Shown here piece after piece: positions 1-48,609 of a DNA stretch of 48,609 nt. Under the pieces are notes generated by a model. It was not told the origin of the DNA, searched no databases, and saw only the letters and a program-made list of their open reading frames with translations. Origin of the DNA: Candidatus Nanoarchaeia archaeon. GTDB lineage: Archaea > Nanobdellota > Nanobdellia > SCGC-AAA011-G17 > GW2011-AR18. Both the position numbers and the translations under genes were made by a program. Each line of letters opens with the position of its first letter. Within the stretch, counting starts at the first letter, position 1. The stretch is taken from NCBI GenBank assembly GCA_035655455.1, contig DASRUL010000006.1, positions 1 through 48,609 of the forward strand. Direction: 5' to 3'.

Positions 1-662
1 GGGTCTTGAAAGTATTGTCTGTGATCTTCCATCTCCATAACTCCTTCATCAGGAATTGCATAAAATACTCTGTAAACACTATCCATTCCTCCATCACATT
101 TTATCCATCGCTTTGCAAGCATCCATGAGTCTGTTGTCCACATTCTTACTTCTTCATCAAGGTTGGGCTGGTACCTCGTATCAATAATAGCAACGCCATT
201 ATTAGTAAGATGGTCCGAAAATCCTCTAAGCGTTTTCCTAAATCCTTCTTCTGTATCAATGTAGTTAATTGCGCCATACATAGTACTTATTCCATGTACC
301 TTTCCATCCAAGGGAAAATTTCTCATATCTCCTTGAATTATTGTTACACCAGGATTTCTTTTTCTGGCAACATCTACCATTTGTTGTCTCAGATCAAAAC
401 CCGATACCTCAAATCCTCTGTCTCTTAGAAGTTTTAAATGAATTCCTGTCCCGCAACCTGCATCTATGTATGTTTTTCCTCCAGATGTTTCATTGATGAT
501 TTGCGCGATAAATTCGGCTTCCTTAAGATATCTTTCTCTTTGTTTTCCATAATAGTACATTCTATCAATTATACTAGCATGTTCTGTAACCATCTTGTAG
601 TCTCCTACAGGATCGTAGATTTTAGCGTCTCTTAATCTATCTCTGAAGTTTTCATTTCCCAT
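1..662 (-). CDS. class I SAM-dependent methyltransferase (3' end runs off the window)
   Basis: The reverse strand read from the ATG at 660-662 gives MGNENFRDRLRDAKIYDP... It has SAM motif I (YIDAGCGTGIHL), an acidic loop (EVSGFDL) and the post-I motif (IIQGDMRNF). The frame is open to the window edge, so it is absent from the ORF track. Confidence 0.8.
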   Translation of the reverse strand, partial: MGNENFRDRLRDAKIYDPVGDYKMVTEHASIIDRMYYYGKQRERYLKEAEFIAQIINETSGGKTYIDAGCGTGIHLKLLRDRGFEVSGFDLRQQMVDVARKRNPGVTIIQGDMRNFPLDGKVHGISTMYGAINYIDTEEGFRKTLRGFSDHLTNNGVAIIDTRYQPNLDEEVRMWTTDSWMLAKRWIKCDGGMDSVYRVFYAIPDEGVMEMEDHRQYFQD

Positions 663-814
663 AGATTTTATGTAACGTTCTTATCTTTTAAATCTTTCTA
701 ATTTTATCACTCTAAAGTTAACAAAATATTTAGAATATTAACTCCCTTTAACGTTACAATGTAGCCTTCCCGAAAATATTATAAGGCAAGAGTATCCTCT
801 CTCAAAAGAGGACT

Positions 815-1099
815 ATGGCAGAACTACTTACACTCTTGGATGTCACTATCCTCGCAGTCAGCACACTTTTTGTCCTGCTCAGCATCTTTAGCATTCTCTC
901 AGGAAAGAATTCTAAAAACTTCAAAACAAGACTGCCTTTCTACACGCTCCTGCTCTTCCTCGTGTTCAAGGCCTTAGACATCCTCAGCCAAGGGAAGAGC
1001 TCCTTAAAAGTTTTCGCAAACATCCTCTTCCTCGCAGGAATGATTGGACTCTGGCTTCTCATAAAAAACAACGGTGAATTATGGACAAGAAAAACGTGA
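815..1099 (+). CDS. small integral membrane protein (hypothetical)
   Basis: 94 aa ORF with three hydrophobic stretches (LLDVTILAVSTLFVLLSIFSIL, LPFYTLLLFLVFKALDIL, ILFLAGMIGLWLLI). An AT-rich TATA-like element (AAATATTATAAGG) lies about 30-35 nt upstream. Confidence 0.45.
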   Translation: MAELLTLLDVTILAVSTLFVLLSIFSILSGKNSKNFKTRLPFYTLLLFLVFKALDILSQGKSSLKVFANILFLAGMIGLWLLIKNNGELWTRKT

Positions 1100-1371
1100 A
1101 AGACCAGAGGGCGTTTGTGAAGCAACTTACGCTCAGACACAAGCGCGAAAATATTGTTCTTGCAAAACTCAAACATACACTCACTCTTCTCAGCCAAAAA
1201 CTGACAAGTCCCCTCAGCCCCCAAAGTAAGAAATATCATGTAGAATACCTTCCCTCTTCAGACAGCGAGTTTCCAGAGCCTGAAAAGCAACACTTTCAAT
1301 CTAGAGGGAGACTTGTCCATCATTCAAAAAAAGAAATGATCGAACAATTGAAGGAAGCACACCGCCTCTAA
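1081..1371 (+). CDS. hypothetical basic protein
   Basis: 96 aa ORF overlapping the previous ORF by 19 nt. Its C/A-ending codon style matches neighbouring plus-strand genes. No recognisable motif. Confidence 0.3.
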   Translation: MDKKNVKDQRAFVKQLTLRHKRENIVLAKLKHTLTLLSQKLTSPLSPQSKKYHVEYLPSSDSEFPEPEKQHFQSRGRLVHHSKKEMIEQLKEAHRL

Positions 1372-1387
1372 TTGTTACTACTAAAAG

Positions 1388-3229
1388 ATGATTACTACAG
1401 AAAACTTTATAAAGACAAACCACTCCACTTTTTCACGAAGGAACATGAATGATTTACCAAAAGAAGCAAAAGAGAAACTCGACGCGATGAAGGAAAAGCT
1501 GGATAAGTTCTCTAAAACCGTCACCAAAGAAAACAAAGAAATCATCGGCATCGCACTCTTACCACCAACAAAAATCAACCCAGAAGAAAAACTTCCCGAA
1601 GAAGAACTCAAAAAAATAAAGAACGCGATCAATATCATGGTCCTCGTCAACCTCATAGACGTCAAAAACTGGTTTGACGTCAGAGAGGCACTCACAAAGA
1701 AGGTTATCAAAAAAGCTACAGAGATTGATCAGAACTTGAATATTCAAGTGATGGACATCTACGACATCAGAGAAAGCTGTTTTGACGGCAAGACAGAAAT
1801 CCTCGCATTAATCGCAGCCTCAGCACCAATCTACGACCCAAAAGACCTTCTCGGCGCGCTCAAAATCGCAGAAGTGCACAAAAATATGGTCCTGAAGAAG
1901 TTCGAAAAATACATCGTCAGCTACGTCGCTGTAGGAAGCCTGTTCAGAGGCGACGCAAAACCCAATGACATCGACGTTGCCGTGGTTGTCGATGACACTG
2001 ACGTGAAAAAGATGACACGCGCAGAACTTAAAGACAAGCTCGGCGCCATCGTCCGCTCCTTGGGATATGACGCTTCCAAAGCAACAGGCGTAGAAAAAGC
2101 CTTCCACATCCAAACCTACATTTTAACAGACTTCTGGGACTCAATCAAAGACGCGCATCCAGTCATTTACACCTTCCTCAGAGACGGCGTACCGATTTAT
2201 GACAGGGGCGTCTTCATGCCCTGGAAACTCCTCCTCAAAATGGGCCGTATCAAACCAAGCCCAGAAGCCATCGACATGCAAATGGACATCGGAGAAAAAC
2301 TCATCCAACGCACCAAGGGAAAATTGCTAAGCGTTGTAGGCGAAGACTTATACTACGCAATTCTGAACCCAGCACAAGCGGCCCTCATGCTGTACGGCAT
2401 CGCACCACCCACCCCAAAAGAAACCATCCAACTTATGGAAGAGATCTTCGTCAAAAAAGAAAAATTACTCGAAAAAAAATACGTCGACATCCTAGACAAA
2501 ATCAGAGACTACTACAAAGATATCGAACATGGAGACGTGAAAGAAGTCTCAGGCAATGATGTTGACAAGCTGCTCAAAGACGCTGAAGACTACTTGAAAA
2601 GAATCAAAAAACTGTTCGACCAAATCCAAGCACGAAGAGACAAAGAAAGCGTCGAAGAAATGCACCAATCCTGCCTCAACGTGACAGAAGAAGTCCTGAA
2701 AATCCATAACATTCCCGTGAAGAACAGAACATACATTGAATCACTTTTCAAAAAAGAAATCCTCGCGAAAAAACACCTCCCAGAAAAACTCGGAGATTCC
2801 TTGAAGACGATCGTAGAAACCAAAGAAAAATACGGGAAGAAGAAAATTCCAAGCCCAGAACTAGAAAAAATCAGAAAAGAAGCGCGCGCCTACATCAAAA
2901 CACTTCTTGAATACGTGCAGCGAAAAAGAGGCTACGAATTCGAACGAGCAAAGTTGCGCTTCAAATACGGAGACAAATACGGAGAAGCAATCCTCCTCGA
3001 CAAAGTCGCGTTCTTAGTGGACGACATTGACGCTGAAGAAAAACAAGTACAGAAAGCCATCTTGAACACAGACGGCAGCCTCGGCACAAAACAAAAAAGC
3101 TCGTTGGAAGAAATGGAAAAAGAACTCGCTAGCATAGCACTTCCCACAAAAGTCTTCATCAAAGAAAAAATCTTCGAAGACCTCAGAAGTATCTACGGAA
3201 AAGACATTGAGATCTTGATAAATTATTAA
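1388..3229 (+). CDS. large nucleotidyltransferase-fold (Pol-beta superfamily) domain protein
   Basis: 613 aa ORF. The NTase signature is VAVGSLFRGDAKPNDIDVAVVVDD (G-S ... D-x-D). A long helical region follows (AILNPAQAALMLYGIAPPTPKE). The N- and C-termini are Lys/Glu-rich and coiled-coil-like. Confidence 0.7.
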   Translation: MITTENFIKTNHSTFSRRNMNDLPKEAKEKLDAMKEKLDKFSKTVTKENKEIIGIALLPPTKINPEEKLPEEELKKIKNAINIMVLVNLIDVKNWFDVREALTKKVIKKATEIDQNLNIQVMDIYDIRESCFDGKTEILALIAASAPIYDPKDLLGALKIAEVHKNMVLKKFEKYIVSYVAVGSLFRGDAKPNDIDVAVVVDDTDVKKMTRAELKDKLGAIVRSLGYDASKATGVEKAFHIQTYILTDFWDSIKDAHPVIYTFLRDGVPIYDRGVFMPWKLLLKMGRIKPSPEAIDMQMDIGEKLIQRTKGKLLSVVGEDLYYAILNPAQAALMLYGIAPPTPKETIQLMEEIFVKKEKLLEKKYVDILDKIRDYYKDIEHGDVKEVSGNDVDKLLKDAEDYLKRIKKLFDQIQARRDKESVEEMHQSCLNVTEEVLKIHNIPVKNRTYIESLFKKEILAKKHLPEKLGDSLKTIVETKEKYGKKKIPSPELEKIRKEARAYIKTLLEYVQRKRGYEFERAKLRFKYGDKYGEAILLDKVAFLVDDIDAEEKQVQKAILNTDGSLGTKQKSSLEEMEKELASIALPTKVFIKEKIFEDLRSIYGKDIEILINY

Positions 3230-3243
3230 TTTCAAACACAACA

Positions 3244-3253
3244 TTTATATAAA
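3244..3253 (+). promoter_or_regulatory. TATA box for the glutaredoxin-like gene
   Basis: TTTATATAAA is centred about 25 nt upstream of the GTG start at 3273. This is the same spacing seen at many genes in the window. Confidence 0.5.
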
Positions 3254-3272
3254 TCCTTCCCTAAAAAATTTC

Positions 3273-3527
3273 GTGAAAAAAAGACACAAGCAGAAAAAAA
3301 TCATCCTGTACACCACACCCACCTGCACTTTCTGCCACATGGTCAAACAACTCTTAAAAGAGGAGCATGTCCCTTTTGAAGAAGTTGACGTCTCCACAAA
3401 CAAGAAAGCACTCGGAGAGATGGTGCGCAAGTCTGGGCAGGTGAGCGTCCCCGTGTTAGACGTGAACGGCACGATTATCGTCGGCTTTGACAGAGAAGCA
3501 CTCAAGCGCGCCATTAGCAAGGTTTAA
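3273..3527 (+). CDS. glutaredoxin/NrdH-like thiol-disulfide oxidoreductase
   Basis: 84 aa. It shows beta1 plus a CxxC motif (ILYTTPTCTFCHMVKQLL) and a cis-Pro region (VSVPVLDVNGTIIVGF). GTG is the only in-frame start near the TATA box. Confidence 0.8.
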   Translation: MKKRHKQKKIILYTTPTCTFCHMVKQLLKEEHVPFEEVDVSTNKKALGEMVRKSGQVSVPVLDVNGTIIVGFDREALKRAISKV

Positions 3528-3754
3528 ATTCTTTCATCGCTCTCCAGAACGCAGGAAACAATGGCTGATTACTCACTCTACAAACCACTAAATAACACCG
3601 TCCAAGGATACGCAGCAAACACACAGCACGGACAACACCAGAACGCTATATCCTACACAACCAGCGCGTCCCAACAACCCAGAATAGTCGGCAGCCGCTG
3701 CCCAACAGAAGGAAAATGCCGGGTGTGCACGCGCCTATGCATGATGGAATAAGC

Positions 3755-4321
3755 ATGATCACAAAAGAAATGATCATTGGAGAAGTCGTAGAAAAATATC
3801 CGGGAGCATCAGGCCTCATGGCGAATTTCGGGTTGCATTGCTTTGGCTGTCACGCGAATCCCTACGAAACAATCGAAGATGGCGTCATAAGCCATGGGTT
3901 TTCTGAAACAGAACTCAACACCTTACTCATAGAATTAAACACCCTCGCAGAACAATCCAAGAAGAACACCATCAACCAAGAACACTCCCAAGAAAAAATA
4001 GTTTCGTTGACAGAAAACGCAGCTGCAGAAGTGAAGAACATGCTGAAAATGCAGGGAAGAGAAGGATTCGGCTTAACAATAAACGTGAAATCCGGCGGGT
4101 GCGCAGGCTTCATGTATGAGATCAACTTCGCGAAGGAACCGTCCGCCAGGGATATTGTCGTTGAAGATCAGGGGTTGAAGCTGTTTGTTGATCCTGAAGC
4201 TGTTGAATTTGTGAGGGGTGCTCAAGTTGAGTATGTTGCTGGTTTGATGAATGCTGGTTTTAAGGTTGTGAATCCGAATGAGAAGAAAGCCTGTGGGTGT
4301 GGAAGTTCTATTGGGTTTTGA
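3755..4321 (+). CDS. fusion of a DUF1858-like redox-disulfide domain and an IscA/HesB-type Fe-S cluster assembly domain
   Basis: The N-terminus (MITKEMIIGEVVEKYPGASGLMANFGLHCFGCHANPYETIEDGVISHG) fits the DUF1858 pattern. The C-terminal half has SGGCAGFMYEINF and a terminal CGCGSSIGF, which is the IscA/HesB Cys triad. I chose the start at MITKEM rather than the track start at 3716. Confidence 0.75.
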   Translation: MITKEMIIGEVVEKYPGASGLMANFGLHCFGCHANPYETIEDGVISHGFSETELNTLLIELNTLAEQSKKNTINQEHSQEKIVSLTENAAAEVKNMLKMQGREGFGLTINVKSGGCAGFMYEINFAKEPSARDIVVEDQGLKLFVDPEAVEFVRGAQVEYVAGLMNAGFKVVNPNEKKACGCGSSIGF

Positions 4322-4338
4322 TCTTCTTTTGAAAAAGT

Positions 4339-5346
4339 TCAGAAAGGGTTTATTTCGAAAAGTCGGAGCGCTTCTGGATATTTAGTTTCAATAGGTATAG
4401 TAAAATCATTTTTTTCCAAGTCATAGAGTTTTCCTTGGCTGAGAACTCTGTGCCAGAAGGTAGGGTCCATACTTGATGCTATGGCTTCTTCTCTCCAGGA
4501 AGAAAATTCTTCAAAGTTTCGTGCAGCACATTCTTCAATTTCCGCTTCATCTTTGATCAAGAAGCGGTAGCCCTCTGCTTTTTTGCGTGCTGCTCTCCTG
4601 TCGTCGAGGAGTCCAGTATGCATGGCGTGAATGTCAAAGACATTTGCAACACCATTGATGTCGAGGCAAGCTGTAATGTCGAAGCCATCTTCTTCTGTGT
4701 ATCTGGTCCATTGTTTGATCTTGTCTTGGGAAACTTTTCCTGCGTGAAGAGGGGCTATTCTTTCGCTTACGATTCGAACGACGGTTTGGTCTTTGGGCAA
4801 ATGATCTCCGTAACCGAGTCGTCGGAGGATGTCGTAAGCGTTAAATCTTGTTGTTTTAGGATCGCCTGCAGTAAGATCGGGGATGGGTTTTGAGCGTTCT
4901 TCAAAGTATATTGATCGTTCGAAAGAAGAGAGTAGGTCTCCTTGGTGGAGGATAAGGAGGTCAATGTCTCTTGGATGGTCTGAAGAGAGTGTTGATCCAT
5001 AGAGCAGGACGTCTTCTACTTGGCATCTGGACCATGAGCGGGTGAGGATGGCTCTTGCGCTGTCGCGGGCGATATCTAAGAAATTCGCGGTTGGTTCGAT
5101 CCAGGTTTTGATGAATATCCATGCCGCGAGAACGGGAGTAGCGTAGTTCTGATTGATAAGATAATGGCCTTCCTGTGAATGGAGCTTGGTGATGATGCCT
5201 TGTTGGGCGAGTTGTTCAAGGGATCTCTTAACTTGCGTTGTCCTGTATCCTGTTGTTGTTGCAAGCTCCTCAGGAGTAGCTCTCTCTCCAAGGGCTAATC
5301 GGTGAAGAATGCTGAGTTTCCGAAGGATAGCTTGATCGTGAAACAT
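4339..5346 (-). CDS. winged-helix plus nucleotidyltransferase-domain protein
   Basis: 335 aa. The N-terminus is wHTH-like (LSILHRLALGERATPEELATTTGYRTTQVKRSLEQLAQQGII). The NTase motif is VLLYGSTLSSDHPRDIDLLILH. A TATA-like CTTTAAATAG lies about 25-30 nt upstream on the coding strand. Confidence 0.65.
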   Translation of the reverse strand: MFHDQAILRKLSILHRLALGERATPEELATTTGYRTTQVKRSLEQLAQQGIITKLHSQEGHYLINQNYATPVLAAWIFIKTWIEPTANFLDIARDSARAILTRSWSRCQVEDVLLYGSTLSSDHPRDIDLLILHQGDLLSSFERSIYFEERSKPIPDLTAGDPKTTRFNAYDILRRLGYGDHLPKDQTVVRIVSERIAPLHAGKVSQDKIKQWTRYTEEDGFDITACLDINGVANVFDIHAMHTGLLDDRRAARKKAEGYRFLIKDEAEIEECAARNFEEFSSWREEAIASSMDPTFWHRVLSQGKLYDLEKNDFTIPIETKYPEALRLFEINPF

Positions 5347-5438
5347 AGTTTTTGGTGGCGTTTGATTCTATTTAAAGATATTCTTTTGAAACTACTTTCG
5401 AATGAGTTTTTTAGAATGGTTGGAGTTCGTTAAAATTT

Positions 5439-6035
5439 TTATTCTTCGTATCTTCGCGTAACGTCATTCCAGTTGATGATTTTCATGAAGTTGTCTACCC
5501 ATTCTGGTCGTTTGTTTTGGTATTTCAGGTAGTAGGCGTGTTCCCAGACGTCGCAGACGAGGAGGGGTTGTAATCCTGGCACCCAGATTTTTTGGTGGTT
5601 TTCTACTGCGAAGATGTGGAGTCTTCCTGTGGAGTCTTTTGCGAGGGCGCCCCATCCTGATCCCTCAACTGCGATGGTTGCTGCTTTGAAGTGGGCAACA
5701 AATTTGTCCCAGGAGCCGAAGGAATCTTCGATCGCTTGGAGGAGCGTTCCTTCTGCTTTGTTGTTTTCTTTGCCTGGTCTCATGTTTTCCCAGAACATGG
5801 TATGGAACCAGTGTCCTGCGCCGTGGAAGGCCATTTCTCGTTCCCAGTGTTTGATAGTTTCAAAGTTGCCTGTTTCTCGGGATTCTTTGAGTTTGGCCAT
5901 GGCTGTATTAAGTCCTTTGACATAGGCCGCATGGTGTTTGTCGTGATGGATTCTGAGGGTTTGTTCGTCGTAGTAGGGTTCTAGGGCGTTGTAGGGATAG
6001 GGGAGTTCCGGCAGGATGAATTCTTCATGGGCCAT
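5439..6035 (-). CDS. sod: Fe/Mn superoxide dismutase
   Basis: 198 aa with LPYPYNALEPY, HHDKHHAAYV and DVWEHAYYL(KYQN), which are canonical Fe/Mn-SOD metal-ligand motifs. A TATA element (TCTATATATAG) lies at 6062-6072 on the coding strand. Confidence 0.95.
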   Translation of the reverse strand: MAHEEFILPELPYPYNALEPYYDEQTLRIHHDKHHAAYVKGLNTAMAKLKESRETGNFETIKHWEREMAFHGAGHWFHTMFWENMRPGKENNKAEGTLLQAIEDSFGSWDKFVAHFKAATIAVEGSGWGALAKDSTGRLHIFAVENHQKIWVPGLQPLLVCDVWEHAYYLKYQNKRPEWVDNFMKIINWNDVTRRYEE

Positions 6036-6108
6036 TAGTTGTGCAGGTGTTTCTCTTTCAGACTATATATAGATTGTGGGTGTAAACTAAAAAACTCTTG
6101 AAGAAACA

Positions 6109-6116
6109 TTTATATA
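6109..6116 (+). promoter_or_regulatory. TATA box for the pentapeptide-repeat gene (divergent from the sod promoter)
   Basis: TTTATATA is centred about 27 nt upstream of the ATG at 6140, within an AT-rich divergent intergenic region (6036-6139). Confidence 0.5.
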
Positions 6117-6139
6117 CTTTATATATTCTATATATCTCT

Positions 6140-6640
6140 ATGAAAAGACCTATTTCGGGAAACGTTTTGGTTGGCGACATCCTCGCTGGAAGAAGAGATT
6201 TTCAGAGGATTCAGCTTAGAGGGTTCAATTTTTACGATTCTCCTCGTCTTGTCGATCTTGAGGATTACTTAGCACGTCAGGATTTTGAGCAAAATCCTTT
6301 GTTGTTCGCAGAGGCAGAGATGGAACATGTTTATGCAGTTGGGCTCCTCCTTCCCTATAGCAAGTTCCAGGACGCAAAATTGAGGAACGTGGATTTCTGT
6401 TTTGCTGACCTGAGGTATGCTGATTTTTGGCATGCGGACTTAAGGGAAGTGGATTTTAGAAGCGCGCTTACCGAGGGGGCGTGTTTTGGTGGGACGAGAG
6501 CGTATCGCGTAGTGGGAGTGGAAGAGCTGATAAAAGATCCCCCAAAGGAAGAGTATCATTTTAGAACCGAAGATGTTGAAATAGGCTCACCCGAATATCC
6601 CTTTGTTGATCCAAAGAGGGCTAGAGCGTTCTTTTCATAA
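6140..6640 (+). CDS. pentapeptide-repeat protein
   Basis: Runs of A(D/N)LxX-type repeats: AKLRNVDFCFADLRYADFWHADLREVDFRSALTEGACF. I chose the start at ATG 6140 (MKRPISG) from the TATA spacing; the track start at 6098 is a TTG. Confidence 0.7.
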   Translation: MKRPISGNVLVGDILAGRRDFQRIQLRGFNFYDSPRLVDLEDYLARQDFEQNPLLFAEAEMEHVYAVGLLLPYSKFQDAKLRNVDFCFADLRYADFWHADLREVDFRSALTEGACFGGTRAYRVVGVEELIKDPPKEEYHFRTEDVEIGSPEYPFVDPKRARAFFS

Positions 6641-6976
6641 GGATTTTTTTCTAAAGAGTTCAATGAGAAAATAGGTTGCAATAAGAAGAAATACGTGAAC
6701 AATTCCTGAAAGAACAGATTTTGAAGTTAAAGCTCCGGCTTGGACGAGTAATGCGCCGAAAAACGCAGAAGAAAAGATTGAAAGCGCGCCATGATAAGGA
6801 TTCACAAGACCTTTTTTAAAGTAAGAAAGCATAAGCAAAACAACCAAACTTGTCAGACCAATCAAGGAGGCGCGCAACGGATTCACATTTGGATAAAGAT
6901 AAATATACAACGTGTCCACAAGATACTGCATCACAAGCAATCCCAACACTATAAGCAGCGTTTTTTTAGCCTTCAT
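6635..6976 (-). CDS. small polytopic membrane protein (hypothetical)
   Basis: Hydrophobic ORF (MKAKKTLLIVLGLLVMQYLV..., LIGLTSLVVLLMLSYF, SAFFGALLVQAGAL, IVHVFLLIATYFLI). The internal Met start avoids a 60 nt overlap with the upstream gene. Confidence 0.45.
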   Translation of the reverse strand: MKAKKTLLIVLGLLVMQYLVDTLYIYLYPNVNPLRASLIGLTSLVVLLMLSYFKKGLVNPYHGALSIFSSAFFGALLVQAGALTSKSVLSGIVHVFLLIATYFLIELFRKKSL

Positions 6977-8156
6977 AAGAAACAAAATACACCTTTCCCG
7001 CATTATCATCAGACACAAGCAAGCCATCCCTGAAATTTATCATATCCACTGGCCTTCCCCTCACCACAGCACCGTCAAGCCAGCCTGTCGCGAAATCCCT
7101 AAACGACTTTTTTTCCAAATCAACCAAGAAAATCTTGTATCCAGTCGGAGGTTCCCTATTCCACGATCCATGAGACGCGACAAACATCTTCCCACGGTAC
7201 TCCTCAGGAAATTTGTTTCCAGTGTAGACCGCCAATCCCAACACGCCAGAATGCGCAGGCAAATCAACAAGGCTCGGCTCTGTACTTGCGCAAGGATTCT
7301 TTTCTTTTTCAAAACCAGCGTCATGAACTTGCCTTCCATAACAGTACGGCCACCCATAATCCTTTCCCTCCTGAAGAATATTTATCTCATCAGGAGGAAG
7401 ATCATTTCCAAGCTCGTCCCTCCCATTATCAGTAGCATAAATCGTTCCCTCATGCTCAATAAAACCAACAGCATTCCTCAGCCCAGTCGCAAACGGCTTA
7501 CAACTCCTTCCCTCAAGATCACACTGCTGAATCGTACCCCGGCGCTTGTCCTCCTCGATACACACATTACACGATGACCCAATTGAAATAAGCAGTTTGT
7601 CGTTAACAATCTGAATCGTTCTCGTCCAATGAGAACCCTCTGGAAGGTCCACAACTTTCTCCATCGTTGTAAGATCAGGCTTGTTCCCCTTTTCTTTTAT
7701 TCTCATCACCCTATCCTCTTCAGCAATATACACCCAATCCTGATAGAAAGCAATCCCATGAGGATTATTCAAGTTCTCAAGAAAAACGCTCATCGTTTCC
7801 ACTTTCGCATCTTTGTCCTTATCCTCCAAGGCATAAATCTTTCCCTGCTTCGAGACTGTAACAAACACCGTGTCATCCTTCAACGCCAACAAGCGCGCAC
7901 CATTATTCGGACCAGGCGTCGAAACAAGCGATCCTCCAAGGTTGTCAGCGAACGTCTCAATCTTAAACCCCAGAGGCATCCTCACGAAATCCAACCCGCT
8001 TGTGTGAAGCGCAGGCTTCAACGTGAGCTTCTCAGCAACAACCACGAGCACAAACACAAGCACAGCAACAACAAGCACAACCTTTATTATTTTTTTAAAA
8101 AGAATCAAAACCATTATCGCAGCCACACCAAGCATTATCCACACAAGCGGGTCCAC
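6966..8156 (-). CDS. membrane-anchored PQQ-dependent (soluble-type) sugar/sorbosone dehydrogenase-like beta-propeller
   Basis: 396 aa. It has an N-terminal TM (LVWIMLGVAAIMVLILF...VVAVLVFVLVVVA). Family-typical motifs are GLRNAVGF, DNGRDELGNDLPPDEIN and GKDYGWPYCYG. A TATA element (TTATATAA) at 8177-8184 lies about 25 nt upstream. Confidence 0.75.
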   Translation of the reverse strand: MDPLVWIMLGVAAIMVLILFKKIIKVVLVVAVLVFVLVVVAEKLTLKPALHTSGLDFVRMPLGFKIETFADNLGGSLVSTPGPNNGARLLALKDDTVFVTVSKQGKIYALEDKDKDAKVETMSVFLENLNNPHGIAFYQDWVYIAEEDRVMRIKEKGNKPDLTTMEKVVDLPEGSHWTRTIQIVNDKLLISIGSSCNVCIEEDKRRGTIQQCDLEGRSCKPFATGLRNAVGFIEHEGTIYATDNGRDELGNDLPPDEINILQEGKDYGWPYCYGRQVHDAGFEKEKNPCASTEPSLVDLPAHSGVLGLAVYTGNKFPEEYRGKMFVASHGSWNREPPTGYKIFLVDLEKKSFRDFATGWLDGAVVRGRPVDMINFRDGLLVSDDNAGKVYFVSYEG

Positions 8157-8252
8157 ACCACCCTCTTGATCTACTATTATATAAACATGATGAACTTTTC
8201 AAAAACTTTCTACAAAACCTTTAAAAGAGGTATGCTTTTGTTCATCACTTAC

Positions 8253-8348
8253 GGGCCCATGGTCTAGCGGTTATGACGTCTCCTTGACGTGGAGGAGGTC
8301 CCCAGAAACTTCAAAAAAAGTTGGGGAATTCGAATCTGGGTGGGCCCA
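8253..8348 (+). tRNA. tRNA-Val(GAC) with a 23-nt non-canonical intron in the T-arm (8306-8328)
   Basis: Hand-folded. Acceptor stem is GGGCCCA/TGGGCCC plus discriminator A. D-arm is GTCTAGCGGTTATGAC. Anticodon arm is TCTCC-TTGACGT-GGAGG, giving anticodon GAC. Variable loop is AGGTC. The T-stem CCCAG...CTGGG and T-loop TTCGAAT are split by AAACTTCAAAAAAAGTTGGGGAA. A TATA-like TTTAAAA lies about 30 nt upstream. No CCA is encoded. Confidence 0.85.
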
Positions 8349-8485
8349 TTCTCCTTCAAGGTGTCTTGAATCTCGTGAAGACAGAATACAATCTTGAGAA
8401 AACGTCTAAGAAGATTTTAACTTCATTACCTTAAAGCATGCTGAAGCGTTGTCAGAACTGAAGTTAATGTCATCTTGAAGATTTC

Positions 8486-9193
8486 CTATGGAAAAATTTT
8501 CGCGAGACGCACCCCAAGCCTGTCGTCCTCAACGGAATGCCCCCTGTCAAGGACCAAGCCCAACCCGGAGCTCCAGCTACGGATAGCCGCACTTTCATCT
8601 CCATTAACATGCCAATGATAAAATTCTCCACTAGCTTTTACACTAGTTGGATAGCCACATTCATTAATATCTTGCCTGTCAAAGCTTCCATCTTTTCCTG
8701 GAAGAGATACCCTCTTTTCCTTAGTTCCTACGCAGACTTTCTTCCTGCCTTTTACTAAATCCTCAAGCCATTCCGCTTTTGCGTTAATCATCTCACTGAG
8801 GGTCGCTTGAGCTTCCGCATTGCCCTGCTGTACTAGCTCTTTTATGTAAGGAATACATACTCTGTACATTAAACCAACAGTTGGTAGTTTGTATCCTAAC
8901 GCCTCAACTAGTTTTCTCGCATTTGGATGATTGATGTTAACCACATATTGCCCATCAGCTCCAGTCAAATTTAAACCAGCCCTTGTTCCCGCATCTCTCA
9001 CACTTCGATCATATTTTAAAACACCTTTAGCAATTTCTATTCTTGAACATGAATCTAAATCCCCATAACCAGATTCTCTTAAGAATTGCCTGTAAGCAGG
9101 AGTTGTGACTTGATGAATTATTGCCCTATCAAATACAAAGAAATCCAAGTTTCCCCGCCTGTTTGTATCCTGTTCTTCCCTAGGTCCCACCAT
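8486..9193 (-). CDS. hypothetical protein, possibly a divergent FGE-sulfatase (SUMF1/DUF323) fold
   Basis: 235 aa. It weakly resembles FGE-family landmarks: ALGYKLPTVGLMY (compare GxRLPTEAEWE), GEFYHWHVNGD (compare GNVWEWV) and a C-terminal IRSWSS...DDRLGVRLAK (compare RGGSW...GFRLA). Composition is distinct from neighbouring genes: lower GC and no C/A third-position bias. Confidence 0.4.
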   Translation of the reverse strand: MVGPREEQDTNRRGNLDFFVFDRAIIHQVTTPAYRQFLRESGYGDLDSCSRIEIAKGVLKYDRSVRDAGTRAGLNLTGADGQYVVNINHPNARKLVEALGYKLPTVGLMYRVCIPYIKELVQQGNAEAQATLSEMINAKAEWLEDLVKGRKKVCVGTKEKRVSLPGKDGSFDRQDINECGYPTSVKASGEFYHWHVNGDESAAIRSWSSGLGLVLDRGHSVEDDRLGVRLAKIFP

Positions 9194-9305
9194 TTTGCTC
9201 TACTTATGGAAAGAACATAATTTTATAAAACTTTATATTTGTGGATGTCAAGGTTCTATAACTTGCTCAGTAGATTTATATACAAGTTACTACAATTGTA
9301 TACCT

Positions 9306-9605
9306 ATGGCTGAAAGCGTTTCTGTGAGAATAGGCGAAGATGAACTTTTAGAAATAGAGAAAATTTCAAAATTTGAAAAAAAATCGAAATCAGAGGTGTT
9401 GCGATCTGTTTTAGAGAAAGGGCTAAAAGAGGAAAAGTTAGAGATTGCAATAAAACGTTTTAGTAAAAATGAGATAACTATCGCGTCTGCAGCCAAGCTC
9501 GCGGGCGTTTGCTTGTCTGCTTTCATGGATGCTCTGTCAGAAAGAAAAATTCGATTTCACTATGGTTTAAAAGAGCTTGAGAAGGATTTTGAGGGTTTGC
9601 TTTGA
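9306..9605 (+). CDS. antitoxin: ribbon-helix-helix N-terminus fused to a UPF0175-like domain
   Basis: MAESVSVRIGEDELLEIEKISKFEKKSKSEVLRSVLEKGL is RHH/CopG-like. ITIASAAKLAGVCLSAFMDALSERKIRFHYG is UPF0175-like. The stop overlaps the start of the downstream PIN-like gene (TTGA). Confidence 0.7.
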   Translation: MAESVSVRIGEDELLEIEKISKFEKKSKSEVLRSVLEKGLKEEKLEIAIKRFSKNEITIASAAKLAGVCLSAFMDALSERKIRFHYGLKELEKDFEGLL

Positions 9606-10135
9606 TTTCTAATTCGTCACCCTTAATCGCTTTAACAAAAGTCGGTCTCTTAACAGAGGCAAAGAAACTTTATTCTTCTCTTGAAGTTCCAGAGGTAGTT
9701 TTTAACGAGAGCATACTTGCAGGTTTAGAGAGTGGAAAACAAGATGCGATCATCTTGAACGCGCTCTACAAAGAAGGGTTCATTAAAAAAATAAAATTGG
9801 ACAAAAAACACGCTGAGATAAGCAAGAAAATTGAGACAGAATACCACCTAGACCAAGGGGAAGCAGAAGTTCTTGCTCTTGCTCTCCAATTAAACCAAAA
9901 AACAATACTTCTAGACGAGGCTCTGGGAAGAAATGTTGCAGAACTGTTTGAGTTGACCCCGAAAGGCTCGTTAAGGGTTATTTTAGAGTGCTACAATCAA
10001 AATTTAATCACAGAAGAAAAAGTATATGTGAAAGTAGGGGAGTTAGTAAAAATTCTAAGGATAGATTCTGAGGTTCTCACTCGCCTTTGGGATTTATTTG
10101 AGATTGCAAAGAAGAAGAAAACAAATAAAAAATGA
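9602..10135 (+). CDS. PIN-like (DUF3368-type) putative toxin
   Basis: 177 aa. SNSSPLIALTKVGLL...VPEVVFNE and DQGEAEVLALALQLNQKTILLDEALGR match the DUF3368/PIN pattern usually paired with UPF0175. The first acidic residue appears replaced by Asn and the start is a TTG, so activity and start are uncertain. Confidence 0.6.
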   Translation: MISNSSPLIALTKVGLLTEAKKLYSSLEVPEVVFNESILAGLESGKQDAIILNALYKEGFIKKIKLDKKHAEISKKIETEYHLDQGEAEVLALALQLNQKTILLDEALGRNVAELFELTPKGSLRVILECYNQNLITEEKVYVKVGELVKILRIDSEVLTRLWDLFEIAKKKKTNKK

Positions 10136-10148
10136 ATGCATCGTTATC

Positions 10149-10156
10149 TTTATATA
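10149..10156 (+). promoter_or_regulatory. TATA box for the giant-protein operon
   Basis: TTTATATA is centred about 27 nt upstream of the ATG at 10180. This supports 10180 as the true start (near-leaderless) and an operon promoter independent of the upstream TA pair. Confidence 0.55.
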
Positions 10157-10179
10157 CAGTTAAAAGACATTTCTCCATC

Positions 10180-12315
10180 ATGAAAAAAAAGGGGCAGGTC
10201 AGCGTCTTTGTCATCATCGGAATCCTTCTCGTCCTGCTCACCGGAACCTACCTCGCCTACAAATACTTCGGCATTGAAGAATCACTCAGAGAACGACGCC
10301 AACTCCTTTCCAGAGTTCCAGCACAATTCCAACCAGTCGCCAGCACCCTCAACCAGTGCGTAGCCAAAGTAACAGCAGACGCCCTCACCCTCGTCGGAAG
10401 CCAAGGAGGTTACGCAACGCTTCCCCAAGATCCACTTCCCACAACTTTTATCACTCCAATCAAAAGAAACCTCGACATCATCCCAAACTCAGGCTTCCAA
10501 ACCCCCCTCTGGTTCAGAGAAACAGGAAACGGCCTCCAAGAAACAGCAATTCCAACAAAAAAACAAGTCGAACAAAACCTCGCCCTTGTCATCAATGAAA
10601 AATTCTCCTCCTGCGTCGAAAATCTGACAAGCTTCACCAGCCAAGGCTTTCACCTCCTCAACATCGCAGACAAGCCAACATCTGCTGTAAGAATCCTTCC
10701 AGAGCGCGTCGAGGCACAGGTTGAATTTCCAGTAACGCTCTCCCTCAACGAGATCCAATACACCCTCGAGGCCCACACCGCAGAAGTGGAAACAACGTTT
10801 GGACAATTGTACGACGCGGCTGTAGAAATCTTCGAAACAGAAAACACCGGCTTCTTCCTCGAAAACAAGACACTCGACCTCCTTATCGCAGACGATGCAA
10901 TCCCTTTCTCAGGATCAGACCTCTCCTGCACCGAACACGTCTGGTCAAAGAGAGGCGTGATTGAACGAGTAAAAAACGCGCTCTTTGAAAACGTCGCGGC
11001 CATGACCATCAAAGGATCAAACACTGACAAGGATCCAGACTACCTCACCTTTGACGCGATGAAACGCGACAGAAAAGCCATCACCATCAACCTGATGTAC
11101 AATCCGGCATGGCCAACCTTCATCGAGATCAGCCCCTCCAAAGGAGACACCTTGACCTCTGACCCAATCACAAAACACACCGGCAATCTCGTCACGAGCA
11201 TCTTATCTTCGTATTTTTGTTTGAACAATTACCATTTTGTTTACACCATCAAATATCCAGTGCTTATCACCCTCACGGACGAACAAGGATTTAACTTCCA
11301 ATACGCAACAGAAGTCATCCTCGAAAGAAACCTACCCAGAAAAAACACCATCCTTCCCCTCACCCTTCCTGACACGACCTCACCATTATGTGACTATTCA
11401 ACAGCACCACTTACTATCACCACGCTCGCTGTCAACAACGAAGGATTCTTAGCGCCTTTAAATAACGTCCAACTCTCCTTCAAATGCTTTCCCACAACCT
11501 GCACCCTTGAAGAAACAGGCAAAAACAAAAACACCGTCACCCTCCTTAGCCCACCCTGCGTCAACGGCATTGTCGAAGGCCAAAAAGAAGGCTACTTCAA
11601 CGGAAAAACAGTCGTCGCAACAAACACCAAAGAGCACCAAGACATTGATCTCGTCCTCGAACCTTTGTACGAAAAAAACGTAGAAGTCTTTGTCATCGAA
11701 AAAGGCACAGGGAAAACGCGAGAACCTTACTCTTCAGAACTCGCAACCTTCGAATTCAGACACAAAGACGCACGCTTCACCACCAGCTACTCCACCCAAG
11801 AGGAAGGAGCATCCTGTGACAAGGACGAAGACTGCGGCCCGGGACTTGACTGCAAAAGAGATTCATGCATCTTACCCAACTGCGAGAAAGACACTGACTG
11901 CTCCTTACATCAAAAGTGCGTCTCCCAACAATGCGCGCCTAAAGACAATATCAAGCTCCTTGTCGGAGATTACTTTGTTACCTCTTCCCTCTCCAGATCA
12001 AGCAGCATCCCACTCACGACACAAAAACGCGAAGTAGAAAAATGCGTCGAAACCGGAAGACAAGGGTTACTTGGCCTGTTCCTCACAGAAGAAAAATGCT
12101 TCAAAACAGAAATCCCGCCAGTCGAGCTCAAAAACGTCATCGTCGGAGGCGCAACCTTCGAATTCACGTTTGATCGTGAAACGCTCAACAGCGAAGAACC
12201 TTTGAAACTCTACATCCTCACTGACGAACTTCCCGCGGACCTCGAAGGATTCGCTGAAATCCAGACAAGCTTAAGCACAAATAAAGACCATCCAATGTTC
12301 AGGTACCCGGCATGA
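10180..12315 (+). CDS. large secreted protein with a prepilin-like (class III) signal peptide and tandem 4-Cys modules (operon gene 1)
   Basis: 711 aa from ATG 10180. The N-terminus is MKKKG|QVSVFVIIGILLVLLTGTYLAY: a basic stretch, then G-Q, then a hydrophobic helix. Near the C-terminus are two tandem modules, SCDKDEDCGPGLDCKRDSC and NCEKDTDCSLHQKCVSQQC (nt 11812-11940). I recognise no protein family. Confidence 0.8.
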   Translation: MKKKGQVSVFVIIGILLVLLTGTYLAYKYFGIEESLRERRQLLSRVPAQFQPVASTLNQCVAKVTADALTLVGSQGGYATLPQDPLPTTFITPIKRNLDIIPNSGFQTPLWFRETGNGLQETAIPTKKQVEQNLALVINEKFSSCVENLTSFTSQGFHLLNIADKPTSAVRILPERVEAQVEFPVTLSLNEIQYTLEAHTAEVETTFGQLYDAAVEIFETENTGFFLENKTLDLLIADDAIPFSGSDLSCTEHVWSKRGVIERVKNALFENVAAMTIKGSNTDKDPDYLTFDAMKRDRKAITINLMYNPAWPTFIEISPSKGDTLTSDPITKHTGNLVTSILSSYFCLNNYHFVYTIKYPVLITLTDEQGFNFQYATEVILERNLPRKNTILPLTLPDTTSPLCDYSTAPLTITTLAVNNEGFLAPLNNVQLSFKCFPTTCTLEETGKNKNTVTLLSPPCVNGIVEGQKEGYFNGKTVVATNTKEHQDIDLVLEPLYEKNVEVFVIEKGTGKTREPYSSELATFEFRHKDARFTTSYSTQEEGASCDKDEDCGPGLDCKRDSCILPNCEKDTDCSLHQKCVSQQCAPKDNIKLLVGDYFVTSSLSRSSSIPLTTQKREVEKCVETGRQGLLGLFLTEEKCFKTEIPPVELKNVIVGGATFEFTFDRETLNSEEPLKLYILTDELPADLEGFAEIQTSLSTNKDHPMFRYPA

Positions 12316-15300
12316 GAAAAAAAAGCGTGATCGCACTGTTCTGCATGATGCTGATAGTCACCAGCCCCATGGTTCTCAGCCAACGCTTCTCAACATCCTC
12401 AGACTTTAACCTCCAAGAGTCAGAACCAATCGTAGATTTCACCACCTCGCCCTTTGACCGAGCCTCAGCTGTTTACAGCAAAACGTTTGGCACGCCCCAA
12501 GACGTCGGAGAAGCACTCATCATCTACGCAGGACAGCCACAACCACCCCTCATCAGAGCCTCACTCGCAGAAGACCAAGAAATACCTGTGTTTATTCCCC
12601 TCAAAACCACAGACATTGGTTCAGTGCTTTCAACCCTGACAGGAGATGTTTCAGAACGAGACCCATTCACAGGATTAACAAGCATTCCCCGCATTAGCAA
12701 CGTCGTTGTCAGACTCAACAAAACAAATCCTTACGTAAAAACAGTCAGATACATCCCGCCAAAAACAGGTTTCACAAAAGACAACCTTGGTTATTTAGTC
12801 GTCATTTTAAACAAGCTGAAAAACGAAACCAGCCTGCCAACCTCAGGAAGCATCCAAGCAGGCATCGCCAGCGTCCAACTTCCAGGAGAAGTCTTTTCCA
12901 GCCTCAACAACACGCCAGTCATTCCCTTAGAACTCAACGCAGAAATCCTTTTCGACCTCACCTCAGGAACCCTGCTCAGCCTCGGAGAACAAACCCTCAC
13001 CCTCAAACAAGAATCAGAACAAGCATTCCTGCAAAAACCCTCACGAGAAGAAAACGCGTTTTACAACAAGAGAGCGTATCTCCGCGCGAACGCCATCTCA
13101 TCAGACAGGGTATCGTTTACCGTGTACAATAAAGAATTACATTCGCTCTCTCTCTTTAATCCACCAAACGAACCAGCAGGCGTACCTGTTTCCTCGCTCA
13201 CCCTCTCCCGCTCAAGCCCAGAATCACGACCCATCAGACTCAGAATCAGCTCCAACGCGCTCGAAGACACCGTGCGATTTAGGCTCAATGAGATTGTCCT
13301 TCCAGAAGACAGGGTTAGCTACCGATTAATCGCAGGCGGAAAAACCTACGAAAGAAAAGCAAACATCCGCAGTCCCTTGTTTCCGCGATCACGCTGGGAA
13401 ATCCAGAGAATAGCACAGTCAGACCCTGAACCAACCACCCTCAAAGACCTCATCGAAAAAGGAATCATCCTTGACACTACCTCAGAAGAAAAAGCAAAAC
13501 AAGCAGCATCAGGAGAACTCAAGCTCATCACGCACACCCTTGTCCTCAGAAACACCGCAACAGGAGAAACACGAACACTTCAACGAAATGTCCTGACAGG
13601 CCTTGTTTTTTCCTTTGACACAGCACCAGTAGACGACACCACCGCGAGCTTCTTAGAAAAAAAATACTGCCCAGAACCAGATCCAGACAAGGCAGACTTA
13701 GGCTGCGCAGCAGTCCACACCTTTAAAAAAATCACCCAAGACTTTCCCCATACAGCAGAAGCAAAAGACAGCCACAAACAACTCTTCGAGATTTACGAGC
13801 AGAAGCTCATAGATTACGCCGCGTGCGATAAGACAGGACCAAATCCCAATGATGTCGCCAACCTCAACGAGTGCCAGGCCTTCCTCAGGGACACACAAAC
13901 ACTTGCTTATTACTACGCGAGCAAAATCCAAGCTTCAGACCCAGAGCTCATCCAGCGACTGCAAGCGGGATACGGAGGAGCCGGCGGCTTCGAATATTTG
14001 ACAGACGAAGGCATCTCAGTCCAACTCAACTACGTAGAGAAAATCACAAACGAAGAAAAAGGCTCCGCCACACTCCGCGTGAACGGCGTCGAACATCAAA
14101 ACTTGCGGGTAGGCATAAACATTCCAGGAACTGAAGGCACGGCAATCACAGGAGAACCCTTCACCCTTGAAATCAGCGCCATCAGATCAAGCACTGTCCA
14201 TATCATAAAGAGAGCAAAAACCTCCCAACGCGTTCTCGGCTCGTCACAAACCCTCGTCCTCGGAAAAAATAATGTCCTCCTTCAGGAAAGAAGATCTGCA
14301 GACGGACGTGTTGAGCGAGAATCTGTTGACATCGAACTTGTGAACGTCAATACCAACGTCGAGGCATCAGTCAGCATCATCCCAAACGCAGGCCTCGGCC
14401 TCGCACGCTCTTCCTTCACTGTCATCATTCCTGTCGAGCCACGACCATTGAAGAATATTGGAGAGAAATTAAAAGACCACATCAACGCCACGAGAAAACT
14501 GGTCGCGGACTTAGACAAGGTCATCCAAAAACTCGACAGCGTCGTCAGAACATGGAAGAAGATTTGTTTGGTGACGTTCGCGTTTGTCACAGTCAAAAGC
14601 TCCTTCCTCGGAGGAACAACACGGGCACTCGCACGCCGCGGCGTCAGCGAGCTCTATAAAAAAGACTGCAACCAAAAAGCCAGCACAGGGCTCTTCGAGA
14701 GCGCTGATGATTGCCTAGCATCCAGAGCAGATGATATCTCCAAAGACGTCGACGCGAACCAGCGCGCGATTGAACATGTCCAACAAGAACTCTCAGGACA
14801 AACACCAGCCACGCTTAAAACGTGCGGAGACGTTCCCTTCCAAGAAGTCAAAGCCCTCGGCGCGACTATTGACGACTGCAGAGACTATTTACGGCTAAAC
14901 GCGCTCAGGAGCGACACCATCTCAGACACTTTCGCCAAAGGCGTTGATCAACAATTATCAGCACTCAAATTCGAAGGAAAGAAACAACAGTACGAAGCAG
15001 CAGAACAATGGCTCAAGGGTTATCCAGACTTCACGAGAAAGTTTGGCGAGGATGAAGACGCAAGGCTTGAAGCGCTAAGATTTTACACAAACTCGGCAGA
15101 AGCACAAAAAGAAAGCGCAACCTCACAAAAAAATGTTCTCCCTCTCTCACATCTCCTTCCCACAGAAGACAACAAAGCAACAGCCCTATTACCTCAAACA
15201 GGAACGAATGATCTTGGACCAACAACCCTTGTCAAAGTCACCAGGCTGCAACGCGCAGTCTACGAATCAGGAGCAGAAGGTGTTGTGAGCAGCATACAAA

Positions 15301-17510
15301 AGGCTTACTGCAAAGACTTACATGATCCTCAATGCATCCAAGGCCAGCTCGATCTTTGGAACAGCATTTCAGACGAACCCTTATACGCGCGCCAAGAATT
15401 TGTGAATCCTGCTACCCTTATAAAAAATTTGGGAACTGCACACCCTTACCTTTCAAGCTATACCTTGCTCACGACAAAAAATAAAGCGCTCGCCATCTCC
15501 AGCACAACACCACCAGCAGACTTCAACCTCTACTCCAGCCAAGTCGTTGACGTCAACAACCAACTACGAAGCCTAGACTACGCCTACTCACAGGGAGCAG
15601 AGGCAGGCGGAGACCTTCTCGCACAATACGACCCAGAATCAGGCCAAGCCTTCTGCTACCCCACAGGAAGAGACGGAGAATACGTTCTTGTCTTAGAACG
15701 CTTCCAAGGCACAGGAAAAGTAAAAATCTTCAGGGCAATGAACGTCGGCCTTAACGGCGTCATCGAATGCGGCTCAGGAGACGATGTCATCGTTCTTGAC
15801 GAATCAGCACTCAGCCTGCCAGCAAACCAGAGAAAAAGACTTGATTATTTATCCATTGTTGACCGCGCGCCACGCTGCCAAAAAGAAGGAACAAGAGTAG
15901 GAAGCGTCACAAAGAAAAACGGAAAAACAGTAGGCGTACGCTGCAGCACCAAACAAGCAAAACTCAACCTCCAACTCAACAGCCCAAAATGCATCGACGT
16001 CATGGAACCAGAAGACTGCACCATCCTGTTCAACGCGTGCGATCCAGTCATGTGCCCAGCAACACGCTGCAACCTCGGAGGCAAGTACCAAGTAGACGAC
16101 GTCATCCAATCAGGCATTGTCGGCTCAGTCTTTCTCTGCGCACCAAACGTGAAACAAGGCGTTGTTGTTCCTTTCTGTTTAACAGGAATACTCGCAGGAC
16201 TCAAACACATCAAGAGCATCCTCCAATCCTATGCAGATTGTTTAGAGGCGAACCTGAAAGACGGAAAGAACGTCGGCTTCTGCGATTATATCAGAAGCGT
16301 CGGCGTCTGCGAATTAATCTGGAGAGAAACCATTAACCTCTTCAACATCAAAGGCGGCGTCATTGATTATTTATCAGAAAAGGCCTTTGGCGAGCCAGAA
16401 GGAGGCGCAGAATACTTGACCTTCCAGCAATCCCTCCAAAACGTCGGAGACTCGTTCAACTACTTTACCACAGAATACTCCAACACGTACGTGGCGGCAT
16501 TAAAAGGGTCATCCACAGAAGAAATAGGATCCCAAGTATGCAGGCTTGGCGTTTACGGAAGACTGCCAACTGTTGGGGATGTGCTTGACAAACTCTCAGA
16601 ACCTGAAGATCCCCCACAATTCTTCGCGCTTCTCGACGAGGCGCCCTATGTCCAAGACATCGGAGAAGCACCCCTTGTTCCACGCGTCCCCTCAAGCGCA
16701 CAGGCCTTATCCAATTATAAAATATTTTATCACATCTACGCGGGAACAGGATTCGCAGCACAACAAGCAGTCTTCACAGACCCAGTCAATCAGGCAACAG
16801 GGCGACCAAACAAAGCAGTCACCTACTCTGTGTACTTGATCAATAAAGAATTAGGCTTACCTCCCTTGTATATGACCTCAGAAGAAGAACTCGGCCAAGT
16901 TTCCGCAACCATTCCCAGAGGGCAGTATGTGCAAAAATCAGTCCAGCGCGTTAGCCAAACAGGATACAACGAGGTATGCATCAATTTAAATGGAAAGCCC
17001 TCTTGCGGATTTGGAAAAGTCTCATCAGCATTCTCCCTGAACTATATCAATGATAAACTTGTCGAAGCAGAGGCAGGCAAGAAGGTTAAGAGCGCAGAAG
17101 AATGCCTTCCAGACCCGCCAACAACAGGAGCAGCGCTCGGCAGCTTCGTCACCCCAGAACGTTACGGCCTCGTGAACACTGGAGTGGTACGCGTCTGCAA
17201 CCCAACACCACCAACAGCAGACACGACGCGATGGGCAGCAGCCGGAGAATGCGGCAAAGACAAGAACGGGGTTGATCGCGGCATATGCTGGCTTGACAGA
17301 AACTCGTTAAATATTAAAAACCTCGAAACAAGAAGCGACGTGCTCGGAGCATTAAAACAACGCGACATTCTCAAAAAACAAGGACTTGAAGGAGACATCC
17401 TCACAGCAGAGCAAAGCAACCAACTCCTCGAACAATTACGAGAACGCCGCGACCATGTCCTTGAAAAACTCCGGCTAGAAGTACAACGCTTGTTAGAGGA
17501 GGAAGCATGA
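12312..17510 (+). CDS. giant secreted protein, 1732 aa (operon gene 2)
   Basis: The ATG overlaps the upstream stop (ATGA). It has a Sec-type signal (MRKKSVIALFCMMLIVTSPMVLSQ), a central hydrophobic segment (ICLVTFAFVTV), a region with 12 Cys in about 150 aa plus hydrophobic stretches (nt ~15870-16330: NACDPVMCPATRCNLGG...GIVGSVFLCAPN...VVPFCLTGILAGL) and a C-terminal coiled coil (LLEQLRERRDHVLEKLRLEVQRLLEEEA). Confidence 0.85.
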   Translation: MRKKSVIALFCMMLIVTSPMVLSQRFSTSSDFNLQESEPIVDFTTSPFDRASAVYSKTFGTPQDVGEALIIYAGQPQPPLIRASLAEDQEIPVFIPLKTTDIGSVLSTLTGDVSERDPFTGLTSIPRISNVVVRLNKTNPYVKTVRYIPPKTGFTKDNLGYLVVILNKLKNETSLPTSGSIQAGIASVQLPGEVFSSLNNTPVIPLELNAEILFDLTSGTLLSLGEQTLTLKQESEQAFLQKPSREENAFYNKRAYLRANAISSDRVSFTVYNKELHSLSLFNPPNEPAGVPVSSLTLSRSSPESRPIRLRISSNALEDTVRFRLNEIVLPEDRVSYRLIAGGKTYERKANIRSPLFPRSRWEIQRIAQSDPEPTTLKDLIEKGIILDTTSEEKAKQAASGELKLITHTLVLRNTATGETRTLQRNVLTGLVFSFDTAPVDDTTASFLEKKYCPEPDPDKADLGCAAVHTFKKITQDFPHTAEAKDSHKQLFEIYEQKLIDYAACDKTGPNPNDVANLNECQAFLRDTQTLAYYYASKIQASDPELIQRLQAGYGGAGGFEYLTDEGISVQLNYVEKITNEEKGSATLRVNGVEHQNLRVGINIPGTEGTAITGEPFTLEISAIRSSTVHIIKRAKTSQRVLGSSQTLVLGKNNVLLQERRSADGRVERESVDIELVNVNTNVEASVSIIPNAGLGLARSSFTVIIPVEPRPLKNIGEKLKDHINATRKLVADLDKVIQKLDSVVRTWKKICLVTFAFVTVKSSFLGGTTRALARRGVSELYKKDCNQKASTGLFESADDCLASRADDISKDVDANQRAIEHVQQELSGQTPATLKTCGDVPFQEVKALGATIDDCRDYLRLNALRSDTISDTFAKGVDQQLSALKFEGKKQQYEAAEQWLKGYPDFTRKFGEDEDARLEALRFYTNSAEAQKESATSQKNVLPLSHLLPTEDNKATALLPQTGTNDLGPTTLVKVTRLQRAVYESGAEGVVSSIQKAYCKDLHDPQCIQGQLDLWNSISDEPLYARQEFVNPATLIKNLGTAHPYLSSYTLLTTKNKALAISSTTPPADFNLYSSQVVDVNNQLRSLDYAYSQGAEAGGDLLAQYDPESGQAFCYPTGRDGEYVLVLERFQGTGKVKIFRAMNVGLNGVIECGSGDDVIVLDESALSLPANQRKRLDYLSIVDRAPRCQKEGTRVGSVTKKNGKTVGVRCSTKQAKLNLQLNSPKCIDVMEPEDCTILFNACDPVMCPATRCNLGGKYQVDDVIQSGIVGSVFLCAPNVKQGVVVPFCLTGILAGLKHIKSILQSYADCLEANLKDGKNVGFCDYIRSVGVCELIWRETINLFNIKGGVIDYLSEKAFGEPEGGAEYLTFQQSLQNVGDSFNYFTTEYSNTYVAALKGSSTEEIGSQVCRLGVYGRLPTVGDVLDKLSEPEDPPQFFALLDEAPYVQDIGEAPLVPRVPSSAQALSNYKIFYHIYAGTGFAAQQAVFTDPVNQATGRPNKAVTYSVYLINKELGLPPLYMTSEEELGQVSATIPRGQYVQKSVQRVSQTGYNEVCINLNGKPSCGFGKVSSAFSLNYINDKLVEAEAGKKVKSAEECLPDPPTTGAALGSFVTPERYGLVNTGVVRVCNPTPPTADTTRWAAAGECGKDKNGVDRGICWLDRNSLNIKNLETRSDVLGALKQRDILKKQGLEGDILTAEQSNQLLEQLRERRDHVLEKLRLEVQRLLEEEA

Positions 17511-20500
17511 AACTCTTTTCTTCTCTCAGCATTTTCCTTCTTATGGTCTTTTTAGGAAGCGTCCTTGCCACAGCACAAGTAACTTCTGAAGACGTCAAAG
17601 AACGCCTGATCGGAGCAGCATTCTTTTTAGAAGATGGAGGAGAACCTTATTTTTATTGTCCAAGAGTCAAAGAAGGATCCTGCCTGAAACTAAGCCCAAT
17701 AGGCTGGCTTGACAATTCAGGAAATATTGTTAATGATGAAGACGCTCTTAAAAGTTTAAATGATCTTCTCGCAAAACAAACTGAAGAGACACGCAAGACC
17801 TTCATAGAAAAAGCGTTTATTGGTGATACATTCACCTGGACAAGCCCTGCTGGAAAGAGGATTGATTACATATACTGTCCTGAAGTAAAAGAACAAGCAT
17901 GCTCAAGGGCAAGCCGCACAGGATGGTTGATCAAAGAAACCGGAAATGAGGCTTTAGCGACCAAAGGAGGAGAAGCTGTCTTAAACCATTTGAACGAGCA
18001 ACTCAAAACAAAAGTCGATGAAGCTTTTTCATCAACAATCGAAGACGAATCATCAGAAGAGCAAGTGGTTTTTAGAACAGGTGACTGCACATCTCGTGAA
18101 CGAAAATTTTCAAAAAACAAGTGTTTGGAACGCGAAGAGAACGCAGCAAGCCTCATCAGAGAATTTCTAGGATTAAATTACGAGACAGTTCGAACCTACT
18201 CTCTTGAAGACAAAGCAGTCATTCAGGCTTTATACGATCGCGCAGTCGGATTCAAAAGAATCGCAGAATTAAAACGGCAGTATGAAGGCGCTGTCGAGGT
18301 GAAGCCCGCGGAGAAGAAGCTGTTGGTTCCTGTAGGGGGTAATTTTGAGGCGGTGTTGGATCATGAACAGTCCGCATTAACAGTGAGTTATACGGATCCT
18401 GAAAATAGTGATCCTGATCTGAAGTTCAGGTTGTCGTTGAATGGACAGCCTCTTCCAGCAGTTTTTACAAAAGACGGAGAAATCGCTCGCGCGCAGATTA
18501 GTTTCGAGGATGTTGAGAAGAAGGTTGGTTTTTTTGGTATTTTCAAGCGTTTGCCTGCCTTGGTGCTTTCAGTTCAGCATAAGGGAATAATTAAGGAGTT
18601 TCATCCTAATCTTGTGAGAAGGGTGACTGGCGAAGTTAGTGAAAATGCGGAAGTTATTTTTACATATAATGACAAGGATCGTCTCGGGATTAGCGTAAGT
18701 GGCGTTTTGGCTGGAGAACAGGCGTTGTCTTTCAGAGATAAGGTGTTTGTGTTGACGCCGAACTCTTTGAAAGGAGAACCTTCTGGAAACGCTGCGTTTG
18801 ATGTGAAGGATTTCCCCGCCTTGTTTGAAGCTGTGAAATCAGATGATAGCATTTTAGGCGAGGTTGAATTTGTGGTTAATAATCAGCAGAGAAAGCAGGC
18901 ATATGCTCCCACGGAAATATATTATATGTATACGCGGAAGGTTGTTGAGAGGGAAGCTGTTTCTGCTGAGACTCCAGAGGTTGTTTCTCCTGCTGAGGCG
19001 TGTGGAAAATGTGGAGACGGTATTCTTTTAGTTTGTACAAAAACGGCGTGTGAAACTGAAACGCTGGAGAAGTATGGAGCGCGTTGTAAATTCTTGCCAA
19101 ATATTCTAACGTTTAATCAGTTAGGAAATTGCATGCCACTCGCGCAGGAACTAACCTTGAGCCCTTCAGAGATTATCCCTCAAGTGGAGAAGTTTTGTAC
19201 GCCGAGCCAAACTAAAGTAATTAAGGAAGAACTGGATTTCGAAGCGAAGAGCCGTCGCGTGTTAGGTTTCAGAAAATTCGTGGAGAGCGCGACTGATGAC
19301 GGGATGGAGCGAATGCTCTTGTACGCGATCATGAGTGTTGAGTCTGGAGGGGATCCTAATGCGCAGCATGAGAATGAGGGTGGCTCTGTTGATGTCGGGC
19401 TGATGCAATTCAATGATGGCACTGCGCCGCGCGTGTTTATTCCTTATGAAGACCAGTTTGGAAACAGCTGTGGGAATACTAATACGAAGGAGACTAATGT
19501 TTGCTATGTGTGCGATAAAAAGGGTTGTGGGAGCGGTGACGCAAGGAGGGTTCCTGAGATCGCGATTAAGGGCGCGAAAAAGTTATTGGATTTAAATAGA
19601 AATGCTATTCGCCGTGAATTTGAGAAGTCTGTTGGGAATGGGGAAACGCCGGCCCAGTTAAGTGGAGAAACGTTAGAGAAGCTCACGATTTTGTCTTATA
19701 ATCGCGGTCCTGGCAGGATTATGGGCGCGGTAAAAGAGCTTGCTGCACAGAAAGGAGATAAAGGCGGTGAAATTACGTTTGAGGAAGTTGTCGAGCGTGC
19801 CAAATTTGGCAAGGGCGCGCTTTGTTATGTTTCGCGCGTGTTATTTTACGCTGGCGCCTACGCTGGAGAGTTCGGAATTGGTGGTACAGAATCGACACCG
19901 CCGCAAGCTGTAGCTCCCGCGCGAGTGACGGACGATCTTACGCCTGAAAGGCCAAAAGAGATTTCAAAAGGCGCTCCGGTTGATGCTGAGCATGTATACT
20001 ACTTCACTGTTGACGGCAGATTCCGTTTTCCTAATGAGAATCCTGTTCCTCAGAATACGTTGCCCGTGAAAGGGGCAACGTACGCTGTTGGTCAGAGTGA
20101 AGGGATTTTTGTTGAGCAGACGACGGAAGAGCAGATAACGTTTGCATTCTTTAGGACGAATGCGCTGGGCGTTGTTACGCAAGTGGATTATCCGATTGTT
20201 TTGAATAGTCAGCAAGAAGAGGCATTCCTTGTTAAAGGAAAGTTTAGGGTTTTCTGGCAAGGAGGTAAGAACCTTGGGGTGTTGTATCGGCCTGTAGTGC
20301 AGGAACCTGGCGAGGACGCGGAGAGCGCGCGAGTGAATCCCGGAGAGGTATACTTGTTTTCTGAGATAAGTCCGACGCTTTTGAATCCAATTTTTAAATT
20401 AACAGATAAAGAAGAGCCTGTACGCGGGAAAGAGTACATCTCCCCGCAGAAAGGATCGGCTGGCGGGCGTGCTGTGAAAGGAGTTTATATCCTTGATGTT

Positions 20501-20668
20501 AATACCCATGACGGGATTACCTTTTTCTATTTCAGCACAAATAACAAAGGTGTTGTTGGGGGAATGACGCGGGCGACGGTGACCGAGACGAAGACTGAGG
20601 AGGTTCCTCAGGGCACATATAGGTTTTATTTTGCTCCTCCAGATGTGTTGCGGGTTGAAAAATTATGA
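17507..20668 (+). CDS. secreted 1053-aa protein with a GH23/SLT lytic-transglycosylase-like domain (operon gene 3)
   Basis: ATGA overlap with gene 2. Sec signal is MKLFSSLSIFLLMVFLGSVLATAQV. Two tandem Cys-pair repeats occur: YFYCPRVKEGSCLKLSPIGWL and YIYCPEVKEQACSRASRTGWL. SLT motifs are LLYAIMSVESGGDP (E-S), VGLMQFN and ILSYNRGPG, at nt ~19300-19760. Two C-terminal beta-rich repeats contain ITFAFFRTNALGVV and ITFFYFSTNNKGVV. Confidence 0.85.
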   Translation: MKLFSSLSIFLLMVFLGSVLATAQVTSEDVKERLIGAAFFLEDGGEPYFYCPRVKEGSCLKLSPIGWLDNSGNIVNDEDALKSLNDLLAKQTEETRKTFIEKAFIGDTFTWTSPAGKRIDYIYCPEVKEQACSRASRTGWLIKETGNEALATKGGEAVLNHLNEQLKTKVDEAFSSTIEDESSEEQVVFRTGDCTSRERKFSKNKCLEREENAASLIREFLGLNYETVRTYSLEDKAVIQALYDRAVGFKRIAELKRQYEGAVEVKPAEKKLLVPVGGNFEAVLDHEQSALTVSYTDPENSDPDLKFRLSLNGQPLPAVFTKDGEIARAQISFEDVEKKVGFFGIFKRLPALVLSVQHKGIIKEFHPNLVRRVTGEVSENAEVIFTYNDKDRLGISVSGVLAGEQALSFRDKVFVLTPNSLKGEPSGNAAFDVKDFPALFEAVKSDDSILGEVEFVVNNQQRKQAYAPTEIYYMYTRKVVEREAVSAETPEVVSPAEACGKCGDGILLVCTKTACETETLEKYGARCKFLPNILTFNQLGNCMPLAQELTLSPSEIIPQVEKFCTPSQTKVIKEELDFEAKSRRVLGFRKFVESATDDGMERMLLYAIMSVESGGDPNAQHENEGGSVDVGLMQFNDGTAPRVFIPYEDQFGNSCGNTNTKETNVCYVCDKKGCGSGDARRVPEIAIKGAKKLLDLNRNAIRREFEKSVGNGETPAQLSGETLEKLTILSYNRGPGRIMGAVKELAAQKGDKGGEITFEEVVERAKFGKGALCYVSRVLFYAGAYAGEFGIGGTESTPPQAVAPARVTDDLTPERPKEISKGAPVDAEHVYYFTVDGRFRFPNENPVPQNTLPVKGATYAVGQSEGIFVEQTTEEQITFAFFRTNALGVVTQVDYPIVLNSQQEEAFLVKGKFRVFWQGGKNLGVLYRPVVQEPGEDAESARVNPGEVYLFSEISPTLLNPIFKLTDKEEPVRGKEYISPQKGSAGGRAVKGVYILDVNTHDGITFFYFSTNNKGVVGGMTRATVTETKTEEVPQGTYRFYFAPPDVLRVEKL

Positions 20669-21429
20669 AAAAAGCAAGCGCTTTGTTTAATAAGAATTTT
20701 TTGAAGGTGTTCTTTTTTGATCTTCTCCTCACCATCCTCTTACTCTCCCTGCTGCTCTTTGTCAGAACACAATCAAAAACCTACTTTGAAGATATCCAAG
20801 CATTCTCAGGAGAAATCGCAGAAATAGAACAAATCCTCAGCAAGGAAGACGCCTCAGCAGAAGAAGTCGCACGCGCCCAAGAAACAATCTCAACACTAGA
20901 CAGCATCACCACAAAGTCTTTGCTCTTAAACAGCGTCCTCTTTCCCTTGGCTGTCATCATTCTCTGGATGACCATTGGCTGGCTGTCATGGAGAGGTTTC
21001 ACCAACGTTTCCTGGAAGAGGTTTGCGTTATCCTCTCTGCTTCCTCTCACGCTCTTCTTTTTCCTGATTCTGTATAGTCTCGATATACTCTCCTTGATCC
21101 TGTTCAAAGATACCCAATCGTCCTGGATTATTTTTTCTTTCCTCCTCGTCCTCTTTTTAACAGCAGTGTATTTCTTCCTCATCATCATAGGAAAACCAAC
21201 ACTCACCCTCAAAGAACTATTCTTTTTTGGCATTCACACTTTTAAGAAAATATGGCTGAGACTTTTCCTTCTCACCCTCTTAGGAATTATTTACCTTACT
21301 CTGATCTCGCTCGTGTTCGTTTTCACTTATGTGAACATGTCCATCCTCCTTCCAGCACTCTTCCTTCTCGCTGTCCTTCTACTTCTTGCATTCCAAAAAC
21401 AAGCCTTTGTTAAAGCACTAGAATCTTAA
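20665..21429 (+). CDS. polytopic membrane protein (operon gene 4)
   Basis: ATGA overlap with gene 3. 254 aa with about 6 hydrophobic helices (FFFDLLLTILLLSLLLFV, VLFPLAVIILWMTIGWL, LSSLLPLTLFFFLILYSLDILSLILF, IIFSFLLVLFLTAVYFFLIII, LFLLTLLGIIYLTLISLVFVF, ILLPALFLLAVLLLLAF). Confidence 0.75.
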   Translation: MKKASALFNKNFLKVFFFDLLLTILLLSLLLFVRTQSKTYFEDIQAFSGEIAEIEQILSKEDASAEEVARAQETISTLDSITTKSLLLNSVLFPLAVIILWMTIGWLSWRGFTNVSWKRFALSSLLPLTLFFFLILYSLDILSLILFKDTQSSWIIFSFLLVLFLTAVYFFLIIIGKPTLTLKELFFFGIHTFKKIWLRLFLLTLLGIIYLTLISLVFVFTYVNMSILLPALFLLAVLLLLAFQKQAFVKALES

Positions 21430-21468
21430 ACCAACAAAATCCAGATTCTTCAGAATAAGATCATGAAA

Positions 21469-21603
21469 TGCGGGGAACAGGATTTGAACCTGTGAAGGCA
21501 CTAAGCCACCAGGTTTCTTCAAACAACCACCTAAGCTAAGCCTTTTAGTTCTTTCTCTAAAGAATCTAAAATCTGGCCCGTTTGTCCACTTCGGTATCCC
21601 CGC
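21469..21603 (-). tRNA. class II tRNA, most likely tRNA-Leu (candidate anticodon UAG), with about 51 nt of intronic sequence in the anticodon arm
   Basis: Reverse complement: acceptor GCGGGGA/TCCCCGC plus discriminator A73. D-arm is CCGAAGTGGACAAACGG. The long variable arm is TGGCTTAGTGCCTTC. T-arm is ACAGG-TTCAAAT-CCTGT. The anticodon region is 68 nt rather than 17, and contains a 12-bp hairpin (TTTTAG-A-TTCTTT/AAAGAA-CTAAAA) and two CTTAG motifs. A TATA-like element lies about 28 nt upstream (21628-21634). Confidence 0.75.
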
Positions 21604-21700
21604 ATTCCAAAGTAAAGATATTCTCTCTTTATATGAGTTTTGAAGTTTTACGAAAAAGAAAGAGAAAACTATATTAATAAGTTATACGTGTATAATTAAA

Positions 21701-21922
21701 ATGATTGAAGTAGAATCACAACTCAAAGAATGGGGTAATTCCTTCGGCGTCCTCGTTCCAAAAGGCGTGACATTAAAAGAAGGTCTAAAAGAAGGAGACA
21801 AAGTTTTATTATTCCTCACCAAAAAAACAGACGCCCTCAAAAAGACATTTGGAACTGCAAAATTCAGAAAGACTACAGAGGAAATTCTCAAACAAGGGGA
21901 TAAAGACTCTTGGGATGAATGA
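21701..21922 (+). CDS. vapB: AbrB/SpoVT-fold antitoxin (VapB-like)
   Basis: 73 aa. SQLKEWGNSFGVLVPKGVTLKEGLKEGDKVLL is a swapped-hairpin AbrB/MazE-type motif. It overlaps the downstream PIN gene by 8 nt (ATGAATGA). Confidence 0.75.
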   Translation: MIEVESQLKEWGNSFGVLVPKGVTLKEGLKEGDKVLLFLTKKTDALKKTFGTAKFRKTTEEILKQGDKDSWDE

Positions 21923-22283
21923 ACAACTATTCTTTTTTGACACCTATGCTTTTTTTGAAATTATCAGAGGCAATCCCCTTTACGAAAAATACAAGAACGT
22001 TCCAGCAATAACATCTATCTTCAACCTTGCAGAACTAAATTACAACCTTAAAAAAGAACTAAAAGAAGAACAAGCTGACTACTATACTAATGAGTACGCT
22101 CCTTTTCTTGTAGAGGTGGATCTTGAAACACTAAAAAAGGCTATGTCTTTCAAGAAGAAATATAAATCCTTTTCCATTCCAGATGCAATAGGATACCACT
22201 TAGCATTAAAAATGAACGCAATGTTTCTTACAGGCGATGAAGGATTTCGCCACCTTCCTAATGTAGAATTTGTTAAAAAATAA
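21915..22283 (+). CDS. vapC: PIN-domain toxin (VapC-like)
   Basis: Starts MNEQLFFFDTYAFFEI, which carries the first PIN Asp. The C-terminus is IPDAIGYHLALKMNAMFLTGDEGF. I chose the internal ATG at 21915 rather than the track start at 21849. Confidence 0.75.
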   Translation: MNEQLFFFDTYAFFEIIRGNPLYEKYKNVPAITSIFNLAELNYNLKKELKEEQADYYTNEYAPFLVEVDLETLKKAMSFKKKYKSFSIPDAIGYHLALKMNAMFLTGDEGFRHLPNVEFVKK

Positions 22284-22313
22284 TTTCTTCAATTACTTCA
22301 AAAAAAACTAAAA

Positions 22314-22553
22314 TCATTCTGAATATTCAATCTTATCAACATCTTCTAAAATCTTCTCAATCCATTCGTCAGCCTTCTCTCTCTTGCCCTGAATCTCAGC
22401 CTTCAACGCCTTCTCAGCCTTTGTGTAATCCATCTCCACCTCAGACAACAACTCCATCGCAAACTCCAAGGATTTTCTGCGCAATACCTTATTCTCAATA
22501 TTCAAGATGTGACTAAGAATCGCTTTCAACTCCAACAACAACGGTTTAATCAT
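22314..22553 (-). CDS. small helical hypothetical protein
   Basis: 79 aa from the Met at 22553 ([13 protein letters not shown]...). It overlaps the L37e stop by 8 nt, so it is probably co-transcribed with Sm and L37e. Sequence is Lys/Glu-rich and helical. Confidence 0.45.
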
Positions 22554-22746
22554 TTTTAGCTCGCTTTGTCTTCCCCCTCCACTTTGTCTGCCAACCATAC
22601 CTTCTCAACTTCGCACTCTTCCCAAAGCCACAACTACTGCACATCTTGTTCCTGACATGAAAAGAACGCTTGCCACACCTCCGACAACGAATAACAAACT
22701 TACTCTTCTTCCCCTTCGGACCCATCGCGGGCGTTCCCTTGGTCAT
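22546..22746 (-). CDS. rpl37e: ribosomal protein L37e
   Basis: [42 protein letters not shown]: the C4 zinc ribbon and N-terminal GT(P/A)S(F/M)G-type motif are typical of eL37. Confidence 0.9.
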
Positions 22747-22750
22747 GGCC

Positions 22751-22993
22751 TCACGCTAAAGAAATAAACACAATCGTGTCTCCCCGAATAAACACTGTTC
22801 CCAACTTCCTCGAAATCTCACTGTTCGTTTTCTCCTCACAATGCTCAAGAACGGTGTTCACGTGAATGTCAAACGATCTTAACTTTCCAACAAGCTGCTT
22901 CCCATTCTTCAATTCAACAATCGCATTCTTCCCTCTCGCCTCGTTCAACGTGTCCAAAGGCCGAGACTCCATCGAAGACCGTGTTTCCATCAT
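22751..22993 (-). CDS. Sm-like archaeal protein (SmAP/LSm)
   Basis: Sm1/Sm2 pattern: [32 protein letters not shown] ... [12 protein letters not shown]. It shows the Sm-L37e gene pairing conserved in Archaea. A TATA element (CCTTAAATAAATGG) lies about 25 nt upstream. Confidence 0.85.
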
Positions 22994-23098
22994 GATACGA
23001 AGGTGCCCTCAAGCCATTTATTTAAGGCTTTCGCTTGCCTTAACACAAAAACGTTTTTGAACAAAAGTTATTTAAACAAAAGGCGCTTGCAGCAACAC

Positions 23099-23476
23099 AT
23101 GGTCGTCTCACAAGCACGCTCGAGAAGAAAACTCACAGGCGGAAGATATGTTGCAGCAAACAAGAAAAAATCCTATAGCTTAGGCAACCTTCCAACGTTC
23201 ACAAAAATCGGAGAGCCTTCCCACAAAGAACGACGCACAAGAGGAGGATACCCCAAACTTGTCTCACTCAGCGTGAACAAAGCCAATGTTTTTGATAAAA
23301 AATCAGGGAAAGCAAAGCTCGTTGAGATCAAGACTGTTGTCGAAAACCCAGCAAACAGGAATTTCGTCCGAAGAAACATCCTTACCAAGGGCGCAATCGT
23401 AGAAACAGAACTCGGAAAGGCAAAAATTACTTCTCGTCCCGGTCAACAGGGTTTTCTGAACGCTGTTCTTCTGTAG
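23099..23476 (+). CDS. rps8e: ribosomal protein S8e
   Basis: MVVSQARSRRKLTGGRY... is the typical eS8 N-terminus. The C-terminus is AKITSRPGQQGFLNAVLL. A TATA-like GTTATTTAAACAA lies about 27 nt upstream of this ATG; the track start at 23003 is too far upstream. Confidence 0.85.
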   Translation: MVVSQARSRRKLTGGRYVAANKKKSYSLGNLPTFTKIGEPSHKERRTRGGYPKLVSLSVNKANVFDKKSGKAKLVEIKTVVENPANRNFVRRNILTKGAIVETELGKAKITSRPGQQGFLNAVLL

Positions 23477-24212
23477 AATCTTTCTTTCCTAGCTTTTTCA
23501 CAGGCTTGTCTTCCCGCTTCATCTCAGGCTTTTTCTGCTTCGGCCCGAGAACCACGATGATGATCAAGAGGACAATAATCACAGCAAGAAAATATTTTAG
23601 GTAAGGATCTTTCTCTCTTACAGAAGAAGGATCACTACCAAGATTATTTCCCTTCACTTCTGGAAGTTCTTCAGGATTATTAATCTTATCTTCGCCCTTC
23701 CTTTCTTTATCACCAACATCTCTTTTTTTATTGAACTTGTTCACGACAGGAACCGTGAACTTCAGCACAATATTACGCTCCTCAGCGCTTTCGCCAGGAT
23801 GGAAGATTATATTCTCCACAAAAATAACAGGAATCTCATCCTGGATTTGAACCTGGGTTGGCCTTCCTCCCAATCCTAGTAGAAGTTCTTCAGTCCTTGT
23901 TTTATCCTTAAACACGAGCGTCGCAGACCCATCCCTTTCAATAGATTTAAGCAAAAAATCATTCTTACTCTCACCAACCTCAACCGTGATCGCGCTTCCC
24001 TCTCGCGTCCTAATGTTCACATAACTGTACTGCTCAAGATTTAGACTAATATTCTCCTTGAAATCAAGCACAAGATTATGCTCATCAACGGTATTAAAGG
24101 CAAAAACACTCAGCGCCACAAAGAAAAAACTAAGCACAATCGCAACGAAAGATTTACGCATAACCACTGGATTTCCGGCTTGCTTATAAGGATTTCCAGC
24201 CTCGAACATCAC
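23427..24212 (-). CDS. hypothetical secreted/membrane-anchored protein
   Basis: 261 aa. It has an N-terminal signal/anchor (MRKSFVAIVLSFFFVALSVFAF; alternative start at 24161), a C-terminal TM (YFLAVIIVLLIIIVVLG) and a Lys-rich tail. Its 3' end overlaps the convergent rps8e by about 50 nt. Confidence 0.5.
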   Translation of the reverse strand: MMFEAGNPYKQAGNPVVMRKSFVAIVLSFFFVALSVFAFNTVDEHNLVLDFKENISLNLEQYSYVNIRTREGSAITVEVGESKNDFLLKSIERDGSATLVFKDKTRTEELLLGLGGRPTQVQIQDEIPVIFVENIIFHPGESAEERNIVLKFTVPVVNKFNKKRDVGDKERKGEDKINNPEELPEVKGNNLGSDPSSVREKDPYLKYFLAVIIVLLIIIVVLGPKQKKPEMKREDKPVKKLGKKDSTEEQRSENPVDRDEK

Positions 24213-24286
24213 CGTTTAAAACCATAAAATAAGCCTGTTTTAGCCAAAAACACCCCTTCCCAAGACTGCCCACAAATTTCGGAAGG

Positions 24287-24296
24287 TTTATATATA
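24287..24296 (+). promoter_or_regulatory. TATA box upstream of tfb
   Basis: TTTATATATA lies about 35 nt upstream of the ATG at 24326. A second TATATAAA is at 24311-24318. Confidence 0.5.
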
Positions 24297-24325
24297 ACTT
24301 CCTTCTTTACTATATAAAGGTTTTT

Positions 24326-25324
24326 ATGAAGTTATTAGGGGGTGGTGAACTTCATAGAGACGCTCGAGGGGACATGTCAGCGGAATACATCAAGAAGTGC
24401 CCAGAATGTGGAGGCTCGAATCTCCTTATCCAGAAGGACCGCGGAGAAGCAACATGCAATGACTGCGGTCTTGTCATCGAAGAAAAAATGATTGACTTCG
24501 GCCAAGAATGGCGCGAATTCAGCGAAGACCAAACTTCAAAAAAGCGCAGAACAGGCTCACCTCTCAGCTACACAAAATATGACAGAGGTTTAGGAACAGA
24601 CATCGGCCAAAAAGGAGACATCTACCAGCTCAGCGCAAAAGGAAAAAACAAATTCTTCAGATTAAGAAAATGGCAACACAGAATCTCAACAGCAATCGAA
24701 AGAAACTTAAAACTCGCCCTCGCTGAACTCAAAAGGGTTTCCTCCTATTTGAAATTACCAAAATCCGTAGAAGAAGAAGCCTCAAGAATTTATACTATGG
24801 CAGTCCAACGAGGACTCGTGCGCGGAAGATCTATGGAATCAGTCGTCGCAGGATCACTCTACGCATCATGTAGACGCCACGAAGTCCCAAGAACACTCGA
24901 CGAGCTCTCAGAAGCCTCAGGCATTGACAAGAAAGAAGTCGGAAGAACCTACCGTTTTATTACTAGAGAATTGGGCATTAGAATTTTACCGAGCAACCCT
25001 ATTGACTACTTACCAAGATTCGTGTCAGCGCTCAAACTCACCGCAGAAACCCAATCCAAAGCCATTGAAATCTTAAACAAAGCGCGAGAAGCAGAATTAA
25101 CTTCAGGGCGCGGGCCTACAGGAATCGCTGCCGCATCTTTGTATGTTGCTGCGTTAATGAACAACGAGAAGAGAACCCAACGAGAAGTAGCAGACGTCGC
25201 AGGCGTCACAGAAGTCACCATCAGAAACAGGTACAAAGAATTACTGAAAGAACTAGACTTAAAAGACAAAATAAAAAAGAAAATGAAAGAATTAGGCATC
25301 CAAGAGGACATTGAACTGGAATGA
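24326..25324 (+). CDS. tfb: transcription initiation factor B (TFB/TFIIB)
   Basis: N-terminal Zn ribbon (CPECGGSNLLIQKDRGEATCNDCGLVIEE), B-reader/linker, two cyclin-fold repeats (RGRSMESVVAGSLYASCR; GRGPTGIAAASLYVAA) and an HTH (QREVADVAGVTEVTIRNRYKEL). An alternative start is at 24374. Confidence 0.92.
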   Translation: MKLLGGGELHRDARGDMSAEYIKKCPECGGSNLLIQKDRGEATCNDCGLVIEEKMIDFGQEWREFSEDQTSKKRRTGSPLSYTKYDRGLGTDIGQKGDIYQLSAKGKNKFFRLRKWQHRISTAIERNLKLALAELKRVSSYLKLPKSVEEEASRIYTMAVQRGLVRGRSMESVVAGSLYASCRRHEVPRTLDELSEASGIDKKEVGRTYRFITRELGIRILPSNPIDYLPRFVSALKLTAETQSKAIEILNKAREAELTSGRGPTGIAAASLYVAALMNNEKRTQREVADVAGVTEVTIRNRYKELLKELDLKDKIKKKMKELGIQEDIELE

Positions 25325-25579
25325 AAGAAAAACCAAGAATGATTGAAGAAGAAATTTCCTCTCTTGAGCGAGCGGTTGAAAAAGATATGGATAATACCTT
25401 GATTTCAAAAGATACAACTCCCAGTATTCCCTTTCTTCCTTTAAATTAAACCTCTTTTAAGTAAAATAATAGGCCCTTCTTTCTTGTAGATTCCAAAATT
25501 TATTTTTCCACACCTTCAAATCCTCTTTTTCCGAAAAAACCATCCAAATCTTTATAAAAAGACGTTTTTTCCTCCCCTT

Positions 25580-25933
25580 ATGGACCTCGTCGCCTGCCTT
25601 AGCACTGGAAAAGGAACATGGGGACATGTCAGCAGAATGATCGCAGAGCACGAGTGGGATTCCATCTTCCTGGTTTGCAACGAATTTGGAAAAGAAAATT
25701 TCCATCCAGAAAAGAAAGCAAACTTCGTCATCGTCGACAGCCGCAGAGGAACAGAAGAATTACGCAACGACATCAAAGGCCAATTACAAAACCACCTAAA
25801 GGGCACAGAGGTTGCAGTCAATCTCATCTCAGGAATAGGCAAAGAACACATGGCAATCCTCTCGGCACTCTTACAACTTGGTTTTGGCATTCGCTTTCTT
25901 GCATTGACTAAGGATGGAGTGAAAGAAATCTAA
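25580..25933 (+). CDS. small hypothetical Rossmann-like protein
   Basis: 117 aa. A TATA element (CTTTATAAAAAG) lies about 27 nt upstream. The alternating beta/alpha pattern starts with LVACLSTGKGTWGHV and ends with NLISGIGKEHMAILSALLQLG. Confidence 0.5.
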   Translation: MDLVACLSTGKGTWGHVSRMIAEHEWDSIFLVCNEFGKENFHPEKKANFVIVDSRRGTEELRNDIKGQLQNHLKGTEVAVNLISGIGKEHMAILSALLQLGFGIRFLALTKDGVKEI

Positions 25934-25954
25934 TAAATTATAAAAAATCGTGCT

Positions 25955-26242
25955 TCATTTCTTTTTCTCAACAAAACTCCAGATTACATAAACAACAACG
26001 AGAACTATCAAAAAAGTTGTGGATCCACTTGTTAATTTAAGAAATCTCATACCTTCCGCTGAACAACCAGAGCAACCAGCTAAAATGTAAGTTAGAATAC
26101 CCAACACAAAAGCGATGACAAAACTTATTATCATTTTAACAAGTGTAGGTTTAAAGTTCATACACCTTCTCTCTATAAGGTTCTTTATTAAGTTTTCTGC
26201 AAACTCCGCCATCAGCTTCCCCCAAACATCAGTATCCCTCAA
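25955..26242 (-). CDS. small membrane protein (hypothetical)
   Basis: 95 aa with two clear TM helices (MIISFVIAFVLGILTYILAG; TTFLIVLVVVYVIWSF). Confidence 0.4.
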   Translation of the reverse strand: MRDTDVWGKLMAEFAENLIKNLIERRCMNFKPTLVKMIISFVIAFVLGILTYILAGCSGCSAEGMRFLKLTSGSTTFLIVLVVVYVIWSFVEKKK

Positions 26243-26310
26243 CTCAAAAAACCCATAGCTTGTCCACCACAGAAATCATTAAAAACTTCTCACTCCTGAA
26301 AAAATTTAAA

Positions 26311-27369
26311 ATGTCCGAACATTTCGACACCAGACTCAAATCAAACGAAACCTTATTCACAAACGAGACAGCATTAGATTACGAGTACTTACCGCCAATC
26401 ATCAAGTACAGAGAAAACCAACAACACCATATCGCAACCTGCATCCAACCTCTGCTCCAAAAAAAAACGGGAAGAAACCTCGTCATCTTAGGGGCACCGG
26501 GCATTGGAAAAACGGCGGCAATCAGGGCAATACTCCGCGAACTAGAAAACGAAACACAAGATGTTTCCTGCATCTACCTCAACTGCTGGAAGAAAGACTC
26601 CTCCTTCAAGCTCGTGTGCGACATCTGCGAGCAACTTGGTTACGCCTGGACACACAACAAACGCCTCGACCAGCTCACAAAAATCGTAGCACAACTCATC
26701 AACAAAAAAGCAGCAGTTTTGGTCTTTGACGAGATTGACAAGCTTGAGGACAACGGCCTTTTATACTCCCTCCTCGAAGACGTTTACCGCAAAACAATCA
26801 TTCTCATCACCAACGACCAAGCGTTCCTCGCAAACCTCGACCAGCGGGTCAGATCACGCCTCACTCCAGAGATACTTGAGTTCAAGCCTTACAAACTCGA
26901 AGAAGTTCATGGCATCCTCAACCAACGCATCGAATACGCACTTGCAAAAAATATTTTAAGCGAAGAGCTTTTGACTATCATCTCCAAAACAACCCACGAA
27001 GCGGCAGACATCCGCACAGGGCTGTACCTTTTACGAGAAACAACACTTAACGCGGAGGCCTCGGGATCAAAAAAAATCATCCAACACCACATCGACCTCG
27101 CACTCACAAAACTCAGAGACTTCAAGGCAAAAGCTGTCGCGATGCTTGACGAAGAAGAAAGAACGATCCTCACCCTCCTCAGCGAAAACTCTGGAGCCTT
27201 AACCAAAGACGTCTTTGTCCTCTACCAACACCAAGGCGGCAAACGCAGCTACAGAACCTTCCAAAGAAAAATCAAAGACCTCATTGAAGGAAAATACATC
27301 ACCTTCCAAGAGATTTACCATGGAGAAAAAGGCAGGATGCGCAAGCTCGACTACTTCTCAGATGATTAA
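26311..27369 (+). CDS. cdc6: Orc1/Cdc6 replication initiator
   Basis: Walker A is LGAPGIGKTAAI. Walker B is AVLVFDEIDKL. Sensor region is IILITND...RVRSRL. The C-terminus is winged-helix. I preferred the ATG at 26311 over the TTG at 26260. Confidence 0.9.
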   Translation: MSEHFDTRLKSNETLFTNETALDYEYLPPIIKYRENQQHHIATCIQPLLQKKTGRNLVILGAPGIGKTAAIRAILRELENETQDVSCIYLNCWKKDSSFKLVCDICEQLGYAWTHNKRLDQLTKIVAQLINKKAAVLVFDEIDKLEDNGLLYSLLEDVYRKTIILITNDQAFLANLDQRVRSRLTPEILEFKPYKLEEVHGILNQRIEYALAKNILSEELLTIISKTTHEAADIRTGLYLLRETTLNAEASGSKKIIQHHIDLALTKLRDFKAKAVAMLDEEERTILTLLSENSGALTKDVFVLYQHQGGKRSYRTFQRKIKDLIEGKYITFQEIYHGEKGRMRKLDYFSDD

Positions 27370-27457
27370 AAGATTTGCTCGCGACATCAACGACAACCGC
27401 GCGTAACGCTTTTTAAGCAAGACAGCCAAGATATCCTAAACACTTGTGGAGGTGGCG

Positions 27458-27568
27458 ATGATGAAAGCAGACTTAGAACTGGAAACCATATCAAGACTGT
27501 TCAGCAGGCAGATCAGCTCCCTGCCTGTAGACAGAAAGATAAAAATACAGGGGGTGAGGGTCTTATGA
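27458..27568 (+). CDS. candidate small ORF (36 aa)
   Basis: MMKADLELETISRLFSRQISSLPVDRKIKIQGVRVL. It is preceded by GGAGGTG (27448-27454), and its stop overlaps the next ATG (ATGA). No homology is recognised. Confidence 0.25.
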   Translation: MMKADLELETISRLFSRQISSLPVDRKIKIQGVRVL

Positions 27569-27672
27569 GAAAGTCAAGACTAAGAAAAGAAATCAACCGC
27601 CTGCTTGAAGACGACGAGATCAGCTCAGCAGAGGCAGGGTTCATGCTCGGTTACTTCGACGACGAGGCATAG
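27565..27672 (+). CDS. candidate small ORF (35 aa), translationally coupled to the previous one
   Basis: MRKSRLRKEINRLLEDDEISSAEAGFMLGYFDDEA: a basic N-terminus and an acidic C-terminus. It lies in the cdc6-phosphoesterase spacer. Confidence 0.25.
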   Translation: MRKSRLRKEINRLLEDDEISSAEAGFMLGYFDDEA

Positions 27673-27706
27673 AAAGACTTTTCAATACCCTTTCTTTTTT
27701 TTCTTT

Positions 27707-28303
27707 ATGAAAATCCTCGCATTCACAGACATCCACGCAGACCCAGAAGCGTTTGCAACCCTCAAAAGAAAAATCAAGAATGACCATCCTGAGATCGTCG
27801 CCTGCTGCGGCGACATCAGCAACTTCGGCATGGACTTAGAGTTTGCTGTAAAACAAATCCTCTCCTTCAAAAAGAAAACCCTCCTCATTCCAGGAAACCA
27901 TGAAACAGCAGAAGAAGTCAGGCATATCAGCCAAAGGCACAAAGAAATCATCAACCTTCACGACAGCTTCTTTGAAATCGACAACGTTGTTTTTTATGGA
28001 TATGGCGGCGGAGGATTTTCACTCCATGATCCCAAATTCGAGAAAAAAATCCAACAACTCCTCAAGAAGATCCCTCAAGGAAAGAAACTTGTCTTTCTCA
28101 CTCACGCACCAATTTACAACACCAAGCTTGACAAACTCTCCCGCGGACACTTCGGAAACAAGAGCACAAGAACCTTCATTGAACTTGCAAAACCAACTCT
28201 TGCCCTCTGCGGCCACTTTCACGAGAATGAAAAGAAAAAAGATGTTCTTGGAAATTCACACATTCTTAACCCGGGATGCGATGGAATGATTATAGAAATA
28301 TAA
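27707..28303 (+). CDS. calcineurin-like metallophosphoesterase
   Basis: MKILAFTDIHAD, CCGDISNFG, IPGNHE, FLTHAP and CGHFHE are the canonical metallophosphoesterase motifs. The track start at 27605 is a TTG extension through the small ORF. Confidence 0.85.
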   Translation: MKILAFTDIHADPEAFATLKRKIKNDHPEIVACCGDISNFGMDLEFAVKQILSFKKKTLLIPGNHETAEEVRHISQRHKEIINLHDSFFEIDNVVFYGYGGGGFSLHDPKFEKKIQQLLKKIPQGKKLVFLTHAPIYNTKLDKLSRGHFGNKSTRTFIELAKPTLALCGHFHENEKKKDVLGNSHILNPGCDGMIIEI

Positions 28304-28307
28304 AAAA

Positions 28308-28356
28308 AAGAGAAGAATTTATCTTCTCTTCTTCTTTGCTGCTTTTCTTTTTTTTG
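28308..28356. terminator. hairpin plus oligo-T tract between convergent genes
   Basis: A 9-bp stem AAGAGAAGA/TCTTCTCTT with loop ATTTA (28308-28330) is flanked by an A-run upstream and T-runs downstream (GCTTTTCTTTTTTTT). Confidence 0.35.
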
Positions 28357-28472
28357 CCATTTTTCACCTCTCTTTTCCAGAGATTTATTTATCATGAAAA
28401 AGGTACACCTTTACTCGGCCCACCTTTTCATATGATTTCAGGGAATCACGTGTTTAAATAGTTTGCGATTTT

Positions 28473-29255
28473 TTATTTTTTAAGAAAAATTTTTTTAAAA
28501 TTTGAAAAAATAATTTTTTCAGCCTCCTCACGCTCAATTTTTTTAATCTCGCTAATTTTTTTCACCGCCTCAACGATGTGCGCTGGCTCACTTCTGCCAT
28601 CCTTCACGTAACTCAAGAACGGACCATCGGTCTCAGTCAAGATATTGCTCAACGAAACCATCTCAACAACAAGCTGAAAATGCTGCAACCTCGTCACAAT
28701 CGTCGGTATTGAGAAAAAACAACCAAGATCCTCAGCCCTCTTCACAATCTTAAGGCTCGGCATGAAACTGTGCAACACCACATTTTTCAATCTTGAGCTC
28801 TCAATCATATCAAGAACATCACACTCAGCCTTCCTTGAATGCACAACAAGCGGTTTTCTCATCTTCTCCGCAAGCTCAATCACCTTCTGAAAGACTTTTT
28901 GTTGCTCTTTCTCCTTTCCCTTCACAGCATGATAATCCAAGCCACATTCCCCGACAGCAACAATCTTCTCCTTATTCTTCTCAATAAAGCAAAGCTCCTC
29001 CTCAACATCAATCGGCTCAATCTCACGCTCAAGGTCAGCCTCAGCAACGACAGCATCAACAGGATACATCCCAAGACTCACCTTGACAATGTCCTTGTAC
29101 TTTCTCGCAAGATCCAACACAGCAAGATTCGTGCCGTGGTTCACCCCAGAATTAACAATCGTGTGCACACCAGCATCCCGCGCCCGGGTAAGAACCAGAT
29201 CAATATCCTCCTTGTAACGCTTATGATACAAGTGGCAATGAGCATCCGCAATCAT
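28473..29255 (-). CDS. tatD: TatD-family metal-dependent hydrolase/DNase
   Basis: MIADAHCHLY (the HxH motif), GECGLDYH, VVHSR and TDGPF are the family landmarks. Confidence 0.88.
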   Translation of the reverse strand: MIADAHCHLYHKRYKEDIDLVLTRARDAGVHTIVNSGVNHGTNLAVLDLARKYKDIVKVSLGMYPVDAVVAEADLEREIEPIDVEEELCFIEKNKEKIVAVGECGLDYHAVKGKEKEQQKVFQKVIELAEKMRKPLVVHSRKAECDVLDMIESSRLKNVVLHSFMPSLKIVKRAEDLGCFFSIPTIVTRLQHFQLVVEMVSLSNILTETDGPFLSYVKDGRSEPAHIVEAVKKISEIKKIEREEAEKIIFSNFKKIFLKK

Positions 29256-29290
29256 ACCTCACTGGAAAAACTCTTTCTTTATAAAATATG

Positions 29291-30499
29291 CTAGAACAAC
29301 ACCGCAACCAACACCACTAAAGGACCAAAAATGAATTGCAACAATTTCACAAGATACGGCAAGAGATTAATGAAGATCAACATCAAGCAAAGAAGCGTCG
29401 CACCCATCCACAAGCGCCGCGCCTTTCTCTCATTATTTTTTGTCAACCACAACGCCGCAATCATAAACATCCTTCCCCCATCAATCGGACCAAGAGGCAA
29501 GAGATTAAAGAGGCCCACCCCCAAACTAATCGTAAACAACCAGAAGGCAAGCTTCAACAACCAGCTGAACGCAGGATACACTGGCTTGAACCAAGCATGC
29601 TCTTTTTTAACACCAACACCCACCGGACTGATACTCACCCCTAACATTGCTCTTTTAGGATCATCCTGGCTCGCACCAAGAACAACCCCGACCTCGGACA
29701 CGTTTGTTTTTACAAGAACAATATCACCGGGCTTGTACTTTCCAAGCGCCTCAGAAAACTCCCGAGGATTGTTTACTTGCCGCTCATCAATGCCAAGAAT
29801 CCTCACCCCAGGGCGCAGCATCGTCTCATTGATGGGAAGAGTCTCATCAATACTCACAATCTGCACACCCTCAGCAGCAATCAACACATTTCCCACAGGA
29901 TTAAACACAAACACGATCACAACAAAGACCAACAACGCAAGAACAAAATTCGCGAACGGACCAGCAGAAATAATCGTCAACTGCTTGTACTTCTTAAGCT
30001 TCTTCAACTCATCCTCATCAGGCTCAACAAACGCAGCAAGAATCGGACCAAGAAACGCAAACCCAGAAGATTTAATTTTAATCTTCTGAAGCTTCGCATA
30101 GACGCCGTGCATAAACTCATGAACAACAGCAATTATTAAGATCCCAATAATCCAATGCCAAAAAGAAAGCGCTGGAACGCCAGGAATAGATACACCAGGA
30201 AGAATCGGCGCCAACACAGGCTGCGCAGTCGGCGTCCTCACAAGGTTAAACGTCCCCTGAAATAAAATAAAGAAGATAAAGCCCATCCCAAGAAAACCGG
30301 TCACCACGCTCACAAAACCAAGAACATGAAGCACTCTTGGAAAAGACCTCGCGATCCTCTCCATCAACCGAATCCCAAGCTGCGTCTTGTACATCACAAA
30401 GAACTTGTTCTGAACCTCAAACCTGCTCCTGTACTTCCTAAATAAAAGGTAAAGAACTAGATAGAACGCGAGTGCAAGGACAAGATCATAGTTCATCAT
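29291..30499 (-). CDS. M50 site-2 protease with an internal PDZ-like region
   Basis: HExxH in a TM helix (VVHEFMHGVYA), the second metal-ligand motif (NLLPLGPIDGG), multiple TM helices and a central soluble segment (VRILGIDERQVNNPREFSEALGKYKPGDIVLV). Confidence 0.85.
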   Translation of the reverse strand: MMNYDLVLALAFYLVLYLLFRKYRSRFEVQNKFFVMYKTQLGIRLMERIARSFPRVLHVLGFVSVVTGFLGMGFIFFILFQGTFNLVRTPTAQPVLAPILPGVSIPGVPALSFWHWIIGILIIAVVHEFMHGVYAKLQKIKIKSSGFAFLGPILAAFVEPDEDELKKLKKYKQLTIISAGPFANFVLALLVFVVIVFVFNPVGNVLIAAEGVQIVSIDETLPINETMLRPGVRILGIDERQVNNPREFSEALGKYKPGDIVLVKTNVSEVGVVLGASQDDPKRAMLGVSISPVGVGVKKEHAWFKPVYPAFSWLLKLAFWLFTISLGVGLFNLLPLGPIDGGRMFMIAALWLTKNNERKARRLWMGATLLCLMLIFINLLPYLVKLLQFIFGPLVVLVAVLF

Positions 30500-30502
30500 C
30501 TT

Positions 30503-30670
30503 TTACGTTTTCGTCTTCTTAATAGGCCTGAGCGCAAAACTCCCACACTTCTTACAACGCACCTTCCCCTTCAACACCTTCGCAGGATCAGCCCTCCGCT
30601 TCGTCTTACACTTCCTACAAACATACACCCCTCCAAAAATCCGCTTCGTCGCCTCAGGAAACCGCACCAT
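30503..30670 (-). CDS. rpl40e: ribosomal protein L40e
   Basis: 55-aa ORF below the ORF-track cutoff: MVRFPEATKRIFGGVYVCRKCKTKRRADPAKVLKGKVRCKKCGSFALRPIKKTKT. It has the RFPEA start and a CxxC...CxxC ribbon. It lies directly downstream of aIF5A. Confidence 0.8.
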   Translation of the reverse strand: MVRFPEATKRIFGGVYVCRKCKTKRRADPAKVLKGKVRCKKCGSFALRPIKKTKT

Positions 30671-31060
30671 TTACTTCCCCTTCAGAATCTTTTGATCCAT
30701 CACAATCCAATAACTCACATGAGCCCCCTCTTCAACAGACCCTTTCAACTCTTCTGAAACCACAAGATCAAACGTCTCATATGTTTCAGCATCCATCACA
30801 TTCGCAACATTCTCATGCACAGACAACACCTGAGCGCTCTTCTTCTCAATAATAGGGACCTCCATATTATCGCCGCTTGGATGAAGCTCAATTCTCTTCT
30901 GGCTGTCAATAATTCCCACAGCCTCAATCCTACACTTCGAAGAGCCATGCTTCCCAGTCTTACTAATCTGAATATTTTTCACAACACACGGCGCGCCATT
31001 CATCAACACATAACTTCCCACCTTCAAGTTTCCAGCCTGCGTCTGCCGTATCTCAGCCAT
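30671..31060 (-). CDS. eif5a: translation initiation factor 5A (aIF5A)
   Basis: The hypusination loop is ISKTGKHGSSKC. The N-terminus is SH3-like and the C-terminus is an OB fold. Confidence 0.9.
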   Translation of the reverse strand: MAEIRQTQAGNLKVGSYVLMNGAPCVVKNIQISKTGKHGSSKCRIEAVGIIDSQKRIELHPSGDNMEVPIIEKKSAQVLSVHENVANVMDAETYETFDLVVSEELKGSVEEGAHVSYWIVMDQKILKGK

Positions 31061-31105
31061 AAGCTGTGCTGGTCACAGCCTCTTTATAAAAGTTTGCTCA
31101 CTCTC

Positions 31106-31519
31106 TCAGAGCCACTGCTCAGCATATTGCTGCGGCGGTCTTGAATTTCTTCTTTGCATGCTCATTCCAGGTGTCGCGAGCACTTCCTCAAGTGCGTCTA
31201 TTTTTATCATCTGCGAAAGAGGAACATACAACTTCAATCCTCCATCGTAAAAAAATTCATAACGAACACCTTCTTGTGGAGGAGGAGCGAAGAACTCAAA
31301 GCGCTGCGTTTTTTTATTCACTTCTCCAAGATAAAGCAGGCTTCTTCCATCCGGCGGAATTTCCGTAAGCGCCGCGTACTCAACCTTTTTCCCACCAACA
31401 ATCCCTTCGACAATCAGCGCTGACAACTCAGTATACCTCACTCTGAATCCCGCGTCCTGCAGCAAGAGCAATGGCTGAACGCGCGTCACTTGCTTTATAA
31501 TCGTTTTTTCATTCTTCAT
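31106..31519 (-). CDS. hypothetical protein
   Basis: 137 aa with codon style matching other minus-strand genes. A TATA element (GTTTATAAAAGG) lies about 29 nt upstream. No motif recognised. Confidence 0.5.
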   Translation of the reverse strand: MKNEKTIIKQVTRVQPLLLLQDAGFRVRYTELSALIVEGIVGGKKVEYAALTEIPPDGRSLLYLGEVNKKTQRFEFFAPPPQEGVRYEFFYDGGLKLYVPLSQMIKIDALEEVLATPGMSMQRRNSRPPQQYAEQWL

Positions 31520-31615
31520 TGGAACGACGAAGGACTCTATAACCTTTTATAAACCTATCGCAAAAAAAATCCCAAAAAAAGAAAACATTAAAAAGACTCT
31601 TTTTCTGACGTTTTT

Positions 31616-32272
31616 ATGGTTTTAGTAAAAGAAAAAGACTTCGTAGCAATCTCTTACACAGGAAGGATCAAAGACTCAGGAACCATCTTCGACCTAACAG
31701 ACGCAGACCTCGCAAAAAAAGAGGGCATCTACGACGAACACAACCACGCTCATTACGGCCCGAAGATCATTTGCGTTGGTGAGGGCCACGTCATTCATGG
31801 ACTAGACAAAGCCCTCATTGGAAAAGAGCCAGGAACAACGTTCATTGTTGAACTCAACCCAGAAGACGCCTTCGGAACAAGAAACACCGGCCTCGTAAAA
31901 ACCATCCAAACATCACTCCTCCTCGAACAAAATATCCGCCCCTACCCGGGATTGCAGATCCAGGGACCAAACATGATGGGCATCATCAGATCAGTCTCAG
32001 GCGGAAGAACAATCGTCGACTTCAACCATCCCCTCGCAGGAAAACCCCTCCTTTACGAAACCAAAATAGAAAGAATCATTGAAGACACCACTGAAAAAGT
32101 GAGGGCATTACTCTTCGTCCTCTTGCACCTTCATCAAGACGCGTACCAGTTAACCGTCGAAGGAACAAAGATACTCATCACACCCAAAGAAACCCTGCCA
32201 GTGTCCTTAACAACAGCATTCAAAACCAAGACAGAAGCTCTCATCACAGGTATTGAAGTCATGTTTGGCTGA
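31616..32272 (+). CDS. FKBP-type peptidyl-prolyl isomerase (archaeal long type with insert-in-flap)
   Basis: DFVAISYTGRIKDSGTIFD, VGEGHVIHGLDKALIGKEPG and DFNHPLAGKPLLYE are FKBP/SlyD-like landmarks. Confidence 0.82.
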   Translation: MVLVKEKDFVAISYTGRIKDSGTIFDLTDADLAKKEGIYDEHNHAHYGPKIICVGEGHVIHGLDKALIGKEPGTTFIVELNPEDAFGTRNTGLVKTIQTSLLLEQNIRPYPGLQIQGPNMMGIIRSVSGGRTIVDFNHPLAGKPLLYETKIERIIEDTTEKVRALLFVLLHLHQDAYQLTVEGTKILITPKETLPVSLTTAFKTKTEALITGIEVMFG

Positions 32273-32346
32273 TCCAATAAGTATTTGCCAAGATTTCTTT
32301 TCCACTACAACTATCCTTAAATAGGAGTTTGTAGGCCAAAGGCCGA

Positions 32347-33471
32347 ATGGAATCCTTATTACGGCAGGCTACAGAACGATCACTAGAAACCCTCCGTTTC
32401 AAAGACAGCCCAAAAAAAACAACAGCAATCGACGAAGAGCTTGAAGAGCTTGTCACCAGACAAAAGGCGAAGATTAAAGTGTTCGGCATCGGCGGCGGAG
32501 GAAACAACACCATCAACAGGATGTCTGAAGTCGGCATCACCGGCTCAGAAACAGTCGCGGTCAACACCGACGCCCAAGATTTACTCTACACCACCGCAGA
32601 CGCAAAAATCCTTATTGGAAAAGAACTCACCAACGGCCTCGGCGCAGGAAGCATCCCAAAAATCGGAGAAGACGCTGCAAAAGAAAGCGAAAAAGACGTG
32701 AAAGAAAAGATCCATGGCGCAGACATCGTCTTCGTCACCTGCGGTCTCGGCGGAGGAACAGGAACAGGAGCGACACCAGTCATCGCAGACATCGCGAAAA
32801 AAATGGGAATCCTCACCGTCGCCATTGTCACTATCCCCTTCTCCATGGAAGGACAACGAAGATACGCAAACGCAATCGAAGGCCTAGAAAAACTCGAACA
32901 AATTGTAGACACCTTAATTGTGATCCCAAACGACAAGCTGCTCGAACTTTGTCCTGGCTTGCCATTGCACACCGCATTCAAAGTCGCAGACGAAATCTTA
33001 ACGAACGCGGTCAAAGGCATCGCAGAACTCGTCACTAAGACCGGACTTGTCAACTTAGACTTCGCTGATATCAAAACAGTGATGGGCAAAGGCGGCGTCG
33101 CCATGATCGGAGTCGGAGAGTCGGACTCTGAAAACCGCGCAATCGAATCTGTAGAAAAAGCCATCCACAATCCTCTCTTAGACGTAGACATCACCGGAGC
33201 GAACGGCGCGCTCATCAACATCTCTGGCGGGCCAAACATGACTCTGGACGAAGCTCGAAGAATCGTCGAAACAGTCACAGAACGGCTTGATGAAGAAGCC
33301 CGCGTCATCTGGGGCGCGCAAATCTCTGAAGACCTCGACCAAACCATCAGAACACTTCTCATCGTCACAGGGGTGAACTCGCCACAAATCTTCGGACCAA
33401 AAAAAGTCACAACTGTCGACAGGAAAAAACGCGAAATCGAAAACGAATTGGGAATTGAGTTTGTAAATTAA
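32347..33471 (+). CDS. ftsZ: cell division GTPase FtsZ
   Basis: The tubulin signature is [15 protein letters not shown], together with [13 protein letters not shown] and the NTD...LI pattern. Confidence 0.95.
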
Positions 33472-33514
33472 GCTCGCAGAAACCTTTTTATAGTTGCTTT
33501 CAAAAACCCCTCTT

Positions 33515-33841
33515 ATGGGAAAAAAGACTGATACAGACCCTCTTCTAAAAAAAATCGACCAGCTCCTTCAAGCTATGCATGAGCGTGAACAGGCGACTAA
33601 CAAACTCATCGAGCGCGCAGACAGCATATTTTCACTCTTTGAAGAAGCAAGCAAGCATGTCGCAGAGGCGCAAAGCACAGAAGAAAAAATCAGAACACTC
33701 TCTATAAAACTCGAAGCACTCCTCGACCAAAACAAAACCATCGCACAAGGCCTCATCCTCCTCGAAAAATACGTGCGCGGCAAAACAAGACTCGAACCAG
33801 CGCTCGGCACCATAAAAACACAATCATTCTCAAGCCCCTAA
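33515..33841 (+). CDS. coiled-coil hypothetical protein downstream of ftsZ
   Basis: 108 aa from ATG 33515. A TATA element (CTTTTTATAG) lies about 27 nt upstream. The sequence has helical heptad character. Confidence 0.45.
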   Translation: MGKKTDTDPLLKKIDQLLQAMHEREQATNKLIERADSIFSLFEEASKHVAEAQSTEEKIRTLSIKLEALLDQNKTIAQGLILLEKYVRGKTRLEPALGTIKTQSFSSP

Positions 33842-33843
33842 CA

Positions 33844-34686
33844 ATGATACAAGAACCACACTTTCTTGTTGACGAATATCTTCTCCAAGAGATTGACGAG
33901 CTAAAAGACGTTGCGAAAGCACTTGGAAAAAAACACTCACCAGAAAACGACCGCTCCCTCTTTTTATGGAACTTCACCAACGCCCTCTTCCACGCATACC
34001 TCACCAAAAAACAAACACACAACCAAACGCAAGAAGAAGAAAAAAACATCCTGAAAAAAGAACTAGAAAAAAAGAAAAAAGAATTACTTACCAAATTAGA
34101 AGGCTTAAAACACGCAGAAAATCCACTTGGAAAAAAACTTGTGTTCTCCAAAGTAACCAAGAATCCTCTCGTCTCGTCCTCAATCAAAGAAGACACCTAC
34201 ACCGTGACAGAACCCCCACTCACGCAAGAAGAACAAAAAACACTTTCTCTTCTTCAAGAACAAATCAAACCACAACAACTCTTGAACACGGAAGAAACAA
34301 AAAAAGCTGTCTTTCAGGAACTCCAAAAGCACAACCTTCCCCCTTCTGAAGAGGCCTTCGACCGCCTCAGATACTACCTTGTCAGGGACCTCACCAAACT
34401 CGGAAAAATCTCACCACTGCTGGAAGACCCAAAAATAGAAGAAGTCGTATGCACCTCAGCAGGAGAAAAACTCACGGTGAAATACGACGGGAAAGAACTC
34501 TTCACCAACATCACCTTTGGCTCAGATGAAGACTTAAACATGTTCATTACCCACCTCTCAACACTCACCAAAGGCACAGTTTCTCCTGAACACCCCTTCC
34601 TCAACGCAACCTTCGACGGCTTTGAAATCCAGGCTTCCCTTGGCGCTGAACACGTTTCAGGAAGGTTCGTGATTGTGAGAAAATGA
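33844..34686 (+). CDS. N-terminal-domain-only relative of FlaI/PilB/VirB11-type secretion ATPases (possible gene remnant)
   Basis: Residues about 170-280 (LRYYLVRDLTKLGKISPLLEDPKIEEVVC...FDGFEIQASLGAEHVSGRFVIVRK) match the N-terminal domain that ends in the FTIRKF-type motif. The ORF stops immediately after it. No Walker A/B follows. Confidence 0.5.
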   Translation: MIQEPHFLVDEYLLQEIDELKDVAKALGKKHSPENDRSLFLWNFTNALFHAYLTKKQTHNQTQEEEKNILKKELEKKKKELLTKLEGLKHAENPLGKKLVFSKVTKNPLVSSSIKEDTYTVTEPPLTQEEQKTLSLLQEQIKPQQLLNTEETKKAVFQELQKHNLPPSEEAFDRLRYYLVRDLTKLGKISPLLEDPKIEEVVCTSAGEKLTVKYDGKELFTNITFGSDEDLNMFITHLSTLTKGTVSPEHPFLNATFDGFEIQASLGAEHVSGRFVIVRK

Positions 34687-34777
34687 TCACCTTCCAACCT
34701 CAAGGGATTAAAGGGCTTCTTTCTCCTCCGCTTTCTCGACTCAAAAACACCTTGCACCCAGGAAAAACATTCAACGC

Positions 34778-35293
34778 TCATTCAGGCCCACCAACAAGCT
34801 TGATGTACTCAGGATTACTCAAAAAATCCTCTTTCCGCACCTCCTCAAGAATGTAATGAATCTTCTTCTCCTCAATCACAAACTGCCTCTCCAAACTCTC
34901 TACAAAATCCTCAACCTGCTTCAACTCCCTAAAAATCCCCTCAACCAAATAATCATACCCATTCGTTATGCGGTAACATGTATTCACATGCTTATCCTTC
35001 AGCATGACTTCACGCGCCCTCTCCTTATCCTCACTCTTAATCCTCAAAAGAATCGTCGCCCTCGTCGTGAAGCCAATCTTAGAAAAATCAATAAGACACG
35101 TGTTCTTCGTAATAAGACCCAGCTCATACGATTTTATCTTATCATAAATCGTCGACACAGGAATCGAAATCCTCCTGCTCATCCTCGTCAGGCTTTCCCT
35201 TGAATTTCTCCGCAGCGTCGCAAGAATCAGCAGCTCCCTTTGCGTCAGCATGGCTCTTCTCATTTTCATCACAGAAGGAGTATGGAGAGACAA
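34778..35293 (-). CDS. Lrp/AsnC-family transcriptional regulator
   Basis: HTH is LTQRELLILATLRRNSRESLTRMSRRISIPVSTIYDKIKSY. A RAM-like C-terminus follows (TRATILLRIK...VNTCYRITNGYDYLVEG). Alternative starts are at 35269 and 35251. Confidence 0.75.
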   Translation of the reverse strand: MSLHTPSVMKMRRAMLTQRELLILATLRRNSRESLTRMSRRISIPVSTIYDKIKSYELGLITKNTCLIDFSKIGFTTRATILLRIKSEDKERAREVMLKDKHVNTCYRITNGYDYLVEGIFRELKQVEDFVESLERQFVIEEKKIHYILEEVRKEDFLSNPEYIKLVGGPE

Positions 35294-35377
35294 TGATTTA
35301 TAGATGATTCTTACATTCTATATACTACCTTATAACTCTTGGAAACCCTTATATAAGCTTCTTCACAATCCCCAACG

Positions 35378-36295
35378 ATGAAACGCAGCGTCATCCAACT
35401 CGCAGGAAAAACCTTCGTCGTCTCCTTGCCAAGCGCATGGGTCAAGAAGCACGACATCAAGAAAGGAGAAGAATTAGACTTTGAAGAACGCGAAGAAGGC
35501 CTTCTCATCCGCAGAGAAACTCCAGCACACTCTGGAAAAATTACCCTCGACGGAAGAACCCTCAACAAGCGCGCGTTAAAATTCGCGCTTGCAGGCTTAC
35601 ACAAATATGGCTATGACGAGATTGAGGTCCTCTACAGCAAGAAAGAATCGTTAGACCTCATCGAAGATTTAGTAAAGAACCTCTTTGTCGGCTTTGTCGT
35701 CCTCGACCAATCCCCAAAAAAATGCTTGCTAAAATCCGTGTCCACTCCAGTTCCATCAGAATTTGACGCAACCCTGCGAAGAGCGTTTTTAGTCACACTC
35801 TCGCTTGGAACATCCGCCCTCGAAAATATCACACAAGGAAATTTTAAAGAACTCAACAACTTGATAAAACTCGAGGAAACCAACAACCAGCTGACAAACT
35901 TCTGCCAGAGAATCCTCAATAAAGTCCCAACCACACAAAAGAATCTTTTCCGCTACGTCATTGCCTGGAACCTCGGAAAGATCGCAGACGAATACAAATA
36001 CGCCTGCCAACAACTTGCTTCCTGCAAACAACCCCTCAGCACCGACATCCTGGACGTCTTCAAACAAGTGAACGAGTATTTCTCTAAATACTACCACCTC
36101 CTTTACAAGTTCAACATTGAAATGTTAAATGAGCTTGCAGAGGAAAGGATAACAATCGAGGAAAAAATGAAAATTTTAAAATTGAAGAATGATCATGAGA
36201 AGCTTTTGTTGAACTATCTTTTCGCTATCTTGATGAAGACCACTGATTTCTCAACATCGTTCTTTGTTTTGCACCATCAGAGTCCTGAACCCTAA
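35378..36295 (+). CDS. AbrB/SpoVT-domain protein with a PhoU-like helical C-terminal region
   Basis: N-terminus is MKRSVIQLAGKTFVVSLPSAWVKKHDIKKGEELDFEE (AbrB fold). The long helical C-terminus is assigned to PhoU-like by architecture only. A TATA element (CTTATATAAG) lies about 26 nt upstream. Confidence 0.6.
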   Translation: MKRSVIQLAGKTFVVSLPSAWVKKHDIKKGEELDFEEREEGLLIRRETPAHSGKITLDGRTLNKRALKFALAGLHKYGYDEIEVLYSKKESLDLIEDLVKNLFVGFVVLDQSPKKCLLKSVSTPVPSEFDATLRRAFLVTLSLGTSALENITQGNFKELNNLIKLEETNNQLTNFCQRILNKVPTTQKNLFRYVIAWNLGKIADEYKYACQQLASCKQPLSTDILDVFKQVNEYFSKYYHLLYKFNIEMLNELAEERITIEEKMKILKLKNDHEKLLLNYLFAILMKTTDFSTSFFVLHHQSPEP

Positions 36296-38005
36296 GTACA
36301 ACTGCACATACTCCCCTCTAAAACGCTGATAATACTCCTGATGCTCTTTTTTGATCGCGTAAATCGCATTCCTCGCACCCTTAAGAAAGAGCCTTCTCTC
36401 CACCTGCCTGTCTTTCCTACCCCTCATCCCGGCATTCCTGCTGACGCCAATATGAATCCTCGCATTCTGGTATCTTAAATTAAAACCTTCCTTGTCAGTT
36501 ATTTTTTTCTCGCTGTGTCGGTTGTACTGCCGCAGATAATGCTCAATAATCTCTTGTTTTTCCTCTTTTCCAAGCGTATGGGCATAGTCCATAAGATTCA
36601 CAAGATCAACCTCCTGAGGAATCTGCCTTGTTTTCTCACAATCCAGAACCCCTATTTGGCCATTATCCCCATAAATCCAGTTTTCCGCATGGCCATCCTT
36701 ATAATAAACAAAGGTTGTCGCCTTGAGCGCTTCTTCGACAGGAGCGTAAGCTTTTTTGAAACGCTGTCTTGTTCTTTCGTCAATTTCCGGAATGCTCAGC
36801 CTTTCTTCAAAGAGTTCCCTCAAGTTTTCTTGTGGTCCAGCTTTTTCTTTAGGAAATCTCGCATGGATGACCCCGAGAATGTCCGCAATCGGTTTAAGAA
36901 GGGGTTTATACTCTTCACCTTTTTTAATCATTTCATAGAGCGTTTTTCCCGGCTCTCTTCTCACGACCAACAAAGGTTTTCCTTCTCTTTCCACCTCCGC
37001 AACAGGCTTTGAAACGAAGTAACCTTTGTACTTCCCAACAATACCCTGAACACGCTCTGTTGTCTCTCTCTCTTCTTCAAGAACATTGCTTTCCTTGAGA
37101 AGAAACATCTCTTCGATAATTCCACCCGATCTTATTCTGTAAACTTTATTCTTGCTTTCAGAAATTTGGTAGCACTCTTCTAATGGAAGATCATGCGCAA
37201 GACCATCCCAAAGCATTCTTCTCATCTGATCCCATTCTGGACGGATCGCATTTGCCCCATCAAAAACCTCTTCAAGCAGCTCTGCTGCAAAAAGCCTCTC
37301 TTCCAAAGAGGAACGTGGATCTTCAACAGTTTTGCGAATGTTTTCTATCGCATCATCATTCCAACCCAACAAGTAGTTCAGAAGTCCCCGATCGAGAGGA
37401 TGAATTGGATTTTCTGATTGATCTTCCAATGTATCCTTTGCTGTAAAGGCTGTAAAGATATTTGGTTTGTAATTTATTCTCTGAAATGTTCGCAAAATAT
37501 CTCTCAGTTGAAAAAATGAGACTTGTCTATTTTTGAGAGCAGAGTAATACCTTAAAATGGGAGTAAGAAGACTGTTCGGAAACGCCTCTTCGGCAATTCG
37601 TAGCTCATCAAACCACCCAGGATCATCTTTTAGAGCCTTGTAAGAGGCTTTTATCCATGCCTTCGTATAAACATAGTAATCCGCTTTTTTCAATTTTGGA
37701 AATTTTGACAAGGTCACTTTCTTCTTTTTCTTCAGCATCCCTCTTTTTGGAAGCCTTTTGTAAGCGATCTTCATTCTTTGTAGTGCTACACCTGCCGTCT
37801 TTGCCGTTGCATAACCTACTAAGGGTCCGCAAAAAAGAATCGCCCATGCTCCCCAGCGCCAGTCCTTGTAAGAATCCCAAGGAAATAGACTAGCCCACCA
37901 CGCCGTAAATCCAAACAAGATTGTCGTGCTCGCGTTCAAGGGCCATTTCCTTAACGTGTTGACGATCGATTCTAGGTTTTTTCCCATCATCCTTATTAAG
38001 ATCAA
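36251..38005 (-). CDS. membrane-anchored kinase-like (APH/choline-kinase fold) protein
   Basis: 584 aa. It has two N-terminal TM helices (TTILFGFTAWWASLF; WGAWAILFCGPLVGYA). The C-terminal kinase-like core has YYKDGHAENWIY (catalytic-loop-like) and GVLDCE (DxD/DFG-like). Confidence 0.6.
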   Translation of the reverse strand: MILIRMMGKNLESIVNTLRKWPLNASTTILFGFTAWWASLFPWDSYKDWRWGAWAILFCGPLVGYATAKTAGVALQRMKIAYKRLPKRGMLKKKKKVTLSKFPKLKKADYYVYTKAWIKASYKALKDDPGWFDELRIAEEAFPNSLLTPILRYYSALKNRQVSFFQLRDILRTFQRINYKPNIFTAFTAKDTLEDQSENPIHPLDRGLLNYLLGWNDDAIENIRKTVEDPRSSLEERLFAAELLEEVFDGANAIRPEWDQMRRMLWDGLAHDLPLEECYQISESKNKVYRIRSGGIIEEMFLLKESNVLEEERETTERVQGIVGKYKGYFVSKPVAEVEREGKPLLVVRREPGKTLYEMIKKGEEYKPLLKPIADILGVIHARFPKEKAGPQENLRELFEERLSIPEIDERTRQRFKKAYAPVEEALKATTFVYYKDGHAENWIYGDNGQIGVLDCEKTRQIPQEVDLVNLMDYAHTLGKEEKQEIIEHYLRQYNRHSEKKITDKEGFNLRYQNARIHIGVSRNAGMRGRKDRQVERRLFLKGARNAIYAIKKEHQEYYQRFRGEYVQLYLGFRTLMVQNKERC

Positions 38006-38038
38006 AATTTTTATTAACTTGCTTGTCTTAGAACCTGC

Positions 38039-38791
38039 ATGTTGAGATCATCATTTGTCTTTCTCCCAAGAGCTGGTTTAGCGACTGAAAAGAGGTTGTG
38101 GTCGTCGGGAATAAAGACATGGAACGATTTTTTGAACGCAAAACAACTCAAAGGTTTTTCTCCAGAAAAGAAGACGACATGCGACAAACTTTTAAGAGCA
38201 GCATCAAAAGCGCTCCTTGAGGGAGACGCAGCCTTCTTTCTCAAGCTCCCACCACGAGAACAATGGCGCCTTTATGCATCCTTCAAAGATGAAGCACTCT
38301 TCCTCGACATCGAAATCGGAAACACCAACAAAGACCTCATCCTCATCGGAATGAGCAACGGCCTTGACTTCACCTGGATGGTCAAAGGGATGAACCTTGA
38401 AAAAGAAACCTTCTTCAAAGAATTAAAAAAATATAAAATATTAATTACCTTTAACGGAGCAGCGTTCGATATCCCAGTTCTTGAGAGATATTTTAAAACC
38501 GCGATCACTCTTCCCCATATAGACCTTAAACACTGCTGTCTCAAACTCTGCCTCAAAGGGGGATTGAAAGAAGTCGAACGCGTTTTAAACCTGAAACGGC
38601 CAGCGTCCCTGTACGGAAACCCAAGCGACGCATGGCGCGCCTTCCACGCATCAGGAGACAGAGAATATTTGGACGCGCTTCTCAAGTACAATGAAGAAGA
38701 TGTCCTCAATTTGAAACCAATCGCTGACTTTTGCTTTCAAAAACTAAAAGAAAAATTAATAAGCCCCTACATCAAGAAACAAGGAGAATGA
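38039..38791 (+). CDS. RNase H-fold 3'-5' exonuclease-like protein (YprB/RNase_H_2-type)
   Basis: LFLDIEIGN (the first acidic motif), ITFNGAAFDIPVLERYF and YNEEDVLNLKPI are the DEDD-like landmarks. Confidence 0.65.
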   Translation: MLRSSFVFLPRAGLATEKRLWSSGIKTWNDFLNAKQLKGFSPEKKTTCDKLLRAASKALLEGDAAFFLKLPPREQWRLYASFKDEALFLDIEIGNTNKDLILIGMSNGLDFTWMVKGMNLEKETFFKELKKYKILITFNGAAFDIPVLERYFKTAITLPHIDLKHCCLKLCLKGGLKEVERVLNLKRPASLYGNPSDAWRAFHASGDREYLDALLKYNEEDVLNLKPIADFCFQKLKEKLISPYIKKQGE

Positions 38792-39096
38792 AACTCCTCC
38801 CTTCTTTCGCAAATTTCTTCAAAAAAAAGGAGCCTCTCACCCTCAACCAAATCAGAACCCTCGCCGCGCTGGAAATGGCAAGAGAAAATCACGGACTCCA
38901 AATCCTTCCAGGAAAAGAAAAAATCAAAGGATTACCTATGTACATGATCGCGCGCTTTCGAGGCGTGACCATCGCTCAGGTATTCAAAGACAGAGTCATT
39001 GAGCTTCCCCCGCTTCCAGAAGAAGAAAAACTCAGCCCAGAAGAAGTAATAAGAGTTGAAAACTTACTCCAAAAAATAAAAAAAGTGTGCCAATGA
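38788..39096 (+). CDS. hypothetical protein
   Basis: 103 aa. The ATG overlaps the upstream stop (ATGA) and GGAG lies 2 nt upstream. Confidence 0.45.
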   Translation: MKLLPSFANFFKKKEPLTLNQIRTLAALEMARENHGLQILPGKEKIKGLPMYMIARFRGVTIAQVFKDRVIELPPLPEEEKLSPEEVIRVENLLQKIKKVCQ

Positions 39097-39130
39097 AAAA
39101 ACCTTTAAACAAAAGAACACTTACCCATTG

Positions 39131-39763
39131 ATGCACCAACCAAGACCTCTCCTACAAAAATACAGACTTCTTAAACCTCTCCTCAAAAAACGCCTTTCAG
39201 AATTCAAACGCGCCCCCTCCTCCGGAAAAGAACATTTGTTCTCAGAATTATGCTTCTGCCTACTCACCCCCCAATCCAAAGCCCGCGCGTGCGACAACGC
39301 CATCCAAAACTTAAAACAATCAAGATTACTCTTTTCCGGAACAGAAGAAGAAATCAAAAAAGTACTTGTCGCTTCAGGAGTACGCTTCCACCACACCAAG
39401 GCGAAACGCATCGTTGAAGCGAGAAAGATCCTTGGAAACAACATGATTAAAACCTGCCTTGCAACAGATCCGTTTATATCAAGAGAACTAATCATCAAAA
39501 ATGTGAAAGGATTGGGGTACAAGGAAAGCTCCCACTTCCTCAGAAACATCGGCCACGCAGAAGGCCTCGCAATCCTCGACAGGCACATCCTGAAAAACAT
39601 GAAAAAATACGGGGCCGTTACCTCCCTGCCAAAGACACTCACAAGAAAAAAATACCTTCACCTCGAGAAAAAAATGCACGGCCTCTCAGAAAAGATAGGA
39701 ATACCCGCAGCGGAACTCGACCTCGTCTTCTGGTCTGAAGAAACAGGAGAAGTTTTCAAATAA
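39131..39763 (+). CDS. ogg: 8-oxoguanine DNA glycosylase/AP lyase, archaeal Ogg2-type (HhH-GPD)
   Basis: ELCFCLLTPQSKA, then the HhH region VKGLGYKESSHFLRNIG with the catalytic Lys, followed by LAILDRHI with the Asp. Confidence 0.8.
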   Translation: MHQPRPLLQKYRLLKPLLKKRLSEFKRAPSSGKEHLFSELCFCLLTPQSKARACDNAIQNLKQSRLLFSGTEEEIKKVLVASGVRFHHTKAKRIVEARKILGNNMIKTCLATDPFISRELIIKNVKGLGYKESSHFLRNIGHAEGLAILDRHILKNMKKYGAVTSLPKTLTRKKYLHLEKKMHGLSEKIGIPAAELDLVFWSEETGEVFK

Positions 39764-39946
39764 TTTTCAATCACAAAGTATTTAAGAAAGATCCATCAAA
39801 TCTGAAACCAAGAAGGTGAATCTCATGAAGGCTGGAAAAAAGAAGTCGCACGCGAACATCGGAAAAACAAAATCCAAAAAAAACAAACCAAAAGTATGCA
39901 AGTTTTGCTGAATCACAATCGAATTTTCCCAAGCAAACATCCCCTT

Positions 39947-40354
39947 ATGAAACCACTACAAACCGTCGCCGCAATTCTCATAAGAAACCACAAAGTTTTA
40001 TTCGTCAAGAGAAATAATGAGCCGTTCAAAAAATTCTGGTGCCTTCCAGGAGGCCATATTAATCCTGGAGAATTCCCAAAGGAAGCAGTCATCCGAGAAA
40101 TAAAAGAAGAAACAAACCTTGACTTCATTCCCACATTTTTAGAAAAAAATGAAGAGCATTTTCCAGAAATAAATTGGCACGCAAGAGTGAGCGTTTTTTC
40201 AGGAACATTCTCAGGAGTTTTAAAAAATAAGAATCAAGAGGTCAATGACGCGAGATGGTTCTCAAAACAAGAAATAAAAAACCTGAAGATCGCATTCAAC
40301 CACCAAGATCTTCTTGAGAAATATCTTGTTAAACATGATGTTCAAAAAAAATGA
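39947..40354 (+). CDS. NUDIX hydrolase
   Basis: The Nudix box is GGHINPGEFPKEAVIREIKEETNL. I chose the start at MKPLQTVAAIL. Confidence 0.85.
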   Translation: MKPLQTVAAILIRNHKVLFVKRNNEPFKKFWCLPGGHINPGEFPKEAVIREIKEETNLDFIPTFLEKNEEHFPEINWHARVSVFSGTFSGVLKNKNQEVNDARWFSKQEIKNLKIAFNHQDLLEKYLVKHDVQKK

Positions 40355-40411
40355 CCAACAGCTTTAAATAAGAAATTCTTCAGTCCTACGAAAGAAAAAG
40401 ATGTGATAAAA

Positions 40412-41479
40412 ATGCCTGAAAAAATTATCCAAAATTTTGAAGTCCGATACGCTGAAATTCTTGACAAAGAAGGAAGAATAGACAAGGCCTTGATGCCAAA
40501 AATCTCCCTTTCAACCATAAAAAAAATGTACGAAGCGATGATCCTTGGAAGATTATTCGACGCGAGAATGTTCAGACTCCAACGCCAAGGAAGACTCGGC
40601 ACGTTCGCACCCTCCAAAGGCCACGAGGCAATCCAAGTAGGAGCAGCCTTCGCACTCAAAAAAGAAGACTGGGTTGTCCCCTATTTCAGAGAGCATGTCA
40701 TCACCCATCTCCGCGGCGTCCCCATAGAAAACATCCTCCAATACTACGCGGGAGATGAACGAGGACACAGCTACAAAAAGGGGTGGAACGTGCTTCCAGT
40801 ATGCATTCCAGTGTCAACACAACTGCTCCACGCTGTCGGCTTAGCATGGGCCTTCAAAAAACAAAGGAAAAAAGCAGTCGTTCTCGCATTTCTCGGAGAC
40901 GGGGCAACCTCAGCAGGAGACTTTCACGAAGCGTTAAACTTTTCCTCAGTGTTTAATGTTCCAGTCGTCTTCATCTGCGAAAACAACCAATACGCAATCT
41001 CCGTCCCTGTCCAAAAACAAACAGCATCAACAACCCTCAGCCAGAAGGCAATAGCCTACGCCATCCCAAGCGTGAAACTAGACGGCAACGACCTTTTCGC
41101 AGTTTACAAAGAAGTCAAGAAGGCTATTGAAGGCGCGAGAAAAGGACTCGGACCAAGCTTCCTTGAATGTTTTACTTATAGACTCAGCGATCATACTACC
41201 TCTGATGACGCCTCCAAGTACCGATCAAAAAAAGAAGTAACATTCTGGGAGTCGCGTGATCCCATCATTAGAGTAAGAACCTATCTTGAACACCACAAGG
41301 TTTGGAATAAAAACAAAGAAGGCATTTTGTATAAGGCCTGCGAAAAAAAGATTGATACCGCAGTAAAAAAAGCAGAACACGTTTCTCCACCAAACGCTGA
41401 AGATATCTTCAAGTACACCTTCAAAGCATTAACCCAAGAATTACAAGAAGAAATGGAAGACCTCAAAAAAAATGGCTAA
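40412..41479 (+). CDS. 2-oxoacid (pyruvate/branched-chain) dehydrogenase E1 alpha subunit
   Basis: The TPP-binding motif is GDGATSAGDFHEALNFSSVFNVPVVFICENNQYAIS. An alternative GTG start is at 40403. Confidence 0.9.
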   Translation: MPEKIIQNFEVRYAEILDKEGRIDKALMPKISLSTIKKMYEAMILGRLFDARMFRLQRQGRLGTFAPSKGHEAIQVGAAFALKKEDWVVPYFREHVITHLRGVPIENILQYYAGDERGHSYKKGWNVLPVCIPVSTQLLHAVGLAWAFKKQRKKAVVLAFLGDGATSAGDFHEALNFSSVFNVPVVFICENNQYAISVPVQKQTASTTLSQKAIAYAIPSVKLDGNDLFAVYKEVKKAIEGARKGLGPSFLECFTYRLSDHTTSDDASKYRSKKEVTFWESRDPIIRVRTYLEHHKVWNKNKEGILYKACEKKIDTAVKKAEHVSPPNAEDIFKYTFKALTQELQEEMEDLKKNG

Positions 41480-42446
41480 ACTCACTATCATCGAAGCAGT
41501 CAACCTCGCACTCAAACAAGAAATGAAGAAAGACAAAACCGTCCTCGTTCTCGGGGAAGATATCGGCATTGACGGAGGAGTCTTCCGCGCGACAGAAGGG
41601 CTGCTCAAGAAATTCGGAGAAGAACGCGTCATCGACACCCCCCTCTCAGAATCAGGCATCATAGGAACTTCCATAGGATTAGCGCTTGGAGGATTCAAAC
41701 CTGTAGCAGAAATCCAGTTCGACGGATTTTTGTACCCAGCACTCGACCAGCTCATTTCCCACGCAGCGCGCTTCAGAACAAGATCACGGGGAACACTCTC
41801 CTGCCCTCTCGTTGTCAGAGCACCCTACTCTGGCGGCATCAGAGCCTTAGAACACCACTCAGAAAGCATGGAAGCGCTCTTCAGACATATTCCAGGACTA
41901 AAAGTCGTCATCCCATCAACACCCTACGACACAAAAGGATTATTACTTTCAGCAATCCGCGACCCAGACCCAGTCATTTTTTTAGAACCAAAAAGAATCT
42001 ACCGCGCCATCCGCGAAGACGTCCCAGAAAAAGAATACACGCTGCCTCTTGGAAAAGCAAACATCGTTCATGACGGAAGCGACATCACTGTCGTCTCTTA
42101 TGGCTCTTCAATGCACGAAACTAAAAAGGCTGTCGCAGAACTCGCATCTGATTTCAGCATAGAATTACTTGACTTGAGGACGATCAGCCCACTTGACGAT
42201 GAAACTGTTGTTGCTTCAGTAAAAAAAACAGGACGCTGCGCAATTGTGCATGAAGGACCGCGCTCGTGCGGAGTCGCCGCAGAACTCATCAGCAGAATCA
42301 ATGAAAAAGCCTTGTTAAGCCTAGAAGCCCCTATTGTCCGCGTCACAGGATTTGATACAATTATGCCTTTGTACAAATTAGAATGGAACTATTTACCCAC
42401 TGTCGAAAGGATCAAGAAAGGAATCCTTCAAGCGCTCTCCTTCTAA
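41472..42446 (+). CDS. 2-oxoacid dehydrogenase E1 beta subunit
   Basis: Overlaps the E1 alpha stop by 8 nt. LGEDIGIDGGVFRATEGL, RVIDTPLSESGIIG and EIQFDGFLYPALDQ are typical of E1 beta and the transketolase C-terminal domain. Confidence 0.9.
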   Translation: MAKLTIIEAVNLALKQEMKKDKTVLVLGEDIGIDGGVFRATEGLLKKFGEERVIDTPLSESGIIGTSIGLALGGFKPVAEIQFDGFLYPALDQLISHAARFRTRSRGTLSCPLVVRAPYSGGIRALEHHSESMEALFRHIPGLKVVIPSTPYDTKGLLLSAIRDPDPVIFLEPKRIYRAIREDVPEKEYTLPLGKANIVHDGSDITVVSYGSSMHETKKAVAELASDFSIELLDLRTISPLDDETVVASVKKTGRCAIVHEGPRSCGVAAELISRINEKALLSLEAPIVRVTGFDTIMPLYKLEWNYLPTVERIKKGILQALSF

Positions 42447-42488
42447 AAAGTTTTATATTGACAGACGACGCTATTCCCTGCGATGGCC

Positions 42489-42800
42489 TTACTTTACCTC
42501 TTTAGGATATTTTTCTTTCCATCCCCGCGTCCCACCAGCAACAGAAAAAGCAGTAAATCCCTGCTCTTCCAAGAACGCAGCTCCCTGCTTCGAAGCATTC
42601 CCATGATTACAGATAACATAAACCCGCTTTGACTTGTCTAACTCCTGAACTCTCTGAGGAAGCTCAATCAATGGAATGTTCCTTATCTCGACCTTGTCAA
42701 CATGCTCTTGACCAAAGAGAAAAGCTTGCCTCACATCTACTATCTGAACTTTTCCCTGTTTTTTCCTCACTTCCTCAATTGTTACCTCACTCGCCCCCAT
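42489..42800 (-). CDS. single-domain rhodanese-like sulfurtransferase
   Basis: Active-site loop is VICNHGNASKQGAAFL. The internal Met start (MGASEVTIEEV) avoids overlap with the divergent Toprim gene. Confidence 0.78.
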   Translation of the reverse strand: MGASEVTIEEVRKKQGKVQIVDVRQAFLFGQEHVDKVEIRNIPLIELPQRVQELDKSKRVYVICNHGNASKQGAAFLEEQGFTAFSVAGGTRGWKEKYPKEVK

Positions 42801-42851
42801 AAACACGAAAAGAAAACAAACTTTATAAGCATTCTTGTTTCGTGAAACCTC

Positions 42852-43217
42852 ATGCATAGTCTCACAAGAGCTCTCGAACACTCTCGAGAAAAACTCGTCC
42901 TTGTTGAAGGAAAAAAAGACAAACAAGCCCTGGAATCCCTAGGCTTTACGAACATTGTCTCACTTCAAAACAGACCACTCTTTGAAGTTGTGGAAACAAT
43001 TCAAGAAAAAGAAGTTGTCTTGCTCACAGACCTCGACAAAGAAGGAAGAAGACTATTCTCAATCCTCAAAAAAGGCCTTGAACGCCAAGGAACAAAAGTT
43101 CATAGCCAATTACGATTTGAGTTATTAAAAGCTGGGCTTGTCCACATCGAAACACTAACAGAAGAATGGATCGCTCATCTTGAAGATAGGAAGAACCTTA
43201 CTCTTTTTGGAAAGTAA
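42852..43217 (+). CDS. stand-alone Toprim-domain protein
   Basis: The Toprim Glu is in LVLVEGKKDKQAL and the DxD is in VVLLTDLDKEGRRL. Confidence 0.72.
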   Translation: MHSLTRALEHSREKLVLVEGKKDKQALESLGFTNIVSLQNRPLFEVVETIQEKEVVLLTDLDKEGRRLFSILKKGLERQGTKVHSQLRFELLKAGLVHIETLTEEWIAHLEDRKNLTLFGK

Positions 43218-43222
43218 AAAAT

Positions 43223-43714
43223 TTATGATGACTTCCTCCACACTCTCAACTCCTCTCCTTTCAGGTAACGATCAAGCATCTCCAACTCTTCATAAATACC
43301 CTCAATCAGCTCATATTTTTTCGCCTCCTCCAAACTCACCCACACATGCTCTGTCAATTCAGAAGAGAGAAGAATCTCTCCCTGATCATAATCCGCGAAC
43401 AAGCTCACAATAATTGTGGGTATGCCATCATCCCTCACATACGAAAGACTCGTCAAATAACGAATATTCTTAACAGCAAGTCCTGTCTCTTCCCTCACTT
43501 CCCTTCTCAACAGATCCTCAAAAATGTTGTACCAATGGCTTGACGTGTCCTTCTGCCTTGAACTATACTCTTTGAGCTCAAGCTTTCCCCCAGGAACAGT
43601 CCACAAGTTTGGAAAAGCCTTCTCAGTAGGAGCCCTCTTTGCGATAAGATATTTTCCATCCTTAATAATTATCCCTGTAACAACAACATAGTGCGCCTTG
43701 TTTGGATCGTACAT
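43223..43714 (-). CDS. NUDIX hydrolase
   Basis: Extended Nudix box: GGKLELKE...LLRREVREETGL. Confidence 0.85.
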   Translation of the reverse strand: MYDPNKAHYVVVTGIIIKDGKYLIAKRAPTEKAFPNLWTVPGGKLELKEYSSRQKDTSSHWYNIFEDLLRREVREETGLAVKNIRYLTSLSYVRDDGIPTIIVSLFADYDQGEILLSSELTEHVWVSLEEAKKYELIEGIYEELEMLDRYLKGEELRVWRKSS

Positions 43715-43770
43715 TCACTTTTTCAACCTTCTATTTTATTTAAATATTATTATCCAAAAAAATAACAATT

Positions 43771-44871
43771 CTACAACTCTTTCGCGAATTCTTTCATGCG
43801 CTGCAACAATGTTTTTTTCTCCTCAGTTTTTTTCAACTCCTCAAACAACATCCGCTGCTCCCTCGAAAGCCTCTTTGGCGTTACAATGTTCACAATAACA
43901 TACAAATCACCCCTTCCAGAGCTATGCAGATGGGGAACACCCTTTCCAGCAATCCTAAAACGCGTCCCAGCCTGCGTGCCAGAAGGAATTTTCAAGACAA
44001 CCTCCTTCTCCAACGTCGGAACCTCAACAGACTCACCCAACGCAGCCTGACTAAACATCAACGGTATCTCCAAGAACAAGTCATTCCCCTCACGCCTAAA
44101 CAACTCGTGATCCTCAACGCTCAACACCACATACAAATCACCAGCACGAGCGCCATGCGGACCAGCCTCTCCTTCTCCCCTTATCCTCAGCTGCGTCCCC
44201 TCATCGACGCCAGCAGGAATCGTCACAGTAATTGTTTTTTCCCTTCCCACACGACCCTCACCACGACACGCCCGACAAGGCGCAGCAGCAGCACTTCCAG
44301 CACCAAGACATGTTTTGCACGTCGTAATCTGAGAAAACATTCCAAAGGGCGTGCGCTGCACCTTCTGCTGCTGGCCAGTACCACTACAACTCGAACAGGT
44401 TTCTAACTTCCCACCTTCAGCGCCAGTAGCCTCACACGCTTCACAAGGATCCAACTTTTCCACCGTAAGTTCCTTCTTCATCCCGAACGCAGCCTCCTTA
44501 AAACTGATTTCCAGATCATATCTCAAGTCTCTTCCCTGGCGCTGCCTTCCTCCCCTTCCACCAAAAAACATGTCAAAAATATCGTTCCCAAACAAGTCCT
44601 CAAACCCTGAAAAATTAAAATTCCTAAAAATATCCTCTTGGGAATAACGCTGATGAAAGGTAGCATCCCCAAACTGATCGTACTGCGCCCTCTTCGCATC
44701 ATCACCCAAAACAGCGTACGCCTCAGAAATCTTTTTGAATTTTTCCTCAGCACCAGCGTCCTTACTCACATCAGGATGATACTTCTTCGCCAAATTCTTG
44801 TAGGCTTTCTTAATCTCCTCCTTCGCCGCAGTCTTACTGACCCCTAACGTTTCATAGTAGTCGTTCGCCAT
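43771..44871 (-). CDS. dnaJ: chaperone DnaJ (type I)
   Basis: The J-domain has KKYHPD. It also has a G/F region and four CxxCxGxG repeats ([32 protein letters not shown]). Confidence 0.95.
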
Positions 44872-44900
44872 GAGAATAAAAAAGGAACATGATAGGGTTT

Positions 44901-46721
44901 TTATGCGTTTTCCCCACCCTTATCCACGACTTCAGCGTCCACAACGTTCTCATCTTTCTTTCCACGCTCTTTTTCCTGCTTCTTCGCCGCCTCTTGATAG
45001 AGCTTCGTTGTCGCTTCCTGCACCTTTTTGTTGATCTCTTCTATTTTTTTCTTCATCTTTTCAGTCTCATCTTTTTGGATCAACTCCCTCAACTCTTTCT
45101 TGTCCTTCTCCAGCTCGTCAAGCAGCCTGTCCTCGACCTTTCCCTTCAAGTCAGCGCTTGTCTTCTCAAGCGTGTAGACCAGCGTATCAGCTTGATTCTT
45201 GAGTTCAGCCTTCTCCTTCTTCCTCTTGTCCTCGTCACCATACTGCTTGGCATCCTTTGCCATCCGCTCAATCTCACCCTGATCAAGCTTCTGAGAGGCA
45301 GTAATCCTAATGCTCTGCTCCCTTCCAGTGCCAATATCCTTCGCACCCACATGCACAATGCCATTCGCGTCAATGTCAAACGTGACTTCAACCTGCGGAA
45401 TACCTCTTGGCGCGGGAGGAATACCCACAAGATCAAACCTTCCCAAGCTCTTATTATCAGCAGCCATCTCACGCTCACCCTGCAAGACATGAATGGTAAC
45501 CGCATTCTGGTTGTCCTCAGCTGTTGAAAAAATTTGACTCTTCTTCGTGGGAATGGTCGTGTTTCTCTGAATAATCTGAGTTCTAATCCCCCCAAGCGTC
45601 TCGATACCCAATGTTAAGGGGGTTACATCCAGCAAGAGAATGTCCTTCACTTCCCCAGCCAACACTCCCGCCTGAACCGCAGCACCAAACGCCACACACT
45701 CCATCGGATCAATGCCGCGCTCTGCTTTCTTCCCAAGAAGATCCTCAACAAATTTTTTTACTATAGGCATGCGCGTTGGGCCTCCCACAAGAATAACTTT
45801 ATGAATATCCGCAGACTCCATCTTCGCATCCTTCAAGGCCTGCAAGACCGGCTTCTTGCACCTTTGCACAATCGGATCAACAATCCGCTCAAGCTCCGCC
45901 CTTGTCAGTTTCATCCTTAAATTCTTACTTCCACTAATAAAAGGCAGATTAATCTCAGTCTCCTGCATCGTCGACAACTCAATCTTCGCACGTTCAGCTG
46001 CCTCCCTAATCCTCTGCACCGCAGTCTTATCATCATTCAGATCAACACCCTCCTGCTGCTCAAAGGTTTTCAAAATATGATTCATCACCACAAGATCCAT
46101 GTCAGTCCCACCAAGCTGCGTGTCACCAGATGTAGACTTCACCTCAAACACCCCATCACCAAGCTCCATCATCGTGACATCAAGCGTTCCACCGCCAAGG
46201 TCAAACACAAGAATCTTCGCCTCCTTATCCTGCTTGTCCAAGCCATACGCCAACGAAGCAGCAGTCGGCTCGTTAATAATCCTTACAACCTCCAAACCAG
46301 CAATCGTTCCCGCATCCTTTGTCGCCTGTCTTTGATTGTCATCAAAGTAGGCAGGCACTGTAATGACCGCCTTTTCCACCTTCTCGCCTAAGAACTCCTC
46401 AGCATCCCTCTTAATCTTTTGCAAAATAAACGCAGAAATCTGCTGCGGCGTAAATTCTTTTCCATGAATCTCATACTTGAAACTCGTCCCCATCTTCCTC
46501 TTCGCACTCATCACCGTGCCCTCAGGATTAGAAACAGCCTGCCTTCTCGCCGGCTCACCCACAAACATCTGCCCATCTTTCGCAAACGCAACCACACTTG
46601 GAAACGCCTTTCCATACAAGCTTGTTCCCTCAGCGCTGGGAATTAACACTGGTCTTCCTGCCTGCAGCACTGATGCTGCTGAGTTCGATGTACCTAAATC
46701 AATTCCAATAATCTTTGTCAT
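44901..46721 (-). CDS. dnaK: chaperone DnaK (Hsp70)
   Basis: [19 protein letters not shown] and [11 protein letters not shown] are present. The ATG at 46721 is preceded by GGAGG 9 nt upstream; the track start at 46727 is a GTG. Confidence 0.97.
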
Positions 46722-46910
46722 TTTCACATTCCTCCATAGTTTTTACTTTTATAATTTCCAGATTTAGCTTCATACGATACAAGGGCTTTTCCACTATTAT
46801 AGCCTGTAGCTCCTTGGCTGTAACCTTGCGAATAACCTGGACCACCATATCCTTTCTGGCCTGAAGTTCTCACTGGCGTCTGCCTGACTGCGGCTTCCAA
46901 TGAAGTGTTT

Positions 46911-47429
46911 TTATGGGCGTTGCACATTCTCTCTCTCCACTTTCTTTCCTACTTTCACTTTGCTTGTTCTCAAGACCTTGTCCTTGTAGGCGTATCCTTT
47001 CTGCAACTCCTCAATCACCATACCCTCTTCCTGAGCCTCCTGAAAATCAAGGATCTCATGCCTATACGGATCAAACTTTTCGCCAACAGCCTTGATCGGA
47101 ATAACCCCTTCCTCAGCAAGGAGTTTGAGCAACTCCTGGTACATCATCTGCATCCCTTGCGTTAGCGCATCTTTTTGGTCTGCTATTCTCAAAGCACGCT
47201 CAAAATCATCCACAATACCAAGGAGCCGTTGCAAAATACCAGCACTCGCGTACTCCTGACGCTCCCGCCCCTCCTTTTCCATCCTCTTAATATAGTTCTC
47301 AAAATCAGCCTGCAGCCTTTTCAATGTGTTAGTGTACTCTTCCAACTCCTTCTCCTTACCATCTTCAGCCTTCTCTTTAAGTGGCTCCATGGCTGGTTTT
47401 TCCTTCTGTGTCTTTTTGTTTAAAGTCAT
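46911..47429 (-). CDS. grpE: nucleotide exchange factor GrpE
   Basis: LKRLQADFENYIKRMEKE, FDPYRHE and GYAYKDKVLRTSKVKV are present. It is the first gene of the grpE-dnaK-dnaJ operon. Confidence 0.9.
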   Translation of the reverse strand: MTLNKKTQKEKPAMEPLKEKAEDGKEKELEEYTNTLKRLQADFENYIKRMEKEGRERQEYASAGILQRLLGIVDDFERALRIADQKDALTQGMQMMYQELLKLLAEEGVIPIKAVGEKFDPYRHEILDFQEAQEEGMVIEELQKGYAYKDKVLRTSKVKVGKKVERENVQRP

Positions 47430-47597
47430 TTTAGTTTATCTTAAATCAACTATATTATGTTAATAGTAACTTATTTATAAATGTTTCTATTTTGGGGGTG
47501 GTGTGTAGAGTCCCAATTTCTTTCCCGCCTTAAAATCCTATCCAACCTGTTAGACTATCTTCCAACCCCTATCAGAAGATAAGACACTTCAAGAATT

Positions 47598-48203
47598 CTA
47601 CCACTCCACCAGCTTTCCAGCATCCACTTCAAGAGGATCAGCCTTCCTCAACCTTCTCGCCTGTTTTTTACTCACCACTTTGTAATGCCTCGCCCCAACC
47701 AAGTACTCAGGGACAAACCACACTTCTTGCTCGTTTGTCATCCAATTCAACTTATCAAACCTGGCCAGATCCACAGGCAAAGAATACCGCCTCAACGTCT
47801 TCTTTCCACTATCCAAAAAATACTCATGAAAATAACTCATCACCAACTCACGAATCGTTCTATACACCGGCTCTCGATACCTCAGCATGGCGTGATTGGT
47901 TTTGCTTATCGCACCCCAACACCCCTTCTTCTTAAATAAAGCAACAACATGATCCTGATCCTCTTTTGTCGCACTCAAGTCCAGAACCAAGGGCCTCTGA
48001 CCATGTACCCTCAACGCCAACGCGGCAAGCATCGCACCCTCAACACAATGCGCCCTTCTTTCTCTTAAGACACACCGCGGAGAAAGACAAGTGTCACCAT
48101 CTTCCTCAAAATTAATCGAAATCTTGTTCAAAAAATCCTGGACCTTCCTCGGCGTATTTAACTTTTTCAGAACAAGCAACTCCTCTTTTGTTAATCCGAA
48201 CAT
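47598..48203 (-). CDS. transglutaminase-like / papain-fold hypothetical protein
   Basis: 201 aa. A candidate Cys-His pair sits in RRAHCVEGAMLAALALRVHG ... DHVVALFKKKGCWGAISKTNH, resembling transglutaminase-like cores. This is a fold-level guess only. Confidence 0.4.
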   Translation of the reverse strand: MFGLTKEELLVLKKLNTPRKVQDFLNKISINFEEDGDTCLSPRCVLRERRAHCVEGAMLAALALRVHGQRPLVLDLSATKEDQDHVVALFKKKGCWGAISKTNHAMLRYREPVYRTIRELVMSYFHEYFLDSGKKTLRRYSLPVDLARFDKLNWMTNEQEVWFVPEYLVGARHYKVVSKKQARRLRKADPLEVDAGKLVEW

Positions 48204-48365
48204 AAGTATTTCTTATTTTTAACATTTTAAAAAGGTTTAGGAAGCCACCGAGGAGTGTCACGCCATTTTGACGGGTTCTTTTTGCATTAATGTTTTCGAA
48301 TATAAGAGTATGCCTTTACTTTTATTTAAACTCAACCCTGCTGCTCAAAGGTAGCAACATTCTTT

Positions 48366-48609
48366 TTATGTTGTAGAGCACGTTCCATCTGGAGAACGAG
48401 TTATTAAACCAATATGAATATCTTCAGTTTTCTTAAAATAAGAATGACTACTTATCGCCCTTATCGTTGCAAAAGATTTAATCTCAGCTTCTGGAAAAGC
48501 CTCACTCACTAAATCCGCACAACCTAAAAATGTTGACCCTCTGGTTATTACATCATCAACCAACACTATCTTTTCAGGTCTTTCAATTTTTGGATTAACA
48601 CGAATCGTT
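48366..48609 (-). CDS. phosphoribosyltransferase-domain protein (5' end outside the window)
   Basis: The PRPP-binding loop is (I)VLVDDVITRGSTF. The frame stays open upstream to the window edge. Confidence 0.7.
   Translation of the reverse strand, partial: TIRVNPKIERPEKIVLVDDVITRGSTFLGCADLVSEAFPEAEIKSFATIRAISSHSYFKKTEDIHIGLITRSPDGTCSTT

Follow-up and report, generated by a model that had tools for sequence, protein, structure and literature searches.

Giant extracellular proteins of the murein-like lytic transglycosylase type are already on record for Woesearchaeota and Pacearchaeota, as fam00969 of Module 98 (Castelle et al. 2021, PMC8204110), and a gene for such a protein in the AR20 genome was noted by Castelle 2015 and Vigneron 2022 (PMC9723730). 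Binding to, or predation on, the bacterial wall has been proposed independently for these proteins (PMC8204110, PMC9723730; see also PMC12352652). The window analyzed here, a stretch of 48,609 nucleotides, carries a four-gene operon (Table 1), the second gene of which belongs to a family that resembles fam00969 in its lineages, size range, extracellular location, and proposed role, as well as in the presence of an SLT domain in part of the family. Moreover, the AR20 genome carries the same gene 1-gene 2 pair. The two families are probably the same, as judged from the published description rather than from a member list, with the difference that gene 2 of the window lacks an SLT domain, which is found on the separate gene 3. 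The present analysis adds to that description an obligatory gene 1 partner, eight interchangeable hydrolase families, a gene 4 accessory, an S8e/TFB gene context, and a gene 2 core without any fold match. We favor, with moderate confidence, the reading that the operon encodes a Woesearchaeal surface apparatus that binds and locally breaches the bacterial peptidoglycan wall, which strengthens the published view of these archaea as predators of bacteria or as cells that attach to them. The host-interaction role at the cell surface suggested in an earlier note on this DNA is still the best reading.

Table 1. Features of the operon and the evidence for each
Feature	Coordinates	Strand	Evidence
TATA box TTTATATA	10149..10156	+	sequence read directly; candidate promoter by position only
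Gene 1, 711 aa, class III (prepilin-like) signal or N-terminal anchor	10180..12315	+	homologues, AF2 model, Foldseek
Gene 2, 1732 aa, Sec-type signal	12312..17510	+	translation, Pfam, family conservation, model
Cys-rich segment, most conserved block of gene 2	15870..16330	+	conservation profile, 55 family members
Gene 3, 1053 aa, secreted	17507..20668	+	Pfam, motif reading, local alignment
SLT (GH23) lytic transglycosylase domain, gene 3 aa ~594-735	19286..19711	+	Pfam PF01464
Gene 4, 254 aa, membrane protein	20665..21429	+	hydropathy

The sizes and coordinates of the four plus-strand ORFs, re-read from the sequence, agreed with the earlier note, and an ATGA stop/start overlap was read at each junction that it had named (12312, 17507, and 20665). 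The first ORF may be read from 10132 or 10180, and the ATG at 10180 was taken as the start of gene 1 because homologues begin M-x-K-[KR]-G-Q. The last base of the TATA box lies 23 nt 5′ of that ATG, rather than the ~27 nt first estimated, a placement that would suit a leaderless or near-leaderless transcript starting at about the gene 1 ATG. S8e, TFIIB, Orc1/Cdc6, and FtsZ genes in the window indicated an archaeal host (the AAA+ gene at 26260, Orc1/Cdc6, has a housekeeping role), and the loci closest to the operon were those of Woesearchaeota/Nanoarchaeia MAGs. We conclude that the host is a Woesearchaeal DPANN archaeon. The earlier picture, in which translationally coupled genes of an archaeon encode secreted and membrane proteins, is thereby supported, the archaeon being of DPANN type.

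In the species genomes of Woese-/Pacearchaeota, relatives of gene 1 were found at no fewer than 416 places. Of the 84 loci examined, 67 had the gene 1-gene 2 pair, and the contigs of the other 17 ended 1 to about 2,500 nt after gene 1. Gene 2 always lay directly downstream of gene 1, and in 40 of the 67 pairs the two genes shared 4 nt, the end of gene 1 running into the start of gene 2. The four genes had been described as a unit; their order recurred in one relative, L005, but only genes 1 and 2 form a conserved unit. We conclude that genes 3 and 4 are clade-restricted add-ons to that pair. The pair adjoins ribosomal S8e and TFB genes in 31 loci from two orders, as well as in the window, and therefore occupies an old chromosomal locus rather than a mobile element.

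Phage tape-measure and tail-tip proteins can carry muralytic domains, as does T5 Pb2. Such proteins, like polymorphic effector-delivery scaffolds, resemble the gene 2 family in combining a long coiled-coil scaffold with an exchangeable C-terminal peptidoglycan hydrolase, which in the gene 2 family, too, would breach the bacterial wall on contact, and one gene 2 relative matched TMP_3 and one Phage_lysozyme2. Those two matches, the PIN/antitoxin pairs on both sides of the operon, and a GC content of 0.47 to 0.49, versus ~0.40 to 0.42 in the immediate flanks, would fit a mobile island, such as a conjugative element or the structural or entry module of a virus that has integrated. Other housekeeping parts of the window, however, have similar GC, and the S8e/TFB neighborhood is shared across two orders. 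Neither sequence nor fold comparison (BFVD included) tied the gene 2 core to the phage proteins, and the locus is chromosomal, vertically inherited, archaeal, and without other virion genes. The cluster has no relaxase and, as the earlier note had it, none of the larger window ORFs scanned (≥144 aa) encoded an integrase, a capsid protein, or a secretion/pilus ATPase. Moreover, PHROGs returned the SLT match alone, and no relatives were found in IMG/VR, phage or plasmid records, or PADLOC. A mobile origin is largely refuted, and we give it almost no weight.

Gene 1 begins MKKKG/QVSVFVIIG (the slash marks the putative processing site), and the [KR][GAS]Q motif was near-universal among its relatives (49 database homologues were returned), consistent with the prepilin-like class III signal read earlier. 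Like archaeal type IV pilin-like proteins, gene 1 has a basic N terminus, a [KR]G/Q site, and a hydrophobic helix, and its model shows a long helix at the N terminus. It differs from them in its length of 711 aa and multiple adhesin-like domains, in having no match to Pfam Class_IIIsignal, and in having no pilus assembly genes nearby. Processing of the signal stays putative, as the window ORFs scanned included neither a prepilin peptidase nor a pilus ATPase. The AF2 model (pLDDT 86) placed a long stalk helix after the signal, followed by an alpha/beta domain and tandem beta-sandwich domains, and Foldseek returned only pilin-, adhesin-, and SlaB-type beta-sandwich matches. Eight Cys within aa 545 to 587, reported before as two 4-Cys units, lie in a clade-specific insert. 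We conclude that gene 1, as modeled, combines an N-terminal anchor resembling a pilin signal with beta-sandwich domains of adhesin type, and its likeness to pilin and adhesin stalks was counted in favor of the bacterial-wall reading.

The SlaA/SlaB S-layer of Sulfolobales is likewise a two-gene unit of a giant secreted protein and an anchored beta-sandwich stalk protein, and gene 1 matched SlaB weakly in Foldseek (8qox_B, E 8e-5). By analogy, genes 1 and 2 could be the main structural S-layer-like envelope proteins of Woese-/Pacearchaeota, gene 1 being the membrane-anchored stalk, gene 2 the giant canopy, and the hydrolases optional decorations. The near-universal pair beside S8e and TFB housekeeping genes fits a structural envelope role equally well; a two-gene architecture with one anchored and one large protein, the strong consensus TATA box, and the lack of a recognizable hydrolase in more than half of the gene 2 relatives point the same way. 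The SlaB match, however, is one of generic beta-sandwiches (TM 0.12 to 0.18), the anchor of gene 1 is N terminal rather than C terminal, and no sequence or Pfam tie to SlaA/SlaB or any other S-layer family was found. Moreover, only 4 N-x-S/T sequons occur over the 1732 aa of gene 2; its core is Cys-rich and conserved, and the numerous Cys, Gly, and Pro motifs that are invariant between orders would be unusual in lattice proteins; and no S-layer is known to show recurrent fusion to eight different families of murein hydrolases, as the gene 2 family does. We therefore consider a lattice role unlikely. Homology to virus, conjugation, or S-layer systems was looked for, and no such family matched.

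Gene 2 consists of a variable N-terminal half, a conserved core (aa ~700 to 800 and 1100 to 1660), and a C-terminal coiled coil. Pfam found no enzymatic domain in the window's copy, and hydropathy indicated no anchor beyond the N-terminal Sec-type signal segment. Genes 1, 2, and 3 each have a single N-terminal hydrophobic segment, in keeping with the Sec-type signals assigned earlier to genes 2 and 3. The core family comprised 1013 clusters at 50% identity, and relatives reached 3329 aa in a contig-truncated ORF and 3741 aa among database representatives. The earlier note could name no family for these proteins; genes 1 and 2 do belong to very large lineage-specific families, which are uncharacterized, as it had implied. 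The Cys-rich block follows the motif FNxCDPVxCPx(S/T)RCxLGG...QSGI(V/I)GS..LCxPN...PxCLTGIxAGL, with hydrophobic helices rich in small residues, invariant cysteines on their flanks, and invariant columns in A2, A4, and A5. The 12 Cys counted previously in ~150 aa were located within aa 1186 to 1340, and 10 of them fall in columns at least 90% conserved in an alignment of 55 family members. The core was modeled with moderate confidence (pLDDT 71) and had no fold match in PDB or BFVD; the model thus offers no positive mechanistic clue, which we count against the bacterial-wall reading.

When the C-terminal parts of 55 members of the gene 2 family, the window's copy among them, were compared with Pfam, 22 murein hydrolase matches were obtained, spread over at most 22 members, to SLT (9), Peptidase_M23 (3), Peptidase_M15_4 (3), VanY (1), Amidase_3 (1), Glucosaminidase (2), Phage_lysozyme2 (1), and DUF2272 (1), besides the single TMP_3 match. 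One relative, L035, had several hydrolase domains. Wherever located, the domains lay C-terminal to the conserved core, and none were found in other ORFs of the ~20-kb loci. The function of the core is not hydrolysis itself, because at most about 40% of the relatives have a recognizable hydrolase. By established enzymology, the targets of such enzymes are MurNAc-GlcNAc, MurNAc-L-Ala, and D-amino-acid peptide bonds, which are found in bacterial murein but are absent from pseudomurein and S-layers. All of the wall-degrading domains target bacterial murein, and therefore the implied partner would be a bacterium. The earlier note did not make this point. We know of no host for any Woese- or Pacearchaeote.

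The proteins might also be freely released bacteriolytic enzymes serving contact-independent killing or scavenging of wall material rather than attachment. Gene 2 and gene 3 each carry a Sec signal but lack an anchor, peptidoglycan hydrolases secreted by archaea of other phyla have been shown experimentally to kill bacteria and Nanoarchaeota are rich in peptidoglycan hydrolase genes (PMC12352652), and a predatory, "vampiristic" reading has already been proposed (PMC9723730). We regard free release as quite doubtful: a conserved core of well over 1000 aa besides the hydrolase and an obligatory anchored gene 1 would be needless for a diffusible lysin, diffusible enzymes would bring little gain to ultrasmall cells, and many family members have no hydrolase.

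In a surface apparatus that breaches the bacterial wall, gene 1 would sit in the membrane of the archaeon, anchored through its pilin-like N-terminal helix, and, judging from the model, would project a stalk of beta-sandwich domains. Gene 2 would be exported by Sec, its core serving as a scaffold or delivery module. Since the two genes never occur apart and usually share 4 nt, gene 1 may hold gene 2 in place, the two being stoichiometric partners. The scaffold tip would act on contact through a murein hydrolase "warhead" of varying type in most relatives, a recognizable one being present in at most about 40%. In the window's clade, the warhead would be a separate secreted protein, the gene 3 lytic transglycosylase of SLT type, with duplicated modules, putatively for binding, on either side.

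Consistent with a separate hydrolase, gene 2 tails were shortest in the window's clade (65 to 147 aa versus 267 to 1069 aa elsewhere), and gene 3 was found in that same clade, in the window, L005, and L001 (partial); the L002 contig ends right after gene 2. Gene 3 encodes, in order, a Sec signal, two CP-x-VKE modules, a KALYDxAxGFKRIAELK motif region, the SLT/GH23 domain, and two C-terminal modules of ~110 aa. The paired CP-x-VKE repeats noticed earlier (CPRVKE at aa 51, CPEVKE at aa 124) lie inside two homologous modules of ~70 aa (local alignment z = 13 versus shuffles). The SLT motif set, also recognized earlier, was supported by a PF01464 match above the cutoff (E 2.5e-11, 43.6 bits; cutoff 21.3) and by intact VESGG (611), GLMQ (631), and SYNRG (730) motifs, with the ES-motif catalytic Glu at aa 612 and YN-x-G (SYNRG) at 730 to 734. 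Gene 3 of L005, the nearest relative, had a weak SLT match (E 2e-4, at the Pfam cutoff) together with M23 and Amidase_2, and no sequence homology was detected between gene 3 and the fused C-terminal extensions of gene 2 relatives.

Specialized SLT enzymes accompany trans-envelope machines in bacteria, and NCBIfam gave a weak match to IagB; the hydrolases might thus remodel the archaeon's own murein-like wall for insertion of a large surface structure, as VirB1 or FlgJ do in bacteria. We consider this very improbable, as no murein synthesis genes were found in the window and, to our knowledge, murein synthesis is not known in archaea. Moreover, the variety of glycosidase, amidase, endopeptidase, and carboxypeptidase activities suggests attack weaponry rather than one dedicated remodeler, and such domains are treated in the literature as foreign to archaea (PMC8204110).

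Gene 4 matched no known families. It showed six hydropathy peaks, which agree with the approximately six TM helices predicted before, and a loop of ~50 aa between TM1 and TM2. Under the bacterial-wall reading, it may be a membrane accessory specific to this clade, perhaps with a part in anchoring or assembly. Its homologues lay directly 3′ of gene 2 or gene 3 and occurred only in some Woesearchaeota (L005, L006 of AR20, and L011).

The operon comprises four consecutive plus-strand open reading frames, genes 1 to 4, with a TATA-type box upstream of gene 1. Reading of the sequence confirmed the reading frames and the box reported in the earlier note, together with the ATGA overlaps at all three junctions (12312, 17507, and 20665). 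Because all gene 1 homologues start with M-x-K-[KR]-G-Q, we take the ATG at 10180 as the true start of gene 1. The box is, judged from its position alone, a candidate promoter that would suit a leaderless archaeal transcript. Hydropathy analysis indicated that genes 1, 2, and 3 each encode a single hydrophobic segment, at the N-terminus, and gene 4 six segments, consistent with the signal and membrane features originally proposed, and the cysteine clusters and the CP-x-VKE pair were likewise present as described. When the four proteins were checked against Pfam, the sole domain was SLT (PF01464) in gene 3.

Features of the operon and its surroundings in the window
Feature	Position	Strand	Remarks	Basis
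Nucleotidyltransferase + HEPN ORF	1388-3229	+	613 aa; fused toxin-antitoxin-like architecture	
Upstream toxin-antitoxin pair	9195-10135	+	UPF0175/RHH + PIN	
TATA-type box TTTATATA	10149-10156		last base 23 nt before gene 1 ATG	sequence reading
Gene 1	10132/10180-12315	+	711 aa from ATG 10180	ORF reading
8-Cys double module	11812-11940		gene 1 aa 545-587	
Gene 2	12312-17510	+	1732 aa	ORF reading
Gene 3	17507-20668	+	1053 aa	ORF reading
Gene 4	20665-21429	+		ORF reading
tRNA	21469-21603	-	135 nt; 40.6 bits	Rfam
Downstream toxin-antitoxin pair	21702-22283	+	small AbrB/MazE-like ORF (21702, by eye) + PIN	
S8e/TFB genes	23003-25324			
MazE-like ORF	35378-36295		305 aa; N-terminal MazE-like domain only	

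A scan for gene 1 by pattern and tblastn, with one genome per species, indicated relatives at at least 416 places in species genomes. Among the matches listed, the labels were Woesearchaeota, Pacearchaeota, and Nanoarchaeota, the exceptions being a few "archaeon" records and three bacterial ones, and the complete genomes AR20 and Pace33H were included. The fetched loci (all 80) were from Woese-, Pace-, or Nanoarchaeota or else were mislabelled contigs whose neighboring genes are archaeal. A gene 2 homologue lay directly downstream of gene 1 in 67 of 84 fetched loci, and in 40 of these 67 pairs the two genes share a 4-nt overlap, gene 2 starting before gene 1 ends. The contig stops 1 to ~2,500 nt past gene 1 in the remaining 17 loci, where gene 2 was not scored because the stretch left is too short for its poorly conserved N-terminus. 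An exhaustive HMMER search with aa 690 to 1732 of gene 2 as the query retrieved a core family of 1,013 clusters at 50% identity at E ≤ 1e-3 and 842 at E ≤ 1e-30. By comparison, a 31-sequence gene 2 profile run against a 5.8-billion-protein database returned only 5 close relatives; it missed P0005, a protein whose C-terminal part is in that alignment, indicating that the word-index step saturates for this profile. Among the matches listed, those closest to genes 1 and 2 came from Woesearchaeota/"Nanoarchaeia" metagenome-assembled genomes. The suggestion that the operon is an orphan system was thus not borne out, as genes 1 and 2 belong to large Woese- and Pacearchaeota families. As for the proposed four-gene order, all four genes were found in order at L005, the locus of the nearest full relative, but the conserved unit is gene 1 plus gene 2. 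We conclude that the operon is a real, conserved feature and that its core unit is the gene 1-gene 2 pair rather than four genes.

Three contigs carrying gene 1 or the pair (L051, L057, and L074) were deposited as "bacterium," "Muribaculaceae bacterium," and "Patescibacteria group bacterium." The contig checked, L074, has archaeal TFB, S8e, S3Ae, L44e, and LSM genes as neighbors, and mis-binning of Pacearchaeal contigs probably explains all three.

The host is an archaeon, since genes for ribosomal protein S8e, TFIIB, Orc1/Cdc6, and FtsZ lie in the window. S8e and TFB genes lie within ~3 kb of the pair in most of the 31 loci having each, across both Woesearchaeales and Pacearchaeales, and the same neighbors are found in the window. 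The breadth of conservation and the S8e/TFB neighborhood indicate that the pair occupies a chromosomal locus that is old and vertically inherited. We find a mobile or viral module scarcely credible, as it is contradicted by the conserved S8e/TFB context and by negative searches of IMG/VR, phage and plasmid records, PADLOC, and BFVD. Specifically, for a phage tail tape-measure/lysin module, PHROGs matched the SLT domain and nothing else, BFVD gave no fold match, IMG/VR held no relatives, and tblastn against phage records found nothing. Plasmid records gave no match, and neither VirB4/VirD4-type ATPases nor a relaxase of type IV secretion or conjugation systems was found among the window ORFs scanned or the relatives inspected. 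Virus, plasmid, and defence readings were rejected on these searches.

Compared with the window, L074, for example, has the S8e/TFB genes in another order and orientation with respect to the pair, a difference that fits an inversion of the block.

A class III signal of the FlaFind type has a basic N-terminus and a [KR][GA] cleavage site, after which come Q or a hydrophobic residue and then a hydrophobic helix. All of these are present in gene 1 of the window, which begins MKKKG followed, after the predicted cleavage site, by QVSVFVIIGILLVLL. The strict pattern was found in 63 of 84 gene 1 relatives, with [KR][GAS]Q recognizable by eye in most of the others, and K3 and Q6 are at least 90% conserved. 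The Pfam Class_IIIsignal/DUF361-type model, which we take to be PF04021, matched neither gene 1 nor any of 47 family members, and no prepilin peptidase or pilus assembly ATPase/platform was found among the window ORFs scanned. A model of gene 1 built from 47 sequences (pLDDT 86) contained an N-terminal helix of ~40 residues, predicted to serve as anchor and stalk, then a second helix, an alpha/beta domain (~aa 97 to 400), and beta-sandwich domains. Foldseek comparison of the model with the PDB returned, at low TM-scores, only Gram-positive pilin/adhesin stalk domains, the TIE protein, and SlaB, a similarity of generic Ig/CnaB-like type. The SlaB match is the one that touches on an S-layer-like structural role, as in the two-component SlaA/SlaB S-layer; it was a generic beta-sandwich match (TM 0.12 to 0.18), and no Pfam, NCBIfam, or PDB sequence match connected the operon proteins with S-layer proteins. 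We consider such a structural role fairly unlikely.

Within gene 1, the 8-Cys double module is an insert specific to its clade, being absent from the homologue at locus L003 and from the consensus of 47 homologues. Its only matches were weak and Dickkopf_N/DUF7107-like.

Gene 2 of the window encodes a signal peptide, and the N-terminus is hydrophobic in 64 of 67 gene 2 relatives. Complete copies in the loci range from 1695 to 2707 aa, the longest relatives reach 3329 aa (a contig-truncated ORF) and 3741 aa (a database representative), and the added length is C-terminal to the conserved core. Pfam indicated no domain in window gene 2. A model of the core (41 sequences; pLDDT 71, pTM 0.60) begins with a long helical hairpin followed by a helical bundle and beta domains; a Cys-rich helical region comes next, then further beta structure, and a coiled coil closes the chain. 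The fold had no match at E ≤ 1e-3 in the PDB or BFVD. Moreover, neither the gene 1 nor the gene 2 profile found anything significant among PDB sequences. Conservation in the family peaks at aa 1227 to 1340, a stretch of hydrophobic helices rich in small residues and framed by invariant cysteines. Two internal segments (aa 750 to 768 and 1265 to 1300) were considered as transmembrane helices and rejected: because their hydropathy fell below the threshold, no transmembrane helices are claimed in gene 2, and aa 750 to 768 also lacked hydrophobicity in the family consensus.

Murein hydrolase domains were found on the gene 2 scaffold when Pfam was used to scan the C-terminal parts of 55 family members (the window and 54 relatives). 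The matches were SLT (9 matches, in 9 of the 54 relatives), Peptidase_M23 (3), Peptidase_M15_4 (3), Glucosaminidase (2), and VanY, Amidase_3, Phage_lysozyme2, DUF2272, and TMP_3 (1 each), the figures being numbers of matches rather than proteins, as several fall on one relative, L035. In every relative whose position was checked, the hydrolase lay in the C-terminal extension, and no such domain was found on any other ORF of the loci. Such hydrolases act on MurNAc-GlcNAc, MurNAc-L-Ala, and peptide bonds with D-amino acids, that is, on bacterial murein, and to our knowledge those bonds do not exist in pseudomurein or protein S-layers. We regard remodelling of the archaeon's own wall as very unlikely. 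A near-universal, vertically inherited surface pair has repeatedly gained different hydrolases of bacterial murein, and the repeated, independent attachment of these domains is strong evidence that the gene 2 scaffold works at the bacterial wall.

In the window, the hydrolase is encoded apart from the scaffold. Family 1 lytic transglycosylases are marked by a catalytic Glu-Ser, GLMQ, and (A/S)YNxG. The SLT domain of gene 3, already recognized in the earlier note, matched PF01464 at 43.6 bits (cut-off 21.3; E 2.5e-11), PHROG transglycosylase families also matched, and the motifs are intact (VESGG at 611, containing the ES motif; GLMQ at 631; SYNRG at 730), consistent with a predicted SLT/GH23 lytic transglycosylase. 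The CP-x-VKE pair lies within two homologous modules of ~70 aa (z = 13), and the C-terminus forms a second pair of modules of ~110 aa (z = 8). Single-sequence searches with gene 3 found nothing in the PDB and zero relatives in species genomes; homologues were found in the nearest relatives only, L005 and L001, the latter cut by the contig end. Even between close relatives, gene 3 is modular: the L005 homologue (17427 to 21071; 1214 aa) combines Peptidase_M23 and Amidase_2 with SLT, the last a weak match, whereas gene 3 of the window has SLT alone and two additional N-terminal modules. The clade of the window, L001, L002, and L005 has the shortest gene 2 tails (65 to 147 aa, versus 267 to 1069 aa elsewhere), and the separate gene 3 was found in this same clade, in the window, L005, and L001; the L002 contig stops right after gene 2. 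Gene 3 was rejected as a sequence-detectable fission product of the fused C-terminal extensions, as HMMs of these extensions and the post-coiled-coil motif scored non-significant, and the case for fission is therefore purely architectural. The window thus represents a split-effector form, in which a 1053-aa hydrolase protein accompanies a hydrolase-free scaffold. We hold it to be improbable that the proteins are diffusible bacteriolysins.

Homologues of gene 4 were found only at L005, in AR20 (L006), and at L011, always directly after gene 2 or gene 3, and their alignment lacked a conserved stretch. In AR20, the gene 4-like ORF (18405 to 19103) and the 3' end of the gene 2 homologue share 46 nt. 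The tail of AR20 gene 2 had no Pfam SLT match at E<0.01, and the literature cites a lytic transglycosylase in the AR20 genome (PMC9723730); the domain may be divergent or in another gene. At L005, a 974-aa protein with fn3, SASA-type carbohydrate acetylesterase, and internalin-like domains is encoded immediately upstream of the gene 1-4 cluster (6413 to 9337, minus strand). As a speculation, this esterase could strip O-acetyl groups that block lytic transglycosylases.

The general kind of protein and the functional idea are already published. The giant SLT-domain family fam00969 is specific to Pacearchaeota and Woesearchaeota, where it belongs to a 51-family module, and its authors suggested a role in binding or degrading bacterial walls (Castelle et al. 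2021, PMC8204110). Predation was argued by Vigneron et al. (PMC9723730), archaeal peptidoglycan hydrolases of other phyla were shown experimentally in 2025 to kill bacteria, and peptidoglycan hydrolase genes are abundant in Nanoarchaeota (PMC12352652). Compared by description, fam00969 and the gene 2 family are both restricted to and widespread in Woesearchaeota and Pacearchaeota, and both fam00969 (up to ~3000 aa) and window gene 2 are very large and extracellular. Fam00969 carries a murein lytic transglycosylase domain, whereas window gene 2 lacks SLT and the domain is in the adjacent gene 3. In the papers searched, we found no report of the obligatory class-III-signal partner (gene 1), the swapping of hydrolase domains, or "warheads," across eight families, the split-effector form with its four genes, gene 4 as an accessory, conservation of the S8e/TFB neighborhood, or the missing fold match for the gene 2 core.

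On balance, it seems probable that an anchored gene 1 holds an exported gene 2 scaffold, which presents a murein hydrolase against bacteria. Gene 1 would be anchored in the archaeal membrane via its pilin-like N-terminus, and gene 2, exported without an anchor of its own, would be held by gene 1. The scaffold would present the hydrolase, here the separately secreted gene 3, and gene 4 would be a membrane accessory specific to the clade. Gene structure, conservation, domain content, and context were established here; we infer the gene 1-gene 2 complex, its bacterial target, and its dependence on contact. Few uncultured archaea are as widespread as Woesearchaeota and Pacearchaeota. To date, the pair is the strongest genomic sign that many members of these lineages physically interact with bacteria rather than archaea, and it supplies concrete candidate proteins for lytic activity (gene 3 and the fused domains) and for localization to contact sites (genes 1 and 2). 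A further proposal, which we think distinctly unlikely, is that the pair is the conserved core of a hitherto undescribed, archaea-specific contact machine with an unmatched fold and interchangeable warheads, in which, after the wall is cut, the Cys-framed hydrophobic helices of gene 2 would engage the membrane of the bacterium and create a feeding conduit for Woese- and Pacearchaeota. If the contact-machine proposal were true, a very large DPANN radiation would live on bacteria and this locus would be the machinery responsible.

A conserved family of small two-TM proteins (62 to 85 aa) is encoded ~25 to 330 nt upstream of gene 1 at at least 23 loci, including L026, L031, L032, L036, and L038, labeled mostly Pacearchaeota or Woesearchaeota. 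The gene is absent from the window, and in those lineages the protein may represent an additional part of the system. ARAGORN reported zero tRNAs in the window; the Rfam-detected tRNA, ~40 nt beyond the stop codon of gene 4 on the opposite strand, presumably contains an intron. Toxin-antitoxin pairs lie on both flanks of the operon. A PIN gene is also found immediately upstream of gene 1 at L004, and a homologue of the downstream PIN gene is present at L012.

Follow-up and report, generated by a model that had tools for sequence, protein, structure and literature searches.

A predicted murein-cleaving SLT protein encoded beside a giant cysteine-rich protein in a conserved cassette of Woesearchaeota and their relatives

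Introduction

Among DPANN lineages, Woesearchaeota and Pacearchaeota rank with the most widespread, and we know of no host that has been identified for either. Large extracellular proteins with an SLT (GH23) domain, and the hypothesis that they act on bacterial cell walls, have been published for both lineages in passages of Castelle 2021 (PMC8204110) and Vigneron 2022 (PMC9723730); the latter use the name ‘large lytic murein transglycosylase, GH23’, and the relevant text of the two papers credits earlier notice of such proteins to Rinke 2013 and Castelle 2015. The 1053-residue protein described here (p1053) resembles these proteins (fam00969 of Castelle 2021 and those of Vigneron 2022), as far as those passages portray them, in its lineage, in being a very large, predicted secreted SLT/GH23 protein and in having bacterial walls as its proposed target, but differs in that a 1732-residue core and the SLT protein are separate polypeptides. 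The basic idea of a DPANN SLT protein directed against bacteria is thus not new, having already been published. The passages of PMC8204110 and PMC9723730 on which we draw make no mention of a four-gene cassette, of fused and split variants, of M23 or Amidase_2 partners or of a Cys-rich insert, and what the present analysis adds, at modest value, is the setting of the gene in a cassette, the occurrence of SLT in fused and in split form and the association of three hydrolases.

Archaeal peptidoglycan hydrolases have been shown experimentally to kill bacteria. These are the halobacterial zoocin-A-like M23 proteins, which p1053 resembles as an archaeal, apparently secreted enzyme with bacterial murein as its probable target, and M23 homologues have also been detected in Nanoarchaeia (PMC12352652). 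They are, however, small modular lysins of another lineage and another catalytic class, built from an M23 endopeptidase with PG_binding_1 and not encoded in a giant-protein cassette, and their activity has been tested experimentally, whereas that of p1053 is predicted.

Among bacterial enzymes, MltE/EmtA, MltC, Slt70/Slt and LtgA share with p1053 the predicted fold, the four motifs and a catalytic glutamate followed by serine. Identity in structural alignments is nevertheless ~15–18%, and the archaeal domain has an added Cys-rich insertion between motifs II and III. Bacterial family 1 lytic transglycosylases are periplasmic housekeeping enzymes, whereas p1053 appears to be an archaeal surface protein of 1053 residues, encoded in a window in which murein synthesis genes were not seen. 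A parallel may also be drawn with IagB of T3SS, VirB1-type proteins of T4SS, T7 gp16 and tape-measure or virion SLT proteins, in which the SLT domain is joined to, or encoded with, a large penetrating or envelope-spanning apparatus and cleaves the wall locally rather than in bulk. The matches to IagB, T7 gp16 and phage virion proteins all fall far below family thresholds, and the resemblance is one of functional analogy only.

Results

An archaeal gene for a predicted secreted protein of 1053 residues

The window analysed here is a 48,609-nucleotide stretch of DNA (contig DASRUL010000006.1). An earlier note on it, made from the sequence, had described its surroundings as archaeal, in agreement with which it encodes TFIIB, Orc1/Cdc6, Sm/LSM and ribosomal protein S8e as well as an intron-containing tRNA. 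The note had also described the window as free of murein synthesis genes, and a scan of its ~40 larger ORFs likewise turned up no family of this kind. We know of no archaeon that makes murein. The gene of interest and the parts of its product outside the SLT domain are as follows.

17507..20668, + strand: p1053, third gene of the cassette, a multi-module SLT protein, predicted secreted (ORF and profile searches)
17507..17575, + strand: predicted Sec signal peptide of p1053, aa 1–23, MKLFSSLSIFLLMVFLGSVLATA followed by Q (inspection by eye and hydrophobicity scan)
18119..18298, + strand: linker module of p1053, aa 205–264, ...ALYDRAVGFKRIAELKRQYEG (sequence matches to P0015 and P0017)
19979..20638, + strand: C-terminal beta-rich module of p1053 in two copies, aa 825–893 and 928–1044 (match to P0015)

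Translation of this reading frame gives 1053 residues, the length that had been reported for it. The description of the protein as secreted is likewise consistent with an N-terminal hydrophobic segment and a candidate cleavage site between A-T-A and Q, as judged by eye, and a hydrophobicity scan found no membrane anchor in p1053 besides its own predicted signal peptide. The linker module is 48% identical over 60 aa to the N-terminus (aa 30–89) of P0015, the orthologue of p1053 at the syntenic position of the closest genome, and gives a weak, colinear match to aa 1803–1840 of P0017, the junction region of a fused giant protein. Both copies of the C-terminal module match a single module of P0015 (aa 895–1013); a role in binding is possible. 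Homologues of p1053 were obtained by an exhaustive HMMER search and not by word-indexed searches, in which the full protein retrieved itself alone and the SLT domain retrieved none. Among the RNA-seq runs searched for the p1053 gene, no run contained it.

The SLT domain retains the motifs of family 1 lytic transglycosylases

19268..19879, + strand: SLT/GH23 family 1 lytic transglycosylase domain, aa ~588–791 (Pfam, alignment A1, family profile, AF2 and Foldseek)
19340..19345, + strand: motif I, catalytic Glu612 (GAG) and Ser613 (TCT) (invariant in A1; aligns with the ES motif of MltE)
19421..19576, + strand: family-specific Cys-rich insertion between motifs II and III, aa ~639–690 (A1 and AF2)
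19823–19828, + strand: motif IV, Cys773-Tyr774 (Y774 invariant in A1)

Sequence comparison and structural modelling together confirm that p1053 carries a GH23 SLT-type, family 1 lytic transglycosylase domain in which all catalytic motifs are kept. The match to PF01464 far exceeds what chance would give, with an E-value of 2.5e-11 and 43.6 bits where the gathering threshold is 21.3. The span of 19300–19760 given in the earlier note lies inside the domain but is too narrow, the true extent of the domain being about 19268–19879. The motif set that had been listed, LLYAIMSVESGGDP, VGLMQFN and ILSYNRGPG, is found complete and in that order, and the catalytic glutamate codon lies where it had been placed, with GAG (Glu612) at 19340–19342 followed by TCT (Ser613). 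Motif II corresponds to G631-L-M-Q634 and motif III to S730-Y-N-R-G734; the definitions of motifs I–IV are reportedly those of the Blackburn and Clarke classification.

The Pfam alignment on p1053 covers only profile positions 6–52 of 117, because a stretch of ~90 residues parts GLMQ from YN.G. Relatives of p1053 align to PF01464 over positions 2–112 of 117 and this span, together with the family profile and the alignment-based model, indicates that the second half of the domain is real in p1053 also. The SLT domains of 12 relatives were aligned (alignment A1), and this alignment served as the basis of both the family profile and the AF2 model. Residues E612, S613, G631, Q634, Y731, N732, G734 and Y774 are invariant in A1, in which overall identity is only 26–37%; that the motifs are invariant at such identities suggests a retained active-site signature. 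When compared with solved structures, the family profile matched MltC (3.7e-10), Slt (6e-10) and Slt70 (1e-7), as well as LtgA and MltF, across both halves of the domain; the g-type lysozymes were likewise matched across both halves but, at ~1e-6, more weakly than the lytic transglycosylases at ~1e-10.

Using the 12-sequence alignment, AF2 predicted one lysozyme-like domain with a pLDDT of 92 and a pTM of 0.89; an AlphaFold model of the same domain from the single sequence (pLDDT 45) was unusable. Foldseek matched the AF2 model to MltE (E=8e-5, TM 0.55–0.65), MltC (TMq 0.60), MltF and Cj0843, and the top PDB fold matches were lytic transglycosylases without exception. Matches in BFVD were phage SLT or virion proteins, and T7 gp16 and phage virion proteins occur among the profile and fold matches of the domain. 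The lysozyme-like structure that the earlier note anticipated is thus predicted with confidence and lies nearest to MltE, MltC and MltF, an assignment that holds at the level of fold only.

The domain has five Cys, of which C655, C666, C669 and C674 lie within the insertion, followed by D678, R680 and P683. C669 is conserved in at least 90% of A1, and C674, D678 and R680 are invariant. The model places small beta elements here, with strands at domain residues 65–99, and the insertion could accommodate a metal site or disulfides. GH23 also includes hydrolytic lysozymes and some chitin-active enzymes, and in goose-type lysozymes, which are hydrolytic, extra acidic residues position water so that hydrolysis results and not an anhydro bond. 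Sequence does not by itself fix the type of reaction.

The gene for p1053 lies in a conserved four-gene cassette

10132..12315, + strand: p727, cassette gene 1, N-terminally anchored, 18 Cys (hydrophobicity scan and orthologue alignments)
12312..17510, + strand: p1732, cassette gene 2, giant Cys-rich protein, predicted secreted, highly conserved core FNACDPVMCPATRCNLGG... (hydrophobicity scan and core alignment)
20665..21429, + strand: p254, cassette gene 4, multi-pass membrane protein with ~5 hydrophobic segments (hydrophobicity scan)

The p1053 gene is the third in a conserved cassette that runs p727, p1732, p1053, p254. At its 5' end the start overlaps the p1732 stop, and at its 3' end the stop overlaps the p254 start; the same gene order with overlapping stops recurs in L038, L010, L007, L016 and L031. 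A gene of the size of p254 closes the 3' end of the cassette in four of these (L038, L007, L016 and L031), and p254 is 26% identical to its L010 orthologue (E=2e-24). At the other end, p727 has a single TM-like hydrophobic segment (aa 18–46). Alignment with its orthologues in L010 (40% identity) and in the Pacearchaeota locus L040 (26%) begins at M17, and Met17 (nt 10180) is the likely true start, giving MKKKGQVSVFVIIG...; from this residue the N-terminal sequence resembles a class III (prepilin-like) signal peptide. Sequence searches of Pfam, NCBIfam, PHROGs and the PDB returned no match for p727, nor for p1732.

Relatives in which the two central proteins are joined bear on the relationship between them. 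P0017 is a protein of 2227 residues with a C-terminal SLT domain, and p1732 aligns with its N-terminal part over ~1700 aa (37% identity, 1061 bits); in P0023, where SLT is also C-terminal, the first ~1700 aa likewise match p1732 along its whole length. The C-terminal extension of the fused forms (2227–2519 aa) is homologous to, and colinear with, p1053. From fusion and synteny only, we infer that p1732 partners the SLT protein p1053 and that the two would be physically associated.

A genome scan was seeded with the conserved p1732 core, A1 having proved too divergent for use as the seed. The scan yielded 151 confirmed loci, every one of which (151/151, species-level genomes) lies in Woesearchaeota, Pacearchaeota or Nanoarchaeia. 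Back-translated motif counts over the loci are insensitive and set only a lower bound on prevalence. The closest relatives of the p1732 core, at 85–86%, are found in L038, a Woesearchaeota MAG, and in L002, a MAG labelled ‘archaeon’. The GC content of the cassette is above that of its flanks, toxin-antitoxin pairs lie on either side of it and a tRNA gene adjoins it. Elsewhere, the relative P0025 comes after a run of small unknown ORFs.

Companion hydrolases and the origin of the SLT domain

P0015 combines SLT with Peptidase_M23 (1.3e-27) and Amidase_2 (4e-27) domains. Core, SLT and M23 are combined in L010, a core joined to SLT is followed by an Amidase_2 gene in L007 and L016, and an Amidase_2 gene is present in the cassette of L009. 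The association of these three domains points to bacterial murein, and not pseudomurein, as the substrate. Pseudomurein contains beta-1,3-linked N-acetyltalosaminuronic acid and has neither MurNAc nor a free C6-OH, so a mechanism that forms a 1,6-anhydro product cannot operate on it. The earlier note had left three options, namely the wall of another organism, pseudomurein-like polymers or a domain captured from bacteria or phage; the murein wall of another organism is the best supported, by the M23 and amidase partners, and pseudomurein is disfavoured by its chemistry.

BLASTP detected no similarity between p1053 and the fused L010 giant, the SLT region included, which indicates that the SLT modules carried on the cassette are not all close relatives. 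In the cassettes of L031, L040 and L044 no hydrolase domain was detected, and the existence of such cassettes implies that the function of the cassette core is independent of peptidoglycan cleavage.

It is plausible that the SLT domain is ultimately bacterial in origin. A profile search for a bacterial or phage donor identified none and returned generic short bacterial SLT proteins only; in the nearest matches from outside the family the catalytic half alone aligned, over ~20–25% of the query. The best NCBIfam match of the domain is IagB, but as it scores 26.3 bits where the cut-off is 208, and as no secretion-system families occur in the cassette, membership of the IagB/VirB1 type was rejected. 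Pfam, NCBIfam and PHROG searches found no secretion-system or phage genes in the cassette. Membership of the phage virion SLT proteins was rejected also: the cassette core had no relative among the 2.9 million contigs of IMG/VR, a PHROG search of the cassette gave nothing but weak ‘transglycosylase’ matches, and phage tblastn matches were marginal, covering 22% of the query.

Discussion

We favour, with a probability of about 0.65, the reading that p1053 is a surface-acting, murein-cleaving SLT protein of a groundwater archaeon of the Woesearchaeota (DPANN) that works with a giant protein on bacteria. As judged from sequence and structural model, the SLT domain would cut bacterial peptidoglycan at the MurNAc-beta-1,4-GlcNAc bond, with 1,6-anhydroMurNAc as the probable product. 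Acting at the archaeal cell surface alongside p1732, p1053 would open the bacterial wall locally, and the archaeon might thereby attach to, feed on or kill the bacterium. Lytic transglycosylases that pierce the wall for phage virions and for secretion systems would be analogues in this role.

The protein could instead be a free antibacterial weapon, set free in the medium like a bacteriocin so as to lyse competitors, or a scavenger that obtains amino sugars and amino acids from peptidoglycan debris, with no role in cell contact and no functional tie to p1732. It carries a predicted signal peptide of its own and lacks a membrane anchor, SLT is here on a separate, unfused polypeptide, archaeal M23 hydrolases are secreted bacteria-killers (PMC12352652) and enzymes for peptidoglycan salvage are on record for Pacearchaeota (PMC11537232). 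We nevertheless consider this rather unlikely, since the stop/start overlaps couple p1053 translationally to p1732 and p254, SLT is repeatedly fused to the giant protein in a form with which p1053 is colinear, and a multi-module build of 1053 aa would be unusual in a diffusible lysin. A further alternative is that the domain targets a glycan other than murein, such as chitin-like polymers, a surface glycan of archaea or, if the host is a methanogen, its pseudomurein. Some GH23 enzymes are active on chitin. A partnership of Woesearchaeota with methanogens has also been proposed, as syntrophy, in work cited within the relevant passage of PMC9723730. The M23 and MurNAc-L-Ala amidase domains that co-occur with SLT are, however, murein-specific, and the four murein lytic transglycosylase motifs are strictly conserved. 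With the chemistry of pseudomurein barring the 1,6-anhydro mechanism besides, a non-murein target is highly improbable.

Similarly little likelihood attaches to the domain being an adhesin that binds peptidoglycan or glycan without catalysis, or an autolysin by which the archaeon remodels its envelope or surface structures. Castelle et al. name attachment besides degradation in the passage concerned (PMC8204110), and some cassettes function without any hydrolase. Against this, the catalytic Glu-Ser pair and the other motifs are invariant at overall identities of 26–37%, the mark of a retained active site. An autolysin, for its part, has to be set against the lack of murein synthesis genes among the ORFs scanned in the window and of any archaeal murein known to us. 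The cassette might, finally, belong to a virus, provirus or mobile element, with SLT as a wall-piercing enzyme associated with virion or transfer. The best viral structural matches are indeed phage tape-measure or virion SLT proteins, and raised GC content, surrounding toxin-antitoxin pairs, an adjoining tRNA gene and the small ORFs preceding P0025 would all fit. We regard this as extremely unlikely, given that the core is absent from IMG/VR, that PHROG matches are limited to ‘transglycosylase’, that the phage tblastn matches are marginal and that 151 species-level genomes of one lineage carry the cassette with differing flanks.

Returning to p1053 as a surface-acting partner of p1732, a broader proposal, which we offer tentatively and hold to be somewhat doubtful, is that the cassette as a whole encodes an apparatus, specific to this lineage, by which bacterial envelopes are breached. 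The anchored, prepilin-like p727, the giant p1732 and the membrane protein p254 would form a surface machine on which SLT, M23 and amidase warheads are interchangeable, whether fused or docked, and which Woesearchaeota and Pacearchaeota would use to attach to bacteria and open them. If true, episymbiosis or predation of an archaeon on a bacterium would here have its first molecular machinery. For some of these archaea, the strongest genomic hint that their partners are bacterial rather than archaeal is that a set of murein-specific hydrolases is exposed at the surface. The SLT domain (aa ~580–795) is compact and confidently modelled, and its giant partner p1732 may be the actual device of contact or penetration.

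A conserved lytic transglycosylase domain in a protein with a predicted export signal

The 1053-residue protein p1053 is encoded by an ORF at 17507..20668 (+). It contains, in the order claimed, all three peptide motifs that the earlier note had attributed to an SLT-type lytic transglycosylase, and its candidate catalytic glutamate, Glu612, is encoded as reported by GAG at 19340-19342, followed by TCT (Ser613). The SLT domain does lie at 19300-19760, where it had been placed, but its extent is wider, approximately 19268-19879. The description of the protein as secreted is borne out by prediction, since the N-terminus, MKLFSSLSIFLLMVFLGSVLATA followed by Q at the putative boundary, has the typical form of a Sec signal; a hydrophobicity scan found no hydrophobic segment beyond it.

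p1053 matches the Pfam SLT profile PF01464 with 43.6 bits (E=2.5e-11; gathering score 21.3). The alignment covers only profile positions 6-52 of 117 because approximately 90 residues lie between GLMQ and YN.G in p1053; in its relatives the profile aligns nearly full length. Weak matches in NCBIfam (IagB, 4.4e-6; EmtA, 0.016) and PHROGs (phage 'transglycosylase', 1e-4) are consistent with this result, and a PDB search with the single sequence returned MltE only (E about 0.1). When 1.84 billion representative proteins were searched exhaustively with HMMER, only 13 matches had E<1e-3, and all of these share residues ~585-790 of p1053 except the fragments P0014 and P0018, which match in the N-terminal region only.

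In an alignment of 12 SLT domains (A1), E612, S613, G631, Q634, Y731, N732, G734 and Y774 are invariant; they make up the four motifs of family-1 lytic transglycosylases. Conservation extends to a Cys-rich insertion specific to this family, with C669 present in at least 90% of the sequences and C674, D678 and R680 in all. The A1 profile aligned with enzymes of solved structure, and did so across the first and second halves of the domain alike, as listed below.

Matches of the A1 profile to solved enzymes (E-value).
MltC: 3.7e-10
P. aeruginosa Slt: 6e-10
LtgA: 3e-9
Slt70: 1e-7
g-type lysozymes: ~1e-6
MltF: 3e-6
T7 gp16: 5e-5

An AlphaFold2 model of the domain built with A1 as input was confident (pLDDT 92, pTM 0.89). 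Its best PDB matches were MltE (E=8e-5, TM 0.55-0.65), MltC (TMq 0.60), MltF and Cj0843, and its best viral matches were phage SLT, tape-measure or virion proteins. The PF01464 score, the A1 matches and the predicted fold together speak against both grounds on which the assignment might have been withdrawn, namely lack of a significant profile hit and a model lacking a lysozyme-like cleft.

Outside the family, the closest proteins are short SLT proteins of an ordinary kind from bacteria of many phyla, and they align to the family profile over the ES...GLMQ half only (E 1e-16 to 1e-6), and no recent bacterial or phage donor could be named from the profile search matches. The setting is archaeal, as claimed, with TFIIB, Orc1/Cdc6, FtsZ, an LSM protein and ribosomal protein S8e encoded in the window, and none of the approximately 40 larger ORFs scanned matched a murein synthesis family.

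p1053 belongs to a lineage-restricted four-gene cassette

p1053 is the third of four genes that run in the same direction with overlapping stop and start codons. The other three are:
10132-12315 (+), p727, one N-terminal anchor
12312-17510 (+), p1732, giant Cys-rich protein with a signal peptide and 33 Cys
20665-21429 (+), p254, approximately 5 membrane segments

Scanning one genome per GTDB species with the conserved core of p1732 identified 151 confirmed loci, all in Woesearchaeota, Pacearchaeota or Nanoarchaeia MAGs. The nearest, L038 and L002, are 85-86% identical in the core, and the gene order is repeated in L038, L010, L007, L016 and L031. p727 is 40% identical to its L010 orthologue and 26% identical to one from Pacearchaeota, and p254 is 26% identical to its L010 orthologue (E=2e-24). 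The cassette is thus conserved and confined to one set of lineages.

The p727 orthologue alignment begins at Met17, so that the true start is likely to be 10180. The N-terminus from this residue, MKKKGQVSVFVIIGILLVLL (MRKRGQAAVFIIIG in L010), resembles an archaeal class III (prepilin/FlaFind-type) signal peptide, which, if right, would make p727 a giant pilin-like protein. On the near-identical public contig L001, a 150-aa gene call at 13275-13727 (-), equivalent to 20781-21233 (-) of the window, lies antisense to p254; it is probably on the wrong strand, because the p254 ORF is conserved and syntenic in several genomes. GC content is 0.46-0.49 across the cassette (~10500-20000) against 0.39-0.44 in the flanks, a difference that may stem from how large secreted proteins are composed and not from recent transfer, since the cassette is lineage-wide. 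In L004 (Woesearchaeota; 4327-14838) the giant ORF is broken into 1460 aa and an overlapping 473 aa, possibly by a frameshift or assembly error, and a 1609-aa protein with no Pfam match separates it from the terminal membrane protein.

Fusion to the giant partner and association with other hydrolases

p1732 aligns over approximately 1700 residues with the N-terminal parts of two giant proteins, P0017 at 37% identity (1061 bits) and P0023 at 30%, which both have a p1053-type SLT domain in the C-terminal part. p1053 is colinear with the C-terminal extension of P0017, its linker module (aa 223-260) corresponding to 1803-1840 and its SLT region (577-788) to 2015-2222. In the window, then, what exists elsewhere as a single fused protein is divided between p1732 and p1053.

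Core and hydrolase domains in cassettes scanned with Pfam.
Window: core; SLT protein separate
L038 (closest relative): core; separate P0015 with SLT, Peptidase_M23 (1.3e-27) and Amidase_2 (4e-27)
L010: core, SLT and M23 in one fusion
L007: core and SLT, then Amidase_2 gene
L016: core and SLT, then Amidase_2 gene
L070: core and SLT
L009: Amidase_2 gene after core

At least one peptidoglycan-hydrolase domain was found in 7 of the 11 cassettes scanned; no hydrolase domain was detected by Pfam in L031, L040, L044 or L004, the last scanned in part. The P0015 sequence and the L038 ORF are 100% identical. Strict motif searches, which underestimate SLT prevalence across loci, suggested further SLT loci at L008, L015, L018, L019, L068 and L077. 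The SLT modules form a heterogeneous set: BLASTP could not align the L010 copy with that of p1053.

Among the relatives, P0023 (2519 aa) has an additional calcineurin-like phosphoesterase domain C-terminal to its SLT domain. P0019-P0024 (about 557-641 aa; L082/L083) include a subfamily with an N-terminal anchor (MEREYTIG...) whose SLT domain carries the same insert in a gene context other than the cassette. P0025 (749 aa, Peptidase_M23 and SLT) ends a run of approximately 12 small same-direction ORFs with no Pfam match (L084, ~1-8250), on a contig that otherwise encodes archaeal RadA/Rad51, an RPA-like protein and ribosomal protein S2; this run could be a provirus or an integrated element with a related hydrolase.

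Substrate and role

A glycan-strand cleaver, an M23 cross-bridge endopeptidase and a MurNAc-L-alanine amidase thus recur on one secreted scaffold. Together these would span the principal bond types found in bacterial murein, which for this reason is the most likely substrate of p1053, in line with one of the options in the earlier note, action on another organism's wall. Pseudomurein, the other polymer proposed, is unlikely, because it has no MurNAc and a 1,6-anhydro bond could not form on its talosaminuronic acid, which lacks a C6 hydroxyl; action on any non-murein substrate is improbable, and a binding-only protein or autolysin equally so.

We infer that p1053 is enzymatically active as a lytic transglycosylase, associates physically with p1732 and has a bacterial target. 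In the role that we favour, p1053 is the component with which a surface apparatus centred on p1732 would open the bacterial sacculus locally, for attachment, feeding or killing. Lytic transglycosylases of phage virions and secretion systems have an analogous role, although p1053 is not in those families. That p1053 instead diffuses freely, as a lysin or for scavenging, is plausible, if clearly second to this. A viral or mobile origin of the cassette is the least probable alternative, as its core is absent from IMG/VR, phage matches are marginal and the cassette is found across the lineage.

Relation to published work

Passages in Castelle et al. (2021; PMC8204110), which credit Rinke (2013) and Castelle (2015) with earlier observations, describe large extracellular DPANN SLT-type proteins proposed to bind and degrade bacterial walls. 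Passages in Vigneron et al. (2022; PMC9723730) describe Woesearchaeota MAGs that encode large GH23 proteins and suggest that these archaea prey on bacteria, and those in later papers, including PMC11537232, restate the point. p1053 is therefore a correct rediscovery of a published, uncharacterised kind of protein; the observation in the earlier note holds, and its interpretation is supported by profile, fold, motifs and partner hydrolases. The four-gene cassette, the split/fused relationship, the M23 and Amidase_2 association and the Cys-rich insert are absent from these published passages and are of modest added value. We found no experimental test of DPANN SLT proteins in the literature; experiments have demonstrated killing of bacteria by other archaeal peptidoglycan hydrolases (PMC12352652).

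Other features of the window

The window sequence is present in groundwater and soil metagenomes. Directly downstream of the cassette, a 135-nt tRNA at 21469-21603 (-) (Rfam, 40.6 bits; missed by ARAGORN) is consistent with an archaeal intron-containing tRNA. Other features of this small archaeal genome in the window are:
1388-3229 (+), toxin-antitoxin-like, 613-aa HEPN and nucleotidyltransferase protein
5439-6035, Fe/Mn superoxide dismutase
9195-10135 (+), directly upstream of the cassette, toxin-antitoxin-like UPF0175/RHH and PIN-like (DUF3368) gene
~21640-22283 (+), directly downstream of the cassette, toxin-antitoxin-like small ORF and PIN gene
35378-36295 (+), toxin-antitoxin-like, MazE-domain protein
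39128-39763, Ogg-type glycosylase
40403-42446 (+), 2-oxoacid dehydrogenase E1 alpha and beta subunits
43771-47429 (-), bacterial-type DnaJ-DnaK-GrpE chaperone cluster

Follow-up and report, generated by a model that had tools for sequence, protein, structure and literature searches.

How can a single reading frame carry the codon usage of one DNA strand up to a certain codon and that of the other strand beyond it? This question arises in a four-gene operon within a stretch of 48,609 nt, hereafter the window, which comes from the chromosome of a tiny groundwater archaeon of Woesearchaeota-like (DPANN) type. A sequence-only reading had described a switch from C/A-ending to G/T-ending codons inside an intact giant open reading frame, extending from about position 18270 to about 20722, and had suggested that the intervening DNA evolved in the opposite orientation under strand-specific mutation pressure.

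Synonymous sites in the window are C/A-rich on the plus strand, whichever direction the gene points. Plus-strand genes have codons that end in C or A, and minus-strand genes are their mirror image: the base frequencies at fourfold-degenerate sites are A.34 C.41 G.11 T.15 in plus genes and A.15 C.11 G.36 T.38 in minus genes read in their own sense. These data support the conclusion that third-position bias is set by the DNA strand and not by the direction of transcription. Synonymous sites track the strand, and therefore the codon usage of a gene records the strand on which it has long resided. The ordinary strand-determined bias is also seen in genes for which high expression is expected (FtsZ, DnaK, DnaJ, GrpE, LSm and, more weakly, S8e). 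An orc1/cdc6 gene is present in the window, and the skew does not switch beside it. The bias is an extreme one of the replication type, and we assume that replication is its cause.

The operon consists of four genes:

10132..12315 (+): gene A, 727 aa, N-terminal membrane anchor, normal C/A-type codons; open reading frame with a GC3 skew of -0.65
12312..17510 (+): gene B, 1732 aa, a giant protein that carries a signal or anchor sequence; normal C/A-type codons
17507..20668 (+): gene C, a predicted secreted protein of 1053 aa with an SLT/GH23 lytic transglycosylase domain; a mosaic gene in which most of the tract lies
20665..21429 (+): gene D, a 254-aa multi-pass membrane protein; first 20 codons mirror-type, remainder normal

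A Pfam search with gene A found no domain, and its orthologues occur at 40 loci of Woese-, Pace- and Nanoarchaeia. Gene A is 55% identical to its orthologue on contig L005 and 42% identical to that on L007; the corresponding values for gene B over its full length are 53% and 37%, and gene D is 42% identical to the L005 orthologue. Genes B and C overlap in an ATGA.

We fitted a maximum-likelihood model with two change points to the occurrence of G or T at the third positions of the 3764 operon codons. The fit delimits a tract at 18275-20724 with a log-likelihood ratio of 238.6, compared to a maximum of 12.0 among 200 permutations, and its 2-lnL support intervals confine the edges to 28 and 13 nt. 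A two-state HMM run across the whole window returned 18277-20724. The tract and its edges are:

18275..20724 (+): flipped tract of mirror composition, 2450 nt long; runs from aa 257 of gene C to aa 1053, through the ATGA overlap and 20 codons into gene D
18269..18296 (+): support interval of the 5' junction; codons K256/R257 within GFKRIAELKRQYEG
20718..20730 (+): support interval of the 3' junction; codons 20/21 of gene D, within the block DLLLTILLLSLLLFVRTQSKTYF

G or T occupies the third position at a frequency of 0.675 within the tract (816 codons) versus 0.256 outside. Skews computed in-frame at third positions in 300-nt bins also change at both edges. The genes at 10132-17510 have GC3 skews of -0.33 to -0.89 and AT3 skews of +0.18 to +0.79; at 18407-20668 the GC3 skew is +0.24 to +0.57 and the AT3 skew is mostly negative; and within the first 300 nt of the gene at 20665-21429, GC3 skew is back at -0.52. 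Fourfold-degenerate sites of the tract are of the mirror type (A.17 C.14 G.32 T.37), and its codon usage has a lnL of -852 under the minus-gene model versus -1234 under the plus-gene model. Per codon, the window's own minus-gene model fits at -1.083 and the keto-type models of the relatives L005, L007, L012 and L036 at -1.15 to -1.18. The tract is not clearly classed as minus-type by amino-acid composition or by first and second codon positions. Although the tract codes on the plus strand, its signature is in full that of the other strand.

Gene D opens with 20 codons of which 15 end in G or T. Their codon-usage log ratio is +9.7, compared to a maximum of +2.0 at the starts of genuine plus-type genes, and that of codons 21-40 is -20.6. 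The evidence that the tract extends into gene D, which rests on 20 codons, is good but not overwhelming. The codon-bias flip is thus real and its coordinates had been given exactly, including the return to normal usage shortly after the start of the next gene. Hand counts of bases in two 60-nt stretches also proved exact (G25 C8 A12 T15 at 18301-18360; G11 C15 A24 T10 at 13021-13080). The reading frame is indeed intact, but it belongs to the 1053-aa gene C and not to the 1732-aa giant upstream. Evolution of the tract in the opposite orientation is supported, because the bias follows the strand and the tract has the composition of minus-strand genes.

Gene C can be divided as follows:

17507..18274 (+): native-polarity N-terminal part, aa 1-256; the codon model prefers plus type
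18369..19301 (+): hypervariable middle region, aa 288-599
19277..19879 (+): SLT (lytic transglycosylase) domain region, aa 591-791, from Pfam
19979..20665 (+): a pair of repeat modules, each ~100 aa, at the C-terminal end (aa 825-893 and aa 928-1044)

The N-terminal part begins with a signal-like sequence, taken as a signal peptide, and comprises an extension of ~200 aa with two Cys-containing repeats and a conserved motif block (aa 205-264). Its GC3 is only 0.33, with fourfold-degenerate sites of A.45 C.24 G.05 T.27. The SLT match (PF01464, E=2.5e-11) covers aa 594-644 and scores 43.6 bits against a cut-off of 21.3. The motifs ES (E612-S613), GLMQF (G631/M633/Q634/F635) and YNRG (Y731-N732-x-G734) are invariant in an alignment with P0015, the orthologue encoded on L005, and P0016, which is similar to the L007 protein. 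We take the Glu-Ser, GLMQ and AYNxG motifs to be the catalytic motifs of the SLT/GH23 family. By profile and motifs, gene C encodes a predicted, secreted SLT/GH23 lytic transglycosylase (murein hydrolase). Region aa 591-791 is 32% identical to P0015, and both repeat modules align to one P0015 region (aa 895-1013). The flipped tract, as had been proposed, takes in the SLT domain and the C-terminal repeats (aa 257-1053).

Relatives exist in which the whole operon locus has mirror polarity. In L005, the syntenic operon is G/T-type throughout, as are the LSm and S8e genes; minus-strand genes there are C/A-type. L007, L012, L036 and L025 are likewise keto-type, and L048 is amino-type like the window. 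Alignments of gene C with its orthologues from L005, L007 and L010 cross residue 257 and continue through the SLT domain in collinear order, so that these orthologues are homologous and collinear with the tract; the ~200-aa N-terminal extension is missing from all three. Some relatives carry the SLT region within gene B. Judged from these alignments, the tract is best described as an allelic replacement and not an insertion. Among 5.8 billion proteins, a word-indexed search with gene C found only its own 90% cluster, and a full HMMER scan of cluster representatives, which collapses relatives of >50% identity, gave 13 distant matches. Genome, metagenome, viral and phage collections held nothing closer. 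No donor lineage was found in the collections searched, where no sequence is closer than ~30-36% identity.

Both junctions are in frame and lie in conserved sequence. The 5' junction lies within LKRQYEG, the motif of gene C with the highest conservation. The stretch GG CAG TAT GAA GG there is identical in the distant L005 orthologue, and 14 nt at this junction match even an orthologue of ~30% identity. The block at the 3' junction, DLLLTILLLSLLLFVRTQSKTYF, is also conserved with L005. The tract is edged by a TTAAAA element on its 5' side and by a T-run (TTCTTTTTT) on its 3' side.

We compared the locus with other, independent assemblies, which supplied eight further full-length copies of the 1053-aa gene C. 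Four fetched loci, from four assembly records (three MEGAHIT-style k141 contigs and scaffold ANAN16), are collinear with the window and align across both junctions gap-free at 99.8% identity; two short contigs span the 3' junction. The collections searched contained no contig with an alternative "native" allele of the tract. Across the compared assemblies, polymorphism is highest in gene C, and SNP density is elevated in the tract. Thirty of the 35 tract SNPs among five assemblies sit in aa 288-599, where they are mostly non-synonymous and form short patches with recombinant haplotypes; transversions account for 13 of the 35. In P0013, a more divergent variant of the strain, the first difference occurs exactly at residue 257, with 0/256 residues differing before this point and 44/534 after (Fisher p = 4e-8). 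Two allele types of gene C were seen, both encoding the same kind of protein.

A second tract of this type occurs near the start of the window:

4114..6758 (no strand assigned): second mirror-composition tract, ~2.6 kb; log-likelihood ratio 190, also recovered by the HMM

Plus-strand G/T at third positions is 0.70 in this tract versus 0.285. It begins within an intact HesB/IscA-like gene (3716-4321, plus strand), adjoining the GGCAGF motif, and covers an HTH gene (minus), an Fe/Mn superoxide dismutase gene (minus) and a pentapeptide-repeat gene (plus). It thus reverses single-copy housekeeping genes of both orientations in normal gene order. The tract is identical in at least 10 assemblies (ENA, JGI, Logan, NCBI).

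We favor homologous-recombination import from an unsampled sister lineage of opposite replication polarity, to which we assign a probability of about 0.7. A tract from a relative with an inverted locus had been one of the explanations offered initially, and the mirror-polarity relatives, the collinear homology, the 5' junction in a conserved motif and the second tract all argue for it. The imported piece would be ~2.45 kb of the orthologous operon, and the donor would have had the same gene order, GC content and codon regime, with this region in opposite replication polarity, perhaps through a large inversion or different origin usage. One crossover would have fallen in the LKRQYEG motif of the SLT protein and the other in gene D, at its first transmembrane block; both blocks are short and conserved, and both reading frames would thereby have remained intact. 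The exchange would have given gene C a new variable middle region, SLT catalytic domain and set of C-terminal repeats; its product is the fastest-evolving protein of the operon and presumably contacts the target. Measured against the pace of synonymous change, such an import would be recent, with amelioration of at most ~10%. The same process would explain the second tract. The collections searched yielded no donor, which counts against import. Recombination between mirror-type orthologues should also be inefficient: calculated from compositions, their expected identity at fourfold-degenerate sites is ~19%, and overall DNA identity is then at most ~70%. Because of this low identity, junction formation through short conserved patches is a mechanism that we infer.

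A donor within the same genome could also have supplied the tract, by non-allelic gene conversion or a move from a paralogous or silent gene C copy on the opposite strand. The fit of tract codon usage to the genome's own minus-strand genes, the patchy SNP haplotypes of aa 288-599 and the P0013 variant, with its identical N-terminus and diverged tract, are all compatible with this origin, and repeated conversion could also yield patchy strain variation, as in antigenic-variation cassettes. We nevertheless consider it unlikely. No assembly of these samples contains a second copy, the 90% cluster consists only of this locus and its fragments, and no paralogue appeared in the word-indexed search or in the full HMMER scan, the latter collapsing sequences of >50% identity. 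Moreover, the tract reaches into gene D, and the second tract, in which single-copy housekeeping genes (SOD, HesB-like) stand in normal order, cannot be accounted for by a paralogue. That tract also makes a local mutational process very improbable, since it flips genes of both orientations and begins mid-gene. Under this alternative, an internal transcription unit at 18275-20724 would have undergone transcription-associated mutagenesis (C>T and A>G on the non-template strand) strong enough to override the replication bias and increase diversity. It predicts the G/T-rich coding strand, and the TTAAAA element and T-run at the edges and the elevated SNP density are in its favor. However, genes expected to be highly expressed keep the ordinary strand bias, tract composition is the mirror type nucleotide by nucleotide, and of the 35 tract SNPs 13 are transversions and 30 lie within 933 nt.

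Capture of a foreign C-terminal cassette was suggested by the sequence-only reading; an SLT module from a bacterium or virus, joined in frame, would be an example. SLT domains are typically bacterial, and the Pfam SLT match does sit in the tract. We reject this origin as highly implausible, because other Woesearchaeota orthologues share the architecture and are collinear across the junction, and the codon regime is the genome's own mirror type and not an alien one; in addition, the phage and viral collections gave no match, and the tract continues into gene D. An incomplete-amelioration relic is about as remote a prospect. According to the relatives, locus polarity did switch during evolution, and the whole locus could have changed strand recently with only the tract yet to re-equilibrate. 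Similar synonymous rates are expected everywhere, yet the flanks are at equilibrium while the tract is almost fully mirror-type, and the edges of this sharp two-state pattern are only ~10 codons wide. The source data are metagenome assemblies and were assessed at the assembly level, which leaves room for a chimera of two co-occurring populations, another of the initial suggestions. As far as the assemblies show, this is rejected and barely credible: the same 1053-aa gene is present in eight other assemblies, further contigs cross the 3' junction, four fetched loci are gap-free and 99.8% identical over both junctions, no contig in the collections searched carries a "native" allele, and both junctions are in frame.

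Several other arrangements were considered. For an invertible segment, shufflon or intragenic inverton, no inverted-repeat pair links ~18275 with ~20724, the longest minus-strand open reading frame in the tract is 98 aa, and no window open reading frame contains a recombinase domain. A diversity-generating retroelement target is disfavored by the lack of a reverse transcriptase domain in the window and of any repeat of the variable region there. As for a polymorphic-toxin cassette swapped with its immunity gene, only 20 codons of gene D lie in the tract, and tRNA and PIN-domain genes lie downstream.

Import by homologous recombination is a known process, of which this locus would be a clear new case. 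Mosaic penicillin-binding-protein and surface-protein genes of Streptococcus and Neisseria arise by homologous recombination between diverged lineages. They share with gene C a kilobase tract with sharp edges in an intact gene, crossovers in conserved sequence, and an exposed, fast-evolving gene with raised allelic diversity. Here, however, the tract is recognized by mirror strand bias and not by divergence from known parents, and the host is a DPANN archaeon. In Borrelia and Treponema, leading and lagging genes differ in codon usage; other work deals with the detection of genes that changed replication strand. Codon usage is set by replication strand there and, we assume, here, and a misfit is read as a recent change of orientation, but those cases are whole genes or inverted segments, whereas the switch in gene C is intragenic with the frame preserved, which an in-place inversion cannot give. 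Polymorphic toxins swap C-termini at a conserved motif (VENN in CdiA, PxxxxDPxGL in Rhs), and one variant of gene C likewise diverges sharply after a conserved motif (P0013: 0/256 vs 44/534). In contrast to CdiA and Rhs, there is no co-swapped immunity gene, no downstream orphan cassettes and no toxin domain, and there are only two diverged alleles.

The genome of Microgenomates Ch65, from the ultrasmall CPR bacteria, has a whole-strand G/C disparity with no clear A/T trend (PMC7143001). This ultrasmall-celled groundwater lineage resembles our archaeon in its continuous skew of one sign regardless of gene orientation; in the archaeon both G/C and A/T are skewed, and the pattern is known over 48.6 kb. 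In Ca. Forterrea, a Diapherotrite of the DPANN, homologous recombination, localized SNP hot spots and within-population exchange were described (PMC5905446). A near-clonal population, local islands of variation attributed to recombination and large membrane-anchored proteins are common to both cases, and the composition reversal is found only here. In its predicted features, gene C appears to resemble a described secreted SLT protein of >1000 aa from a Woesearchaeota-type genome, which was proposed to bind or degrade bacterial cell walls; here the protein is encoded by the third gene of a conserved four-gene operon.

The operon is followed by a tRNA gene and a PIN-domain gene:

21469..21603 (-): tRNA gene, 135 nt, directly downstream of the operon (Rfam RF00005, 40.6 bits)

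ARAGORN did not detect this tRNA gene, which probably contains an intron because it is 135 nt long. In other assemblies, gene callers chose an antisense open reading frame at 20781-21233 instead of gene D; this antisense frame looks spurious.

Codon usage in the window is determined by the DNA strand. Plus-strand genes have 4-fold-site frequencies of A.34 C.41 G.11 T.15, and minus-strand genes read in their own sense have A.15 C.11 G.36 T.38, giving a very strong bias (4-fold GC skew about ±0.55). Because the minus-strand genes mirror the plus-strand genes in both codon usage and 4-fold sites, the bias belongs to the strand rather than to transcription or translation, and with a strand-tied bias this strong, codon usage indicates which strand a sequence has evolved on. 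The plus strand of the whole window is A31 C26 G19 T25%. We refer to third codon positions ending in C or A, normal for plus-strand genes here, as C/A-type and to the mirror condition as G/T-type. The DNA is archaeal and chromosomal; it encodes TFIIB, Orc1/Cdc6, FtsZ, LSm, ribosomal protein S8e, DnaK/DnaJ/GrpE and pyruvate dehydrogenase E1, and its relatives are metagenome-assembled genomes labelled Woesearchaeota or Nanoarchaeia. Strand bias this extreme, and independent of gene orientation, is unusual in an archaeon; it resembles the one-signed whole-strand G/C disparity of some ultrasmall CPR bacteria (PMC7143001).

The tract of mirror composition lies in a plus-strand operon with the following features.

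10132-21429, plus strand: four-gene operon (genes A to D; 727, 1732, 1053 and 254 aa)
17507-20668, plus strand: gene C, SLT-domain protein
17507-18100, plus strand: N-terminal ~200 aa of the SLT protein, with two Cys-containing repeats (YFYCPRVKEGSC... and YIYCPEVKEQAC...)
18275-20724: mirror-composition tract
20665-21429, plus strand: gene D, membrane protein
20781-21233, minus strand: 150-aa antisense ORF, annotated in place of gene D by the gene callers of other assemblies

In-frame third positions of the genes at 10132-17510 show GC3 skews of -0.33 to -0.89 and AT3 skews of +0.18 to +0.79. Between ~18.4 and 20.67 kb the GC3 skew is +0.24 to +0.57, and it returns to -0.52 in gene D. A two-change-point maximum-likelihood fit to third-position G/T over the 3764 operon codons placed the tract at 18275-20724 with a log-likelihood ratio of 238.6, a value that never exceeded 12 in 200 permutations. 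Both edges are sharp, with 2-lnL support intervals of 18269-18296 and 20718-20730, and a window-wide HMM gave 18277-20724. Third-position G/T is 0.675 in the 816 codons of the tract versus 0.256 outside. The sequence-only reading had put the switch at 18270/18275 and the reversion at 20722, 19 codons into the next gene, and the fit bears out both; its hand nucleotide counts were exact on recount. It had also assigned the tract to a giant ORF, but the host is the 1053-aa gene C, downstream of the 1732-aa giant gene.

The tract has 4-fold frequencies of A.17 C.14 G.32 T.37, essentially those of a minus-strand gene. Its codon usage has a lnL of -852 under a minus-gene model versus -1234 under a plus-gene model, and the plus model is preferred for the N-terminal 256 codons of gene C. 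The fit per codon is -1.083 under the window's own minus-gene model and -1.15 to -1.18 under the G/T-type genes of four relatives. In leave-one-out fits, the tract scores within the range of genuine minus genes, and at most ~10% of the expected difference has eroded. First and second codon positions and amino-acid composition, tried as signs of long residence on the other strand, gave no clear class for the tract. Its extension into gene D is supported: 15 of the first 20 codons end in G/T and their codon log ratio is +9.7, compared with at most +2.0 at the starts of genuine plus-type genes, and the following 20 codons score -20.6.

At its 5' end, the tract has a junction that separates K256 from R257 in ...ALYDRAVGFKRIAELKRQYEG..., the best-conserved block of the gene C protein, where 14 consecutive nucleotides are identical to the gene on the distant contig L005. 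The 3' junction is at codons 20/21 of gene D, within a block also conserved with L005. We found no meaningful repeats flanking the tract. A 17-nt direct repeat (18259-18275 and 20814-20830, 88% identical) lies 90 nt past the 3' junction and was judged to be due to chance.

Relatives of gene C are few: a full HMMER scan across 1.8 billion representatives gave 13 matches, and a PDB sequence search gave none. The ES, GLMQF and YNxG motifs of the SLT domain are present. The closest relatives are P0015, the orthologue on L005, and P0016, which is similar to the gene C product of contig L007; both belong to syntenic four-gene operons.

L005 operon: 716, 1760, 1214 and 242 aa, with LSm and S8e nearby
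L007 operon: 712, 1990, 1114 and 252 aa

On L005, the operon and the adjoining plus-strand genes, including S8e, are all G/T-type (GC3 skew +0.26 to +0.81), and the minus-strand genes, including LSm, are C/A-type. The strand bias here is of the same kind as in the window, but the entire syntenic region has the opposite polarity, so that relatives carrying the locus in mirror polarity, one possibility raised by the sequence-only reading, do exist. The operon also lies on the G/T-rich strand in L007, L012, L036 and L025 and on the C/A-rich strand, as in the window, in L048; because these relatives differ, the polarity of the locus has changed more than once in the clade. Many other lineages show weak bias only.

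A second mirror tract lies upstream of the operon.

3716-4321, plus strand: gene with DUF1858 and HesB/IscA-like domains
4114-6758: second tract, containing an HTH gene (minus strand), an Fe/Mn superoxide dismutase gene (minus strand) and a pentapeptide-repeat gene (plus strand)

The gene at 3716-4321 is C/A-type to ~4113 and G/T-type from there to its stop, and the HTH and superoxide dismutase genes are C/A-type in their own sense. The fit to this ~2.6-kb tract has a log-likelihood ratio of 190, with plus-strand third-position G/T of 0.70 versus 0.285; the HMM bounds are 4114-6562. Its left edge comes just after a conserved SGGCAGF motif, and because the tract starts inside an intact gene, an in-place inversion cannot have produced it. 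The tract is unchanged in at least 10 assemblies from four sources, with a SNP density as low as in its flanks. By exact look-up, the superoxide dismutase and HesB-like proteins were found in the same population only, and in an unchanged context.

Two origins offered by the sequence-only reading are contradicted by comparison with other assemblies and with relatives. Against an assembly chimera, the 90% protein cluster of gene C holds eight other full-length copies from other assemblies, in addition to the window copy and fragments. Four of these loci, fetched with 10-kb flanks (by record name, three MEGAHIT-style k141 assemblies and one scaffold named ANAN16), align gap-free over both junctions, differing at 37-41 positions in 23 kb, and two short contigs cross the 3' junction; we regard a chimera as scarcely credible. 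The assemblies derive from groundwater samples, among them ERZ28563625/SAMN03842437, ERZ4903125 and SRR3989344. Capture of a foreign C-terminal cassette is nearly as improbable, given that the gene C products of L005 and L007 and the partial gene on L010, the first two from syntenic operons, are collinear with the window protein across residue 257 and through the SLT domain. No contig in the collections searched carries a native, C/A-type version of the tract. An unaligned 29-nt stretch at the start of contig L008 was considered as a variant junction and rejected, as we take it to be sequencing adapter.

We favor a recombination tract from a relative with the locus inverted, to which collinear orthology, the opposite-polarity relatives and the second tract all point. 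Import by homologous recombination from a sister lineage of opposite polarity has, in our estimate, a probability of about 0.7, and both tracts are explained if an orthologous piece came from a lineage that shares the gene order but has the opposite polarity. A paralogue or silent cassette on the opposite strand of the same genome is a distant second, and a paralogous origin is unlikely for the housekeeping genes of the second tract. Transcription-associated mutagenesis is improbable, and we give still less credence to a relic of incomplete amelioration. In the import scenario, the source would be a sister lineage outside those sampled and with the same codon regime, the crossovers would have fallen in short conserved blocks, and the event would be recent. 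The expected identity between mirror-type orthologues, calculated from 4-fold compositions, is ~19% at 4-fold sites, which counts against easy recombination; recombination must therefore rely on very short identical patches. Some archaea recombine with very short flanking homology. Searches for a donor were negative in genome contigs with gene C, viral contigs and phage records, and metagenome contigs yielded only the distant L007. None of the relatives compared above is the donor: their proteins are 30-59% identical to those of the window, and their GC3 is lower. In another DPANN archaeon, local SNP islands and homologous recombination have been described (PMC5905446).

Comparing the window with four other assemblies over 23 kb gives 78 variable columns, of which 35 are in the 2.45-kb tract. 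Thirty of those 35 fall within 18369-19301 (aa 288-599), and the N-terminal part of gene C has five SNPs. The hot spot is thus the variable middle region of gene C and not the whole tract. Tract SNPs comprise 25 non-synonymous and 10 synonymous changes, compared to 16 and 14 in the flanks. The SNPs at 18369-19301 are mostly non-synonymous and their haplotypes are patchy and recombinant, breaking the four-gamete rule in our reading; this suggests diversifying selection on a presumed target-contacting region. P0013, a more divergent strain variant from another run that ends at 796 aa and was compared as protein, does not differ from the window over residues 1-256, but has 44 differences and a 5-residue deletion over residues 257-790. 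Because its first difference is residue 257, the junction is also a boundary of allelic divergence, suggesting that the same crossover zone was used more than once. Patches that P0013 shares with L001-L004 and L008 have G/T-type third positions in the DNA of those assemblies.

In a broader and more speculative reading, two sister Woesearchaeota lineages replicate this region in opposite directions and have exchanged genes recurrently, leaving both tracts; the LKRQYEG motif of a secreted murein hydrolase would be a reused crossover point at which strains swap one target-binding and catalytic module for another. The opposite replication direction could result from a large inversion or from different origin usage. 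If the gene-flow reading is true, strand bias is a built-in introgression barcode in DPANN archaea; if the module-swap reading is true, it provides a cassette-like mechanism for host-range or prey-range variation. Large secreted SLT-domain proteins are a described hallmark of Woese- and Pacearchaeota (PMC8204110). Contact with bacteria, or attack on them, is the role proposed for the secreted SLT protein, and the tract shows that recombination at a conserved motif can remodel this predicted peptidoglycan-cleaving protein and leave it intact.

Strand-determined codon usage and mosaic genes are both classical; what is new is their combination: in an archaeon of unusually strong bias, a mirror-image strand signature exposes intragenic mosaics. 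Gene flow in the uncultivated DPANN archaea is difficult to observe. Here, the bias is strong enough to make any DNA imported from a relative of opposite replication polarity visible from a single sequence, to within ~10 codons, with no need for the donor. Applied genome-wide, the approach could give the frequency and length of imports; both tracts here are ~2.5 kb. Such extreme mirror-image composition in an archaeon may also bear on how the chromosome is replicated. The Orc1/Cdc6 gene (26260-27369) was rejected as an origin explaining the polarity: the skew does not change sign on either side of it in the window, and its upstream region (25325-26259) has no ORB-like (origin recognition box) repeats. 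Related loci near orc1/cdc6 have an ambiguous skew pattern confounded by gene orientation, and cdc6 of the L005 genome sits on a 1.6-kb contig. Either no active origin is present at this locus, or bidirectional replication from here does not determine the skew.

Between lineages, the modules of the operon have been shuffled. The L005, L007 and L010 orthologues lack the N-terminal ~200 aa of the SLT protein, and GC3 at 17507-18100 is ~0.32 versus ~0.50 in neighboring genes; this part may be a separately acquired module. In some related Woesearchaeota there is no separate gene C and an SLT-like region lies at the C-terminal end of giant gene B (L013 9501-9983; L017 17416-17985), and many Pacearchaeota loci have no separate C-sized ORF directly after gene B. 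The antisense call at 20781-21233 is probably an artefact of strand bias, because the plus-strand ORF has orthologues on L005 and L007.

Several smaller features surround the operon.

8486-10135: UPF0175 and PIN-like/DUF3368 pair
21469-21603, minus strand: 135-nt tRNA gene, probably intron-containing, found by Rfam
21849-22283: PIN-domain gene

ARAGORN found no tRNA in the window, including the one detected by Rfam. Contig L002 carries eight substitutions and one indel clustered at 21607-21623, abutting the 5' end of the tRNA gene. The toxin-antitoxin-like modules on both sides of the operon have low GC3 (0.29-0.35), their skew is weak or atypical, and they are probably mobile insertions; on L005, a MazE/PIN pair lies downstream of the operon. 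Four of the eight gene C contigs from other assemblies are 47.4-49.5 kb long, near the size of the window, which may hint at breaks near the same places. Two assemblies have 10-12 SNPs clustered at 42-321. These observations suggest repeats or strain-variable DNA at the window edges (1-330 and 48609).
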